A DNA stretch of 64,000 bases from Sporopachydermia quercuum (taxonomy: Eukaryota). Positions 1 to 64,000 of the stretch are shown one piece after another (position 1 is the first letter of the stretch; every line of letters begins with the position of its first letter). The stretch covers positions 1 through 64,000 of the forward strand of contig BCGN01000005.1 of the NCBI GenBank assembly GCA_001599295.1, in the 5' to 3' direction. The notes beneath the pieces were generated by a model. The model saw only the letters and a program-made list of their open reading frames with translations, ran no database searches and was not told the origin of the DNA. The translations under genes and the position numbers were made by a program.

Positions 1-1
1 T

Positions 2-163
2 GACGGTTCTGGTACTGACGTAACAACATTGTTTACAAGCGTAACCGGACCAGGAAGTTCATCTACTGGAACAGTGGCAACCTATGAAGGCGGATCTTCG
101 AAACATTCTTTTAATTCTCTCACTGGTTGGATCTTAATTCTTTCCAGTATAATATTTGTTTGA
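2..163 (+). CDS. 3' end (partial) of a GPI-anchored cell-wall/surface protein
   Basis: Open frame from the window edge: DGSGTDVTTLFTSVTGPGSSSTGTVATYEGGSSKHSFNSLTGWILILSSIIFV*. It has a Ser/Thr-rich stalk, a 'TYEGG' omega-site-like motif and a hydrophobic C-terminal tail. Stop TGA at 161-163. Confidence 0.75.
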   Translation, partial: DGSGTDVTTLFTSVTGPGSSSTGTVATYEGGSSKHSFNSLTGWILILSSIIFV

Positions 164-1477
164 AGCAAGACAAAAATTGATTTTGCCCGAAAAACAATAT
201 ACCATAATAACTTTGATACTCATATTTTAGTTTTCTTATTTTCACACATTAATTCGTTTAGATACTAGGATGGACCTTTTCTTCTTTTTTAATCAAAACA
301 GATTGAATACTTTATAATTTCTATATTGGATGAGTAAAATGTAGTCATCCGTTTCAATGCTAGTAGCTCTATGTTGATTTCAATGTCCTAGTATCACATT
401 GTATTGTTCCAACCAATAATACACTCACTTTAATCAAAAGACTCTCATCTAACGACACTCAATGCTAGAGAGATCGAATAGTGAGTAAAAATAAGCAAGT
501 GAGAAATACAAGACGCAAAGAAGATGTTTAACCGGGGAAGTTCAATGCACTTTGAAGATTTTCTACATTGTCGGTTTGTAATCCATGGTCATTAATTGAA
601 CATGAACCACAAATGCCTATTGGTATTTTAATCAAAAGAAATAAACGTTAATCAAATCATGGCATCATATTAGCACAAATGTACTAACTTTGATTTTATG
701 TATCGTAAAATAAACGTTCAGCTGCCCAAACAGTGCTATTACAAAGTCGCATCAAGCAACTAATCAATTGCTCCTAGCTAACTGCAGATTCACATAATAT
801 ACATTTCTATTCTGTCAAGGTAAATTAAACAATAGACATTTATTGTTTTCCAAGATACGACGAAAATGGTTCTACGTATTCTACATCCTCCTAATTTCTT
901 CTCACGAGTTTTTTGGATTGAGGTTTTGTATTTTATGAAATTACCTTCCATATGGTGCTGACTTTCTTGAAATATGTTACAAACACAAACTTCACCACAA
1001 CTTAACCAGTATCACCCACCTTACACCAAATTCCACTATACTTTTCAAACCTTATGCAACTAATGCATTAACTTTTTAGACCCTAATAATTGATATGGCT
1101 CAAGCTGACCATGTTGTCTAAATTAGGCAAAATATAAACACTTTATTTCACTTCTCCGTTCTAGTCGTATCACGCAGTTTAGTTTGTATGTCCAATAGAC
1201 AATTATCTGCCTGTTGTTTAATTCTACATTGTTATTACCTTAATGCTTGACTCAACTTGGAACAATTTTCTTTACTTTTGACCATCTCCATAGTTTAGAA
1301 CAAATTATTATGATCAGTCCCTGGTCTATAAATCGGATTCAACACATGGTTGTTTCATTCTTTTCCTCCAAGTCATTACCCAGTTATTCGATTATCGATA
1401 TCTCTTTACAGCCTCCACTAGGACATTAAACACTTGGGATACTTTAAGNCAAATAACAAACCATTTCAATTGAAACA

Positions 1478-3340
1478 ATGACTCACTTCAAGACACAGGA
1501 ACTTGAGGATTTGTCTCAAGGTCTGAGATCTCTACAGATTCCTCAGTCACCTCCAAGACAAACAGTTCAATCATCCAATTCCTCATCTTTTCAGATTGAT
1601 CCTTTCAGAATCAGTCAGCTTATCCCCGGAGCCCAGTTAAATTGCTCTACAGGATCTCCACCCTTGAAGACGATTGCCGAGTCTTCAGGCAAGACTTCTC
1701 CTCTTTCACCTTCACGATTTTTCAAGTCAAGAAATGCAGAAAATGAATCTCCTGGCAGGAAATTAGTTCCTGGATCTCCAGAGCCTGTAAGTAACCCACA
1801 ATTTAGTCAATCACAACTACATGCGCAACAAAATCTATCTCGAGATTTCTATTCAAAGGCAAGTAATGCTCAGACTAAACGACTAGTTACTGTGGCTAAG
1901 ATGTATTTCCTGGACTTCTATTGTGACCATTTTGAGTATGTGGTATCAAGAAGTAGTAGAAACAAAACAGTCAAGGAAAGCTTGAACAAAATCTCCAATA
2001 CCACCGAAAGAGAGTTACAATGGAAAACTTACCTAACGAGAGAAAGAGTTCTGTTGAGAAAAAGAAGAGTCAAACCTAAACATAAAGATTTTACAATGAT
2101 CACTCAAGTAGGTCAAGGTGGTTATGGCCAAGTGTATCTAGCAAGAAAAAATGATACTAAAGAAGTTTGTGCGCTGAAAATTCTCAATAAGAGACTACTT
2201 ATGAAACTTGATGAAACTAATCATGTATTAACTGAGAGAGATATTTTAACCAATACAAGATCAGAATGGCTAGTTAAGTTATTATATGCCTTTCAAGATA
2301 TGAGCAATGTATACTTGGCAATGGAGTTTGTACCTGGGGGAGATTATAGAACATTACTCAACAATACAGGTACTTTGAAGCCTCATCATGCTAGGTTCTA
2401 TATCTCCGAAATGTTTGTTGCTGTCAACGAATTNCACAAATTGGGTTATACCCACCGTGATTTAAAACCAGAAAACTTTCTTTTAGATCAAGGAGGACAT
2501 ATCAAGCTAACAGATTTCGGTTTGGCAGCTGGTACTGTTTCTAATGAAAGAATTGAAAGTATGAGAATTAAACTTAACCAAGTAACTAACATTGGCCTAC
2601 AAAACAATAGTAATCCTTATGACTCATATACCAAATCTGTTACTCAACGTCAACAGATTTATCGCTCATTACGTTCGACTTATATTTCTGATGTTAACTA
2701 CGCCAATTCAGTTGTTGGCTCTCCTGATTACATGGCTTTGGAAGTACTTCTTGGAAAGAACTACAACTATACAATTGATTATTGGTCTTTAGGCTGTATG
2801 CTCTATGAAACACTAGCTGGTTTTCCACCATTCGCTGGTGAAACTCCAGAAGAAACGTATACAAATTTGAAGCAATGGAAGAAAACTCTCCAACGACCAA
2901 GATATGATGATGGTAGATTTGTTTTTAGTGACAGAACTTGGGTTTTGATAACCAAACTTATTGCTGCTGAGCCTTATAGGCTAAGAACTTTTGAATCAAT
3001 TAAAGTACAGCCTTATTTTGCTGAAGTTGATTTCAGTAACTTAAGAAACACACATCCCCCTTTTATTCCTCAACTTGATGACGAGGAAGATGCTGGTTAC
3101 TTTGATGATTTCACCAATGAGAAAGATATGGCAAAATATAAAGAAGTTATGGATAAAAGAAACCAAATTGAAAATATGGCTGATAAAGGTTTACCGTCTA
3201 GATCTTTTGTTGGCTTTACTTTCAAGCATAAAGTTACTTCCAACTATAACTTACTTAATGGGGGTCAACTTGACACTCCTTTCTCTATGAGAGGACAGGA
3301 AAGTGTGAATCCTAGGGAAATGTTTGCTACTTTGTACTAA
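1478..3340 (+). CDS. DBF2: NDR/LATS-family Ser/Thr kinase of the mitotic exit network (Dbf2/Dbf20)
   Basis: N-terminal NTR 'MYFLDFYCD...LRKRR', kinase motifs GQGGYGQV, HRDLKPEN, DFG and SVVGSPDYMA, hydrophobic motif FVGFTF. Adjacent to DRN1 as in S. cerevisiae. Confidence 0.95.
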   Translation: MTHFKTQELEDLSQGLRSLQIPQSPPRQTVQSSNSSSFQIDPFRISQLIPGAQLNCSTGSPPLKTIAESSGKTSPLSPSRFFKSRNAENESPGRKLVPGSPEPVSNPQFSQSQLHAQQNLSRDFYSKASNAQTKRLVTVAKMYFLDFYCDHFEYVVSRSSRNKTVKESLNKISNTTERELQWKTYLTRERVLLRKRRVKPKHKDFTMITQVGQGGYGQVYLARKNDTKEVCALKILNKRLLMKLDETNHVLTERDILTNTRSEWLVKLLYAFQDMSNVYLAMEFVPGGDYRTLLNNTGTLKPHHARFYISEMFVAVNEXHKLGYTHRDLKPENFLLDQGGHIKLTDFGLAAGTVSNERIESMRIKLNQVTNIGLQNNSNPYDSYTKSVTQRQQIYRSLRSTYISDVNYANSVVGSPDYMALEVLLGKNYNYTIDYWSLGCMLYETLAGFPPFAGETPEETYTNLKQWKKTLQRPRYDDGRFVFSDRTWVLITKLIAAEPYRLRTFESIKVQPYFAEVDFSNLRNTHPPFIPQLDDEEDAGYFDDFTNEKDMAKYKEVMDKRNQIENMADKGLPSRSFVGFTFKHKVTSNYNLLNGGQLDTPFSMRGQESVNPREMFATLY

Positions 3341-3851
3341 CTAGTATTTATGATTGAAAGAGGTAGCATGGTATGTATTACATAATTCAGGATATTGTTT
3401 TTGCTTGTGAACTTGAAGTTAATGATTTTTATACTGGAATATTTGGTTTATAGGTGAGAGATTTCATCTGGTTGTGTTGATTATTATTGTATGCTGTTGT
3501 GGTATATATATTTGTACAACATAGGTCATCAATGGAATATGGTATTATCTGATACTCTAATGAATTCCAAGGGATCGGTATCATGATAAGCGGTTAGAGA
3601 ATAGTATCAGTTTTTTTATATAAACGACAATTGTTTTTACCAAAACTAATCCTATTAATATTTTAGTAGTCAATAGATTATATTCTAAACACGAAAAACC
3701 AGAGCGTTAACTATTTATACCATCAACTTTTATAATAAATTGTATTATATATAGCTATCATCTACCATGAGATAGATATTGTTCTTNCCTTACTATAATG
3801 ATCTTCTGCTACAGAAAACTATCTTGTCCATCATGTTCAATCATTAAGCTG

Positions 3852-5912
3852 TTATGCACTGAAATCATATGGTTCAAATAAAGATCGGAATAGATCACGG
3901 TTTTGGGTTTCTTCTTCAACACTCTGAACACAATTTNTCCAGTCATAAACATCTTCAGACTGATTCAAAACTTTAGCAATTACTTTTCTAATAAATTTGA
4001 AATCGAAGAAGCTATCAATCAAAGATATCAGGGTAATCTCATTGTCGGTATATGTTCTAATAGTTAGNAGAATGTAGTCATCACCTTGTAGAATAGCTTC
4101 TGCTTCTTCTGGAGTAATTTGCTCGAAAACTTTATCATAAACACTATTGTTCTTACCATTACTATCACTTTTCACCATAACAAATTTGAGGCTTTTCTGT
4201 TGTTGTTGAGCCTCAATATGTTTCAAAGCTGGTATAAATTTAGCCATTAATCTATTAGATATTGTATATCCCTGAGTGATCAAATGGACACCACGTTTCC
4301 TATTAGCTTGCCAAGTAACAGTGCCATAATTGAACTTCTCATTAAACATTTGATGAATAACTTTCTCATATCGAGTCATTTCTTGCCTTACAGGCAGTTC
4401 AACTACACTTTCAATAGGGGATGTCTTTAACGATGCAAAATTAGGTGTATGAGCTATTGGTGTTACAAGAAAATCAGAAGATAACGTCCGAACGGCACTC
4501 TGAGAAGACGCTCCCTTTTCTTCAGAGTTGACTTTACTNCTAGCAATCCTAGCACTAGTTAAGGGACCCTTCTGTAGCGCAACATAAACATGTTCACCAA
4601 TACTCAGTAATAAATGTTTCTCAACATTAGGATTTGATAAACAGAAAAAGCACTCTTGAGGCGCAACTGTCACCTTTTTCCGTTTTTTATTTCTTTCAAG
4701 CTCATTATGAGTATTTCTTTTGTTGTGTCTATCGTTGGTATCAAATCTACTATTCTTTTGAATATTTTCGTAAACGTCAGGTTTCTTTTCAACAAAAGGA
4801 TTATTCAATTCCAATTGATCTTGGTCATCAGCTTCGTCTTTTACAAATGGTACATCTAAATTGAAAGCTGCTGCCCATTTGTCTTTTCCACCAATTTTTC
4901 CTATACTTATAAATCGAGTAACCCGTGTAGTTGCGGCTTCTGGCCAAGTAAAATGTTTCCTAGTGAAATAACAGCCTTTAGAAGAACCAACTGAAAAACA
5001 GTACCTAGGTTTCGTCGATTTAATTATTCGATCAAGAAAAGGATCATATTTTAATGAATTTTGTTCACACAACTGTGTTTCTTCTTTCAGAAATACCTCT
5101 GGCCATTGATAAGTAACTAGAATGTCTAATTGATGATTAGAGAATTGTTTCAAAATTGTCGCCTTAGAGGTTTCGTTAATATCCGCTGACAAAAACCCAA
5201 TTAATGCACCATTTTTTAGTTTTATCACACCAAAATCTCCTGCGGAAATTATGTTGGAGTCTCCTTGTTGTAGGGTTGAAATATTCAAACCAGGAATACT
5301 ATCAACAACTGGGTCGATTCCTTTAGTGAAAAATAGTTTTGTAGGACCTTGCTCAAAAGTTTTAAGAACTGAGACTACTTTTTCATTGAATTCTGAACTT
5401 TGATTCAGTTCATTAAACTTTCCAACAGAGAATGGATCTCCAAGTAGAATTATAACATCAAAGCTATTTGATTTCTCATTCAAAGCTTGGACCTTTGAAA
5501 GAGAAATCTGTAAAGAGGCGACGTCTAGATTAGCAACTAAACTTATGATTATGAATCAGTTAGTATTCTGATGACAAAAATAGAGTCTTGGACAAATGTG
5601 GTCAATAAATGTAGAGCGCCGATAAAAAGATAGAAATTTCTGTTGTAATGATTAATTGGTTTCCATGAGAATCACTCTTATATCGATAGTAGATCATACA
5701 ATGGAACATTCTGAATTCATTGGAATGAGTTATCATCTTTGATGAAAATATCGAAATTCGAGTAACAAAAATTGTGCAAATAAATGGGCAGATTTAATAA
5801 CATCTTATCTCCTTATTCATTAACAAAATATTCCAATAATTAACCATGATCGAGGTATTCATTCCACAACGATTCATGGTGGGTGTAAGAAACTTTATAC
5901 ATACAACCTCAT
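3852..5912 (-). CDS. DRN1: CwfJ/CWF19L1-family debranching-enzyme-associated protein; 2 exons (5912-5905, 5541-3852)
   Basis: CwfJ motif CFFCLSNPNVEKHL. Proposed exon 1 is ATGAGGTT followed by GTATGT at 5904; branch TACTAAC at 5565-5559; acceptor AAG at 5544-5542. The spliced N-terminus MRFLVANLDVASLQISLSKVQALNEKSNSFDVII resembles the Drn1 N-terminus. Exon 1 is less certain than the gene call. Confidence 0.85.
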
Positions 5913-6352
5913 ATTAGTTTCAAATCTAGAACCAAAGTAATTTCGATCGGAGTAATTGCTGGCGTTGAAACGTATTTTCTTCGAGATCCAAGCAAGGCAT
6001 TCCGTTGAGAATTCNATCGTTTCCCATTCATTATATGATTGATAGGAAGGAGAGAGAAAAGAAACCCAAATCAAGAATTGTAAACTGAGCGAAAGACAAT
6101 TTCAGCACGTGAATGCAATTTATCTTTGAGATGAGATATCATGTCAATTAATAGAATTATCTGGTACGTAANTAGGAATTTAACAAAGATAGGTGCTCAT
6201 GTAATCAGAAAATGCTAATTTATCCTGATTACATCATCATATATACATATTATACTATAGTTGAAGGGAAACAACTATTCACTAAGACCTAATTACAAAG
6301 ATATGGCATATGGAGTATCGCCATTTCCTATCCTTAATTGATATCCCATACG

Positions 6353-9300
6353 TCAACTTAGCAGCAAATTCATTTCCCAATCATGCGTGACATTCACCCA
6401 GTCGCAGTTCTCTTCATCTGCTTGTCTCCGTTTCCATACTTCTTCGATAACCTGCCTGGCTCCCCAGTAAGTACCTAATCCTTCACTACTTAACAGTCTC
6501 AACCATTCCTTGAATCCTTGTTGAATATCATCATCAATTGCTTCACAGGCAGCAATAAAACCCGGCCATAACAAAGGCGTAGCTATAGTTATTTTGGCCT
6601 CGACCATTTTCTGAAATTTGAGCAAATGACGTAAACATTCCCGGACATTGGTTTGTAGCATCATTGAATGAACTTGTCTCACTTGTCTAAAAAAGTATAT
6701 TATTAATGCATGATAGAATGACATTGCATGATGATATAGAACTTCATTCGTAGGACTAGAAAATTCTCTTGGTTCGTTTTTCTTTCTTCCATCAGATGAA
6801 GATACAGTCACTGGCGTACATGTATTACTACCATCACCACCGACAAGATTGCCACGTCCCTTAACATTATTACTAACATTACCTTTATCAATGCTTTCAC
6901 CATTGCCATCAATATCATTACCATTATTCTTATCAAACAAACTCCTCTTAGGCTCAAATATCTTACGATCAAGTTTCCAGTTCAAAAGCTCTTTCTCTAG
7001 TTCATTACACTTTTGGTTGAATCTCTTTGGTAAAGTATCCTTTGATCTGTAATAAATAGAATGTCTCACCAATCCTGTAAGTTGTCTGAAGAGTACTAAC
7101 AATGACATTGGAAGTCCATAGAACACGTCTGTAGAAATAGGATCTTCCATTGGCGTTCTATCACCATGTACTGGTATTAAGAAATTTCTATCTGATAATG
7201 ATTCGTTGATCCAAAGTGTGGAAGGCGAAAGCTCATGTCTTTTCTTATAAATCTGATAACTAGATCCAGATCCAATACCTGCTTCTGAAGAGGTAGAAGT
7301 TGAGGTTGAGGCAGTTGAAGCAACTGAAACAGCTTCATTGGGCAAAATGCCGTCATTCGTAACATTATAAGATGACGACGTAGTAGCAGTAGATGAATCG
7401 GCATTAGTATCAGCAATAGTATTGGAATTAGAATTGTTACTATTACTAATACTATCCTTACCGCTCGCTTTCTTATTACTATCACTACTATTACCGCTGC
7501 TATTACTACCACTACCAACGCCATTATTACTATTCTCACTCTCATCATCCTCATACAACCTACCATCGATCTTTTCTTTAATATTATCAACATCCAAATC
7601 AGTACTTTCTTCCAAAAGTCTTAGAAATGAAAATATCCTATGCAGAATTAAAGCCTTCTGACTTAAAGGTCTACCAGAGTTCTCCCTTGCTTCTACAAAT
7701 GATTCACAAGCTCCCAAATAAATTCTGCAATCACTCATAGTTCCCCATACAACATCCATAGTAACCATACATAATGCTGCTGTCAACACATCTTTATATT
7801 TGTCTTCAGACAAATCCTGCATCAAGCAATCTTTCAAATGACTTGTTGCTTGAGATCTTAGTTGGATTCCTAAGTTCAGGTAATGTAACATCCGTTCCGA
7901 ACCTCTTTGATACTTCGATTGAAGATTGAACGAAGCAATGGCCATTACGCCATTCAAAATAGCGTTTTTAGAAGAACTAGTTAACCCTTTACATACTAAT
8001 TCACCCATTGCATGAACTGCCCGGAAATGATGGATTTTCCTCCAAGGATTATAGGGAATCTGAACAACAGACATCAAACTGCAGATTGTAGTATAATAGT
8101 AATGCAGCAAAGCTCTTGCTTCAGAGCCAACAACAATAGCTAAGGGTGTATTTGGAATTGTATTACAATTATCAACAGTCGTATTGCTATTACTACTGTT
8201 TTTATTGGTATTGTTGTTGTTCATTACACTGCTGACACCTTCTTCGAAAGAACTATGTTGAAGCAGAGATTCAGGAATAACAGAAGCAATTGTCGATAGA
8301 ACATTGCTAGTATTTCTGTTTGGTAGTTTAGGTAGAATATGAGGAGGAGCAGGTTTGAGTACCTGGTATTTGGTATCAACGGATGCATTCAATTCACTGC
8401 TTTGCTTGACATTTGGTGTTTGTGCATCAATATCTGTTTGAATATCTGTTTGGACAACTGGCAGATGTTCACCGTATTGCACTATTTCTTCAGCTTCAAG
8501 GGTTTCCTCTTGCAGTTGTAAATGTTGCAGATGCTGTGATGTATGTTGGGTTTGAGTATGAGCATGAGTACGAGTATGAGAATGAGAATGGGCATGAGAA
8601 CCGGCTTGTAGGTGTCCATGATGGCGATGTTGTTGCTGGTTATCCTTTAGTTGATGTGTATGTCCTTGTAAAGCTGTTTCCTTACCATGGTGAGCATCCT
8701 GCGTATTGTTATTGCCATATTGATCAACCATCATACTGTCACTATCANGATTCAACCCTTTGAAATAAGTCTCATGAGAGTTCAACACACTGTCTGAAGG
8801 NAAAAACCCATTATCAAGGAAAGAAGATAACGATAAAGCTGTTGCAGGATCAAATACCATGTTTAGATTAGATGATAACAAATTAGGTGTCCTTGGAACA
8901 TCTAATAAAGGATTGAACATTTTATTAGCAACCACAAGATTATTATCAACTAATGTAGACGATCCTGTTATTTCATTAGAAGTATGACTGGTGAAACCAA
9001 ATGGATTATTGTTAGAGAATTCAATAAGAAATGTATCAGGAATAGGAAGATTGTCTTGATTTTGATCAAAATCACGTAAAGAAGAAGTAGAGGAAGGTGT
9101 CAAATGTGCTGCAGGTTTTGGAGATTCTTGAGACTGTGGTTGATTATAACCTGTTGATCCGTTACTTATTAATCTCGGTCGTTGTCTGTATGGTTCACCA
9201 GATGATGTTCCAACACTTGTACTAAACGGTGAGACTNCTTGTGATTTTACTTCTGATGGTGATCCAATGCTGCCAACACTGTGGGTATCAGAACTAGAAC

Positions 9301-10042
9301 TAATGCTATGTCTACTGTTATTGCTTCTTCTATAGCGATGTCTTTTCCCAGTGTTGATTCCCTTGAAAACGCCAAAAGGACCCAGCACCATTGTTTCCTT
9401 ATCACGTAACGATTCACCGGGAGAATGAAGAGTGTTTAGATCTCTGTCCATATCTTCATAAACACTGTACTTCATATGAGGAGGATACTCCACAAAATCA
9501 ATGGTTCTTCTTTGGAAATATTGTTCTTTACTGGCTTCCNTTCCTGATTTATTACCTGTAGACTCTTTGGGTATGCCATTATCATTATTATTAGTACCGA
9601 AGTTTCCACCAACACTGCTAGACGTACCAGACGCCAGGGAAGAAGATCCTGTAGCATAAGAAGAGTTTCCAGTGGTGTTCTCTGCTCCGGAAGCTGATCC
9701 GTCCTGTTTGAGCTTACCATTGCTGTTATAACTGCTGTTTGAATTATCGTCAGGGTTATACGCAGTAGAAGAGCTTTCCTTAGAAAACTGAATTTTGTTC
9801 TTAGTGATTTCAGCAAATGACTGTAGAGAAGTGCCGCTTTTATTGCCAGGTTTCAAATTTTCAAGTGGATCATTATTCAATTTCAAAGGGGTTGACCAAA
9901 TGAGCTTTATATCATAGCCTGCACATTTTATTCCGGCTTTGATACATCTTTGGCATGCCGGTCTTTTCAAATCACAACGAATTTTCCGCGTTCGACAGGT
10001 CCAACAGCCCGTGAATGTTTTTCTTCGTTTAGCTGTTGACAT
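6353..10042 (-). CDS. ARG81: Zn2Cys6 transcription factor, arginine-metabolism regulator ArgRII
   Basis: KTFTGCWTCRTRKIRCDLKRPACQRC...CAGYDIKLIWS zinc cluster typical of Arg81, plus a C-terminal fungal TF domain ending WEMNLLLS. Divergent from TAF13, as in S. cerevisiae. Confidence 0.9.
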   Translation of the reverse strand: MSTAKRRKTFTGCWTCRTRKIRCDLKRPACQRCIKAGIKCAGYDIKLIWSTPLKLNNDPLENLKPGNKSGTSLQSFAEITKNKIQFSKESSSTAYNPDDNSNSSYNSNGKLKQDGSASGAENTTGNSSYATGSSSLASGTSSSVGGNFGTNNNDNGIPKESTGNKSGXEASKEQYFQRRTIDFVEYPPHMKYSVYEDMDRDLNTLHSPGESLRDKETMVLGPFGVFKGINTGKRHRYRRSNNSRHSISSSSDTHSVGSIGSPSEVKSQXVSPFSTSVGTSSGEPYRQRPRLISNGSTGYNQPQSQESPKPAAHLTPSSTSSLRDFDQNQDNLPIPDTFLIEFSNNNPFGFTSHTSNEITGSSTLVDNNLVVANKMFNPLLDVPRTPNLLSSNLNMVFDPATALSLSSFLDNGFXPSDSVLNSHETYFKGLNXDSDSMMVDQYGNNNTQDAHHGKETALQGHTHQLKDNQQQHRHHGHLQAGSHAHSHSHTRTHAHTQTQHTSQHLQHLQLQEETLEAEEIVQYGEHLPVVQTDIQTDIDAQTPNVKQSSELNASVDTKYQVLKPAPPHILPKLPNRNTSNVLSTIASVIPESLLQHSSFEEGVSSVMNNNNTNKNSSNSNTTVDNCNTIPNTPLAIVVGSEARALLHYYYTTICSLMSVVQIPYNPWRKIHHFRAVHAMGELVCKGLTSSSKNAILNGVMAIASFNLQSKYQRGSERMLHYLNLGIQLRSQATSHLKDCLMQDLSEDKYKDVLTAALCMVTMDVVWGTMSDCRIYLGACESFVEARENSGRPLSQKALILHRIFSFLRLLEESTDLDVDNIKEKIDGRLYEDDESENSNNGVGSGSNSSGNSSDSNKKASGKDSISNSNNSNSNTIADTNADSSTATTSSSYNVTNDGILPNEAVSVASTASTSTSTSSEAGIGSGSSYQIYKKRHELSPSTLWINESLSDRNFLIPVHGDRTPMEDPISTDVFYGLPMSLLVLFRQLTGLVRHSIYYRSKDTLPKRFNQKCNELEKELLNWKLDRKIFEPKRSLFDKNNGNDIDGNGESIDKGNVSNNVKGRGNLVGGDGSNTCTPVTVSSSDGRKKNEPREFSSPTNEVLYHHAMSFYHALIIYFFRQVRQVHSMMLQTNVRECLRHLLKFQKMVEAKITIATPLLWPGFIAACEAIDDDIQQGFKEWLRLLSSEGLGTYWGARQVIEEVWKRRQADEENCDWVNVTHDWEMNLLLS

Positions 10043-11333
10043 TATTTTTATGCGTATAAAATTAGATTGTCATTGAAATGNAATAGTATGATGGAAATGT
10101 AGTGTAATGTTGATTATATGGCATGAAGTTTCAAGTGTTCTACAACGTATTAAGTATCGTCGAACAGATTGAGAATGGGCAAAAATATACGCTTCCTCTT
10201 TGATGCAGTAAAGCATAAGCTGCAGAGGGTTCTACTGAAAGACAACACTTGATGTAGTTAATGTGTAAGTAACGTTGAAAGATAATACAACTGGGTAGCA
10301 CTTAGTCGTACAACGGAACACAAACTGTTACTGGAGAGACAACGTCAATGAACCGGACACAATCGACGACTACGCTCTTATGGCGGAAGACAGGAGGAAA
10401 CACTTGATTGAATCTATTTCAATGAATGATAATAATATATGAGTTATCATTGCCATACAGAACCCATTCAAATGCACGGATAAGAGCAAAAAAGCAAAAA
10501 CAGGAAAAGAAGCAAGAACAAAAATAAANAATAATACGAACATGTGATTTCATAAAGTTAAAGTTTGAGAATATATGCAAGAACATGCAGGTATTCTTCC
10601 TAAGAGAAAGAGCACTATCAAGTGATTGGACTGATAGACACTAGGATAGGATAATTCTGATCACATTACTATTATATTGAAAATATTGGGATGATTGATA
10701 AAATTCAGTAGTTTCAAGAAGATGCCAAAATAAGAATCATCAATAGAGAAAATTCAGATAGGGTTGGTGGCTGCGCTACTAGAGGATCAAGATATAAACC
10801 TAAAGTTGGAATTGTTCCGTTGAGAATGAGAATTACTGAAATCTTATATTTATTTGTCAAGAGTATTTGGAGATCTCAAGATTTTAGTCGCATACTTCAA
10901 TCAACCAGTCCAGTATCCNGTATCCACATCTCACACATCATTCACCAGTAATCTTGCCCTTAAAATAAGGATATGCTTCTTTCGTAGAAGGCTTCTTTTC
11001 CTTCCTAAAACAAACACTCATGCATATATATGCATATATGCATTGCATTACATATTTCTGCATTTTCGTCTACTAACATTTATTGTAGAACGTTACCAAT
11101 AATCTATCAATATTGTGCTTTAGTTGTTGCCTATTGATAATGATATTCCAATGGCAAATACAGTAACCGTACTATATTTTCCTCCACATTTCGAATTCTG
11201 TATAATAGATCTTCCCTATTAACCTTTGAGACTCAGCTGATACTCAACACAAGTAGTTAAGGTACATACTGATAACATTAACATTAACACCATCTCTGTT
11301 CATCTATTCATATGAACCAGTATCTCAGTTAAA

Positions 11334-11882
11334 ATGTCAGAATCCAAAGATAAACACGAATCAAACAACAACCTTCATGCATATCAGCAACCGGGCTTAT
11401 CAAGGAAACGTTCACGGTTCAATCTTTTCACTAATGATGTTCGTTCCTTACTATATGCTCATGGTGATGTATCTGATCCTTTACCGGAGACTGTAAGAGC
11501 TGTGGAAGATATACTAACAAACTACATAACGGACATCTGTCATGAAGCTGCGCGTGTTTCTAAAACTGCCAATAGACAAAAAATCAAAGTTGATGATTTC
11601 AGATTTGCTGTTAGGAAAGATGGTGTCAAACTGTATAGGATAGATCAGCTGCTGGCTTTACAGAAAGAGATTACTGAAGCACGGAAAACATTCGATAACA
11701 GCGAAGGGAAGAATTTGAAGAATTTTGCAGGAGGTGACGATGAGGAAAACGAAGATGATAACGAAGGAGAAGGAAAGGGAGAAGGAAAGGGAAAAGGAGC
11801 AGAAGTTATAAATACAACAGGATTAGCGTTACCAACCAAAAGAAGGAAAGGAAATAAGGATAAGGAAAAGGATAGGGATTAA
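11334..11882 (+). CDS. TAF13: TFIID subunit 13 (histone fold)
   Basis: LFTNDVRSLLYAHGD...KIKVDDFRFAVRKD signature. Confidence 0.95.
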   Translation: MSESKDKHESNNNLHAYQQPGLSRKRSRFNLFTNDVRSLLYAHGDVSDPLPETVRAVEDILTNYITDICHEAARVSKTANRQKIKVDDFRFAVRKDGVKLYRIDQLLALQKEITEARKTFDNSEGKNLKNFAGGDDEENEDDNEGEGKGEGKGKGAEVINTTGLALPTKRRKGNKDKEKDRD

Positions 11883-12830
11883 ATAAGAAATTAACTGTTG
11901 GAAGCTTGTAAGAAAGAAAATGCAATATGAGGGATAATTGACTTCGGTGCAAAGTGAATAACTATCAATCTTGAAGATACTGTTGATTCGTCATAACAAA
12001 CTGATCATATATGTATGAAGTAATGCATGCAAAAGATTTGTTTCCTATGATAGTGATGACTATCTATCATTGTGAAGACGCAATGCGCTGGTTTCTGGAG
12101 AAAAAGTGTACAAGTAATCAGAGATATATCAACAAAAAAAGTTTGACAATTATAAACAGAATGAACCATCAGACCAATCAGGTTTATTCGTATACTGACC
12201 ATTGACCGTGGAACGTCCCAGATATTGAAGACTTCTTTACTGAAATTACGGTCTTGGAACTCGAAATCAACACACACGAAAGATTACCTATCGTCTCTGG
12301 AGTGGGTACTACCGAATAAACGAAACGTGCTTAAAAGAGAATTCAGTCAATGGATAGATAACAAAAATGTAGCACATAACATACGATGATCTTTCAAATT
12401 AGATTATCAGTTTCTATTCTAAATAATCACTATTTATATGATTATCATATGTACTCAACTACTATAAACATAATCTTAGCATTTGCTAAGATATTATCAC
12501 TTTATAATTATTACTTCCTATTTCAGTAAATCCTCAAATATAGCTCAAGTAACAAACACACGATATGTGTCAGTAACCAACATGATATTTTACTCCAATT
12601 CCCATAATAAAACTTCCCATCATAAGGTTATAACTTGTCCTTTTCCCTATCACTTATTTATATTCTAAAAGAGATTAAAAGGGTATTCTCAATAGTCAAA
12701 CAAGATATCTGCGGATCATTGATAATCGACTGATGTCAAAAATCAACATCAATGCCCAACTCAGCTTGTTTTTTTTTTTGCTTTTCTATTGTTCTATAAA
12801 AATTAATTTGAATAACAAACTAATTGGCTT

Positions 12831-14513
12831 CTAAAGATCCATTCTATAATATGAATCATCATAAACCGGTAAATCCAACACATCTCTACCTACAAGAGCA
12901 TTCCAGCATTTTGTAGAATAATACAATCCCATATACCAAAGGTTTCTTGGTAAATCAATATAACTTTTCAGTATAAATGTGATAGCTTCTTTAAANTGTG
13001 CCCATTCCTCATCCCAAGCTTGTCGCCAAGAGACACTACGAATTCTCTTCCTCTTCTCCACTTTATCCATATTCTTGAAGTGCTCAATAGCTTGCACTGA
13101 TTTAGACAGTCTATCAAAAGTGTTAACTAAAGAGACAATTTCAATACGACGTAAGTTTCTGATGATATCAGGAACTTCAGAAAGGTTTTCACCTTCAGGA
13201 CCTGGTAATTCAAATAGAATCTTTAAGGCAGTACCATATCCCATAGTTTGAACTTTACCCCATAGTCTACATCTATCACATCCTACACAATCCATTATAG
13301 CAGAGACATTTCTGAATCTTTGTCGGAAGTCATCCTTTAATGATTGACTGTCAGGTAAAGCAAACAAAAGGCTTTCGTTGAATAACTGAATCTCTTGTTG
13401 AAGATTTGATGGCACACGGATTTCCTTAGCCAATTGGGAGAATTCTCTCCTTGTTTTACTGTCATATTCAGTATTATCGCAACAGAAAGTAATTTGGTCA
13501 AGATATGTAGCCAATTTAGTTACCGCTCTTGATAACACAGCATAATTGAAATAAATATTGCTCAATCTATCAGGGAAATTTCCAACTTTTGAATTGAAAC
13601 ATTCTAGATTAGGACCCCATTCACCCGTTGTAGTATTGAGGTAATCATTACATAAATGTACAGCAATTGAAGCGTGCATACCGGAAACAAGTCTGTAGAA
13701 CACACGTTTCTCTAAACAAGATTCATTATTAACCCTTTCACTTGGAGCAAGAGAGCCAGTAACAGTAGAAGCAGAATCAGCGAAAGAATTGGTGAAATCA
13801 GCATCCGAGTTCCAATGCTCTTTGAAACAATTTTCTTGATATATAGCACTCCATACTTTTCCTGCTTGTCTTCCACCATAACCAGTGAATCGCTCAGGAT
13901 TGGCTACCAAATCAACATAAACCAAGTTCTTATCAGCAGAAGATTCATTGCTATCTCCACCATCAAAGCTAGTATTCAATCCATCATCTTCCACTAAACA
14001 GTAGTCAAACTTGGACTCATCTTCTTCTTCTTTGCTCAAAATTTGTAGATTAGCATTGTTTTCACGAATCAAACATCCTTTGTCAACAGAGTTGCCAAGC
14101 TCATTAATATCTTCCCCGGCATAAACTAATTTCTCATCATCTACCTGATCTTTGGCTGCTGCTAACGAAAACTTCTTGAACTTGCTGAGGTATTCAGGAC
14201 GCCATATTTCAGGCAGCGAATCAATATCATCTATAGTATCAACAGCGCAACTTCTGCTGGCACACATGGCATCGTCTTCCCAGAAGGGACATTCTTTATC
14301 GAATAGGTTTAATTTGAAATATCGGAAGAAATCCTCTTGCACCAATTTCTGTAGGACAGGTCGAACTTTNTGATTGATACTATCTATTGTTAGATGTGTG
14401 TCTTCACAGACGTTTAGTTCTGCACATGCATCTAATGAGTTGAATAGAGTCTGACCGTTGCCAAGTGACGCTGATAGTGAAAGCCCAGCGGCAATGATTG
14501 ATTGAAGCTTCAT
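12831..14513 (-). CDS. ERO1: ER oxidoreductin (thiol oxidase)
   Basis: Signal peptide, CPFW...C shuttle region, NPERFTGY, SGMHASI and active site CVGCDRCRLWGK. Confidence 0.96.
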   Translation of the reverse strand: MKLQSIIAAGLSLSASLGNGQTLFNSLDACAELNVCEDTHLTIDSINXKVRPVLQKLVQEDFFRYFKLNLFDKECPFWEDDAMCASRSCAVDTIDDIDSLPEIWRPEYLSKFKKFSLAAAKDQVDDEKLVYAGEDINELGNSVDKGCLIRENNANLQILSKEEEDESKFDYCLVEDDGLNTSFDGGDSNESSADKNLVYVDLVANPERFTGYGGRQAGKVWSAIYQENCFKEHWNSDADFTNSFADSASTVTGSLAPSERVNNESCLEKRVFYRLVSGMHASIAVHLCNDYLNTTTGEWGPNLECFNSKVGNFPDRLSNIYFNYAVLSRAVTKLATYLDQITFCCDNTEYDSKTRREFSQLAKEIRVPSNLQQEIQLFNESLLFALPDSQSLKDDFRQRFRNVSAIMDCVGCDRCRLWGKVQTMGYGTALKILFELPGPEGENLSEVPDIIRNLRRIEIVSLVNTFDRLSKSVQAIEHFKNMDKVEKRKRIRSVSWRQAWDEEWAXFKEAITFILKSYIDLPRNLWYMGLYYSTKCWNALVGRDVLDLPVYDDSYYRMDL

Positions 14514-14533
14514 TGTTGGATCTTTAAATTTAG

Positions 14534-14580
14534 ATGCTTATATGTGTATGCTTATACGTGTATGCTTATATGCGAATGCT
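14534..14580. repeat. Tandem 14-bp repeat (ATGCTTATAYGTGT, about 3.3 copies) just upstream of the ERO1 start
   Basis: atgcttatatgtgt atgcttatacgtgt atgcttatatgcga atgct. Confidence 0.8.
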
Positions 14581-15514
14581 GAGATGAATGTGAATTTGAA
14601 TATGAAGTATCAATTCCGAAGCTGAATGATAGTGACAATAAGTAAAGTCTCTGTGANCTCAAGTTTGGAAACAAATCTAACTTGCGAACTGAACCGTTCG
14701 ATGTGTGAAAGCTATGAAATCTTATCAAACAAACACTCACGGCTAAAATGATTTAGAAATACTACTACCGGCTGTTCAATGATTCTATCTATAGATACCG
14801 ATAAGTTGATAATCTCGCGATCTTTTTACTCAGCTTACACTGCAGTAAATACGCCCTTACTAGCCNTAGTTATTGTTTTCCAGTGAAAAAAATCAAGCCT
14901 CTGACTGTACTTTCTTCGAGTTAAATATTANNCAATGACAAACAACTACTTATAAAACATAAATTGACCATTTTAACATAAGATATCTAATCATCAATAC
15001 ATCTTATATCAAGAGAGGAATGAGGCTATTGTTCTCTTAATCTTGTAATAAATGAAATTTTTCAGATGATGTGTCCTTAATAACCTAAATAGGTAATAAT
15101 CACCTAGTTAAGTTTGTGGCGTGTACGTGGAAAAAATATTTTTGGATTACGTGATCAATAAAGGGAAAGACAATGTACGTTAAGGGGAGAAGTTCTGGAG
15201 AAAGACGACAAGGAGAATGAATGGACATGAAGGATATGATGAATAAATGACGAAAGGAGATTGTATGAGTTACTTTTTTTTGGATTGAAGTAAGGCATTT
15301 TAATGATGATGTTTGGCCAATCTTTTGTTTTGAACTGTTTCAGTTATCACGGTTGAGAGATGTGGGATAACAACCTAATGAGTATCACCCTTCAAGCTCC
15401 GACATGCAATTTCACGTCTCACTATAGTATCATAGCATGAGATGTGAGGCATATTTATGCAATATATGCAGCAATATGCAGAAGTATTATTTAATAAATA
15501 CATGTACATAATAA

Positions 15515-15526
15515 TGAAAATTTTTT
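15515..15526 (+). promoter_or_regulatory. RRPE element upstream of DBP3
   Basis: TGAAAATTTTTT about 250 bp upstream of a ribosome-biogenesis gene. A second copy lies on the minus strand at ~15053-15063. Confidence 0.6.
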
Positions 15527-15771
15527 CGTTTACATGGGATGGAATGGATTAAATAATAAAGACATTCAAATAAGGCAGTTACTTTGATATAGAAGCAGAG
15601 AATACGATATTTGCTTTTGTATTTTATGGAATTGAGATCAGATCGGGGTTTCACTTAGCTTATTCTTATATGCTAGTTGTGCTTTAATTATAAAACGATA
15701 AAGCACTTTCCAACTGATGTATCAGGCTTTCTAAGTATTTTAGAAGCACAGTGCATCCAACAATATTCAAA

Positions 15772-17358
15772 ATGTCTGATGAAAAGAAGCGGTCATCAGC
15801 CGAATTAGATAAGGAGGAGAAGAAGAGAAGAAAGTTAGAAAAGAAGGAGAAGAAGGACAACAAAGAGAAGAAGGAGAAGAAGGAAAGGAAGGAGAAGAAG
15901 GAGAAAAAAGCAAAAAAGGATAAGAAGGAAAAAAAGGAAAAGAAAGCTAAGAATGAAACAAAAAAACCAGTAGCAGTTGAAGAAACCAATGGTATCTCTT
16001 CTGTGTTATCAAACTCATCATACACAGAATCTGCAACACTGAAAGCTGTTGCTCAACTAGAAATAGACTCTTTTTACTCGGAAAATGATGTTGCAGTTAA
16101 TGATCCTCGCTCAGAATCTTTGAGACCTATTCTAGGATTCAACCAAATTGAATTGAACCGAGATATTGCTAAGGTAGTCTCTCAATTCTCTAAACCAACT
16201 CCAATTCAATCAGTTTCTTGGCCGTATCTTCTATCCCACCGCGATGTTATCGGTGTGGCTGAAACAGGTTCTGGTAAGACATTTGCTTTCTCTGTTCCAG
16301 CCATTTCTCACGTATTGCAGCATAAGAAAGAGAATGGTATTCAGGTACTTGTTATATCACCCACAAGAGAGCTTGCAATGCAGATCTATGACAACTTGAA
16401 ACTTTTAACTGATGCCACTGGATTGAAATGCCATTGTATTTATGGTGGTGTACCAAAGGATGAACAAAGAAAGGCNTTAAGGAGTTGTCAGTGTGTCATT
16501 GCAACTCCAGGAAGATTATTAGATCTTATGGATGAAGGAGCTGCTGATCTTTCCTCTGTTAAATATTTAATTCTCGATGAAGCTGACAGAATGTTAGAAA
16601 AAGGTTTTGAAGATGATATGAAGAAGATAATTTCCAATACTAATGTGGATCGTAATACGGTTATGTTTACTGCTACTTGGCCTAAAGAAATCAGAGAAAT
16701 TGCTAATACATTTATGAAAACACCAGTAAAGATTTCAATTGGTAACAGAGACGAACTGACCGCTAATAAACGTATCACACAAAATGTTGAAGTGATAGAT
16801 CCTTTCAAAAAAGAGAACAGATTACTACAGTTGTTAAAAGATCATCAATCAGGTAGCAAGAAAAACGACAAGATTCTTATTTTTGCTTTATATAAGAAAG
16901 AAGCAACCAGAGTTGAACGACTTTTGCAGAACAAAGGATATAATGTTGTTGCCATTCACGGTGATCTAAGTCAAGCTCAAAGAACTCAAGCATTGGATCA
17001 TTTCAAGACAGGTAAATCTAACATTTTATTAGCTACTGATGTTGCTGCTCGCGGTTTAGATATTCCCGCTGTGAAAGTAGTGATCAATCTTACGTTCCCT
17101 TTGACAGTTGAAGATTATGTTCATAGAATAGGTAGAACTGGTAGAGCAGGACAAACTGGTTTAGCAATCACTTTATTCACTGAAAGAGAGAAGCATTTAA
17201 GTGGTGCTTTGATCAATGTTCTTCGTGGTGCTAATCAGCCTGTTCCTGATGAGCTATTGAAGTTTGGTGGTCATACAAAGAAGAAGGAGCATTCAGTTTA
17301 TGGAGCATTCTTTAAAGATGTTGATACGACAAAGAAGGCTCAGAAGATAGTTTTCTGA
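15772..17358 (+). CDS. DBP3: DEAD-box RNA helicase (60S biogenesis)
   Basis: KKE-repeat N-terminus, [28 protein letters not shown] and C-terminal [16 protein letters not shown]. First ATG at 15772. Confidence 0.96.
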
Positions 17359-17830
17359 ACGTTTATTTGCATATTATTTTTGGTTCGATTTTCTGTTTCA
17401 ATCTTTTGGTTCAGTATTTCATTGGTATAGTAGATAATTATGCATGTTTTCTAATGCCCCATGTTTCTGTTATGCAAGTTAGGTAAGCACGGATTATTTT
17501 ACCAGTGTTGGTATATTATTGGGTTATGATATATACAGTGTGGGAAGAGTTTAACAATAATAAAACATAACCTGAAAATTTAGTAATTCTGGGTTGCCAG
17601 TCCTTTGTTTCGTTGGCGAGTCTCATATGATCATATGTTCCTATTCGATAGCTCAATAGCATACGTGCACTAGTGATATATTAGTGATAATCCCCATTTA
17701 TTTATTATGTACATATCATGGTTCGTTCGAATATGAATTGTGGACGATTCAACTCTTGATTCTAACNTTCCATTCGATCATTCTTTTCCTCTGCCGCTCT
17801 TCATTATTTTCTCCTACTCGCTTCTGTTGA

Positions 17831-18335
17831 TTAGAACTTCTCAGCTAAAACTTTGCTCACTTCCTCCTTATAACGTCCTTTTATGATGACTTTCTGACTT
17901 ATAACATTTGCTTTGATATTGTCCTTTTTGACTTCAGGAATAGCTGCAAGTAAATCCCTTTTAAGTTGCTAGTAGATATAAATGTTAGTACATACTACAG
18001 TAGATATACTTCTAAAATGTTTTCTATCAATCAAGAAGAAAACATGGCATAGTTATTGATTANCAGCGTCAAAAACTCCTCTCACTTACCACAACATCTC
18101 CGACCACATTCTTGACCAAAGTCACAATTGAATTGCCTCTCTTATGATCAATATACACTGGAAGTCTTCCAAAACGACTCCTTGAGACAAAGTAATTAGT
18201 GGTACCGAAATCATGACCGATTAGATCACTTGGCTTAATTTCTGAAAGCTTTGGTAGTACTTGGACCTTCGCCTGTGTTGATTGGAATCGATTGCTGATT
18301 CTCGTGAATAGAGGTATGAACCGTGAGTTATTCAT
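17831..18335 (-). CDS. IMG2: Mitochondrial ribosomal protein mL49; 2 exons (18335-18090, 17968-17831)
   Basis: YFVSRSRFGRLPVYID...KNVVGDVV|QLKRDLL...IIKGRYKEEVSKVLAEKF*. Donor GTAAGT at 18089, branch TACTAAC at 17990-17984, TAG acceptor. Next to RSA4, as in S. cerevisiae. Confidence 0.93.
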
Positions 18336-18822
18336 TTCCAAGCAAGTGACTATAATAGATGATGCGGGTTATAGAGCTATTGCCGTAGGAATCAAATTCG
18401 TTTGAGCTTCTGTTCAGATTTGAAAAAAGATATTGAGTAATATGATTGTGGATTAACCTAACCGTTGATAATTTTGCGATTTGTGTGTAAGAGTTTGGAG
18501 TTGTAAAATATTTCACAGAAGTAATGGTGTTTGGGTTTATTTCTGGAGGCGAGACGCGATGTTATATTATAATGGGATTCTCAGTGACAAGATTTGTTTT
18601 CATAAGTCACGGGAGGTCATATTGGTATTTCAGAATTTTTTTCTCATAGATAGACAACTACAGACGAAAGTGAAATGTATAGTCTATTCTAACGTATAAA
18701 CTAGTATTAATATTCTATTTTTCATATGTATACAGGTGACATTTTGTATGCTGAAAATGAAGTCTTATTATACTGTGTCTGTGGCTACAGGCCTGAGGAA
18801 ATATGAAAACTCGTGTAGAATC

Positions 18823-20364
18823 TTAATGCGACCAAAGTCTCAGCATTTTATCCTTACCACCAGAAGCAACCCTAGTGCCATCAACACTCCAATCTACTGA
18901 ATAGACCTCGTCTACGTGACCAGGCAAATCAACTGCTAGTTTCTTGGTTCTCACGTCCCATATTTTCAGTGTTGTATCCTTTGAAGAGCTGACCAACATC
19001 CTATTATCGCCAGACCATGCACATTGATAAACAGAAGCTACGTGTCCTCTGAAAGTAGAAATAAACTTTCCTGTTCTACCATCCCAAAGTTTCACAGAAT
19101 TGTCAAATGATGCTGAAGCAATATATCTTCCATCGGGTGAAAATGACACATGATTAACAAGCTTTTGATGACCTGTCATTCTTGTTATTGGCTTAGAAGA
19201 CTTAGATGGTTCCCATAAATACATTGTGAAATCATCACTGGCAGTAACAATCCGTTCCGTTTCTCTACCATCAACGAAAGCAACTTTCCTGTAATTTTCA
19301 TACGCACGGCTTTTCAATTCCTGGGGTGATAATTTCTTAGGCTGAGATTTTCCATTGTAATCAAAAGGACCAATACGCAAAGCATATTCAGTTGATAGTG
19401 AGATATGATTGACCCAATGAGCATGCGACTTGAGAACCTGAACACACTTCCCGTCTTTAGAATCCCATACTCTGATCGTTTTGTCATGTGAAGTTGAATA
19501 AATTAATCCTTCCCCACCCCATCTGACGCATGACACAGCTGAAGTATGTCCTGAAAACGTGAACAAAGCTACTCTTCTAATGATATCCCATACTTTAACA
19601 GTACCATCTTTTGAACATGACACTAATCTTGGATTTTGCCCCTCAGGTACTAGATGTAGAGGTTCCCAAGATAATGCAGAAATCCATTTTGCATGTCCTG
19701 TCAAAGGTTCACCTAAAGGTTTTCCTTTCTTACCATCCCACAACCTAATTGTACTATCCATTGAACCTGTCGCAATGATCTCTCCATTAGGACACCAAGC
19801 AACACACAAAACCCAATTACTATGCCCTGACAATGTGGCAACAGGAGTTTGGGTATCACAATCCCATATTCTGGCCGTAGAATCTCCAGCTCCTGTCACA
19901 AGCCTACTAGATGAATATGGTGCAAATTGACATGCTAATATTGTACTGGAGTGTCCGCTAATAGCTGCTGATGATCTAGTGATTGGTTTCACTTTGAAAA
20001 CAGCTCTAGGTGTATAAACGATAGTGAGAAAATCTTCTGTAGTTTTAATTCCTGGTTTTATAATAGAGCTGTATAGATTGTCGGGAATATCAGTAACGTC
20101 TCCTGATTTCTCATCAAGAAGCAGTGAAAATGAATATGGTACTGGATCATCTTCATTATCAGCTAACTGATTCACTAGCATTTCCAATTGTTTGATTGTA
20201 GCATTTCCTGGGACACGAATAGAAGCTCCAAGTCCTTCTCCAGTGTCTGATGCTTGAAATTTCACCAGAACATTCGGAATATCGTCAGGTATCAATTCAA
20301 CTTCTCGCTCCTTTTGAGCTTCTCGTTTCTGCCGTTTCGACAATGGAGGAATCACTGTGGCCAT
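18823..20364 (-). CDS. RSA4: Notchless-like WD40 ribosome assembly protein
   Basis: NLE/UBL domain (IPPLSKRQKREAQ...VKFQASDTG) followed by WD40 repeats ending LRLWSH. Confidence 0.96.
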   Translation of the reverse strand: MATVIPPLSKRQKREAQKEREVELIPDDIPNVLVKFQASDTGEGLGASIRVPGNATIKQLEMLVNQLADNEDDPVPYSFSLLLDEKSGDVTDIPDNLYSSIIKPGIKTTEDFLTIVYTPRAVFKVKPITRSSAAISGHSSTILACQFAPYSSSRLVTGAGDSTARIWDCDTQTPVATLSGHSNWVLCVAWCPNGEIIATGSMDSTIRLWDGKKGKPLGEPLTGHAKWISALSWEPLHLVPEGQNPRLVSCSKDGTVKVWDIIRRVALFTFSGHTSAVSCVRWGGEGLIYSTSHDKTIRVWDSKDGKCVQVLKSHAHWVNHISLSTEYALRIGPFDYNGKSQPKKLSPQELKSRAYENYRKVAFVDGRETERIVTASDDFTMYLWEPSKSSKPITRMTGHQKLVNHVSFSPDGRYIASASFDNSVKLWDGRTGKFISTFRGHVASVYQCAWSGDNRMLVSSSKDTTLKIWDVRTKKLAVDLPGHVDEVYSVDWSVDGTRVASGGKDKMLRLWSH

Positions 20365-22149
20365 GTTGGATGAGAGTGTGAATGTGGTTGAAACTGGTCA
20401 ATGTATTTCAAAGATAATTCCAACTATAAACAGGAGATTTAATTTGAGTTTACTGTTATTTAATCGACAAAAAGTGAATAAATTAGATTGTTTAAGATAT
20501 CTTAATGTCATGATAGGAATGAAGGAATTATCTACTAACAAAAGATTTTTTTTATTGTTGTGTGGATTATGTCATGCACAGTGTCAGACATTCATATCTG
20601 ACATATGATAATTTCTGTTCTTNTGTGACGATTAATATATGACTTACTTATGTCTCGACTAAATATTTGTTTATCACATAATCAATGACTTAGGGTTCAT
20701 ATGCAAATTTCGGAAATGATATCGGATAATAGGTTTTTCTTATCGTTTGTCGTAATGCTGTTTCTCCACTCTTAATTTCGGATAACTTCTCGGATGGTTC
20801 TTTTTATGATCTGGAGACGATTTAGGTGTGATTTGAGTCATTTTGGGTAAATGTTGATCAAAATCTTCAGATTCGGATATTTCTTCATTTTTTTTTTGGA
20901 TCAACATCTCGCTGGTTTTCGGCATTTAAACATTGAAAATGGCTACTAAACGATTTGTCTCCCTTGTATGTGGATCGGGAGGTTTCAAAACAAATGTGGA
21001 TACAAGATAAGCATTTGAGATAAAACAATTGCCTTTTATGGACTCCATTACTCTATTCGGNCATATTTTTTAACTTTATTACTCAATTTACTAACAGAAT
21101 CGGTAATTTCATTACCAGGTTTGGAGCGATTTCAAGAAAGTCAGTGGCATGGAGCCGACTTTGCTTAGTAAAGTAAGACGAAAGAGCCAAGAAGGGTAGT
21201 AGAACCGACAATATCGAAATATAACTTCTGCTCAACTGAATAGGTTCCGGTGATTTTTGTTTTTTGGTCGAAGTTTCGGTTTCTAACGATTNCTAAGCTG
21301 AACATTGTTGATGCTGTTCCAGGTAAAGTGACTCTCGGCTTAACAATTGAGAAGAAGCACACAGTAAGTTGAATTCTCCTCTTGGGAACAGAAGATAACG
21401 GAGTGACATGGATATTTCAACTTGGTCGTGAAGGTTTGAGTTGAGGCTAGTTTGCTCAGAAAGGAAAATGGGATACTGGCTAGGGGAATTTACTTTAGTC
21501 CTATAGAGTATACACTGCTGGTTTAGCGAAAACAGAGCTACTTTCTACTCTGAATTTTCAGTTCACGAACCCAGATTTGTTTCCCGATAAAATCCCTTTT
21601 CGGTATCTCACTTCTGATATGTCCTTTACATATTCAACTCCGTCATCTAGTCATCTTTTCCAGATTTCTNTCATGGTTATGAACTGTCGGATGTCATTTC
21701 AGTATTCCTATTTACTAAAACTTCTAGAATCGGTTACAAATACTTCATGGTGCCACAATAGCCGCTTTAGTTGATCTTGGGGGCTCATTGGCTGTGGCTT
21801 CACGTGGCTTATTCAGCACTGGTGTCAGTACTGATTTAAACGTTACGTATTTTTCGTCGGGAGGGAAAGTTGGTAAGTATATTATTTTGGGAACTACGCC
21901 TTTTTAAAAGGAAATTTCGATGGAAGGGTAAAAGAGGAGCAAGCAGGGAGTTGAAACTGGTTCAGATGTTCTCCAGAATTGGGTGGGCTATTTCTGATGA
22001 GGTTCAATTATGAGAGCAAGATACACAGGTATATTTATTCTGGTATTTCACAGGTATCTGTTTTCATTTATGATTTTCTTTCTTTCTTCTCCTTCCACTC
22101 TTTTCCGTTGTTATTCCCCTTTGAATGTTTGGTTTCCCCCTGAGCACAC

Positions 22150-23950
22150 ACTAACATTATAATGTCCAAAGATGATGAGGTAATTATTGTATGTATTGTT
22201 GTTCAGTTTCTGAAGAATTCTGACCAGTTATGCTATCTTATTGATTGATTTCAGCTGTTGATGCTTTTTATTGTTCATTTGAGTACTTTTTTGTTATGAT
22301 AGTATTTNCTATCGATATACTGCATTGATTATGATGCAGTGTTACAATTAATATGATAAGGTCAATTTATGCAATTATTGCTATTTTGTCATTGATTGTC
22401 CACTAAATCTGTTGAATCTTACTACTTTTTTTGCAGGATATTGTTTTATAACGGTAGAACTAATATATTGTGAATATTCTCGGCAAATATTGTTTAAGAT
22501 TGCTGCTACTACAACCACTAACCTCACATTACTAGGAATGCAATTTAGATCGTATGGGAAGAACTCTTGCATTTACATCAATCAACTTTTATAATGGTAA
22601 ACATAAACATTTATTTGCAAGAGGATCACATACAAAATATATTTCAAACGCTTTGAAAGACGTAAGTTTTATCTGATTATTGTCGGGAGAATACGATTGC
22701 ACTATTGAGATAATTGATGTCAAAGAACAACAATTGAGAGGACAANAAATGTAAGGACAATAAGTGAAGTGACAAAAGAGAAAGATGATACATAAATTAG
22801 TGCTGGCGTGAAAAATTAGATTGTGCATTTACCAACAACAACATCTATGCATCTACGAAACAAACATTATACAAAGGATATCAGTAATTAAAACGAAATC
22901 AAGATTTGAACAAAACTATCTGTATGCTATTATACAATACGAGACTTATCATTGAATAACATCAAATCATTTAGTCTTTCTAATTAATGTTCTCATATTA
23001 ATTCATCTTGTATTTGACATAAATAGGTTATGTCATTTTTTATTGTATATTACTAACAGATATCTTAGCCTTTAAATCAATTACATGAACATAAGCCGGT
23101 TAGCGAATAGAATGATTATTGTTACTGTTCAATAATCACTAGATATAAGTGAAGTTCTTGTTGAATTGAGTATAAGGCTTCTGAAATGTGATTATTTTCA
23201 ATTATTTTTCAGTAGAAATAGAAATAAAATGTAGTAATTATTGTTAATGGAGAATAATAGGTAACCAAAATATTACAATTAATGCAATTAATGTTTCTCA
23301 ATGTAATTACAATTATCATATATTGTTTGCTGGTATATTAATGTATTTTTGTTTTCTGAATTCTATCAAAAAATCCAAAATAAATTTCCTACGTCATATA
23401 CTTGATATAAATCAAAAGAATCTTCCAGAGATGAAATAGAACTATGAACACAAATCGATGTAAATAAGAAACAATAACAGTTGCATTAATTCAAAGTTGT
23501 AATTACAATAATCACTCCCAGCTGTTACAGTAATTCAACTAATTTCCCCTTCAGAAATGCATTAGCTAATAAATGTAATGAAATTGGACTATATAGATAT
23601 GTAATATCTTTTTCTGCACAGAAGCTAGGAATAGAAATATCATTCAAAAACTGCTATGATATTGTTGCATTAATGAGACATTGAACAGTTATTGTTACAG
23701 TACCGCGACAACAATCAACAGCTTGTCATAATAAACAGCACAATATTAACATTAACTGAAACAATAATTTATACACCAACAAATGCTTTCATGCAGCGAT
23801 CTCTATCGAAACCAAATTATCCTGTTTCAATTAATTATAACATGGCTTCATCATAAAATACAAATAACAAAACTCATGTAATATATCATTTATTAAATAT
23901 TTCTAATCCTACATCTATTAATAATACATGAACACGATCCAATAAATCTA
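22150..23950. other. Gene-free AT-rich core with dispersed short repeats; candidate regional centromere or replication origin
   Basis: Within a 3.6 kb ORF-free gap, very AT-rich, with recurrent GTAATTA/TTACAAT/TGCATTAAT motifs and CCG/CGG-rich DNA on both sides. Function is inferred only. Confidence 0.4.
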
Positions 23951-23975
23951 ACAGCCTTCATCCTCATCTTTATCC

Positions 23976-26900
23976 TCATTCTTCTCCTAAATCACTAACT
24001 TCTCTTAATGCATCAAACCATTCATCATTTAATAACTCAACTGCTGTTGGTCTGATATTCGCATCAGAAATGAAGCAACGTTTTAGGAACTTCCTTCCTT
24101 GCTCTGATAATTGTTCTGCTGTTGGCAATGCCGGATAATGACCTGCTGCTACATGATACATGATTGCCCACTCATTATCTAAATTACTCCAAGGTCTTCT
24201 TGCAGTTGCCATTTCTAAAATTACACATCCTGCAGCCCAGATGTCAGGGGCTCCCTTATTTGATGTTTTACTACCAGTAATTGTCTCAGGTGACATATAC
24301 ATAGGTGTACCTGTCATTTTACCGGCATTACTACTTGCAGTACTTGCGTCCGTTCCACAATCACCTGCGCTTGTTCCTGAGGATCCAGCTGTTCCCAGAG
24401 TTCCGGATGTACCCGAAGCTCTTAACGATAATAGCGAGGTGCCTCGGCCATCTGGCCAGAGGACTTTTGCTGCTCCAAAATCAATCAATTTAAGTACTCC
24501 TGAATGATCTAACAGAATGTTTTCCGGCTTAATATCCCTATGAACAACTCCTGATTTATGCAGATAAGCGAGCCCTTCCAATAGCTGTAATGTATAAAAT
24601 TGAATCACTGTTTCGTCTTCAATTGGTCCGTGTTCTAACAAACCTGCCAATGATCCACCTTGACAGTATTCCATGAATAAATATACACGATCTCTATGCA
24701 CTTCAACACCGAAGAATTGAACAATATTCGGATGGTTTAACCGTTCTAGAACTGACATTTCGTCTCGGATTGATTGTCCAAGTGTTTTCAAGGCCTGTGA
24801 ATCATGGAACCGAATATCTTTCACTGCCATTAACCCACCGGTGTCCAAATTAATTGCTACATAAACCGAACCAAATGAGCCACCTCCGATGAATTTTCCT
24901 TGTTGCCATCGGATTGAAACTGAGGAGAGAGACGATGCAAGGGCAGTTAAAAATTGGTCTTCTTGCCGAGATGAGTCTAGAACTTTACCTACAACGTTTT
25001 GCGCTTCCGAAAATTCCCTTCTGGCAGCCTCAAGATTGGCTAGTTTTATCAATCGGTTGTCTTGTATCCGTTGTTCTAACTCCTCTTCTTGGTATGCTAA
25101 CCGTTCAATTGACTCTTGACGAGATTGTACCATTCGAAGTCTATCTGCTGCTGCTCTCCGAGCTCCCATAACGTCTACATGCGAAATCAAAATGCTCATA
25201 AGGTTACCGACACCTTGTTTAAGCCGGGCAAACTTAGGCTCTGAGATTCCCAATACATTTTTCTCCCATGTCATTTCCATCACAAAGTCTAGCGCGGTTA
25301 CAGCCCACCGGAACGTCTTCGGATCTGTTGGAACGCAGTCCTCATTGAGGAATGACACCCATTCTACTGCCAAAGTCATCATTTCCTCAATCAAGGGTTT
25401 TTTCCGATGGGGCTCTGTGTGCCGAGATATACTCAAGCCGAAATCTCGGCAAAAGATGAAAAGCGATTGTAACAAGTCCTGAACGGGTAAGTTCTCTCCT
25501 TGTTTGCGAATAACCGGAAGGCCTTGGATAACTCTGATTCCCAATAGGGTAAACTGTCGAGATATTTTATCCAGTTCCCGGTTAACTTTCGGCAATGAAC
25601 AACATCGCAGAACTATAGTTTCCATAATATCTGAGAATATAGCTTGGAAATTATGTCTGGCTTGTAATAATTCCCGGTATTGGCCCTCAACAATCAGCCG
25701 CATATGACCAGGCCGAAGGTCCGAGAATCGCTTCGGGGTACTAAGAGTTAATCGGTACACGTCGCCTGTCCAGGACACAGGATTCTGGACAGATATTCCG
25801 ATTACGTAGGCAGGGTTATTTTCAGACGGTTCGGTGCAGTTTTCACCTAACATTGCGTTTAGTCCAGAGTTATTGTAAACCTCAATTCCGCAGGATCGGA
25901 TGATCCGGTCAATGCGGTTTTTCCTTCCTGCTAAAGCGTTATTTCCAAACACATAAACTCCGTCAAGTTCTGTAACTCCATTGTAAATAAGGAAATGACC
26001 CGATTCGGCCAACCTGTTAAAAAACTCCGACTCGGCTTCACTAATACTTCTTCGGTTCCGAGTTTTCTCCCCATCCGATCCAATTTCATTTCCATCCGAC
26101 CCGAGTAGCCGAAGTTCACATGCATTCATAAACCGTAAACTCAAATTATTAGAAAACCTCAATAGCTTCCGCTGTAACCCACCCAAATTCTCAACAGTAC
26201 TTGTATACCAACCGGACATCTCATTAGCATCTTTCCATTTTGCTGGCCCTCGGAGTTGCATCTTTTGGTACGATAAGAGCCGAGATGCCAATTTTAGCAC
26301 CAACGAACTGAATTGTTCGGCTACTTCTACTCCGCCTCCGGGAACAACATCTCCAAGGTTTTTCAGGAATTCCCAGTGTTTCTCCAACTCATCCACTTCT
26401 TTGAAAGTTCTGAATGGCCGTAAAGAATCCAATAACTTTTTACCTAATAAAGAAAGAAAGAAATGCACACATTGCAGCATAGCTGCATTAAATTTCTCAT
26501 TATCTGTAGCTTTTGATGCATAATTCGGTTGCCAATTTTCCTTTGGAGTGAAAAACACGTCAACTTTGTTCTTAATTTGCATCGATAACCGAATATATGT
26601 TGCAAAATCGTTGATTAGCGTGTCAATGATCATGTAGGTCAATGCGGGTAAGCTGCGGGCATATGCAATTCTAATGCGGATCACTTCTTGCATTAGTCTC
26701 CTTGGAAATAAGACCAATACAAATAAATCCTCTACATAACTTGGTAGTTTCATAGCTATGAAAAGGTCGAACATTTCAATGGCAGTTCTTTTCGCTTTAA
26801 TTGCCAGACATTCGTATTTTTCTATTATAATCTTCTCAATAAACGTATCCAATTCAGGGTACTGTTTTAGTATTGATTCGGCAAACGATGATCCCGTCGG

Positions 26901-28826
26901 ATCGTTGGTAGGAGTTGATCCGTTGATTCCGATATTAAGGGTTGCATTGGGAACAGTGCCCGTCGTAGAGGTTACCTCGGGTACTAGTGCTCCGTTCTCA
27001 ACGGAACTAGAACCAGCGACCAATAGCGAGCTCTCGGAAACCATTGATACCCCGCCTCCTAAACTCTTCCGAGCTCTCGGAGCACTGACATCCAATTCAT
27101 CATTTCCTATCTCCTTTTTCATCCGATTCTTCACGTCCCGAATACTAGTAGTTATGTAGTACCATGCCATCATAGCATCGAACCGTTGTAAATGTTCTAG
27201 TTCCAATTGCGCGTATTTCGATTCCAACATGTCGGATAAAGTAGGCCAGAATCGGGTCCGCGCCCAAGCCTTATCTAGGGCTTCGGCCACTTGTTCAACT
27301 GCTGGCGGATCGGACTCGGATGTTTTGCAAACGAAATTTTTACTTTCATTCATAATAGCAGTGGAAGCGGCACGGTTGAATTCAATAATCTGTTCCTCGG
27401 TTTTAACGTCCCGTTTATGGATTTTGGCNTGTAATTCTATCCAAAGCCGCTGACTAAATTGTGCTTTAGCAAACGCTACATCGTTACTGGTTCCGGTTAT
27501 TCGGGTTTTCTCAGAACGGACCACGTCACCGGTTAAAACAGTTTGGAGCATTAATTGCCAAGCTCGGCGTTGGATTTGTTCTTCTTCCGGCAAGGAGTCC
27601 TGTAAGGAGACAGCTTGAGTTGGTGAATTTGGTTGGGTTGATCGGGGATCTGGGTTTACGGATGCTTCAGCTTCGATTGCTAATTGGAGATCATTTCCGA
27701 TATTACCAAAATTGGACTGATTGTTCCGACCTTTCGGCCGACCCGAAGAAAGAGCAGAGTCGTCCTCAGGTTCGGAATAACTATCGGAGGTTTCGGTTGT
27801 TCCATCCAATTCATTTGTGGTTATTGGCTGAGTGTAATACTCGTCAAACTGGTGGGTCATTAACTTCCAATATGACTGAGCTAATTTGTAAGCTTCAGCC
27901 GCTGGTGGGGCATTTGTTTGATGAGCGGTATGATGAGAGGTTCCGTGTTTTCTTTGGATTGTGTGTTGCTGAGGATTGTTAAAACTTCTACCCCGCGCTC
28001 GGTTCCGGCTTGATCCCGAAGAAACTGACGAGGTAACTGATCCAGTTGCCATTCCACCGCCAGAGAGGATCGGAGACGCCGTTGCCGTCGTGGATGCAGT
28101 GGTCGGAGCACCAGCGGTTCCAGAAGCCGAAGATTGAGTTGAACCCAGTGCCGGCCGGTTATGCCGATTGGGTGCATAAGTGCCTTTCATAGACATCCCG
28201 CTTGACAGCCGGCCCGGCGAAAGCTGCCGAGTAGCACTCCCTAGAGCCGAGATGTCCGATTCTGACCGGAGTACTGCGGGCGAATGTCCATGTGATTCCT
28301 GATAATACTGTTCCTGTAGCGCGTCTATCGTTTGCACGTTCATGTTCTGCATAGTGGCATTTGGTGATGCATTGTTCGAATGGGGAGGGGTATTCGCTGC
28401 GGAACCCGACGGAGATAACATGTTTGGCCTTCGGAGAGGTTGTTGCTGATGGGTAATATAAGGCGTTGTTACGGATCGAGGATTGCCAGGCCGAGATTGA
28501 AGATCGGAATTATGCCCGGACTGATCCGAAGAATCTTGGGGGTGATATTGATAGTCCCGCTCGTCCATGTTGAAGGAAGAAGAGCGTTTATTTTCAGCGC
28601 TTGAATAAGATAGCCCCGCGGCCGAAGCAGAAGAAGTAGCCACAGAAGGATAACCCCCAGAAGGAGGGGTAGGAAAAAAACCGCTTTGGTAAGGGCTTGG
28701 TGGGCTTTCTGGGACCGCTGCTGATATAAGAGTAGCGCCTTTTGGACCTATGGGGCTTCCTAAGTCTGTGTTTTCGGTACTCTGAGGGTTCTGGGGCCCT
28801 TTTGGGGTATTGTTCCAGGATGACAT
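23976..28826 (-). CDS. SSK2: MAP kinase kinase kinase of the HOG pathway (Ssk2/Ssk22)
   Basis: WQLMLQTVLTGDVVRSEK N-terminal domain; C-terminal kinase WQQGKFIGGGSFGSVY, HRDIKPEN, DFG, WSNLDNEWAIMYHV. First ATG at 28826. RSA4-SSK22 synteny. Confidence 0.95.
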   Translation of the reverse strand: MSSWNNTPKGPQNPQSTENTDLGSPIGPKGATLISAAVPESPPSPYQSGFFPTPPSGGYPSVATSSASAAGLSYSSAENKRSSSFNMDERDYQYHPQDSSDQSGHNSDLQSRPGNPRSVTTPYITHQQQPLRRPNMLSPSGSAANTPPHSNNASPNATMQNMNVQTIDALQEQYYQESHGHSPAVLRSESDISALGSATRQLSPGRLSSGMSMKGTYAPNRHNRPALGSTQSSASGTAGAPTTASTTATASPILSGGGMATGSVTSSVSSGSSRNRARGRSFNNPQQHTIQRKHGTSHHTAHQTNAPPAAEAYKLAQSYWKLMTHQFDEYYTQPITTNELDGTTETSDSYSEPEDDSALSSGRPKGRNNQSNFGNIGNDLQLAIEAEASVNPDPRSTQPNSPTQAVSLQDSLPEEEQIQRRAWQLMLQTVLTGDVVRSEKTRITGTSNDVAFAKAQFSQRLWIELXAKIHKRDVKTEEQIIEFNRAASTAIMNESKNFVCKTSESDPPAVEQVAEALDKAWARTRFWPTLSDMLESKYAQLELEHLQRFDAMMAWYYITTSIRDVKNRMKKEIGNDELDVSAPRARKSLGGGVSMVSESSLLVAGSSSVENGALVPEVTSTTGTVPNATLNIGINGSTPTNDPTGSSFAESILKQYPELDTFIEKIIIEKYECLAIKAKRTAIEMFDLFIAMKLPSYVEDLFVLVLFPRRLMQEVIRIRIAYARSLPALTYMIIDTLINDFATYIRLSMQIKNKVDVFFTPKENWQPNYASKATDNEKFNAAMLQCVHFFLSLLGKKLLDSLRPFRTFKEVDELEKHWEFLKNLGDVVPGGGVEVAEQFSSLVLKLASRLLSYQKMQLRGPAKWKDANEMSGWYTSTVENLGGLQRKLLRFSNNLSLRFMNACELRLLGSDGNEIGSDGEKTRNRRSISEAESEFFNRLAESGHFLIYNGVTELDGVYVFGNNALAGRKNRIDRIIRSCGIEVYNNSGLNAMLGENCTEPSENNPAYVIGISVQNPVSWTGDVYRLTLSTPKRFSDLRPGHMRLIVEGQYRELLQARHNFQAIFSDIMETIVLRCCSLPKVNRELDKISRQFTLLGIRVIQGLPVIRKQGENLPVQDLLQSLFIFCRDFGLSISRHTEPHRKKPLIEEMMTLAVEWVSFLNEDCVPTDPKTFRWAVTALDFVMEMTWEKNVLGISEPKFARLKQGVGNLMSILISHVDVMGARRAAADRLRMVQSRQESIERLAYQEEELEQRIQDNRLIKLANLEAARREFSEAQNVVGKVLDSSRQEDQFLTALASSLSSVSIRWQQGKFIGGGSFGSVYVAINLDTGGLMAVKDIRFHDSQALKTLGQSIRDEMSVLERLNHPNIVQFFGVEVHRDRVYLFMEYCQGGSLAGLLEHGPIEDETVIQFYTLQLLEGLAYLHKSGVVHRDIKPENILLDHSGVLKLIDFGAAKVLWPDGRGTSLLSLRASGTSGTLGTAGSSGTSAGDCGTDASTASSNAGKMTGTPMYMSPETITGSKTSNKGAPDIWAAGCVILEMATARRPWSNLDNEWAIMYHVAAGHYPALPTAEQLSEQGRKFLKRCFISDANIRPTAVELLNDEWFDALREVSDLGEE

Positions 28827-29317
28827 AGTAAGATTCGCAATCGAGTTAGGAAATACCGAAATTCGGATGTGCCGAGATACCACGGAGTATGAGGAGCTCC
28901 AGAGGGTATTTTAAAGAATAGTTGAAGAGGAAAAATAAGTGATCGTGGAAGTAGTTAGGTTTGTGAATTGTGATTTGATTACACAATGGGATGTGATGTG
29001 GTTAATAGGCACAAACCGAGGAAAGGATTGAGTGTCCGAAAGAGCTGGTGTATAAAACGGGGCCAAATTCAAATCAGAGAGTTTTGGTTAGTTAAAGATT
29101 GAAAGGAGATTGAATCTGGATAAATTGAGGTAACTGATACTAAAAATATAAGCCGGTTAACTGCAGGTGTTTTAAGGATTAGGAGTGATGATAAGGTGAA
29201 GTATATTGCTAAACAGGACAGGTAGGACAATAGGACAAAAAAGGGCCATTGATTTGGATTTAGTGGCTATTGATGATGTAAGCAAGAAGTAATAGGGATT
29301 GTCATGAGACTAAGAAC

Positions 29318-29343
29318 ATGTCCGAAAGATGTCCGAAAGATGT
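29318..29343. repeat. Tandem 11-bp repeat ATGTCCGAAAG (about 2.4 copies) in the SSK2/AGX1 divergent promoter
   Basis: atgtccgaaag atgtccgaaag atgt. Confidence 0.75.
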
Positions 29344-29958
29344 AACATACCTGAAAGATAGCAAAAAGGACTCAGATGATTTAAGATAATAGGCATAACC
29401 AGTATCAATGGGAAAGTACAGAGAGAGGCATATTAAACGGTTGTAAGCAATAAATTTCCATATTTCGAATTGCTGTCTAGCGAAAACTCACCATTTTCAA
29501 CCGCTTGCATGCTTTAATGTCCCATCCGTTCACTTATTATTTGAAACTGTCCAATAACAGATATCAGTAATGTCTCTCTGTCCAACGCTTTCATTGTCCA
29601 ATTTCACATGCCTTCTTGTAGCGTATTCTATCGGACTAAATCCTACTTCCAATACACTTTGTCCTTTCCCCACACTGTCCTGTCCGCAAATTTTACCAAA
29701 CGGTTCTGAATTTATCCTTTTCCAGTTCCAAATCCAACATGCCGAAAACATCAGCTCCTTCTGATGATTCATCGTATTATTTATCCATTACTTTCCGATA
29801 TAAGACCATTACCATACTCTATACGCTATATCTAATGCAAATTCTCGACAATTAAATCAGTTGGTATTTGATCTTTCAAGAATAGCATTTTTACTCTACA
29901 ACAACTAAGTATTTACTTACATCATTATTGACTATCCTAGTGATTTTAAAATAGATTG

Positions 29959-31239
29959 ATGTTTACTAGCAATTTACTAAGCAAAGTAAGTAAGATCAGC
30001 AGTCGAGCTTACAACAAAAGGATTATTCAGAATCAGTGCACAAGGACGTTTTCTAACGTAACAAGAGTACAATTCAAAAATAGCAAGATGGTTTCCAAAC
30101 AAGCAGAACATCCATTGACCATGATTCCCGGTCCTATTGAGTTCACCGATGAAGTCTTGGACTCAATGTCCACTCCTTCACAAGCTCATACATCTCCTCA
30201 ATTTATTGCTACATTCCAATCTGCTTTACAAAAATTGAGAAAACTCTTTATTTCTACAGATCCTGAAGCTCAACCTTTCGTTATTGCTGGTTCTGGTACT
30301 TTAGGCTGGGATATCACTGCTACCAATTTCATCAATCCTGGTGATGATGTCTTAGTATTGGTTTCTGGTTATTTTGGTGATTCTTTTGCTGATTGTTTGA
30401 AGATCTATGGTGCTAATGTTACTAAAATCGAAGCTGAAGTTGGTGATGAAGTTTCCCTTGATAAAGTAGAGAAAGAACTCATTAACAAGAAGTATAGATT
30501 AGTCACTGTTACTCACGTTGATACATCTACTGGTGTTTTGGCAAATATTGAAGCTGTTGCTAAGTTAGTGAAGGAAAAGAGTCCTGAAACTTTTGTTGTT
30601 GTTGATGGTGTTTGCTCTGTTGGTGTGGAAGAGATTCAATTCGATAAATGGGGTCTTGATTTTGTCTTAACTGCTTCTCAAAAGGCCATTGGAGTCCCAG
30701 CTGGTCTATCTATTTCCTATGCTTCTAGCAGAGCTGTTGATTTTGCCTTGAACAGAGCTACAGATTCTTCATACTTTGCTAACTTAAAGAAATGGACGCC
30801 TATCATGAGAAATTATGAAGCTGGTAAGCCATCTTATTTTGCTACTCCTGCTGTTCAATCTGTCACTGCTTTGAACACCTCTTTAACCCAAATTTTGTCA
30901 TCTCCTTTATCTGATCGTTTTGAAGTTCATGAGAAAGCTTCTAATGATTTCAAGGATAATATTGAGGGTTTAGGCTTGAAGTTAGTCTCTAAGAGACTTG
31001 TTTCTGCCAATGGATTATCAGCTATCTTCCTACCCGAAGGTATTGAAAACAGTCAGTTGTTACCATTGATTGCCAAGAAGAACATTGTTCTTGCTGGTGG
31101 TTTACATAAGGCATTCCCTACCAGATATTTCAGAGTTGGCCATATGGGTATTTCTGTTACTGGTGAAGGAAGAACTGATCTTGAGCAAACATTCAATGCT
31201 ATCAAGTCAAGTTTAGAAGAGCTTGGCTACAAGAAATAA
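29959..31239 (+). CDS. AGX1: Alanine:glyoxylate aminotransferase (class V PLP) with an N-terminal presequence-like extension
   Basis: LTMIPGPIEF, AGSGTLGWD, THVDTSTG, DGVCS, PLP lysine in TASQKA, FRVGHMG. In-frame ATGs at 29959 and 30088. Confidence 0.94.
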   Translation: MFTSNLLSKVSKISSRAYNKRIIQNQCTRTFSNVTRVQFKNSKMVSKQAEHPLTMIPGPIEFTDEVLDSMSTPSQAHTSPQFIATFQSALQKLRKLFISTDPEAQPFVIAGSGTLGWDITATNFINPGDDVLVLVSGYFGDSFADCLKIYGANVTKIEAEVGDEVSLDKVEKELINKKYRLVTVTHVDTSTGVLANIEAVAKLVKEKSPETFVVVDGVCSVGVEEIQFDKWGLDFVLTASQKAIGVPAGLSISYASSRAVDFALNRATDSSYFANLKKWTPIMRNYEAGKPSYFATPAVQSVTALNTSLTQILSSPLSDRFEVHEKASNDFKDNIEGLGLKLVSKRLVSANGLSAIFLPEGIENSQLLPLIAKKNIVLAGGLHKAFPTRYFRVGHMGISVTGEGRTDLEQTFNAIKSSLEELGYKK

Positions 31240-32805
31240 CCTCTTTTTTTATGAAATGTCAACGACAAATGATTGGGCTGTCGTATAAGTTATTACGAAC
31301 TAAAAAGGACATACAGATGATTCGATGGTGTAATTTGTTTGATTTGTAAGCAAGTAGACGCATCTCACAACAAGGACACCACTCTAAATACCATGGAACC
31401 CCCATGAACCGTACAACAGTAAGAATTTGGTACCAGAAACCACTGATTAATACTTTAGAATCTAATTAAGTCATTTTGCTTCCTATTTCCAGTTTTCTTT
31501 ACATCCTTGCTTACTTTATTCACGTTTTCATTGACTCTTCATTATAATGGTTCTATGACCTGTAATGAGACACTGCTCATCAGTACAATACATGTGTACT
31601 GATTGACTCAGGAATGAGCCACTTGGTCCCGAGTAGATTTAGGAATCTCCTGAGAAATGAATTGACATCAACTGGTTGCTGTAGATTGAATAGTGAGATT
31701 GTATGCAGAAAAGATGTAAATAGCGTTAGGAAGGGTAAAGCTATCGTCTGCCAGTGATTTTGCAAACTTGACACGAGTTTCTTTAATGATGATGATGATG
31801 AGTTTGCTATTATGTCGTTGCATTATTGTGATTCGAATATGCTAGCTATTACTTGTTGATAATATGCACGAGTATGCATTGTATCAGTAAATTACCGCAT
31901 TTTGCATAAACCATTCTGGCATATGGTTAACAAGATCTGTCAAGGTTAAACAACAAGTGATAATCGCTTTCGATTTGAGGCAAATACTTAAAAAGTATAT
32001 CTCTTACGCTAACTTATGTAAAATGTTTAAATGCTTCACATTCAAAACCTTTCCTCAACCTACTTAATTCTTACCATTGAGCTACCGGATGTCAATGGAA
32101 ACAACTCTTCTGTATATATATATGCAAGGCATGAGTTGTAAAATTTTCAATTACATGTTCTCTACATTTTGAATTCTATCATGAACATCTTCACACAGAT
32201 GCCTCATCATAGAGCAGTAAAAATTGTCTTAGTTTGGCTCAAATCTCTTTCTATAACTTTAAATGTACTCAACTAACTATTGTGTTACAGGAAAATCTGC
32301 AAAGGGCTTAAGATCACTGTAAGAATGAATCTCTCTATACCTGTTCACACACTCTCATGTACATTTCGCCATTATTGCACCACCTTACATACAGTACACC
32401 CATAACTTTGAACCTTATATTTTTTCACACATTCCCTGAAAAAACTTCTTCCTTAATAAATTTTATTCATAGCATCTTAGCGCTTAGTTGCCTACTTTTC
32501 TTCTTACGAATTCAGTTGAAAAATTCAATAGAGAATCACTAGAGATCTAACATCAGTTATTAATCAATCATTAATAGTCTGCAATATTAAAAAGTTACTG
32601 ATCAGAAAACTTTTAATACTAAAGATACCGCTAGAGATCAAAGGAATAATATAGTAGCTAAGGGAAGCACATATTATAACTTTGTGATATACAGGCAGTT
32701 GGAAGACAGGAATAATTTTTAAAAGAACCTTTTTTCAAGATTCCCGGCGCAGATTTAACTGTAAGCAATTCTGCTTCTTCCCCTCCTTCGAAGAAACAAA
32801 AGAAA

Positions 32806-34215
32806 ATGCCTTATGCATTGAGTGAAGCCCACAAGAAAATGACCCTTGGTCATTTGTCTGAAGTCGATCCTGATGTTAAGAGCATTATTGATGATGAAAT
32901 CGACCGTCAAAAGCATTCTATTGTTTTGATTGCTTCTGAAAACTTCACCACAACTTCAGTTTTCGATGCTTTGGGAACACCAATGTGCAACAAGTACTCT
33001 GAAGGTTACCCTGGTGCTAGATACTATGGTGGTAATGAACATATTGACCGTATGGAATTATTATGCCAACAAAGAGCCTTAGATGCTTTCCATGTTACTC
33101 CTGATAAATGGGGTGTCAATGTTCAAACATTGTCAGGTTCTCCTGCTAACTTACAGGTTTACCAAGCCATTATGAAGCCTCACGATAGATTGATGGGTCT
33201 TGATTTACCTCATGGTGGTCATTTGTCTCATGGTTATCAAACCGATACCAGAAAGATTTCCGCTGTTTCTACATATTTCGAGACGATGCCTTACAGAGTT
33301 GACTTGGAAACTGGTATCATTGATTACGACATGTTGGAAAAGACCGCTGTTCTATTCAGACCTAAAGTTCTTGTTGCTGGCACTTCTGCTTACTGCAGGT
33401 TGATTGACTACAAGAGAATGAGAGAAATTGCCGATAAGGTTGGTGCTTATCTCGTTGTTGATATGGCCCACATTTCTGGTTTGGTTGCAGCTCAAGTCAT
33501 TCCTTCTCCTTTTGAATACGCTGATATTGTCACCACAACTACCCACAAGTCTCTTAGAGGTCCAAGAGGTGCTATGATCTTCTTCAGAAGGGGTGTCAGA
33601 TCTGTCAACCCTAAGACTGGTAAGGAAATCCTTTACGACTTGGAAAACCCTATCAATTTCTCTGTGTTCCCTGGTCATCAAGGTGGCCCTCATAACCACA
33701 CTATTGCTGCTTTAGCAGTTGCTCTAAAACAGGCCCAAACTCCTGAATTTAAGGAATACCAAGAACAAGTTATTAAGAACGCTAAGACATTAGAGGCCCA
33801 ATTCAAGGCTCTTGGCTACAAGCTTGTTTCTGATGGAACTGATTCTCACATGGTTCTCGTTTCTTTAAGAGACAAGGGAATTGATGGAGCCAGAATTGAA
33901 TATGTCTGTGAAAATATGAACATAGCCCTTAACAAGAACTCTATCCCTGGTGATAAGTCTGCTTTAGTTCCCGGAGGCATCAGAATTGGTGCTCCAGCCA
34001 TGACTACCAGAGGTATGGGTGAAGAAGATTTCAAGAAGATTGCTGATTACATTGACAAGGCTGTCAGATATGCCAAGCAAGTTCAAGAATCTTTACCTAA
34101 AGATGCTAACAAACTTAAGGATTTCAAGGCTGCTATCAACGCTGGTTCTGAAGAACTTACTCAATGGAAAAAGGAAATCTACGATTGGGCTGGTGAATTC
34201 CCATTGGCTGTTTGA
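32806..34215 (+). CDS. SHM2: Cytosolic serine hydroxymethyltransferase
   Basis: [10 protein letters not shown]-terminus without a presequence, [20 protein letters not shown]; highly biased codon usage. Confidence 0.97.
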
Positions 34216-35398
34216 GTCCAATGGTAATGGTAATGTAAACTTGGGAATGCATAACGTGATATTTTACTGATTTTTTTCCAGTTTTATGTTCTTTCTGTCG
34301 TTACAACTTGATTATTGGATATTACGTGTATATATAGCTATCACAGCTTTCAACAAAGGTGTGGTTTTGTTTCTAATCGGCTTAATGATTCTTTCTCTTT
34401 AATCAAGGTCATCATTTTTACTATCACTTGTTCAGGATGTTATGCTTATCCGTATAATCTAGTTTCTCAATTTTCTATTAAAAACATTGATTCATTTCAA
34501 CATAATCAATTTCAATTATTGTATATTAAACTTGTTATAATTGTAGATAGCATGAAGCCATACTCCTTTTCTATCAATATTGCCTGCCTTATAGTGCTCA
34601 TATTTAAAATGACATAATCAACAAATGATTCCCATCCTCAATAGAGAATGATCACATGATCATTAAGTACTCCAAAATATTTCAGACCAAAAAATTATTT
34701 TCGCAACGTCGTTTGTAGGTTTAACTTGCATGACTATGCATTCCCTACATAAGACAGATGCATATTCAATTATTACTTTTTATGGTAATTTCCCTTATTA
34801 TCTAACATTTTTCCTTAGTTTGGGACTTCTTTTACGAGCCATCAGGGAATCAAATAAAAGATCTGAACTTGTGATGAGCAATTCTGGAAAAAATCTTTTA
34901 TAGCAGAAATAGAAATGAAGTTAGTTTCAAATATATAAGACTGAATTGTTGGCTATTAGGAGAAACTTTCTGAGTTTTGAGAGTAATATTTGATACAAAT
35001 GACATGATAGTACCGGATAGATAGAAATAGATTGACAGGTGGCAGGATAATCATTGGGAGTAGGGGATAGATAGAAATAAATAGAATACAATCTTGTTGG
35101 TTCTTGATTGAGATCGTGAAAATAGATCACGGCAAAAACAAAAGAATAGAGAAGGATCTAAGTATTGGAGTATCGCTTGCAAGATTAAAATCTAGAGGTG
35201 GATCAGCATACTATGATAAAGATAACCAGCAGACGGTAGCGGGAACAAGGTCTAAGAATTATCTACTAAACATCATTGTACATTGCATGCACTTCCTCAC
35301 CATTTGCATAATCATCGCATATTGCATATTACTGTCAGTTTTATTAGCCCTGGCCTAGATTAACATCAAAGGATCAGACGTCATATATACCGTTCAAA

Positions 35399-38116
35399 AT
35401 GGATGATGTGAATTGGGACTCATTGATAGAAATAGACTCAACCTTGAAACTAATANCTGAATCATCACAAGAAGATGTAGCAACGGCATCAAACATTAAT
35501 TCTACAAAATTTCTTCGAGATTACCTTGATCGAGTCATTGAGTTCGAGTTTGCTAGTATAAATCCTTCGATTAACAATAGTACCGCTGAATTGGTTGAGC
35601 CTGAAAGCCCCAAAGAGAATGAAATTACAAAAAGCAAATGGAATGGTTTTACCAACATAAATCATGCTCATGCACATGCTCATACTGATGCACATACTGA
35701 TAATGCTTTTGAGGCTACAAATGATAAATCTCGTAGGTATCCCCATGGGAATAAAAATGGACATATTCGTGATCATATGAGATCTGTTCGCGGAAATGAC
35801 GAGTCCTCAATTGACCCTTTGCTAAGTATTGATGATATAAGTAAAGCTAATGGAAGTGGCAATAATGTTACGAAAAGTGGATCTATCTTACGATCTGTTT
35901 CACCATTCAAAAAAGTTGGCGATAATTCTTCCACAGAACTTACTGCTGAGAGAGAAGATGAGTCAAATAAAGAGGTAGATGATCAACCATCAAATGACCA
36001 AACATATGAACCAACCAACACCTCAATTGACCACCTTGACAATGAATCATTGAATTCTCTAAACAGCTCAACATCTTCAGAGAATGAACCAACCAGCAGC
36101 AACTCATCAGAAATATCTACACCTTCGGAAAAAGAAAACCAAAGAATCGACGTAGAATATCTGCGAAACCTTTTACAGAAAAGAGGACCCTACGACATAG
36201 CATTCTTATCAGCTAAAAACTATTTCGATACCCATAAAAAGGAGAACGAAAACAAGGAAGAAGCAGATGCCATTGTTGCTGAATGTAAGAAAACTCTTCT
36301 ATCAGATCTTGAGCTACAATTCTGGACTGCTATCATTAACAATTTTCATGCCACTGCTAGTAGAACACCCAATTATACTGTGATGATGATCCGATCAGGA
36401 ATTCCTCCACCATTTAGGGGATTGGTATGGAATTCAATGATCAACAATTACTCTCGAATTCCTCATGTTACTGTTTCAAATGACATTAATGCTTTGTTCA
36501 ATTTGTACTCTGCTCTAGCTTCAGAGTCGTCTCCATATCTAAGAATTATATCTAGAGACCTTAATCGAACATTCCCGCAAATAAGAATGTTCAGCGAAAG
36601 CCATGGCGAAGGTCAGGCATTACTAGGAAAAGTTCTTCGCGCTTATAGTGTGTATGATACTGAAGTTGGATACTGTCAAGGGCTTTCTTTCCTGGTCGCT
36701 CCTTTGTTGTTGCATCTAAGAGATGATGATGCCTTTGTCGCTCTAGTGAAACTTATGGAAATCAATGATAACCTACGATCATTATTTGGCTTAGAAATGA
36801 CAGGATTACGTCTATGGATCTACCAGTTTGAATCAATTCTTAAATCTACTATGCCTGACTTATATTTTCATTTTGAAAAGTATAACGTACAGAATGTTTA
36901 TGTAAGCCAATGGTTGCTTTCTTTGTATGCTGTTTCAGCTCCTATACATATTCTATTAAGAATATTTGATCTGATGTTTTGTGAAGGTGTCGATGAAACA
37001 CTTATTCGAACAGGATTAGCTCTTTTGAAATGTAACGAATCTCTGCTCATGGAATTAACTTCAGATGAAGATATTCTTCAGTTTCTACTAAGTAAAGGTA
37101 TCTGGGGTAGATATAGAAACGATGCTGAATTGTTTATCGCAGATTTCTCATCTTTTGGATTTGAAACAATCTCTAGCGATATTTTATTCAAATTACAGGT
37201 TGAATATGAGAAAAGGAAAGCAGAGATTGAAAAGGATTCCTGTGTAAAGTTCGGTGATTATCTAGATAGTGATTTGTCCAGAATGCTAAGCTTTGACGAT
37301 GATCACAATACCAATACACCATCAAAGACCCCTCATGAAGATGCCAGAATTAATTCGTTGTTTGATAATGTCCGAAACATCTTTGCCAGCAAGAAGGATA
37401 ATGTCAAAAACCGTTCAGGCATTGCTACTACTTCGACAGATACCATTAAAAAATTACCTATTGCTGTCGAGTCTGGTTTCAGTATACCCAAAACAAGGAT
37501 TACACGATCACCTAGCCTATCTGCTAGCGAAACGTCAGAAAAATCACCAGGGTTGAGGTCTGCAAGCGTATCAGCTGCCGTTAGTAGAACTATTAGTAGG
37601 ACTCATAGTATAGCGTCTAATGACTTAACAGAAGTGTCAAGTGTCAATTCGGTGTTGAGTACTACAAGTGGGAATTCAAAATTGAGTCCTACGTCTACCA
37701 ATTCAACTCAACCGAGACTGTTTGGCTTCTTCTCTTCACAATCCAGCGTTAACAAACCAAAGAGCTTGGTCCAGAAATCAAACAAAGAACTAGTGACAAT
37801 GCTAGAAGCTCAAGCAAAGGAAAATGCTTCAATGACTCTAAATTTTGAAGAGATAAAAGCTAAACAATCAAATCTTGTGGATCTGGTTGATTTATTGACA
37901 TGCGAAAAGACTCAATTATGTGATTTGATAACCCAATTGCCATATAATGAAGAGTTAGATCCTGAGAAAAAAGCTGAGACCGTACTTGTCAACAAAGATG
38001 TATTTGATCGTTTGCTATCGTTGGCTATACTTTCAATTGGTGATGAAAGCTTAAAAGAATCTGCTTCAACAATTTTGGATCCACCAAAAAGCAGTGAAAC
38101 TGTTAAAGCCAAATAG
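35399..38116 (+). CDS. TBC-domain Rab GTPase-activating protein (Gyp5/EVI5-like)
   Basis: GIPPPFRGLVW, Arg finger IxRDLNRTFP, Gln finger GYCQGLSFL, SQWLLSLY; C-terminal coiled coil. Confidence 0.88.
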   Translation: MDDVNWDSLIEIDSTLKLIXESSQEDVATASNINSTKFLRDYLDRVIEFEFASINPSINNSTAELVEPESPKENEITKSKWNGFTNINHAHAHAHTDAHTDNAFEATNDKSRRYPHGNKNGHIRDHMRSVRGNDESSIDPLLSIDDISKANGSGNNVTKSGSILRSVSPFKKVGDNSSTELTAEREDESNKEVDDQPSNDQTYEPTNTSIDHLDNESLNSLNSSTSSENEPTSSNSSEISTPSEKENQRIDVEYLRNLLQKRGPYDIAFLSAKNYFDTHKKENENKEEADAIVAECKKTLLSDLELQFWTAIINNFHATASRTPNYTVMMIRSGIPPPFRGLVWNSMINNYSRIPHVTVSNDINALFNLYSALASESSPYLRIISRDLNRTFPQIRMFSESHGEGQALLGKVLRAYSVYDTEVGYCQGLSFLVAPLLLHLRDDDAFVALVKLMEINDNLRSLFGLEMTGLRLWIYQFESILKSTMPDLYFHFEKYNVQNVYVSQWLLSLYAVSAPIHILLRIFDLMFCEGVDETLIRTGLALLKCNESLLMELTSDEDILQFLLSKGIWGRYRNDAELFIADFSSFGFETISSDILFKLQVEYEKRKAEIEKDSCVKFGDYLDSDLSRMLSFDDDHNTNTPSKTPHEDARINSLFDNVRNIFASKKDNVKNRSGIATTSTDTIKKLPIAVESGFSIPKTRITRSPSLSASETSEKSPGLRSASVSAAVSRTISRTHSIASNDLTEVSSVNSVLSTTSGNSKLSPTSTNSTQPRLFGFFSSQSSVNKPKSLVQKSNKELVTMLEAQAKENASMTLNFEEIKAKQSNLVDLVDLLTCEKTQLCDLITQLPYNEELDPEKKAETVLVNKDVFDRLLSLAILSIGDESLKESASTILDPPKSSETVKAK

Positions 38117-38245
38117 ATATAATATTAGCTGAACTATATGCTCAATAGATGGAATATCTATTACCTTACCTTTTATCTTACCCGTTTTACATATATAAAC
38201 ATATTCAATAAACATTTAATAATTCTATGCATAAAACTTTATGAT

Positions 38246-38740
38246 TCACCCTTTCTGAAAGTCCCATTCGTTGGAATTAAAATCATTAGAAAATACTGAC
38301 TCGTTGTTTTCGTATACTTTCTCTGTATACTCAAATTTAAGTTCTTTGGTCAGCTGTATTGTTGATAAACATACACTGAGTTTTGGGTACTGCCTCCTAG
38401 ATCTACTATTATTTGAAGCGTCAAGACTATTAGAAACATCGATTTTTTTGCCGAGTTCTTTATCTTGTGTTTTCCCTGTTATTTGTACTAGTTTATTGTA
38501 TTGATATATAGTAATGTTCCTTTCTTTCATTATCGCTTTCACTATCTCTACAACAGCTATCAGCTTGTCATTGCCATTTGGTTTCAGTCTCATATCAGGA
38601 ATCAGTTGTACAATTGACATTCTATCGTTGTTATTTTCTTCGTATCTCTCTTTCAGTAGAAGCCTCTCAATTTGATCAACACGGGACCGTATTTTGTCAG
38701 ATGTTCGTATTCGAACTGTACTCACCTGTACTGCTGTCAT
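38246..38740 (-). CDS. POP6: Alba-fold RNase P/MRP subunit (Pop6/Rpp25-like)
   Basis: IRTSDKIRSRVDQI...KLIAVVEIVK...IYQYNKL...YPKLSVCLS follows the Pop6 pattern (ISKNDNIKKSV...KMLSILEIFK...IYQWNKL...VPIL) as recalled. Confidence 0.65.
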   Translation of the reverse strand: MTAVQVSTVRIRTSDKIRSRVDQIERLLLKERYEENNNDRMSIVQLIPDMRLKPNGNDKLIAVVEIVKAIMKERNITIYQYNKLVQITGKTQDKELGKKIDVSNSLDASNNSRSRRQYPKLSVCLSTIQLTKELKFEYTEKVYENNESVFSNDFNSNEWDFQKG

Positions 38741-39691
38741 GATTTATGATGGATACTGTAACTGTAAAATGATAGACATAAAAATTGGTCTGCAATTATA
38801 CCTCTGTTTTCGACAAAGATTCAAAAAGAATACCAAATTTTCTAACTGCTTTATATTAGACTTCACCCTTAATAGTGCTTACTGAAGATCGTTCCAATTG
38901 AATATGTATTGAATGAACTTAACGTAATTGCATACGTTCTTCGATTATCTCCAATTATATCATTCCAACAATGTCACATCCAAATGGCTCAAAAATGACA
39001 ACTACCGTTTCCCAAACTTGATTTTAAATTTTTTTATTCATTCAACTATTGCCTACTAAGAACTACAGCCTTCTCAGACGTTCTTTCATGCTCTCAATAG
39101 GTTAAACAGTACATCCTTTAACAAATGTTCTTCTCCATAATAAGAGAAAAAAAAGTAAGTAATCGTTAATGTCCGGTATACATGAAAACCGATGCACTAG
39201 GATGATAATATTGGACATGAGATTAATTCAATCTATCGGACAACAGTATTAGGTATTGTCCCTTTACAGCAATTAGGACTACCCAGGGAATTTTGTTTGT
39301 ATTTGGGGTAATCTATAAACAAAAGACTCGTATCTTCATATGATTATCATGGTGGATAAATGTTTGAATGGCATGTAATAATGAAAGTGAAGTGGGAAGA
39401 GATTGCTAGTAGTTGGAGATATGTTTTTGATTGTGTACCATGTCAAAATACGTTTGACCCTTCAATAGCTGGTATATTTATTCTGCTTGGAGCTATAGAA
39501 AGATCTTGAAAATCAAAACTTCACAATTGTTGATTTCACGGGATTGTATTGTATTGTATTATTCTAGTAAAAAAAAAGAAGTCTATTTGCCACAAGAAAA
39601 CATTACCATAAGGATAGTAGCTAGGCTACCATTGCTCATGAGCATTATTGCAAGTATAATAGTGTTTGATTATTCTATTAACTGTTGAAAG

Positions 39692-40948
39692 ATGGAAGCT
39701 TATACTTCTCCGTTCAAACGAACAAACCAATCATCTCAAAGGGTGTACCCAAACATATCCTCATCTTCCTCACCGGCACAAGATGAACAACCTATACCAC
39801 CATACAGTGTTCTTACATCAACCATCAAAACGTTTCGATCTAATGACTCAAGCCCAAGAAAAGCTATACAGAAACGGAAATATGGCGGATCACCATACGT
39901 GAGAAAGGGAAATAAGTCAGTATTGGAGGAAAACCTTTCAGACAACGAAGATGAGCGTATGCATCCCTATATTGACAGTAGCAGAAGAAGGTCAAGATCT
40001 AGGTCGCGATCCAGATCACATTCAAGAACATACTCCAGCTCGCGGTCTAAGAAACTAAATGATAGTATCAATAATATATTACAGGATTCAGACAAGCTTG
40101 ATAATGTTAGTTCAGCTATTAAACCATTGAATGGAAACGTACTAGAGCTACAATCACCTATCAAGTTTGCCTTCAATGATAGGTCAATTGATAAAACAGC
40201 AAAGGGGAAGCCAGCACCCTTATCCTTATCAGAAACTGATCAGGATAACAGTCAAACAAATAATATCCATACTGATGAACTACAACTCGATAAGGAAAAT
40301 ATCAATTCATTCAACTTAGATTATCAAAAATTCAGCTCATTTCTGCAAGCATCTACACCAGCAATAAAGCATAAACCTACATCACCTTTAAAAAATGAGA
40401 TTATCTTCAAATCAGCAGCCCATATCGATGATATAATGCCTCAGTTAATATCAAAGAATGCAACTTTAGAGAAATATCCAGGTCTCAACAAAGCATCATC
40501 GGTTACTGTTAGATCGTTGCCTCTTGATGAGAAGAAGCTGTGGGTTTGGAATAAGAAAGAATGGAAAGGATTGTATGATATTCTAAGAACTACCAATTAC
40601 TTCTCAAAGGAAAACATTAGACGAAGAGAAGCAAAACAACAAGATTTGGAGAAATCAATCAACGAGGATTTAGCGAACATCTCCCAGTTAAAATCAAAAC
40701 TGGTTGATTTTATTACTTTTGAAACAGCTTCGAAAACTGAAGCTACTGATAACAGCTCTCATAATAAAAATGAAAAAGTACTAATTTTACATTTACCTCC
40801 TAAGGAGGCTATTCAGGCTTTCATTACCAATGATGGAAAAGATTTATCTTCAGAAAAAGAGTACCAAGATAAAGTCCTAGATTTAGCTAAGCGCATCAAC
40901 TATCTATCTGATGTGCGAAGAAAGAAGAAGGCATTATCAAATATCTAG
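39692..40948 (+). CDS. Hypothetical, largely disordered protein with CDK consensus sites and KEN boxes
   Basis: Intact 418-aa ORF with SPFK, SPRK, SPIK and SPLK, two KEN motifs, an RS stretch and WVWNKKEWKGL in the C-terminal half. No family recognised. Confidence 0.8.
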   Translation: MEAYTSPFKRTNQSSQRVYPNISSSSSPAQDEQPIPPYSVLTSTIKTFRSNDSSPRKAIQKRKYGGSPYVRKGNKSVLEENLSDNEDERMHPYIDSSRRRSRSRSRSRSHSRTYSSSRSKKLNDSINNILQDSDKLDNVSSAIKPLNGNVLELQSPIKFAFNDRSIDKTAKGKPAPLSLSETDQDNSQTNNIHTDELQLDKENINSFNLDYQKFSSFLQASTPAIKHKPTSPLKNEIIFKSAAHIDDIMPQLISKNATLEKYPGLNKASSVTVRSLPLDEKKLWVWNKKEWKGLYDILRTTNYFSKENIRRREAKQQDLEKSINEDLANISQLKSKLVDFITFETASKTEATDNSSHNKNEKVLILHLPPKEAIQAFITNDGKDLSSEKEYQDKVLDLAKRINYLSDVRRKKKALSNI

Positions 40949-42048
40949 CTTGTATTATAAAATCTTTATATTATGTTATATTCAGGACAGCATAATGCCG
41001 ATCTTGTAATTACAAGTTTGTTTTACTTCCTTCAGCATACCCCTACTTCAGATGACGNAGGAAATAAAAATAAGACACATAATGTCTGTATTTCACCGTA
41101 TTATTTTTCCGCGTCTATATAGTGTAGATTATATTATGTCTACAATAAAACAACATATATTAGTCTTATGTATTGTATATTACCTCTGCCAGACGCGTCA
41201 TCGGCTTCAAATATTATCGATTAGATAACAATGGATCTGTTTATTTTGTCCCACATAAGCATTTTGCTATTCAATGCACCTATCCTCATGTATCAATTTT
41301 GAAAATGTCTAANCAATCTCATAAATCTTAAAAACTTTAGCATACATTATTACATCAATTGATCGGCCTGTATATCGTAAACCTACCATTATCCATATTC
41401 GATGACAAATCAATCTTAGTGGAACAGTGGCTAATTCCCATTTTGCCATTCGCTACTAAAAAACAAGTATTCGACTTTCTTGTCTATTTTTAAATCATTC
41501 TCTCATTTCATACTCATTTATGTCTTCCATTTCAACTATTAAAATTAATATTAAAACGTAACCTGTTTCCACAGCATTTTCTTCTTCTAAGTGGACTCCA
41601 CCCCGTTTTTCAAATTCAGTGCTGTTTCGAGCGATTAGAGGCCATGCTTACATGACTAAAATGTTTCTCCTAGTGGAAATCAGTATGACAAAGCAAATTT
41701 GTCATAACCTACTAAAGTGTATCATAAATGTTTCAAAAAAAATAAACTAAGACAAATGCCAATAGGAAATTTAGCGACTCAGGTGTTAGAAATAAGTCAT
41801 GACATTAATGTTATTACCAGAAATGATAATTATTTGATAAAGTCTAGACTAGCATGACAATTAGAAGATAGTTTTCATGATGGAGCATGGTGTAAACTTA
41901 TGGGAACATAACCGAAACTAGATCTACTTATTTTGCTCTATTGCTAATGGTTTCAATCCTAATATTAAGAAACTATTTGAATTAGACAATAATATTATTA
42001 TTTCTTGAGTTGTTAACCTATGCCTCCTGTAATTGGACTTTTATGAAT

Positions 42049-42057
42049 TCACGTGAC
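42049..42057. promoter_or_regulatory. Cbf1-type E-box (TCACGTGAC) upstream of ORM1
   Basis: Exact GTCACGTGA (minus strand) about 600 bp upstream of the ORM start. Motif match only. Confidence 0.35.
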
Positions 42058-42651
42058 ATGTTAAACGAGTCACATATGTCATAAGATACATACGGCTTTG
42101 TCCTCCTTTGTCACAATCGCCTCACTCCAAGATATTACCTAAAAAGAGACTGAACCTCTTCCTTGGCCACACACATCGTTTCTCGCCATATTGCCATTGA
42201 AAAGAATTATAAACGAAGGTAAAGAAGGATCACATAAAGTGAGAATCAACCCAAATAATAGGATAAAATATATCTGCAGTCTCAAAAATTGTTGGAAGAA
42301 ATTGTGCTCATCTCTTTTATTCAAATAAGTGCCTGTTGTCCATCTGAGTCAATTGTTTACAACCATTAGGCAAAGAAGTGCTATAATATATCAACGGATT
42401 AATTAGTTGCTACTCTAGAAGAAAAACAGCAAGTGAAATTCCAAATAGCTAAAAGAGTTATTGCCAGTCTGGAGTGTTTTCCTGATAATCTGATAGTAAC
42501 TATTGTAGAAAGTCTTCAATTCTCAGCAGTTCTTTCTATATCAGTACCATCATATCAACAAACATTTTCATATCAATAATCCCCACTTCTGTCAGAACTT
42601 GGCTCTCAAATATTTATCAACGTTCCAAGTTCATCAGAGATACTCATCAAA

Positions 42652-43317
42652 ATGACTACCACTAGTATAAATGACATTTCATCACCGAACGGAAATCTTC
42701 TTGATGTGGGAGACAATCTCAACACAACAAGCGTGACTGCTTCTCCTAAATCAACTTCAAGCTTGAACACTACTCAACCTCAACATAGAAGAAGATCATC
42801 CAGTATCGTTATATCCCATGTTGAACCAGAATCAATAGAAGACCAAATTGATCAAGCATCTCTACCTAACTTGAACGCAAGTTGGGTCCACGATAAAGGT
42901 GCTTGGCTTATCCATATCGTTATTATAACTTTGTTAAAGATGTCTTACAACCTCATTCCTTATATCACTCAAGAATGGGCATGGACATTAACAAATATTA
43001 CATATGTCATTGGATCTTATATTATGTTCCATCAAGTTAAAGGTACTCCTTTTGATTTCAACTCTGGTGCGTTTGATAATCTAACAATGTGGGAACAAAT
43101 TGATGACGGCGATCAGTATACGCCAGCCAAGAAGTTCCTATTAGGAGTTCCAATTGGATTGTTTTTAATTTCAACACATTATTCTAATTACGATTTGACA
43201 TTATTTGTCATTAATCTTATTGCATGTCTTGTTGTGGTGATTCCAAAGCTACCGAGCAGTCATCGATTAAGAGTCATTTTACCTTTTGTCACTCCTCCTC
43301 CAGGTGTGAAACAGTGA
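42652..43317 (+). CDS. ORM1: ORMDL-family regulator of serine palmitoyltransferase (Orm1/Orm2)
   Basis: RRRSSS phosphosite, NLNASWVHDKGAW, KGTPFDFNSGAFDNLTMWEQIDDG, PKLPSSHRLR. Confidence 0.95.
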   Translation: MTTTSINDISSPNGNLLDVGDNLNTTSVTASPKSTSSLNTTQPQHRRRSSSIVISHVEPESIEDQIDQASLPNLNASWVHDKGAWLIHIVIITLLKMSYNLIPYITQEWAWTLTNITYVIGSYIMFHQVKGTPFDFNSGAFDNLTMWEQIDDGDQYTPAKKFLLGVPIGLFLISTHYSNYDLTLFVINLIACLVVVIPKLPSSHRLRVILPFVTPPPGVKQ

Positions 43318-44526
43318 AAAGATGAATAGCGACATAGTTCTTGGTACAATTTATATATCTATTTGTTACAGCTAGTATAAAGATATGTATTTTGTTTCCT
43401 TGGATTTTCATTTCTGTTTTGTTTATTCAGATTTCTTTATATTACAATTTTTTTTCCATACATTATTATCATTATGATTATTCAATAACTATGTTTTTAA
43501 CAATAGTTTCTGACTATGCAATTCGATCATTGATTGACATGAAAACTTATCTCAAGCTGGATTTTATACTGAATATCGAAACCGGATATTGAAATTTGGA
43601 GATTCAGACGGACAAGAAGGGAGATGCAAGGTCAAAGGTGAGATGTACTGTAAAGCTTGTTGCTTGAACTAAGGATGATGAGTCGATATTGATAGTACGA
43701 GTATACCTATAGTTTTAAATTGGCTATTTCATGGGGAGGCCAACTCAAACTTCAATCAAGAGAGCTCAATAGTACTATGCGTCTTGCTTGAGTACTTCAG
43801 AAGCACCAGCTCTTTTACCATCTAAACCGTCTTTAGTCTTCAGAAGGCAATTAGTATTAGTAAATAAATCATCATCACATATTATAATATATCTTATGAG
43901 ATAGTCAGAAGGAAATAGCGTAGACTGTATCTCTCATTCTATTAGGATCGTTTCCTACGAGGTTTCCGAAGATAGTTGAGACTATTGTATTCATAGATAT
44001 TCTTATATCTTGTTTCTTTTTCTTTATTCCTCTTTCTTCTCTTTCTTTCCATTCTTTCGTTCTTTCCATATCCAATTATATAATGAAGATTTCTTCAAAT
44101 AAACGAAGTTGCTGCAAAACTACTGTAACTTCATCGTTATTATGAGATAAGCCTTGAACAGAATGAAGACCCACAAGAATCATCAACCAGTAAGAATATC
44201 ACTCTTTCTTTCTGATTTATATTCTCTCTGAGCGTAAAATCTTCAAATTATTTTAAGTCTATTTTTTCTTCTTATTTCTTACTTCTCAAGTTCTAATAAA
44301 CCCATTTTTCTTCTCCTATGATGGATAAATAATAAATCAATTGATCTATCCAAATCAAATAATCGGGTCTCAACACATTGCATCTCTACATGAAAAATAC
44401 CTTATTGATTCCTACTTATCTTTCTTCCTAACTAGAACGATAATAACAGTTCTTTGAATACAATGCTAATGAAGCGTTAAATAAACAGAATAATTTATCA
44501 GAAAATAGATATGCAATCAGGTTAAA

Positions 44527-45033
44527 ATGGATTCTTTATCAGTAGAAGATCAACAAGTAGCTTCAGTATGTTTGATTGCAAAAGGAAACTCATTCTATAA
44601 CATTATTAACATCTTTTTAGCGGCTAAAAGCTTCGATATGGTACACAGTGAATCAAATTATCGAAGCTGAATGCAAACAATTGAAGGTGATACCAAGCGC
44701 CAATTTTACTGCTGCACTCACAGAACTTGTTTTTAATCAAATAGGTAAGCATCTTCTCTCATTCAATCGTAGTCTCGCAACTTTTCATCTCAACTGTACT
44801 CCTAACCTATCGCTATATCAACAGTAACAATGAGTGAGGATCTGGAAGCGTTTGCAAAGTAAGTACCAAAGCAACGTCAACATTCATTTCACCAATACTG
44901 CTTCTAACAAACCACTTTTTATTTCAGCCATGCGAATAGGAAAACAATAATTGTTGATGATGTTTTAATGCTCTGTCGTCGTAATGATAGCTTGAGGCAA
45001 GCAATTGAATCTTTTCGTTTATCTCGTAAATAA
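44527..45033 (+). CDS. MHF1: CENP-S/MHF1 histone-fold protein; 4 exons (44527-44565, 44621-44744, 44825-44858, 44928-45033)
   Basis: Spliced product MDSLSVEDQQVAS|RLKASIWYTVNQI...FTAALTELVFNQI|VTMSEDLEAFA|NHANRKTIIVDDVLMLCRRND. Donors GTATGT, GTAAGC and GTAAGT with YAG acceptors; frames join exactly. Absent from the ORF track. Confidence 0.92.
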
Positions 45034-45472
45034 CACGTGATGTAAACAGATTCAAATCAGGAAATATGATACTATGTGATATATTTTATTAGTACCTCAG
45101 CTTACGCTGACCTGTAAATATCAGTACAGTGAAGGTCGTCAAGTGAGAATCTGTTCAAATGTTAATTGTTGATATTGCTGATATAACGAATTGCGTTTGG
45201 ACTAGTTGATGGAATTTTGAATTAATGATTGGTTTGTTGTACTAAACTTGCCGAGCCAGCACGTATGAACAGCCTTGAATAAATTTGTGTGATAAGTTTG
45301 GTTGTTTTTCTTTTACTTCCTTGAAATAGTNGAATATCTTAAATTGTTTAGCCAATTTATGGTGGTTGTTTTCACCTTTCTAAAGAGCTCATAGATACTG
45401 ACAGCAAGAGGCAAGCGATCAACTGACTTTCGTCGTCGATATACCATTAGGATCAACTTTGAAATCGTCAAA

Positions 45473-46399
45473 ATGAGAGCATTTTCACGATTGGTACATA
45501 ATGTACCAAAAGTCAACATCAGTAGATCAGTAGGAAGATTCAACACGGCCCGATGTATTCATAGAACTGGTGTTTCATTCTACTCAACACAACAAATTGA
45601 TGAACCTTCTGGTGTCAGCCAAGAAGCTGTCACCCCTGAACTAGAATATTTTCGACTGGTCCCAGCCATTAAAACTTTTTTTAACAGAACTGCTTCTCAC
45701 GACGAAATCATGGATCAACTCCAAGAGCTATTAAGGAAGTATCAAGATTTACCAGTACTCGAAGATACAACACTAATCAATCAAACTTACGATAAATACT
45801 CTTTCCCTTCGTTAATGGCTTATAGAAGCAGTCTCAAAAGTGGTAATGTTGGTAACGGTAGGTACAACGATTTTCTTCGAATTATAAGAAGATTAGCAAT
45901 CATTGACCCTCAACTAATGCCGAATGAAATTTCCGAAATTTTACGAGGTTACTCCGGTACTGGTGATATTGTTTCGTTTGACGAAAGAAGAGGGTTCAAA
46001 CCCATTGATCAATTCGGTAGAGCAATTGCTGTTGGTAGAAGGAAAACTGCATCAGCAAAGGTCTCCATGGTTAGAGGTGACGGACAAATATTAGTTAATG
46101 ATCGACCTTTGCATGACTATTTCCCTAGTATTGCTGATAGACTTGAGATTTCATATCCATTAAAAGTTGTTGAAAGCGAAGGTAAATATAATATTTATGC
46201 TTCTGTTATTGGCGGTGGCTTAACTGGTCAAAAAGGTGCTATTAGTTTAGGTATCGCAAAAGCTTTAGTCATGTTCAATCCTCTGTTAAGATCCAGATTA
46301 TATAAGGCTGGTTGTCTTACAAGAGATACGAGGAAAGTTGAAAGAAAGAAGCCTGGTCATGTTAAATCAAGAAAGATGCCTACTTGGGTCAAACGTTGA
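45473..46399 (+). CDS. MRPS9: Mitochondrial ribosomal protein uS9m
   Basis: Presequence, GRRKTASAKV, GGGLTGQKGA and C-terminal VERKKPGHVKSRKMPTWVKR. Confidence 0.96.
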   Translation: MRAFSRLVHNVPKVNISRSVGRFNTARCIHRTGVSFYSTQQIDEPSGVSQEAVTPELEYFRLVPAIKTFFNRTASHDEIMDQLQELLRKYQDLPVLEDTTLINQTYDKYSFPSLMAYRSSLKSGNVGNGRYNDFLRIIRRLAIIDPQLMPNEISEILRGYSGTGDIVSFDERRGFKPIDQFGRAIAVGRRKTASAKVSMVRGDGQILVNDRPLHDYFPSIADRLEISYPLKVVESEGKYNIYASVIGGGLTGQKGAISLGIAKALVMFNPLLRSRLYKAGCLTRDTRKVERKKPGHVKSRKMPTWVKR

Positions 46400-47266
46400 T
46401 TGGCTTTCCTTTCTTTTGCATGTATATATTTCTTTTCAATAGATGTTTATTATAAGGAACTATGTTGATTTGTTGCTACATATCACTCAGTAGAATATCA
46501 ACTAATGGAGTTCATATGCAACCACTACGATAGTATAATTGTAATCAAGATAGCAAAAAAAATCACAGCGTACTAGATCATCTAACGGGCGACAGAGCTA
46601 ACAACGTATTGCTGCCGATACAACTAAAGATATACATTTTGATCCATCATCTTTATTCCATAGCACATGATAGAACTTGAACTTGAACTTGAAGTGCAAT
46701 TATTTACTCTGAATAAAGAACTCCAAAACTTTTCAGTCCACTTCCAACATTCAATTCAGATAATATTGATTGCCTTATTAATTATATAAACCGATTCTTT
46801 CTATCCAATCGTCTTGTAGACCGAAAAATATCAATACTCACAACAAAGCTAACCATTTACAGATCATGAAATAACAATTTTATTTAATAAAAAAAAATAC
46901 TAACTAATAAGAAATAACAATTAGTCACTATCAATGAACTCCTGTTTTCCTTTGTAGAAAAATAATAAATAGAAATTGACGAAAAAACAGTAATAACTAT
47001 CACGTTCTCAGTATTATTTTCCACGTTCCAGATTTCATTACTCTTTTCCTCTGTTTTCTATCCCTTATCAGATGGCTCAGGTCTTTCAACGATAAATGTA
47101 CTCTAATCTTTCTCTAATGAATGTATATTCTGTTAATTATAGAAATTCTTATTTTATCTTCCTCCTTAATAATTTTTAATCAAAAGTTGTTATTCCAATT
47201 AGCAAACAGCTAATCCATTGAACATCATCAGCTACTTCTTCTACTAATTGCATCCTCACTCTTCTC

Positions 47267-49415
47267 ATGATGAACGGCTGGAAGTCATCATTATTATCAG
47301 TGAGAAACCAGTATCAAGTATTGATTAGGAGGGAATTAGCAACAACGTTTCTTGGTAGAGCAAGTGCAAACCGCAAAGCAGTAGGTAGGAAAAGGAAAAG
47401 AGCTTTACCAAAGAATACGTATTCTTTGGAACATGTATGTAAGCATTTGGCGAGAAGGTGATGAGAGTGTGCTTTGAAACAAAAAGGAAAAGAAAAGAAT
47501 TGACATGATGAGAAGAATGAAATGAGCGGGCTTGTTGAAGTGAACAGTCATATATTTATTCTGAAGATGCTGCCGTTTGAGCATTTAATGGAGTTTGATG
47601 AGAATCATTTTCAGATGTTGTTCCACTCAATGGTACTATTAGAAGAGAGCTATGCATATTGTATGCAAAGAATGAGCAAGTGCTCGTAAAATCAAGAGAA
47701 AAAAAGGGATACAGGCCACAAACAAGCAAACATTCCTGACAGTATTAGCAAGTTGAAAATTACCCCATATGCCAATGGCTGAATCAGTGCTCCAAGTTGT
47801 GGTCTACTAATGATTCTAATGATAGTTCAGTTTAAATCAACAAATAAATTGTGATGTCAGGAGTTATCAGAATTTGAGCTTCGAATGATGAGAAGTTGCT
47901 GATTCAGTGGTTTATTCAATTGGTATGGTATTNGGTTCTTGCTATTGTAGTTACTATGGTTCACATGGTGGTAGTTACTATTCATCTGGATTGTACTTAT
48001 TTGCGGTCTGATTAATTGAGAGAAATGATAGCAACAAGTGTACTGGAATGACCAGTAGTTTTTTGTTGCTCAAATGAGCATGAAAGATTCATAATGACGG
48101 TGTGATTTTCAGCTGAGCTCGAGTTCGAACTCTTTGATTGTTCACGGCTGGTTCAATGATCTTTGCTGATTTATCCTTCATAATGATGATCGAGGGTATC
48201 ACTGGAAGAATATCAGAATAGTACATTGCAAAAAAGAGAGTGAGCATTTATCAAACTACCAATATCAATTTCCGAATGCTGCTGTGGAAATCCGTTTTTA
48301 TATTCAACAAGGCTGAAATCGTTGTTTTGTTGAATGAATCACTGCTTTCAGTATCAGTCAAAGATCAGCGAATCCGTACAATGCTGATGACTTAAATAAT
48401 AAAGGAGGAGCTAATCAGGAACGGTTTCCTTTGCTACAACTGACGCTGAATGAATAATGGTAGAAAATAATGGAAAATGAGAATCCTGATTAAAATAGTG
48501 ACTGTTGATGTTGATGATGTATTGAGTCTCTTGGTCAATTAACCAGCAATGGCCGTTATAGAATCTACTGTTTGGACACAAATGCTTGCACCAATGTTGT
48601 CTGAAACAGAAGTCATTGTATAATATAACTTATTTTATTTTATTTATTAAATCAATCATCAGCATCCACTAATCTCCCGTCGTCAATGCACTTTCAAATG
48701 CCGAAATCCTTCTCATAAGAATTCCTGGACTATATTGCTACTAACATCTTCTCACTAGTTCATATATATCTCTAAAGTAAAGAAACTATGGAGATCAATT
48801 GTGCGGTCAAGTTATAAACTTGATGAAATAACAAGGAAGGATTTGCTTGATTTTGCAAGATATGAATTCAAGTCAACTCCAATGGGTGAATTAGTAAGTA
48901 ATCAAGAGCCTTTATGTGTCTGATTGTTATTTCTTCCGAATGATTTGATGAATCATTAAACAATGCACCTTGACGCTCTTCTTTTAATATACGCTGAGAG
49001 GCAGAACATGGCATTCATTGCTACTACCAGAAGATGAGATATTAGGAAATCGGGAAATTGATGGACTCTTCTTTTTAGAGGAAACACTATTAAGACTTTG
49101 GTTTGAGGATGATATATTTCAAATGAGTGTTGTTAAGTATTTCCTCTGCTAAAGCTGACGGATCTATCCTTTTCCTCAATACTTCTTATTTACTTTCGCT
49201 ATTATTTCAACGTTAGCTACCATCATTTTCTTCCTTTTTTCTTTTCTTTTCTTATTTCTAATTAGTTTATCAATCTTACTGACAAATCCATTCAGTCTGA
49301 AATGAGATATCACTTATCGAAAGGCACTAAACAATACAGAGATACTTGTAAGCAGCTTGGATTAGCAACAAATGAAGTGTTTGATGTTGATGAGATTCAA
49401 AGCATCATGCAATAG
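47267..49415 (+). CDS. Mitochondrial LYR-motif protein (LYRM2-like), 140 aa; 3 exons (47267-47434, 48759-48893, 49296-49415)
   Basis: Spliced: MMNGWKSSLL...KNTYSLEH|FIYISKVKKLWRSIVRSSYKLDEITRKDLLDFARYEFKSTPMGEL|SEMRYHLSKGTKQYRDTCKQLG...*. Intron 1: GTATGT at 47435, TACTAAC 48739-45, TAG 48758. Intron 2: GTAAGT at 48894, TACTGAC 49277-83, CAG 49295. The SLEHF, LWR, AR.EF and RY..S.G elements match the LYRM2 pattern. Confidence 0.85.
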
Positions 49416-49439
49416 AGAGTGTGGAATTGGAAGATCCGC

Positions 49440-50100
49440 TGCTGAACGAATTACTAGCTGAACGTTAGATAGAATAAACTCACCGCGTGAAATAGTTCGG
49501 AACCCATCTAGTCAAAGGCGGGAATTGTTTGGATTATTTGCGATATTTTGTGCAGGAAGGAATCTTGCTGCATGGGGCCACTGTAAGTATCTCCAAATGG
49601 TTCTCCCGGCGGAGGAGAAACGCACGTTGAAGCAGCTTTTCAATGGCCCATAACGAATGTGCGTACGGAAGTTTTAGTACGCGAACGAGATAGGATACAG
49701 AGACCATAGATGTTACTGGGTAACGGTGAACTGGTGTTGGTGTAACCATCTCGGCTCTCTCCTTAACCTGTTTCCCTTTAATTGTAGTCTATTAACTGCC
49801 TTACTATTAGAGTGTCTTTCGGCTAGCATTAGAACATCTTTACTATTAGTAGTATTCGGTGTTAGTTCAATAGCATGTGAGAACAGACTATTTGAAAAAA
49901 GCTCTATGTGCAAGGTTGACAGTTTTGGCATAACTAAATGCTGAATCCTGAATACTCAATACTGAATTCTTATAGTAGATACGTTTGAAAAGAGTAAGTA
50001 AATCCAATCTGGCACGGAGCAGAAGAAGTACGGCATCCCTCGCAACAGAAATAGGTATAGTAATAGGATAACCTGTTGTATTCACCGAGCGAAATGAACA
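49440..50100. ncRNA. Putative structured non-coding RNA of unknown identity (telomerase-RNA candidate)
   Basis: GC-elevated island without a credible ORF, with many local hairpins and nested long-range pairings found by eye. No diagnostic snRNA, RNase P or SRP motifs seen. Confidence 0.4.
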
Positions 50101-50868
50101 TAAATATCAAAATTGTGAAGCCTCTAATAATACTGGAAAGTTGATTGTTCTTCTCTTCAGTAAGCACAATTCATTTGAAATATTACAAGCATTGCCTTTT
50201 TCAGGAATAATGCAACATATACACATTTTCATCAGCAGTTATTATTCTATCAACTTCCTCCTTTGCATACTTCATCTTCTTCTCATTTAAACCTCATCAA
50301 CAAAAAGTTCCAGGAAATAAACATTTCTAAAGAGAATATTCAATAACAGAGATAAGCAATAAAGAATAAGTAGTTTGTATATTATGAAGCATATTATTAT
50401 GTAAATGTACCAATCCCTGTCACGGAAAGCACGAAAACTAAACACAGATTATTAAAGTAGAAACAGCTATGAGATGGTCGTTCGAGGCAAAAGTCCTTCT
50501 ATATTACAACAAAGCAGTTGAAGATAGAATTATATATTTACAACAGACAATATGATATTTAGATCTATCTGTGATCATGTTATACTATTATAGGTTTATA
50601 GATTTAAAGAGTTATAAACTTGTAGATGCATTGAGATATTTCATGATCATACATTGTTGATATATGCTGTATCATTCCTTCAAAACAAAAGCTGCTTAGC
50701 ATCAAGTCATGGAATACCAATATTTACTAACAAATTCAACCAGACTATCAAACACTTTAAATAAATGTACTATCATTAACTTCATAGCTGATCTATCAGC
50801 TAGAACCCATTCATTCCATTATACGTTCTGGATTCTATCTATCCTATATTATATGTTACTTCCACTGG

Positions 50869-53490
50869 TCAAGTACTTCTGACAGTATTCCAATTAGAAT
50901 ACTGAGATAATTTCAGCTTGTCCACAACAGTACTAAGCACAGTAATTTCAACATCAACACTGCCACACCAATCCTTCAACTTATCTTTGTAGCTATCAAG
51001 CGCCACTTCATTCTTATCACGGCATTCCTTAGCATATTGTGTTTTAACCCATGAGAATTTATCCATAGCCTTCAGCTTTACAGACTCAACAGAAGGTAAA
51101 TGAGGCTTCAATTGGTTTCTGTTGCCTTGTAAATAGACCATATAATCAATAATCAAATGTAACACATCGATAGCAGAAAAAACCTTATGGAAAGTTAACC
51201 AATTGGTCTCCTTTCCAGGCGTAGGNTGTCTCAGCAGTTTAGTATTAATAATATCAATATTATCAGAAATTTGTTGATAGAACTGCTGTTTATTCTTATT
51301 TAATGATAGTTTGGCTAAAAGAAGGACTACTTCGCAGTTCCATTTTTCTTCGGCCGTAAGCTCAACGGAATACTGTTCATCGTTGACCATAGCTTCAAAA
51401 GCATTTACCTTCTGCTTATTCGTATCATCAACTGATGACAATCCGTCAATCAGATGGTTCCTTTTAATGAACAATTCAATGTATTTATCGCTTTGTTTAG
51501 GACCAATTGAAAAGTGTTTGAAATACAATTCGTTTATGCCGCTTGGTTCGTTTCCTTTATTAAACAAGCATTGCAGATCACGATTATCCTTCCAAAAGCC
51601 TAGTTCATTCTTATAATTCAAGTCGTAGTCATTTGTTATAATTGTTGGCTTCATACGTAAAATAGCTTCAGATCTCGATAACTCCAAGTATAACAAACCT
51701 CTGGTTAAACTGCTTGACAGCCGTTGGTTGAATTCAATCATTGAACCTATCTGAGTGTAATTCCCATCTTCAATAGACAATTGGAGAAAACCTGATGCTG
51801 ATGGTAGTGTTTCATTATAGAAGGCTAACTGTTGAGTTAATTGTTTTGTATTCGGTGATACAGTTGAGACCCTTGTTGTTACTAGATACGACATTATATC
51901 ATTTTGGATCTTTTTAATAGATAAATGTTGATACAATGCTTCGGCTTGGATATCGCATCCCAAATATGAATACAATGCTATTAAGCAGATTCTGGTTGTG
52001 AATTCATGTAAATCTGCTTGGCAGGCGTTTTCTAGCAGCACGATTGCTTTTAAGACTGTAGCAAACGATTGGTCAATGGTCAACATAGTATTAACAGCAA
52101 GGAGAATAAATATATCGCCAGGATGATAATCGGTGGTTTCTTTATCAGCCAATAAATGCTTAGTAGAATTGTATAAACTGATGCATTCATCAGCAAAACC
52201 AATAGATGACTCATTCTTGGCATCCAATATATACCGCAATCTCTGAATGTTAACCAGTCTGTTTAGTTCATTGATGGAACAGTTGCTGGGAGAAACAGTA
52301 CCATATTCAGTAGATAGATAAGAAAGCAAGGAATCCGTCTCCGATTCGAAAGCATCTGGAAACTCAATAAAAAACTGTTTCAAATCATAGAATGCACATA
52401 GTTTTGATCCGTACACTTTGAAGTATGATTTGATGGCTGTAAAAATAGAATCCCATTGTTTCGTATATAGAATATGGTATTTTATCCATCCCAGCAACAG
52501 GTTTCTACTGGTAGAACCAACTGTAGAAGCAGCTGTTGAGCCTGTGCTTGCATCTGAAGAAACTTTAGCAAAGATATCAGAAAGATGGTCAAGAAATTCC
52601 TTTACTTCTGCTGAGAATTGCTTGTGCGTAGTATTGTCCTTAGGCTGATCATCCATCTCTTTACCTGCAATAATAACACTATTTATCAGTGTCCAGTCAT
52701 CTTGCTTGTTCTCTTCAACGGAAAGCTTTGCAAACTTATATAACAAATCCCACTGTTTCCCCTCTGTAAGCTTATCAATAGTTATACATTGTAGTTCTAA
52801 ATTGAACTTCTCCGTTGATTTCTGCCTGCCCAAGTAATCCATTGTCACATTATACACATCCGCATGCTTACCGCATAGAGAGCAAAAGAGACAATGAATG
52901 TACACTTCCTCTGGTGTTTGCAAAGGTGCCAATGATGTGATTATTTTCATTCCTAATGTAGAAAACAGTCTTTTATCTAACGCTGTCGGATTCGTATAAG
53001 GGTATTCGATGATCAATGCACATAGCAAACTTGCAATCAACCCATGGTTTCTCTTCTTAAAATTATTGTATAGATTAATGGCAGCTTTCTGCATAAGTCT
53101 GACGTTCAGGATGTTCTTCATATTAACAAAGTATAAATACTGGAATGGTTCATAGTTGGGATATTTCTTGATTATTGTATCGTAGAGCTTTGTCAATAAT
53201 GCATCGTTACCTTTAACGATGAGGAGATTGCTCAATAGGTTAATTGCTTTGATATCAGTAGGTACATTGGTAATGATGGAATTGATTCGCTCGTCACAGT
53301 CAGCTGATTTCCCTTGAAGGTGATATATATACCCTAGCAAAGAGCTGTAATAAACATCCTTGGGGTCTTTTTTCAATTGCTTGTTGATATGTTGAATAGC
53401 GAATTTGTAGCTCTTGGATTCAATCGAGTTGAGAATAGCTAGCTCTTTGTCTGATTTGACAGCATTGAAATCAAGAACTTTTAGCGACAT
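50869..53490 (-). CDS. MDM20: NatB N-terminal acetyltransferase auxiliary subunit
   Basis: TPR-like N-terminus, RNLLLG, K.CAFYDL, HLSIKKIQND motifs. Adjacent to BRX1 and ATP19, as in S. cerevisiae. Confidence 0.88.
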   Translation of the reverse strand: MSLKVLDFNAVKSDKELAILNSIESKSYKFAIQHINKQLKKDPKDVYYSSLLGYIYHLQGKSADCDERINSIITNVPTDIKAINLLSNLLIVKGNDALLTKLYDTIIKKYPNYEPFQYLYFVNMKNILNVRLMQKAAINLYNNFKKRNHGLIASLLCALIIEYPYTNPTALDKRLFSTLGMKIITSLAPLQTPEEVYIHCLFCSLCGKHADVYNVTMDYLGRQKSTEKFNLELQCITIDKLTEGKQWDLLYKFAKLSVEENKQDDWTLINSVIIAGKEMDDQPKDNTTHKQFSAEVKEFLDHLSDIFAKVSSDASTGSTAASTVGSTSRNLLLGWIKYHILYTKQWDSIFTAIKSYFKVYGSKLCAFYDLKQFFIEFPDAFESETDSLLSYLSTEYGTVSPSNCSINELNRLVNIQRLRYILDAKNESSIGFADECISLYNSTKHLLADKETTDYHPGDIFILLAVNTMLTIDQSFATVLKAIVLLENACQADLHEFTTRICLIALYSYLGCDIQAEALYQHLSIKKIQNDIMSYLVTTRVSTVSPNTKQLTQQLAFYNETLPSASGFLQLSIEDGNYTQIGSMIEFNQRLSSSLTRGLLYLELSRSEAILRMKPTIITNDYDLNYKNELGFWKDNRDLQCLFNKGNEPSGINELYFKHFSIGPKQSDKYIELFIKRNHLIDGLSSVDDTNKQKVNAFEAMVNDEQYSVELTAEEKWNCEVVLLLAKLSLNKNKQQFYQQISDNIDIINTKLLRXPTPGKETNWLTFHKVFSAIDVLHLIIDYMVYLQGNRNQLKPHLPSVESVKLKAMDKFSWVKTQYAKECRDKNEVALDSYKDKLKDWCGSVDVEITVLSTVVDKLKLSQYSNWNTVRST

Positions 53491-54258
53491 CTTCAGGATA
53501 AAAGCATTAGATAGCAGCCTTAAAAATAGTACATTAAAAATATGTCAAACAAAGCAGCTAGCAAATAATAAAGATCGGACATCACCAACGGTTTGCGGTC
53601 AAAGTGCCAGAAGAAAGGAGAGGAGCAAATCGTTGCCTGGTAGGTGAGTAAGTAATGGGAGCAGGTGAAAGCCAACCAACTAGAGAATATATAAAACTCC
53701 GAAATGGACCCAAAATTGAGGCTTTAATGATGTTTTCAATAGACAAAAGTTCATAGCAATGTTGAATAGTCGAAGGAATAAAACGAGATGATGAATTTCC
53801 GTTCGATCCAATTTTTCACTAACAACCACAGTTCTTTATGTATGGGAAATGGGACATTCTTGAAAGGTCTTCCATGACCCTGGTTTTTGGACAACATAAA
53901 GTCAATGTTTTTAGTAGTAGTTTAAAATTTTTTAATTTGTAAGAGAAAGTGAAAATGAAATCCTCAACATAAGACAGGATTTCTCTACTGGATATTCTCT
54001 ACAGTATTGTTACTCAAGGAGTTGATCTTAGAATAACTAAGATAGTGAGTGACTGCTAAGTATTGATTAAAAATACATATGAGTTTTTATTATCAAAGTG
54101 GAGATAGTATAATTGTTAAGGATAAAGACTTACTGATTATTTATTAGGTCTGTGATATTAGTACATTGGCGGCGGCGGACAGACAGGAGTGTTAATTATC
54201 CATACTTTTGAGAGAATTTATATATTCATAATAATAAGCGTCATCATCATCGTCAAAA

Positions 54259-55149
54259 ATGTCGTCAATCTATAAAGCATTATCATCAGGCAAAACGTCC
54301 GAAAAAAAGAAGACAAATGACCAAAAGTTCAAGAATAGACAAAGATTACTCATAATATCATCAAGAGGTGTAACTTATAGACATCGTCATTTGATCAATG
54401 ATTTAACATTAATGTTACCACATGGAAGAAAAGAAGCCAAGTTTGACACAAAATCAAAACTTTATCAACTAAATGAACTTGCAGAATTATACAATTGTAA
54501 CAATATTTTCTTTTTTGAAGCAAGAAAGCACATGGATTTATATTTTTGGATGTCGAAAGCACCAAATGGACCAACCATGAAATTCCATGTTCAAAATATG
54601 CATACTATGGAAGAATTAAATTTTGTTGGAAACTGTTTGAAAGGTTCTCGACCTATATTATCATTTGATAATTCATTTGAAGATTCAGACCATACAAAGC
54701 TCATGAAAGAAATGTTCATTCATATGTTTGGTGTACCACCTATGGCTAGAAAATCAAAGCCTTTCGTCGATCATGTTGTGACTTTCGGTATTGTTGATGG
54801 AAAGATTTGGATTAGAAACTATCAAATTCAAGAAACTTTGAAGCAAAAAGAAGATGACGAAGAATTGCTGAAGAAAGGAAAATCTGATCCTGAATATGAA
54901 ACTTCATTAGTTGAAGTTGGTCCAAGGTTCGTTCTAACGCTAATCACCATATTAGAAGGATCTTTCAGCGGGGCTGTTATTTATGAAAACAAGGAGTTTG
55001 TTTCTCCTAACTTCATTAGAGCTCAACTTAAGCACAAGGCTGCTCAACAAGCTGAATCCAGACATCAAGCCACTATTGAACGAAAGATCAAGAAGTCGCA
55101 AGCCGTTCTTGCTGCTGATCCTTTGGATAATAGCATGTTATTCAAATGA
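54259..55149 (+). CDS. BRX1: Brix-domain 60S biogenesis factor
   Basis: MSSIYKAL, NRQRLLIISSRG, NMHTMEELNFVGNCLKGSRP, LVEVGPRFVL. Confidence 0.97.
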   Translation: MSSIYKALSSGKTSEKKKTNDQKFKNRQRLLIISSRGVTYRHRHLINDLTLMLPHGRKEAKFDTKSKLYQLNELAELYNCNNIFFFEARKHMDLYFWMSKAPNGPTMKFHVQNMHTMEELNFVGNCLKGSRPILSFDNSFEDSDHTKLMKEMFIHMFGVPPMARKSKPFVDHVVTFGIVDGKIWIRNYQIQETLKQKEDDEELLKKGKSDPEYETSLVEVGPRFVLTLITILEGSFSGAVIYENKEFVSPNFIRAQLKHKAAQQAESRHQATIERKIKKSQAVLAADPLDNSMLFK

Positions 55150-55498
55150 ATGGTCTGTGGATGGAAGGAGAAAAGAGAGTGAGTATCATTTTACTAGAGA
55201 AATTCGCATACATGTATGAGTTCAAGAGTTGATCAATAAATGAGTTTATTAAATGGATCATTAGTAACCGTAGACCCACATTTTGGTTTGCATTTCTAAG
55301 TACTTTCTTCCTTACAGTGAATATACTACAGTAATAAATACCAAAAAGATATAAATGCAAACAATAGAAACTTTTGCAATTCCAAAACTAAGTAAGATGA
55401 ACAAAAAGATGGAAGTGCTGAAAACAATTGTATACTATCTACTCATATAAACATTATTCAATAACCCCCTCAACATGACCAAATATTCAGGATGAAAT

Positions 55499-56068
55499 TT
55501 AGTGCTTTTCAGCAGCTTCAGCCTTCTTGATGTATTCTCTGGCTATTGTTAGTAACAGATTGTCTTACATAAACCAGACTGCTCAATGGTTATCGCATAG
55601 TGGTTATTATGATGATGACTCGACAGGTATTACTTACAAAACAAACTTTTCTTCTTCAGGACTGCCAGCATTGATAGGAGGAGAAGCAAGAGTAGGTTTA
55701 CCTCCCTTAGGAATAGCAGCAAACACTACGAGACCCAAGGTAGCTAAAGCAAGCTATAATATGTGTTAATAATGGAACAATCAATATTTGCGGTTGTGAT
55801 CTTTGAGACGTTATGAGGAAGTACAATGTGAATATCTGACTTCCAGGATAGCCAATGCATCAATTAATCATCCCGTTTGATATTGTTTAATTATAAATCG
55901 GTCGATATTTGGATCTCCTTCAATATATTTCATCATTCATCTGTGATCTTTTACTGATTCATTCATTCCTAGTCGAACTACTCAAACCTCAAATCTCTAT
56001 CTCGATAGTTCTCCACTTACTTGGTGAGGATAGACGGTCTTACCGAAAATGTTATAAGTAGCACCCAT
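55499..56068 (-). CDS. ATP19: Mitochondrial ATP synthase subunit k; 3 exons (56068-56021, 55753-55638, 55538-55499)
   Basis: Spliced MGATYNIFGKTVYPHQ|LALATLGLVVFAAIP...PINAGSPEEEKFV|LEYIKKAEAAEKH*. GTAAGT donors, TATTAAC and TACTAAC branches, YAG acceptors; BRX1 synteny. Absent from the ORF track. Confidence 0.93.
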
Positions 56069-56560
56069 TGTTGATATATTCTATTGCAAATTAATTGACA
56101 AAAAATACTTCTTTTCTTGCTTAGCTATTGACTTTGTATCAATAATAAATGTCTGCCCTATATCGTCTGATATACTATGCTTATTATGAGAGGACCGTCG
56201 AGAGTGAAATTAATCCACATTGATTGATTGCTGGACATGGGTTGATGTACATGTTATTTCTTAAGTGATATTATAAGTGATGTGTTTTACGCTGAGGAAG
56301 ACATTTGAGTATGCCATTTGATGTCTCATCACGATAAAGTGTAAAGATGAGATGTGAGGTTGGATATCTAAATAAACAGTAATGTGGAATATACAGGATA
56401 AGGATACTCAAATAAGATGATATTCATATCAATTAGGCTAGAAATTTAAAGATTAAAGAAATATGAGGTATGTATGTGTATCTGTAAGTTTGGTTGTCAT
56501 CTAAGGTTTATGTCTATGTGAGTTGAGTTGAGGTTAAGTCTGTCTTTAAGTTAGCAGATA

Positions 56561-57079
56561 TCAATTGATTTGTTGGTCATAAGGTACCTGAGCAGTTGTT
56601 ATGGGATTCATCATGCTCTCTATCATAGGTCTTAGCATCATACCAAAAGGGGTATTCAAGACTGTAGAAGGTAAATCTGAAATGTGTTGAGGATACGACA
56701 GTTTCTCGCCAATCAGGAATTCAGCTAAATCTCTTGAGAAATGGTTGCAGTTATGATCAAAAAGATTATACTTTGTATGCGAATATTCTTCTTTCAATTC
56801 TTCAATATACTCTTCAATAATATCGACATCTAGATCAGTGGTACCTAGAGTTTCAATCTGTAAAGGTACCCCATGATGTGAAGTTCCAGGTCTAACAGCT
56901 TGTACCCCGTGACCGTAGAAGTACTCTCTATCATGAACTACAACAGATGTATGCCAAACTCCCTCAAGCTGGATACCCAATAGTTGTGGAGAAAGCTGCT
57001 TCGCCAATCCTTTTGATAGATCATAGATATACAATTGAACAAGATGTTGGTTCTCTTCCTTAGCTTCTTCCAATGTCAT
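56561..57079 (-). CDS. PPPDE/DeSI-family desumoylating or deubiquitinating isopeptidase
   Basis: VQLYIYDLSKG, catalytic His in GVWHTSVV, catalytic Cys in YNLFDHNCNHFS. First ATG at 57079. Confidence 0.92.
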   Translation of the reverse strand: MTLEEAKEENQHLVQLYIYDLSKGLAKQLSPQLLGIQLEGVWHTSVVVHDREYFYGHGVQAVRPGTSHHGVPLQIETLGTTDLDVDIIEEYIEELKEEYSHTKYNLFDHNCNHFSRDLAEFLIGEKLSYPQHISDLPSTVLNTPFGMMLRPMIESMMNPITTAQVPYDQQIN

Positions 57080-57763
57080 GGTATCAATTCTGTGGCTTCT
57101 ATTAAGCACTTCCTCTATAGTACAAAATTCTCTACTTTACTGCCAGTGGCTCCTTCTCTTTTAATTTCTGACTTGTCAACTTCTTTCCGCTCACTTGCTT
57201 CGGCTGCTTTATCACTTGAATTATCTATTGTCTCTCTATAACTTCTTAACTTCAATTTTTCGCTACTAGTGTTCTGTATAAAAATAAAACATGAATACCT
57301 TCCAACCCATTAAATAGAAAATTACTCGATTCTTTTTGCCCTCCAGAAGCTTATCTTGTGGCCACCGAGAGGAATAAAGTTTACCAAATATTCATGTGAC
57401 ATTCACACTCCAATCGTTTTTGAATCACGTAATTATTAAATGCTCTTTAAACCTCCCAAAACACTCCTAAGTTACAATTAGGTAATGTCCCTTTCTTTGC
57501 GAAACTAGTCGTTGAATCGCCACATTCACTGTATGTATATGTGTGCCTTTCAAATACAGCTAACTATCTATCCACTATCAATTCTCGCTTTATATATATA
57601 ATCAATCAACTATTTACGGTAGTGTAGAAATAATAAAGTGTTAGATGTTGGTACAATTGACAAATACTGGAACTGATTAACTGGTCATTTCTTGTGAACC
57701 AAGTACTTATCATTGACATATTTCATAAGAATTACCAAGTAGCAACACACACTAAAATCAGTC

Positions 57764-60727
57764 ATGTCAGTCGTATCAGCAGCGCCATTTCTGGCTCTTC
57801 TTGATGAACCAGATAATACATTGAAGTCGTATGCTTTGAAATCGTTAGATCAGTATATTGATCAGCTATGGGCAGAAATCTCTGATCATATATTCGAATT
57901 AGAAGAGTTATATGAAGATGAATCATTTGACAATCGTCGTTTGGTAGCATTGATCATCTCAAAGATTTACTACAATTTAGGTGATTTTGATCTTGCTGTT
58001 AAGTTTTTATTGAATGCTGAAGATAAGTTTGATCTGAATGAAAATTCACAGTTTGCAGAAGTAATGATATCAAAATGTATTCAAAGCTATATTACTCAGT
58101 CCCAAGCTATTTATGATGATAAGAACACCGACGTGACAATTGCTCCACAGCTCAAGTCAATCATAGAGAAAATGTTAACTAAATGCTATTCAAAGAATGA
58201 ATTGAAGCTTGCCATTGGTGTGGCTGTTGAGTCGAGAAGACTCGATGTTATTGAGGAAATTCTAAACAAATCTTCAACTGCTACAGTGGAAGCTTTGTCT
58301 ACAACTAACCTCATTGATTATATCTTAACTTGTGCTACTACAATCAGTAATCCAGGCTTCAGAAGCAATTTACTCAACAGTTTAGCCAATATCATTTTTT
58401 CATTATCAACACCTGATTACTTTCAATTGTCAAAGATTATTGTTCAATTGAATGACACATCTTTATCTACAAGAGTTATTTTAGATCTGATTGAAATGGC
58501 TAACTCTGATATTGCTAAATCTGAAAACAAATTAGTTGCTTATCAAGTGGCATTTGATTTAGTTGCATCAGCTTCACAAGAATTACTTCTCAAAACGATA
58601 GAAAACTTAAGAAACAATGCACCACCAGGAATCTTACTCAATAGAATTCTTCGGATCTTATCAGGTATTCCCACTTGTGATTTGAACGTTACGTTCCTTC
58701 ATGCTAATAACAATACAGACATCAACATTCTCAATAAATCCAAACGTTTATTAGATGCTAGAAATTCTGTATTTCATAATGCTCTCACGTTGGAGAATGC
58801 TTTTATGCATGCAGGTACTACGAACAACGAGTTTTTCCAAAATAACCTTGATTGGTTAGGAAAGGCTTCTAATTGGTCAAAGTTCTCGGCTACAGCAGCT
58901 TTAGGTGTTATTCACAAGGGTAACCTTTCACAAGGCAAAACAGTCCTGCAGCCATATCTGCCAGGTGGCTCAGGAGCTCATTACACTCAGGGAGGTAGTT
59001 TATTTGGTCTAGGAATTATATTTGCAGGTCATGGCAACGAAGTCACTGAATATTTGTTAAAACATGTTTCTGACGATGGATCTGCAGGATCATCAGAAGG
59101 AGAAGTTGTTTTGCATGGTGCTTCCTTAGGATTAGGTGTTGCGGCATTGGCTTCAAACAATTTTAGTTTCTATGATGCTTTGAGAAGTGTTCTTTATACT
59201 GATTCAGCTGTAGCAGGTGAAGCAGCAGGAATTGCTATGGGTCTTGTAATGTGTGGAAGTGGTTCCGAATCAGCTGTTGCTGACATGTTCCAATATGCCC
59301 AAGAAACTGCTCATGATAAGATTGTGCGTGGTCTCTCTGTTGGTTTGGCCCTGGTTATGTATGGAAAGGAAGAAAGTGCTGATAAATTGATTGATGATTT
59401 ATTAGCAGGAAACAATCCAATTTTGCGATACGGTGGTGCTTTTACCATTGCTTTAGCTTACTGCGGTACCGGTTCTAATAAGGCTGTCAAGAAGCTTTTG
59501 CATATTGCCGTTTCTGACTCCTCTGATGATGTCCGACGTGCAGCTGTTATCGCTTTGGGTTTTATTCTCATCAGGAATCACACAGCAGCTCCAACCATTG
59601 TTGAACTATTGTCTGCCAGTCATAATCCAAACGTGAGATATGGCACAGCATTAGCTTTGGGTATTGCATGTGCAGGAACAGGTTTAGAATCAGCTATTGA
59701 TGTTTTGTTACCTCTTTCCAAAGATCCTGTTGACTTTGTTAGACAAGGTGCTCTCATTGGTTTATCCATGATCCTAATTCAACAAAATGAGAAGAGTAAT
59801 CCCAAAGTTAAAGAAATCAGACAAGAGTTCAATTCAGTGATCTCAAATAAGCATCAAGATGCTTTAGCTAAATTTGGTGCTGCTGTAGCCCAAGGTATCA
59901 TTGATGCCGGTGGAAGAAACGTCACCATCGCTTTAGAACATCATCAAACAGGCAATTTGAACATGAGCTCTATTATTGGTTTAACACTGTTCGTTCAATA
60001 CTGGTATTGGTTCCCGCTTGCAAACTTTTTGTGCCTATCTTTTACACCTACATTCATTGTTGGTGTTCGAGAAGACTTGAAGGTTCCTCAATTTGAATTA
60101 AATTGTCACACTAAACCATTGTTCTTTGACTATCCACCTAAATTTGAAGAAATCACCGATAAATATGTGGAAAAGGTTGAAACAGCCATTCTTTCAACCA
60201 CCGCCAAAGCAAAGGCTCGAGCCCGTAGATTCGAGAAAGAAAAGTTAGCTAAGGAAGAAGAAGAAAAGAAAACTGAAGTCATGGAAGTAGATGAAGTTAA
60301 AGATGAAAAACCTAGTGAAGAAACCAATGGAGCAGCAAAGGAAGAAGCATCATTTGTAAAGAAAGAAAAGTCTAGTAGTTCTGATGGCGATACTGAAGAA
60401 GATGGAGAACCTCTTGTGGAAACAGAAGAAACTGATGATGAAGAAGAATTGAACGTTGCAAGATACTCTAAAAAGCCATACAAGTTAAAAAATCTGAGTC
60501 GTGTTTTACCTGCTCAAATGAAATATGTTGCATTCCCTAAGGATGGAAGATATACTCCAATTAGACGCTTGAAAGGTAATTCTAGTGGGGTAGTTATCGT
60601 TCTAGTTGATAAGACTCCAGGAGAAGATGAGGAGTTGATTAAAACAATTAGAGAAATCAATGGTGTTGCTGATGAAGCTCCATTGCCTCAATCTTTTGTT
60701 TATGAAAGTGATAATGAAGACAATTAG
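57764..60727 (+). CDS. RPN2: 26S proteasome regulatory particle base subunit
   Basis: SAAPFLALL, DQLWAEIS, NWSKFSATAALGVIHKG, PC repeats, YWYWFPL. Confidence 0.97.
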   Translation: MSVVSAAPFLALLDEPDNTLKSYALKSLDQYIDQLWAEISDHIFELEELYEDESFDNRRLVALIISKIYYNLGDFDLAVKFLLNAEDKFDLNENSQFAEVMISKCIQSYITQSQAIYDDKNTDVTIAPQLKSIIEKMLTKCYSKNELKLAIGVAVESRRLDVIEEILNKSSTATVEALSTTNLIDYILTCATTISNPGFRSNLLNSLANIIFSLSTPDYFQLSKIIVQLNDTSLSTRVILDLIEMANSDIAKSENKLVAYQVAFDLVASASQELLLKTIENLRNNAPPGILLNRILRILSGIPTCDLNVTFLHANNNTDINILNKSKRLLDARNSVFHNALTLENAFMHAGTTNNEFFQNNLDWLGKASNWSKFSATAALGVIHKGNLSQGKTVLQPYLPGGSGAHYTQGGSLFGLGIIFAGHGNEVTEYLLKHVSDDGSAGSSEGEVVLHGASLGLGVAALASNNFSFYDALRSVLYTDSAVAGEAAGIAMGLVMCGSGSESAVADMFQYAQETAHDKIVRGLSVGLALVMYGKEESADKLIDDLLAGNNPILRYGGAFTIALAYCGTGSNKAVKKLLHIAVSDSSDDVRRAAVIALGFILIRNHTAAPTIVELLSASHNPNVRYGTALALGIACAGTGLESAIDVLLPLSKDPVDFVRQGALIGLSMILIQQNEKSNPKVKEIRQEFNSVISNKHQDALAKFGAAVAQGIIDAGGRNVTIALEHHQTGNLNMSSIIGLTLFVQYWYWFPLANFLCLSFTPTFIVGVREDLKVPQFELNCHTKPLFFDYPPKFEEITDKYVEKVETAILSTTAKAKARARRFEKEKLAKEEEEKKTEVMEVDEVKDEKPSEETNGAAKEEASFVKKEKSSSSDGDTEEDGEPLVETEETDDEEELNVARYSKKPYKLKNLSRVLPAQMKYVAFPKDGRYTPIRRLKGNSSGVVIVLVDKTPGEDEELIKTIREINGVADEAPLPQSFVYESDNEDN

Positions 60728-61130
60728 AATCATTTGTTTACGTGATCATCAAATATTTAAACTTTGATATAACTCAAACCTAATTTAATAAACTTTATAC
60801 TAAATGTTGAGCTTATGTTCTGGACATTCGATGCCTATAGGTCCTCTTAGGTAGGTGTTGTAAGTGATTTCATAATAAGAATAAATGAAATGATGCATCC
60901 AGTTGAAAAGATAAATTATTTTGTTGGCATCTCAACCTGCTTTCAGTTAAATGAAAAAGAAAATTTTTTGAAGACATAAACTTGGAATTTAAAGTTCAAA
61001 CGTACATATATCTTGCATATTGTAAGTGAATCTTAAATTAAACTGAACTATCGTCTTGATAGAACGTTTCATGGTTTCCTTCATTCGATAGTTGAATTGG
61101 ATTGAAATGCTATTACACTATTTTATAAAC

Positions 61131-62827
61131 CTATTTAAACCTATCAAATACACTAGTAAGAGGATGATCCTCAATTTCTTCGCCACGTAATTCTTTTGCC
61201 CGTTTTTGTCGTAGTTCTTTCTCCTTCTCAAGATTGGCTTCTACACGCATCTTTCTTTGATCTATCACATTCTGAGTCCTCTTTCTCAAAGTTCTTCTTA
61301 ATGCTGAGTTTTTACCCTTAACATCAGGCCTGATCTCCATCTTGGTCTCTTTCTTAGGTGCAGGCTTAAGATAATCGTGTCTGGTTCTTTCTCCAGGAGC
61401 TGTAGCATTAACTTCACCGATGTAATTAGGATCTAGGCTAATCATATCTGGAGATAGCTTGTTGAGTAGTGTCCTAACTTCAGTTTGTTGTCGTTGTTTG
61501 ATTGTTTCATAAGGATTGGCTTCCAAAGCATCGAAATTTGCCTCACCAGCTCCAGGGATAACAATGGAAGAGAAACCTTTACTATGGCCGAGACCCAACA
61601 CATCTTCAAATGGACAAAACCTGACTTGTTCCATAGGGCTAGAAGGTATCAAATGTGTCATGTATGGCATAGTAGGTTTAGCCTTGACTGCCGACGGTTC
61701 AGTAGTTAATACATCTTTCCAAACACTTATATGAGGACCCCATCCTACAGCTAGTAATCCAGTATCTGAAATGTCTAATGATGAAGCAGGTGTGGGTGAA
61801 TGATAGATTGCCAGTTGTTTGAAAGTGCGGATATCCCAAATTTTTATGCATTTATCCATACCCGTAGTTGCCATGAATTTACCTTCTCTATCAATAGCAA
61901 TATCTTTAACAGGTCCTTTGTTACTTAACAGTTTGATTAATGGCGTACTCATATTAGGGGCCCAGAGTGTAACAGTACCGTTGGAATGTCCTGCGTGTAT
62001 AACGGCATTCCAAGGATTTTGTTTCATTGACACAATTGGCCCTAACTTTGTCCTTAACTCGGTCACTAATTCTCCTGTTGATACATCGTGATATTTAATA
62101 AACCCAGTATTACCTCCTGTTACCAGTAACATATGATAAGGTAAGAATTCTAGCTTTGTAGCTTCAATATGTTGTTTTAACCTGTGTAATTCTGTTCCCT
62201 CATAATCATATATGAATGTATACTTCTTCTGAGCTGCTGCAAAGTACTGATTATTATGTAACCATTTAACGTCATGGACAGTTTCGTTAACAAAAATCTC
62301 TGAATTCAACTTTGCTTCTCTCCAATCAAACGTTGCTATTTGGCCTTTCTTACCACCTATGATCAATTCTCTGCCATTGCGTGTATAATCTATTGCATAA
62401 GGGCCAAAATCTAATGTGAGATCAAAACGCTTTTTTGCAGTTGAAACATCTACGTTCTTCTGTAATTCATTTTGACTGAATTTAAACGTCCTTTCCATTT
62501 CATGTTCTTTCTCCAAGAATCCGCTTTCTTCTTGCAATAACATTTCTGTTCTTGCTGCTGCCTTAGCAGCGCTTTCGAATTGCTTTTCATATTTTTCAAC
62601 TGCTGCCTTTATCTTCTTGTCTTTGATATGCTAAAGAGATAAAGTATTAGTAATTCTTTACATGGATCATTCACTAAATTAAATATAATCAGAATATACG
62701 AAACTGAACTGAGCTTAGGAATACATACTTTCTTTGATACTTTACTACCTTTCCTTTCATACAGAGCTTTTCTATCAGTGGGGCCATCAAGGCTTCTAAC
62801 AGCCTGCTTGTATGTTGATTTACCCAT
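61131..62827 (-). CDS. UTP7: SSU processome WD40 protein (BING4/WDR46); 2 exons (62827-62729, 62630-61131)
   Basis: FGPYAIDYTRNGRELIIGG, FCPFEDVLG, IPGAGEANFDALEANP. Intron 62728-62631 has GTATGT, TACTAAT and TAG, and joins in frame. Confidence 0.94.
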
Positions 62828-63518
62828 TTCTTCAACAATCTTCCATTCACATACATGAGCAGGTTCGGGATCTGATGGGAAACTACGGGTTCTGATTTAC
62901 ACAGTTCATAAATTCTTAGTAATAATCCAATAGTAGTTTTGTCATGTTTTCATATCTTCACAATTTTCCACTGTATACAAAAAATTTTCTTTAAGGTGTA
63001 AGTTGATGAAAGTCCCTGATATAGGACGGATAGTTAATAAATATTATGTGATCATAAATAAATTAGATTCAATAATGAATAGTCATAATTTCCTGATTGG
63101 AAAATAACGTTTTTTCCCGTAAAAGTATAACAGTAATTGGCTGAAATGAGAGATCCCAAATCTCTCTGTCTCTTAAGGTGAAATTGAAGAAGTTTTTGAT
63201 CGATCACCATCATAGGTACTTACCTATGGAAATTTATGGAACTTGGCCATTCAGATATCAAAAAGCCAGAGAATCAACAGACAAAAGATACGAAATACTC
63301 AAGCGTAAATATCAGATGTAAATTTCAATTGAAGATGGTTATAGAAGTATAAAACCAGTAACTAATAACCTAAGTAAACAATGACAATAGAAAGATAGAC
63401 ATAGACATGTATATATATAGATTAACCAATACAGTAAAGTGAAGCAAATGGTAAGAAAATTAGCTATAAATAAGAAATAAAATAAATTTAAAAAAATAAA
63501 AAACCCCTTATAATGAAA

Positions 63519-63998
63519 TCAATTCTTATGGGTAGGATCTTGTCTTCTCAAAATTTCTACCGCTGGTCCTAGCAATCTCTGAAAACCTGATTTATCCAAC
63601 GTTGCAACTTTTACAGCATCAATAGCTGTAACTGTTGCTTGTCTTGGTAAATCGTTCAACAAAGCAACTTCACCAAAATAATCACCAGGTTTCAAAACAG
63701 TAAGTACTTCATCACCAGATTCTTGCTGAGTAACTTTAGCAGTACCCGATTCAATTAAATAAAAGTTTTCACCAACGTCACCTTCTTTGATAATAACTTC
63801 ACCTTCTTTGAATGATTCAGGAGTCAAAGCATCAGCCAGTTTACTTCTTTCGTAGGAATCTAAATCTTTCAACACGGGAACATCTCTCAAAAATGATTCA
63901 TAAAGAGCTCTCTTCTTTGACGTTCCTTCAAATAAGATACTTCTGAAGGTTAATCTGTCTAATGCCAATAAATCGCAATCAGATGTTGCCTTGACTGT
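63519..63998 (-). CDS. BCY1: cAMP-dependent protein kinase regulatory subunit, 3' part (runs off the window)
   Basis: cNMP-binding domain [37 protein letters not shown]. Confidence 0.94.
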
Positions 63999-64000
63999 TG

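Follow-up and report, generated by a model that had tools for sequence, protein, structure and literature searches.

Why should one short part of a yeast chromosome be crowded with CCG and CGG words in exons, introns, and promoters alike? This question is raised by a 64-kb window of the Sporopachydermia quercuum genome (the whole stretch of 64,000 nucleotides that was analyzed), in which an SSK2-type MAPKKK gene and part of a convergent thioesterase gene carry such words at high density. The sequence-only reading of this locus had proposed a position-limited overlay that rewrites both intergenic and synonymous sites. This proposal held up, and introns are affected as well; the words are raised on both strands, in all codon phases, and in promoter DNA. 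The background for the comparisons below was the remaining 54.4 kb of this one window, with 20365–29958 left out.

Extent and unit of the enrichment

Four earlier hand counts of CGG+CCG were re-obtained exactly (6 in 20701–20940, 8 in 25981–26100, 1 in 58081–58200, and 6 in 21901–23700), and the excess that they implied is present throughout. Relative to expectation from the rest of the window, CCG/CGG counts were 182 vs. 31.1 in the SSK2 ORF (5.85-fold), 23 vs. 7.6 in 20701–21900 (3.0-fold), and 19 vs. 7.3 in 28827–29958 upstream of SSK2 (2.6-fold). When local GC content (0.43 vs. 0.354) was allowed for, CCG/CGG still ranked first at 2.8-fold, followed by CGA/TCG at 1.6-fold. However, the enriched unit is not the trinucleotide in general but its four-base form TCGG/CCGA, with 84 copies in the SSK2 ORF (9.3 expected), 18 in 20701–21900 (2.3 expected), and 10 in 28827–29958 (2.2 expected). 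Among NCGN words, TCGG/CCGA is enriched 7.9-fold in patch F1 (Table 1) and 9.1-fold in SSK2, whereas the patch regions have TCGA at 0.7–0.8 times and ACGT at 1.2 times the background, and ACGA/TCGT is at 1.7-fold in 20701–21900 (9 vs. 5.3) and 1.0-fold in SSK2. Because these words show no comparable excess, the signal is neither GC content nor CpG. Markov analysis placed the signal at the 3–4-mer order, with TCGG at 1.6–1.8 times the order-2 expectation (background 0.86) and TCGA at 0.28–0.46 times; T is strongly preferred on the 5' side of CGG, and no significant information was found past the 4-mer in the field sites.

A likelihood scan for TCGG/CCGA clusters, for which 300 random placements gave a top gain of 11.9, found two significant clusters, at 24709–29036 (87 sites, log-likelihood gain 96.9) and 20710–21857 (18 sites, gain 20.9). 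All other clusters in the window had gains of 4.3 or less and none was significant. Segmentation by CGG/CCG placed the main patch at 24322–28883 (184 sites, 40.3 vs. 6.6 per kb, gain 153). Outside the patches, the 104 TCGG/CCGA sites in 54.4 kb are about half the mononucleotide expectation, as estimated from this one window. The dense zones described earlier, from 20.7 to 21.9 kb and through SSK2 and its promoter, are thus both present, but the outer edge at about 29.8 kb is soft, as 29037–29800 is only weakly enriched (gain 4.3). There is no single domain of about 9 kb around a special AT-rich core; instead, two convergent genes each carry a patch over their 5' part.

Table 1. Patches and neighboring features in the window (strand "." for features without one).
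Feature	Coordinates	Strand	Description
IMG2 (mitochondrial ribosomal protein mL49)	17834..18368	-	Two exons, Pfam Img2
RSA4	18823..20364	-	WD40/RSA4-type Pfam matches; divergent promoter common with thioesterase gene
Patch F1	20710..21857	.	18 TCGG/CCGA sites in 1148 bp; cluster scan gain 20.9; about 230 bp upstream of thioesterase ATG, exons 1–4, introns 1–3
Thioesterase gene, PaaI/4HBT-type	20941..22661	+	At least 5 introns; 3' end uncertain
Word-poor AT-rich "core"	21858..24321	.	GC 0.24–0.30; 9 CGG+CCG in 21901–24321
SSK2-type MAPKKK gene	23976..28826	-	1616 codons, intact; Pfam Pkinase E 8e-63
Patch F2, main CGG/CCG and TCGG/CCGA field	24322..29036	.	Segmentation and cluster scan
Weak field tail, SSK2 upstream region	29037..29800	.	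Cluster 29322–29795 alone not significant (gain 4.3)
Tandem repeat, 11-bp unit ATGTCCGAAAG	29318..29343	+	2.4 copies, 100% match, Tandem Repeats Finder
Class-V aminotransferase gene	29959..31239	+	Divergent promoter common with SSK2

In F1, site density is alike in exons, introns, and promoter (about 12–25 sites per kb by our own count), and 15 of the 18 sites are TCGG on the + (sense) strand, weakly above the approximately 11 of 18 estimated from the local T/G skew. We placed the thioesterase exon boundaries by visual inspection of GT...TACTAAC...AG signals; the exon at 21728–21871 has a Pfam 4HBT match (28.7 bits, E 1.6e-6, cut-off 20.6), and the remaining exons are predicted. F2 starts roughly 210 bp before the SSK2 start codon, covers nearly the whole ORF, and becomes sparser from 5' to 3': CGG+CCG counts per 500 bp, from 28001 down to 24001, are 32, 21, 22, 13, 20, 21, 17, 14, and 9, and the final CGG codon is codon 1362. 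Upstream of SSK2 (28827–29958), eight of the ten TCGG/CCGA sites are in the SSK2-sense orientation, and a third near-copy of ATGTCCGAAAG was seen in the sequence at about 29031–29041. Three parts make up the core: the 3' exons and long 3' introns of the thioesterase gene, a 1.3-kb terminator region between the two convergent genes, and about 350 bp at the 3' end of SSK2. No ORF with a family match was found in the terminator region, no Rfam family reached its gathering score anywhere in the window, and the dinucleotide ratios of the core are not RIP-like.

The genes on either side are unaffected. CGG encodes only 2 of 27 Arg in RSA4, and the aminotransferase gene lacks CGG (0/14), CCG (0/17), and TCG (0/42). 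The best protein matches of the local SSK2 are SSK2/Ssk22 from many yeasts (35–50% identity). The order IMG2–RSA4–SSK2, which we take to be ancestral from its occurrence on S. cerevisiae chromosome III, was supported by Pfam matches for all three genes (for Img2, 18072–18368 with E 1.6e-9 at profile positions 2–38 and 17834–17968 with E 2.4e-6 at positions 39–82); the thioesterase gene lies between RSA4 and SSK2.

A chimeric assembly or a contaminant is hardly credible as the source of this pattern. The window contains 36 single or double N positions, which indicates that its sequence is a consensus of some kind. However, the SSK2 ORF is unbroken across the patch edge, the gene order is as expected, and all sampled words of 20365–29958 (100%) were found in run contigs from two studies (2016 and 2023), possibly of the source strain. 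The TCGG/CCGA overlay is a real, DNA-level signal.

A DNA-level signal in the codons of SSK2

SSK2 uses codons that its neighbors avoid, as had been noted earlier: CGG encodes 40 of its 98 Arg (4% in 19 other ORFs), CCG 19 of 81 Pro, and TCG 31 of 165 Ser (19% vs. 5%). As SSK2 is a stress gene, rare codons read by scarce C34 tRNAs (CGG, CCG, TCG, and GCG) might keep the kinase scarce or condition-dependent, and the in-frame excess (CGG 40 vs. 3.8 expected; CCG 19 vs. 4.7) together with the lowered use of the common codons AGA, GCT, GGT, TCT, and AAG fits this idea. Yet the words do not follow the reading frame. With its own protein sequence and the codon usage of its neighbors, SSK2 would be expected to hold 57 CGG+CCG rather than 182; CGG (97 vs. 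30.1 expected) and CCG (85 vs. 26.9) are raised in all three phases, out-of-frame and antisense words as much as in-frame ones, and TCGG and CCGA each occur 42 times. Codon neighbors matter as well. Of the 20 CGA codons in SSK2, 15 come after a codon that ends in C, vs. 8 of 53 in 19 neighbors (Fisher p 2.6e-6), and CGG is preceded by T in 18 of 40 vs. 1 of 17. When the synonymous codons of SSK2 itself were shuffled, a C-ending codon before CGA was expected 4.0 ± 1.9 times (15 observed), a rule that goes beyond codon usage, and total CpG was as expected (237 vs. 244). SSK2 codons are picked in context so that TCGG is spelled on either strand. In addition, the same word fills the introns of the neighboring gene and promoter DNA, nothing similar occurs in SSK2 of 37 other fungi, and the excess is missing from other long ORFs of the window that are presumably expressed at low levels (CGG in 5 of 56 Arg codons of a Zn-cluster factor and 0 of 40 of a RabGAP). 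The non-coding and out-of-frame signal largely refutes rare-codon tuning, which we regard as quite improbable.

The GC content of SSK2 (0.41–0.55) and its CpG observed/expected ratio of about 1.0 (vs. 0.35 and about 0.6 in the background) might point to a recombination hotspot with GC-biased gene conversion, or to an escape from CpG decay as in a CpG island, and the 5'-to-3' gradient is akin to a conversion polarity gradient. Physically clustered GC3 heterogeneity is also described for budding yeasts (PMC9246145). However, no general AT-to-GC shift of silent sites was found in SSK2: its GC3 (0.39 vs. 0.29) is raised by NCG/CGG and by some codons ending in C, and the two-fold codons (AAA/AAG, CAA/CAG, GAA/GAG, and TTA/TTG) look native. 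Where CGG, CCG, or TCG is not formed, AAG falls (25% vs. 44% in neighbors), and CAG (32 vs. 28), GAG (34 vs. 25), TTG (22 vs. 25), and CTG (7 vs. 8) show no shift of this kind. Neither does the enrichment spread across the shared promoters, as RSA4 has 10 and the aminotransferase gene 4 CGG+CCG (16.6 and 12.4 simulated). Nor are all CpG contexts relieved; TCGG/CCGA alone is raised 8–9-fold, whereas TCGA, ACGT, and ACGA are as depleted as in the background (except for ACGA/TCGT in 20701–21900). Moreover, the GC content of F1 is almost that of the background (0.33–0.40) despite 8-fold TCGG. Both processes are thus very improbable sources.

The local pattern is specific to this lineage among the SSK2 loci compared. 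At 37 loci from other fungi, CCG+CGG observed/expected had a gene/flank ratio of 0.78–1.25 (median 0.99) vs. 3.28 here, and TCGG observed/expected exceeded 1.6 at none of the 37 (2.95 here). A block introgressed from a related yeast by homologous recombination, and later interrupted midway, would accord with patch edges that partly disregard gene ends (F2 fades inside the kinase domain and F1 stops inside the thioesterase gene), and in an alignment of 27 sequences the local SSK2 diverges most. Introgressed compositional blocks have been described in Lachancea kluyveri (PMC9246145). Nevertheless, the in-field/out-of-field identity ratio (0.58) is inside the range of other deep lineages, and composition differs only in CGG-type words, with two-fold codons that are native-like or AT-richer, so a donor would need a bias specific to TCGG rather than to GC. 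Protein searches with SSK2 and RPN2 led to one and the same wide range of yeasts, and no close donor was among them. Together with native two-fold codons and conserved gene order, this makes a foreign origin improbable, as the sequence-only reading had judged.

Candidate origins of the two patches

A place-dependent mutation or repair regime that happens to favor TCGG/CGG, with no dedicated binding protein, is a possible but less than likely origin. Such a regime might consist of biased or error-prone repair synthesis near a fragile or origin-like AT-rich spot, or of a co-transcriptional process from two transcription starts. All site classes are affected in proportion to their freedom, since the words touch 22.4% of SSK2 codons in variable alignment columns and 14.5% in conserved ones, and the Gly/Ala/Arg/Pro share of the SSK2 protein (0.257) is the highest of 121 sequences (maximum of the others 0.253), whereas RPN2 from the same window has an ordinary composition. 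The patches lie next to each other, both begin about 210–230 bp before an ATG and thin downstream, their sites lean to the + strand at the left (15/18) and to the - strand at the far right (8/10), and the density of heterozygous sites falls right at the core. On the other hand, the specificity covers four bases, and the core and both divergent neighbors are untouched. A process linked to transcription or resection should leave an asymmetry, but the ORF is strand-even. The expected precursors are also intact: one-step precursor words show no depletion (TTGG/CCAA 1.5-fold, TCAG 0.84-fold, TCTG 1.1-fold, and TCGA 0.8-fold), and the CAG>CGG and CTG>CCG signature suggested earlier was not seen. At Arg columns conserved in orthologues, CGG occurs in 10 of 28 although the usual Arg codon of the genome is AGA, which requires synonymous change in at least two steps, including a transversion. 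The absence of precursor loss and the CGG at conserved Arg make the word look like an attractor reached via several routes rather than the product of one mutational channel. We know of no mutational signature of this TCGG type. RNA structure and repeats were rejected or disfavored as causes.

We tentatively favor, at somewhat below even chance, a fixation bias toward zinc-cluster-type CGG half-sites as the process that wrote the fields. Changes that create TCGG/CCGA, or loosely any CGG/CCG, would have been preferentially fixed over a long time at all sites free to vary, in two stretches that begin about 210–230 bp before the respective ATG, one over the first 1.1 kb of the thioesterase gene and the other over almost the entire SSK2. 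A putative protein that reads single CGG half-sites with a 5' T would occupy both loci, and the bias would come either from selection for a dense landing array or from mismatch repair or gene conversion that the protein steers in a biased way. We infer this reader of the word, what kind of protein it may be, and what its occupancy would do, from the properties of the word itself. Single half-sites of this kind are what monomeric fungal Zn2Cys6 domains recognize. In the non-coding parts of the fields, TCGGA(A/T/C) recurs, the perfect 11-bp tandem contains the word, and a 22-nt repeated pair has two sites 12 bp apart; judged by sequence, these look like factor sites.

Several points temper this preference for a CGG-reading protein. 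Site spacing had no nucleosome-scale, 10-bp, or 3-bp period and no preferred inverted, everted, or direct distance, and therefore gives no positive sign of a binding architecture. A Gal4-type dimer array was rejected, as gaps of 0–30 bp in all orientations are near random (about 1.7 or 3.5 per gap). To our knowledge, no factor requires about 87 sites scattered randomly over 4.3 kb of coding DNA. Moreover, an identical static picture would result from a bias of mutation or repair that depends on ±2 context, and selection and drive are indistinguishable from one sequence. A bolder and quite improbable version is a lineage-specific chromosomal code, in which each genome would have a few TCGG fields, perhaps one on every chromosome, on either side of an AT-rich core. 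A zinc-cluster protein that recognizes CGG would coat these fields and mark a structural site, such as the flank of a centromere, a place of cohesion or pairing, or a domain that is silenced or tethered. The words would be upheld by selection or protein-directed conversion strongly enough to reshape the composition of the SSK2 protein.

If a protein reads the word, the patches represent a new way to mark a place on the chromosome within sequence that also encodes protein; should a bias of repair or mutation have written it, they are a new, local, and highly context-specific signature. The overlay is strong enough to make CGG the main Arg codon of SSK2 and to shift the amino-acid make-up of its protein. 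Under either reading, codon-usage models that assume one mutational background per genome would misread such genes.

Comparison with known systems

Regional centromeres of yeasts lie in GC-poor troughs, and the CCG of the point-centromere element CDEIII is read by the zinc-cluster protein Cep3. The locus resembles these in having an AT-rich stretch between CCG-bearing flanks. However, the local core is not gene-free, as it comprises 3' portions of two genes, including introns, and we know of no CBF3 complex outside the Saccharomyces family.

Chi and uptake sequences are comparable word biases, as is the influence of very-short-patch repair on word counts in E. coli. In cyanobacteria, HIP1 is reported to be a hyper-abundant word in coding DNA (PMC5861425). 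As in HIP1, Chi, and uptake sequences, a short word is over-represented here via synonymous choices in any frame. Those words are genome-wide, whereas TCGG is limited to two patches in 64 kb. A genome-wide iterated word was rejected on this one window, as TCGG elsewhere has an observed/expected ratio of about 0.5 and no other cluster has a gain above 4.3.

Among zinc-cluster factors, AlcR and Rgt1 use multiple CGGANNA sites without fixed spacing, but only 12 field sites fit this pattern on the + strand. The S. pombe factor Pho7 is a monomeric Zn2Cys6 protein with the site 5'-TCG(G/C)(A/T)xxTTxAA, and such monomeric factors read 12–14 bp (PMC6265462). The 8 bases with which the two strong Pho7 sites begin, TCGGAAAT and TCGGACAT, also open two local sites (PMC6265462), but the agreement ends there and the local sites do not fit the full 12-mer consensus. 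The likeness to all three factors lies in a lone CGG with a 5' T as core, without a partner triplet at a fixed distance, and in several copies clustered upstream of genes. The fields differ in having about 105 sites over 5.5 kb, mostly in coding DNA and on both strands, and in carrying no information past the 4-mer.

Finally, the silent-site differences known among yeast genes form broad GC3 domains. As in those domains, silent-site usage at this locus differs between neighboring genes in ways for which expression does not account. However, GC3 domains are defined over windows of about 20 genes, whereas the fields described here span 1–4.5 kb, have sharp limits, and consist of one four-base word that runs through genes, introns, and promoters.

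Composition and word specificity of the enriched patches

The window has a GC content of 35.5% and comes from an AT-rich, intron-rich relative of the budding yeasts. In the protein collection searched, the closest matches had 62% identity for RPN2 and 39–50% for SSK2, and no near relative was found there; none of the other scanned windows was a look-alike. All sampled words of the stretch are present in run contigs from two studies, possibly from the source strain itself. Neither Rfam at gathering score (no match) nor a tRNA search (zero found) returned any RNA gene in the window. The thioesterase gene (20941–22700), which has five or more introns (two of them about 300–350 bp long), was missed by the ORF listing, and its exons other than the Pfam-supported one were called by eye from the sequence. 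Split genes of this kind may also be hidden in the ORF-free interval 46400–50868.

Features around the enriched patches, with word counts (observed vs. expected)
Feature	Position	Strand	Remarks	CCG/CGG	TCGG/CCGA
IMG2	17834–18368	-	Two exons; Pfam Img2		
RSA4	18823–20364	-			
Thioesterase promoter and 5' part	20701–21900			23 vs. 7.6	18 vs. 2.3
4HBT-type thioesterase gene	from ~20941	+	Multi-intron; exon 21728–21871 matches Pfam 4HBT (E 1.6e-6)		
SSK2 (MAPKKK)	23976–28826	-	1616 codons, intact	182 vs. 31.1	84 vs. 9.3
SSK2 upstream region	28827–29958			19 vs. 7.3	10 vs. 2.2
Class-V aminotransferase gene	from 29959	+			

The sequence-only reading had described a CCG/CGG-enriched domain of about 9 kb (20700–29800), and its four hand counts were all exact on recount. 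With the remaining 54.4 kb of the window and its 19 other ORFs as background throughout, the enrichment survives correction for the local rise in GC (2.8-fold for CCG/CGG; at most 1.64 for other trinucleotides). A likelihood scan for TCGG/CCGA found two significant clusters, at 24709–29036 (87 sites, gain 96.9) and 20710–21857 (18 sites, gain 20.9), against a top gain of 11.9 in 300 random placements; all further clusters in the window had gains of 4.3 or less. When delimited by CGG/CCG, the main patch spans 24322–28883 with 40 sites/kb vs. 6.6/kb. The field does extend upstream of SSK2 as proposed, but its tail toward 29.8 kb is weak. Elsewhere, a small group of 12 CGG/CCG sites within 422 bp (gain 9.0) occupies ORF-free DNA at 49436–49857; it does not reach significance for TCGG, and its four TCGG sites are all on the plus strand.

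The enrichment is not one of GC or of CpG. When the ten NCGN classes are compared, TCGG/CCGA is up 8–9-fold; in the SSK2 ORF, CCGG, GCGC, and CCGC/GCGG are likewise up 5–9-fold and TCCG/CGGA 7-fold. TCGA (0.7–0.8x) and ACGT (1.2x) stay at background level, and ACGA/TCGT reaches 1.0x in SSK2 and 1.7x in 20701–21900 (9 vs. 5.3). Two-fold codons show no shift from AT to GC, with AAG dropping from 44% to 25% and CAG, GAG, TTG, and CTG unchanged. GC-biased conversion and escape of the CpG-island type are contradicted by this word specificity and by the unaffected neighboring genes. Markov analysis placed the signal at the order of 3–4-mers, with TCG in the patches followed by G rather than A, and detected no significant information past the tetranucleotide. 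An apparent 31x enrichment of the longer motif TCGGAT/ATCGGA is accounted for by lower-order words, URS1-like TCGGCGG does not occur in the fields, and the words have no fixed spacing or periodicity. A second word, GGACA/TGTCC, was observed in the SSK2 upstream region (29200–29700; 13 vs. 1.3 expected), with GGACA copies at about 29213–29240 and TGTCC copies at about 29540–29690, three of the latter being followed by CAA(T/C).

A DNA-level signal overlying the codons

As had been read from the sequence, SSK2 uses codons that its neighbors avoid: CGG accounts for 41% of Arg codons (4% in the neighbors), CCG for 23% of Pro codons (6%), and TCG for 19% of Ser codons (5%). The signal is nevertheless at the DNA level and not at the codon level. 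SSK2 contains 97 CGG and 85 CCG, compared with 30.1 and 26.9 from synonymous resampling with the neighbors' usage (1000 runs; maxima 44 and 47), and the excess is seen in each phase and is equal for the two strands. All six control ORFs were at or under their simulated values. When SSK2's own codons were shuffled among synonymous positions, boundary-spanning CCG was still in excess (29 vs. 14.0 ± 3.0), as was xxC|CGA (15 vs. 4.0 ± 1.9), and total CpG matched expectation. CGA follows C in 15 of 20 cases in SSK2 vs. 8 of 53 in neighbors (Fisher p 2.6e-6), and CGG follows T in 18 of 40 vs. 1 of 17. Codon choice is therefore context-dependent, spelling TCGG on either strand. In the thioesterase gene, introns and promoter have the same TCGG density as exons, so the earlier claim that non-coding and synonymous sites are overwritten alike is borne out.

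Several ordinary causes were considered. Tuning by rare codons is contradicted because the signal is also present out of frame, on the antisense strand, and in non-coding DNA. No RNA structure was seen: mean z-scores were 0.01 (sense) and -0.02 (antisense) in 13 windows of 300 nt, compared with -0.05 to 0.52 in three control ORFs. No repeat family accounts for the field, the sole perfect tandem being 11 bp x 2.4. The signal in the patches is real, strong, and specific, and no ordinary cause tested accounts for the TCGG excess.

SSK2 orthologues and the origin of the patches

SSK2 orthologues were compared at the levels of protein and locus. Among 121 sequences, the protein encoded here ranks first in Gly+Ala+Arg+Pro share (0.257, vs. 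a maximum of 0.253 in 120 orthologues) and last in Lys share, and the local RPN2 is ordinary. Where alignment columns are variable, 22.4% of the codons are touched by the words, compared with 14.5% where they are conserved, and CGG is used in 10 of 28 conserved Arg columns. The part of SSK2 inside the field has diverged somewhat more than the kinase end outside it (identity ratio 0.58 vs. a median of 0.67 in comparable pairs), a value inside the range of other deep lineages.

A foreign origin of the patches, which the sequence-only reading had also thought unlikely for SSK2, is disfavored by native two-fold codon usage, by retained gene order, and by the lack of a comparable TCGG bias at any of 37 fungal loci. 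These loci, each with at least 3 kb of flank, come from 80 SSK2-like loci on metagenome contigs, of which 39 with long matches were tabulated. Their gene/flank ratios for CCG+CGG observed/expected are 0.78–1.25 (median 0.99) vs. 3.28 here, and TCGG observed/expected at the comparison loci is at most 1.6 vs. 2.95 here. Across the loci compared, the TCGG field is not general to SSK2 genes. One metagenome orthologue (L077:6001–10692) has a GC content of 0.55–0.64 with flanks of 0.37–0.53, without a TCGG excess.

Geometry of the fields and candidate mechanisms

Both patches start about 210–230 bp upstream of an ATG and continue into the gene. Along SSK2 in the 5' to 3' direction, CGG+CCG counts per 500 bp thin out from 32 to 9, and no CGG codon occurs after codon 1362 of 1616. 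Both genes across the shared promoters (RSA4 and the class-V aminotransferase gene) are unaffected. Non-coding TCGG sites lean toward the sense strand (15/18 and 8/10), for which local base skew accounts in part, and the SSK2 ORF has no strand asymmetry. The stretch between the patches, previously seen as an AT-rich core, is indeed AT-rich but is not a special core: it comprises the long introns toward the 3' end of the thioesterase gene, 1.3 kb of convergent terminator region with no ORF or known RNA, and the end of SSK2. Its dinucleotide ratios are unlike those of RIP. A centromere- or origin-linked setting, as suggested earlier, may apply, with no result here for or against it. N occurs at 36 positions of the window (one double, the other 35 single); the contexts are unremarkable, and these positions look like masked heterozygous SNPs. 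Of them, 29 are in 1–22746 (1.3/kb), one in 22747–35455, six in 35456–51226, and none beyond. The drop in heterozygosity seems to fall exactly within the AT-rich core and resembles the outcome of mitotic recombination.

After these rejections, what remains is a fixation bias toward one word. A local mutation or repair regime without a binding protein, close to the position-dependent regime proposed earlier, is ranked second, as an unlikely explanation. When amino acids were polarized at conserved columns, none of Q>R, W>R, and L>P dominated (by plurality, K>R 10 and R>K 7). No single precursor word is depleted and the synonymous routes are multi-step, which suggests an attractor-like process rather than one mutational channel.

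Literature searches gave no account of a TCGG or CGG field confined to patches in a yeast, and the finding is best regarded as a new form of local compositional heterogeneity that is word-specific and limited to patches. A Zn2Cys6 factor gene (Zn_clus and Fungal_trans_2; 6353–10042, minus strand, 1229 aa) was observed 11 kb from the field, with no link to the TCGG word.

A classical factor is less favored because there is no information past four bases and the spacing is Poisson. Ranked first, tentatively and by analogy, is a protein that reads CGG half-sites; its array may be kept up by selection for occupancy or else by protein-directed repair bias. This ranking draws on the monomeric zinc-cluster factor Pho7 of S. 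pombe, which contacts a TCGG core and has strong sites starting with TCGGAAAT and TCGGACAT (PMC6265462). The same 8-mers occur in the two local upstream regions, one of them within the perfect 11-bp tandem.
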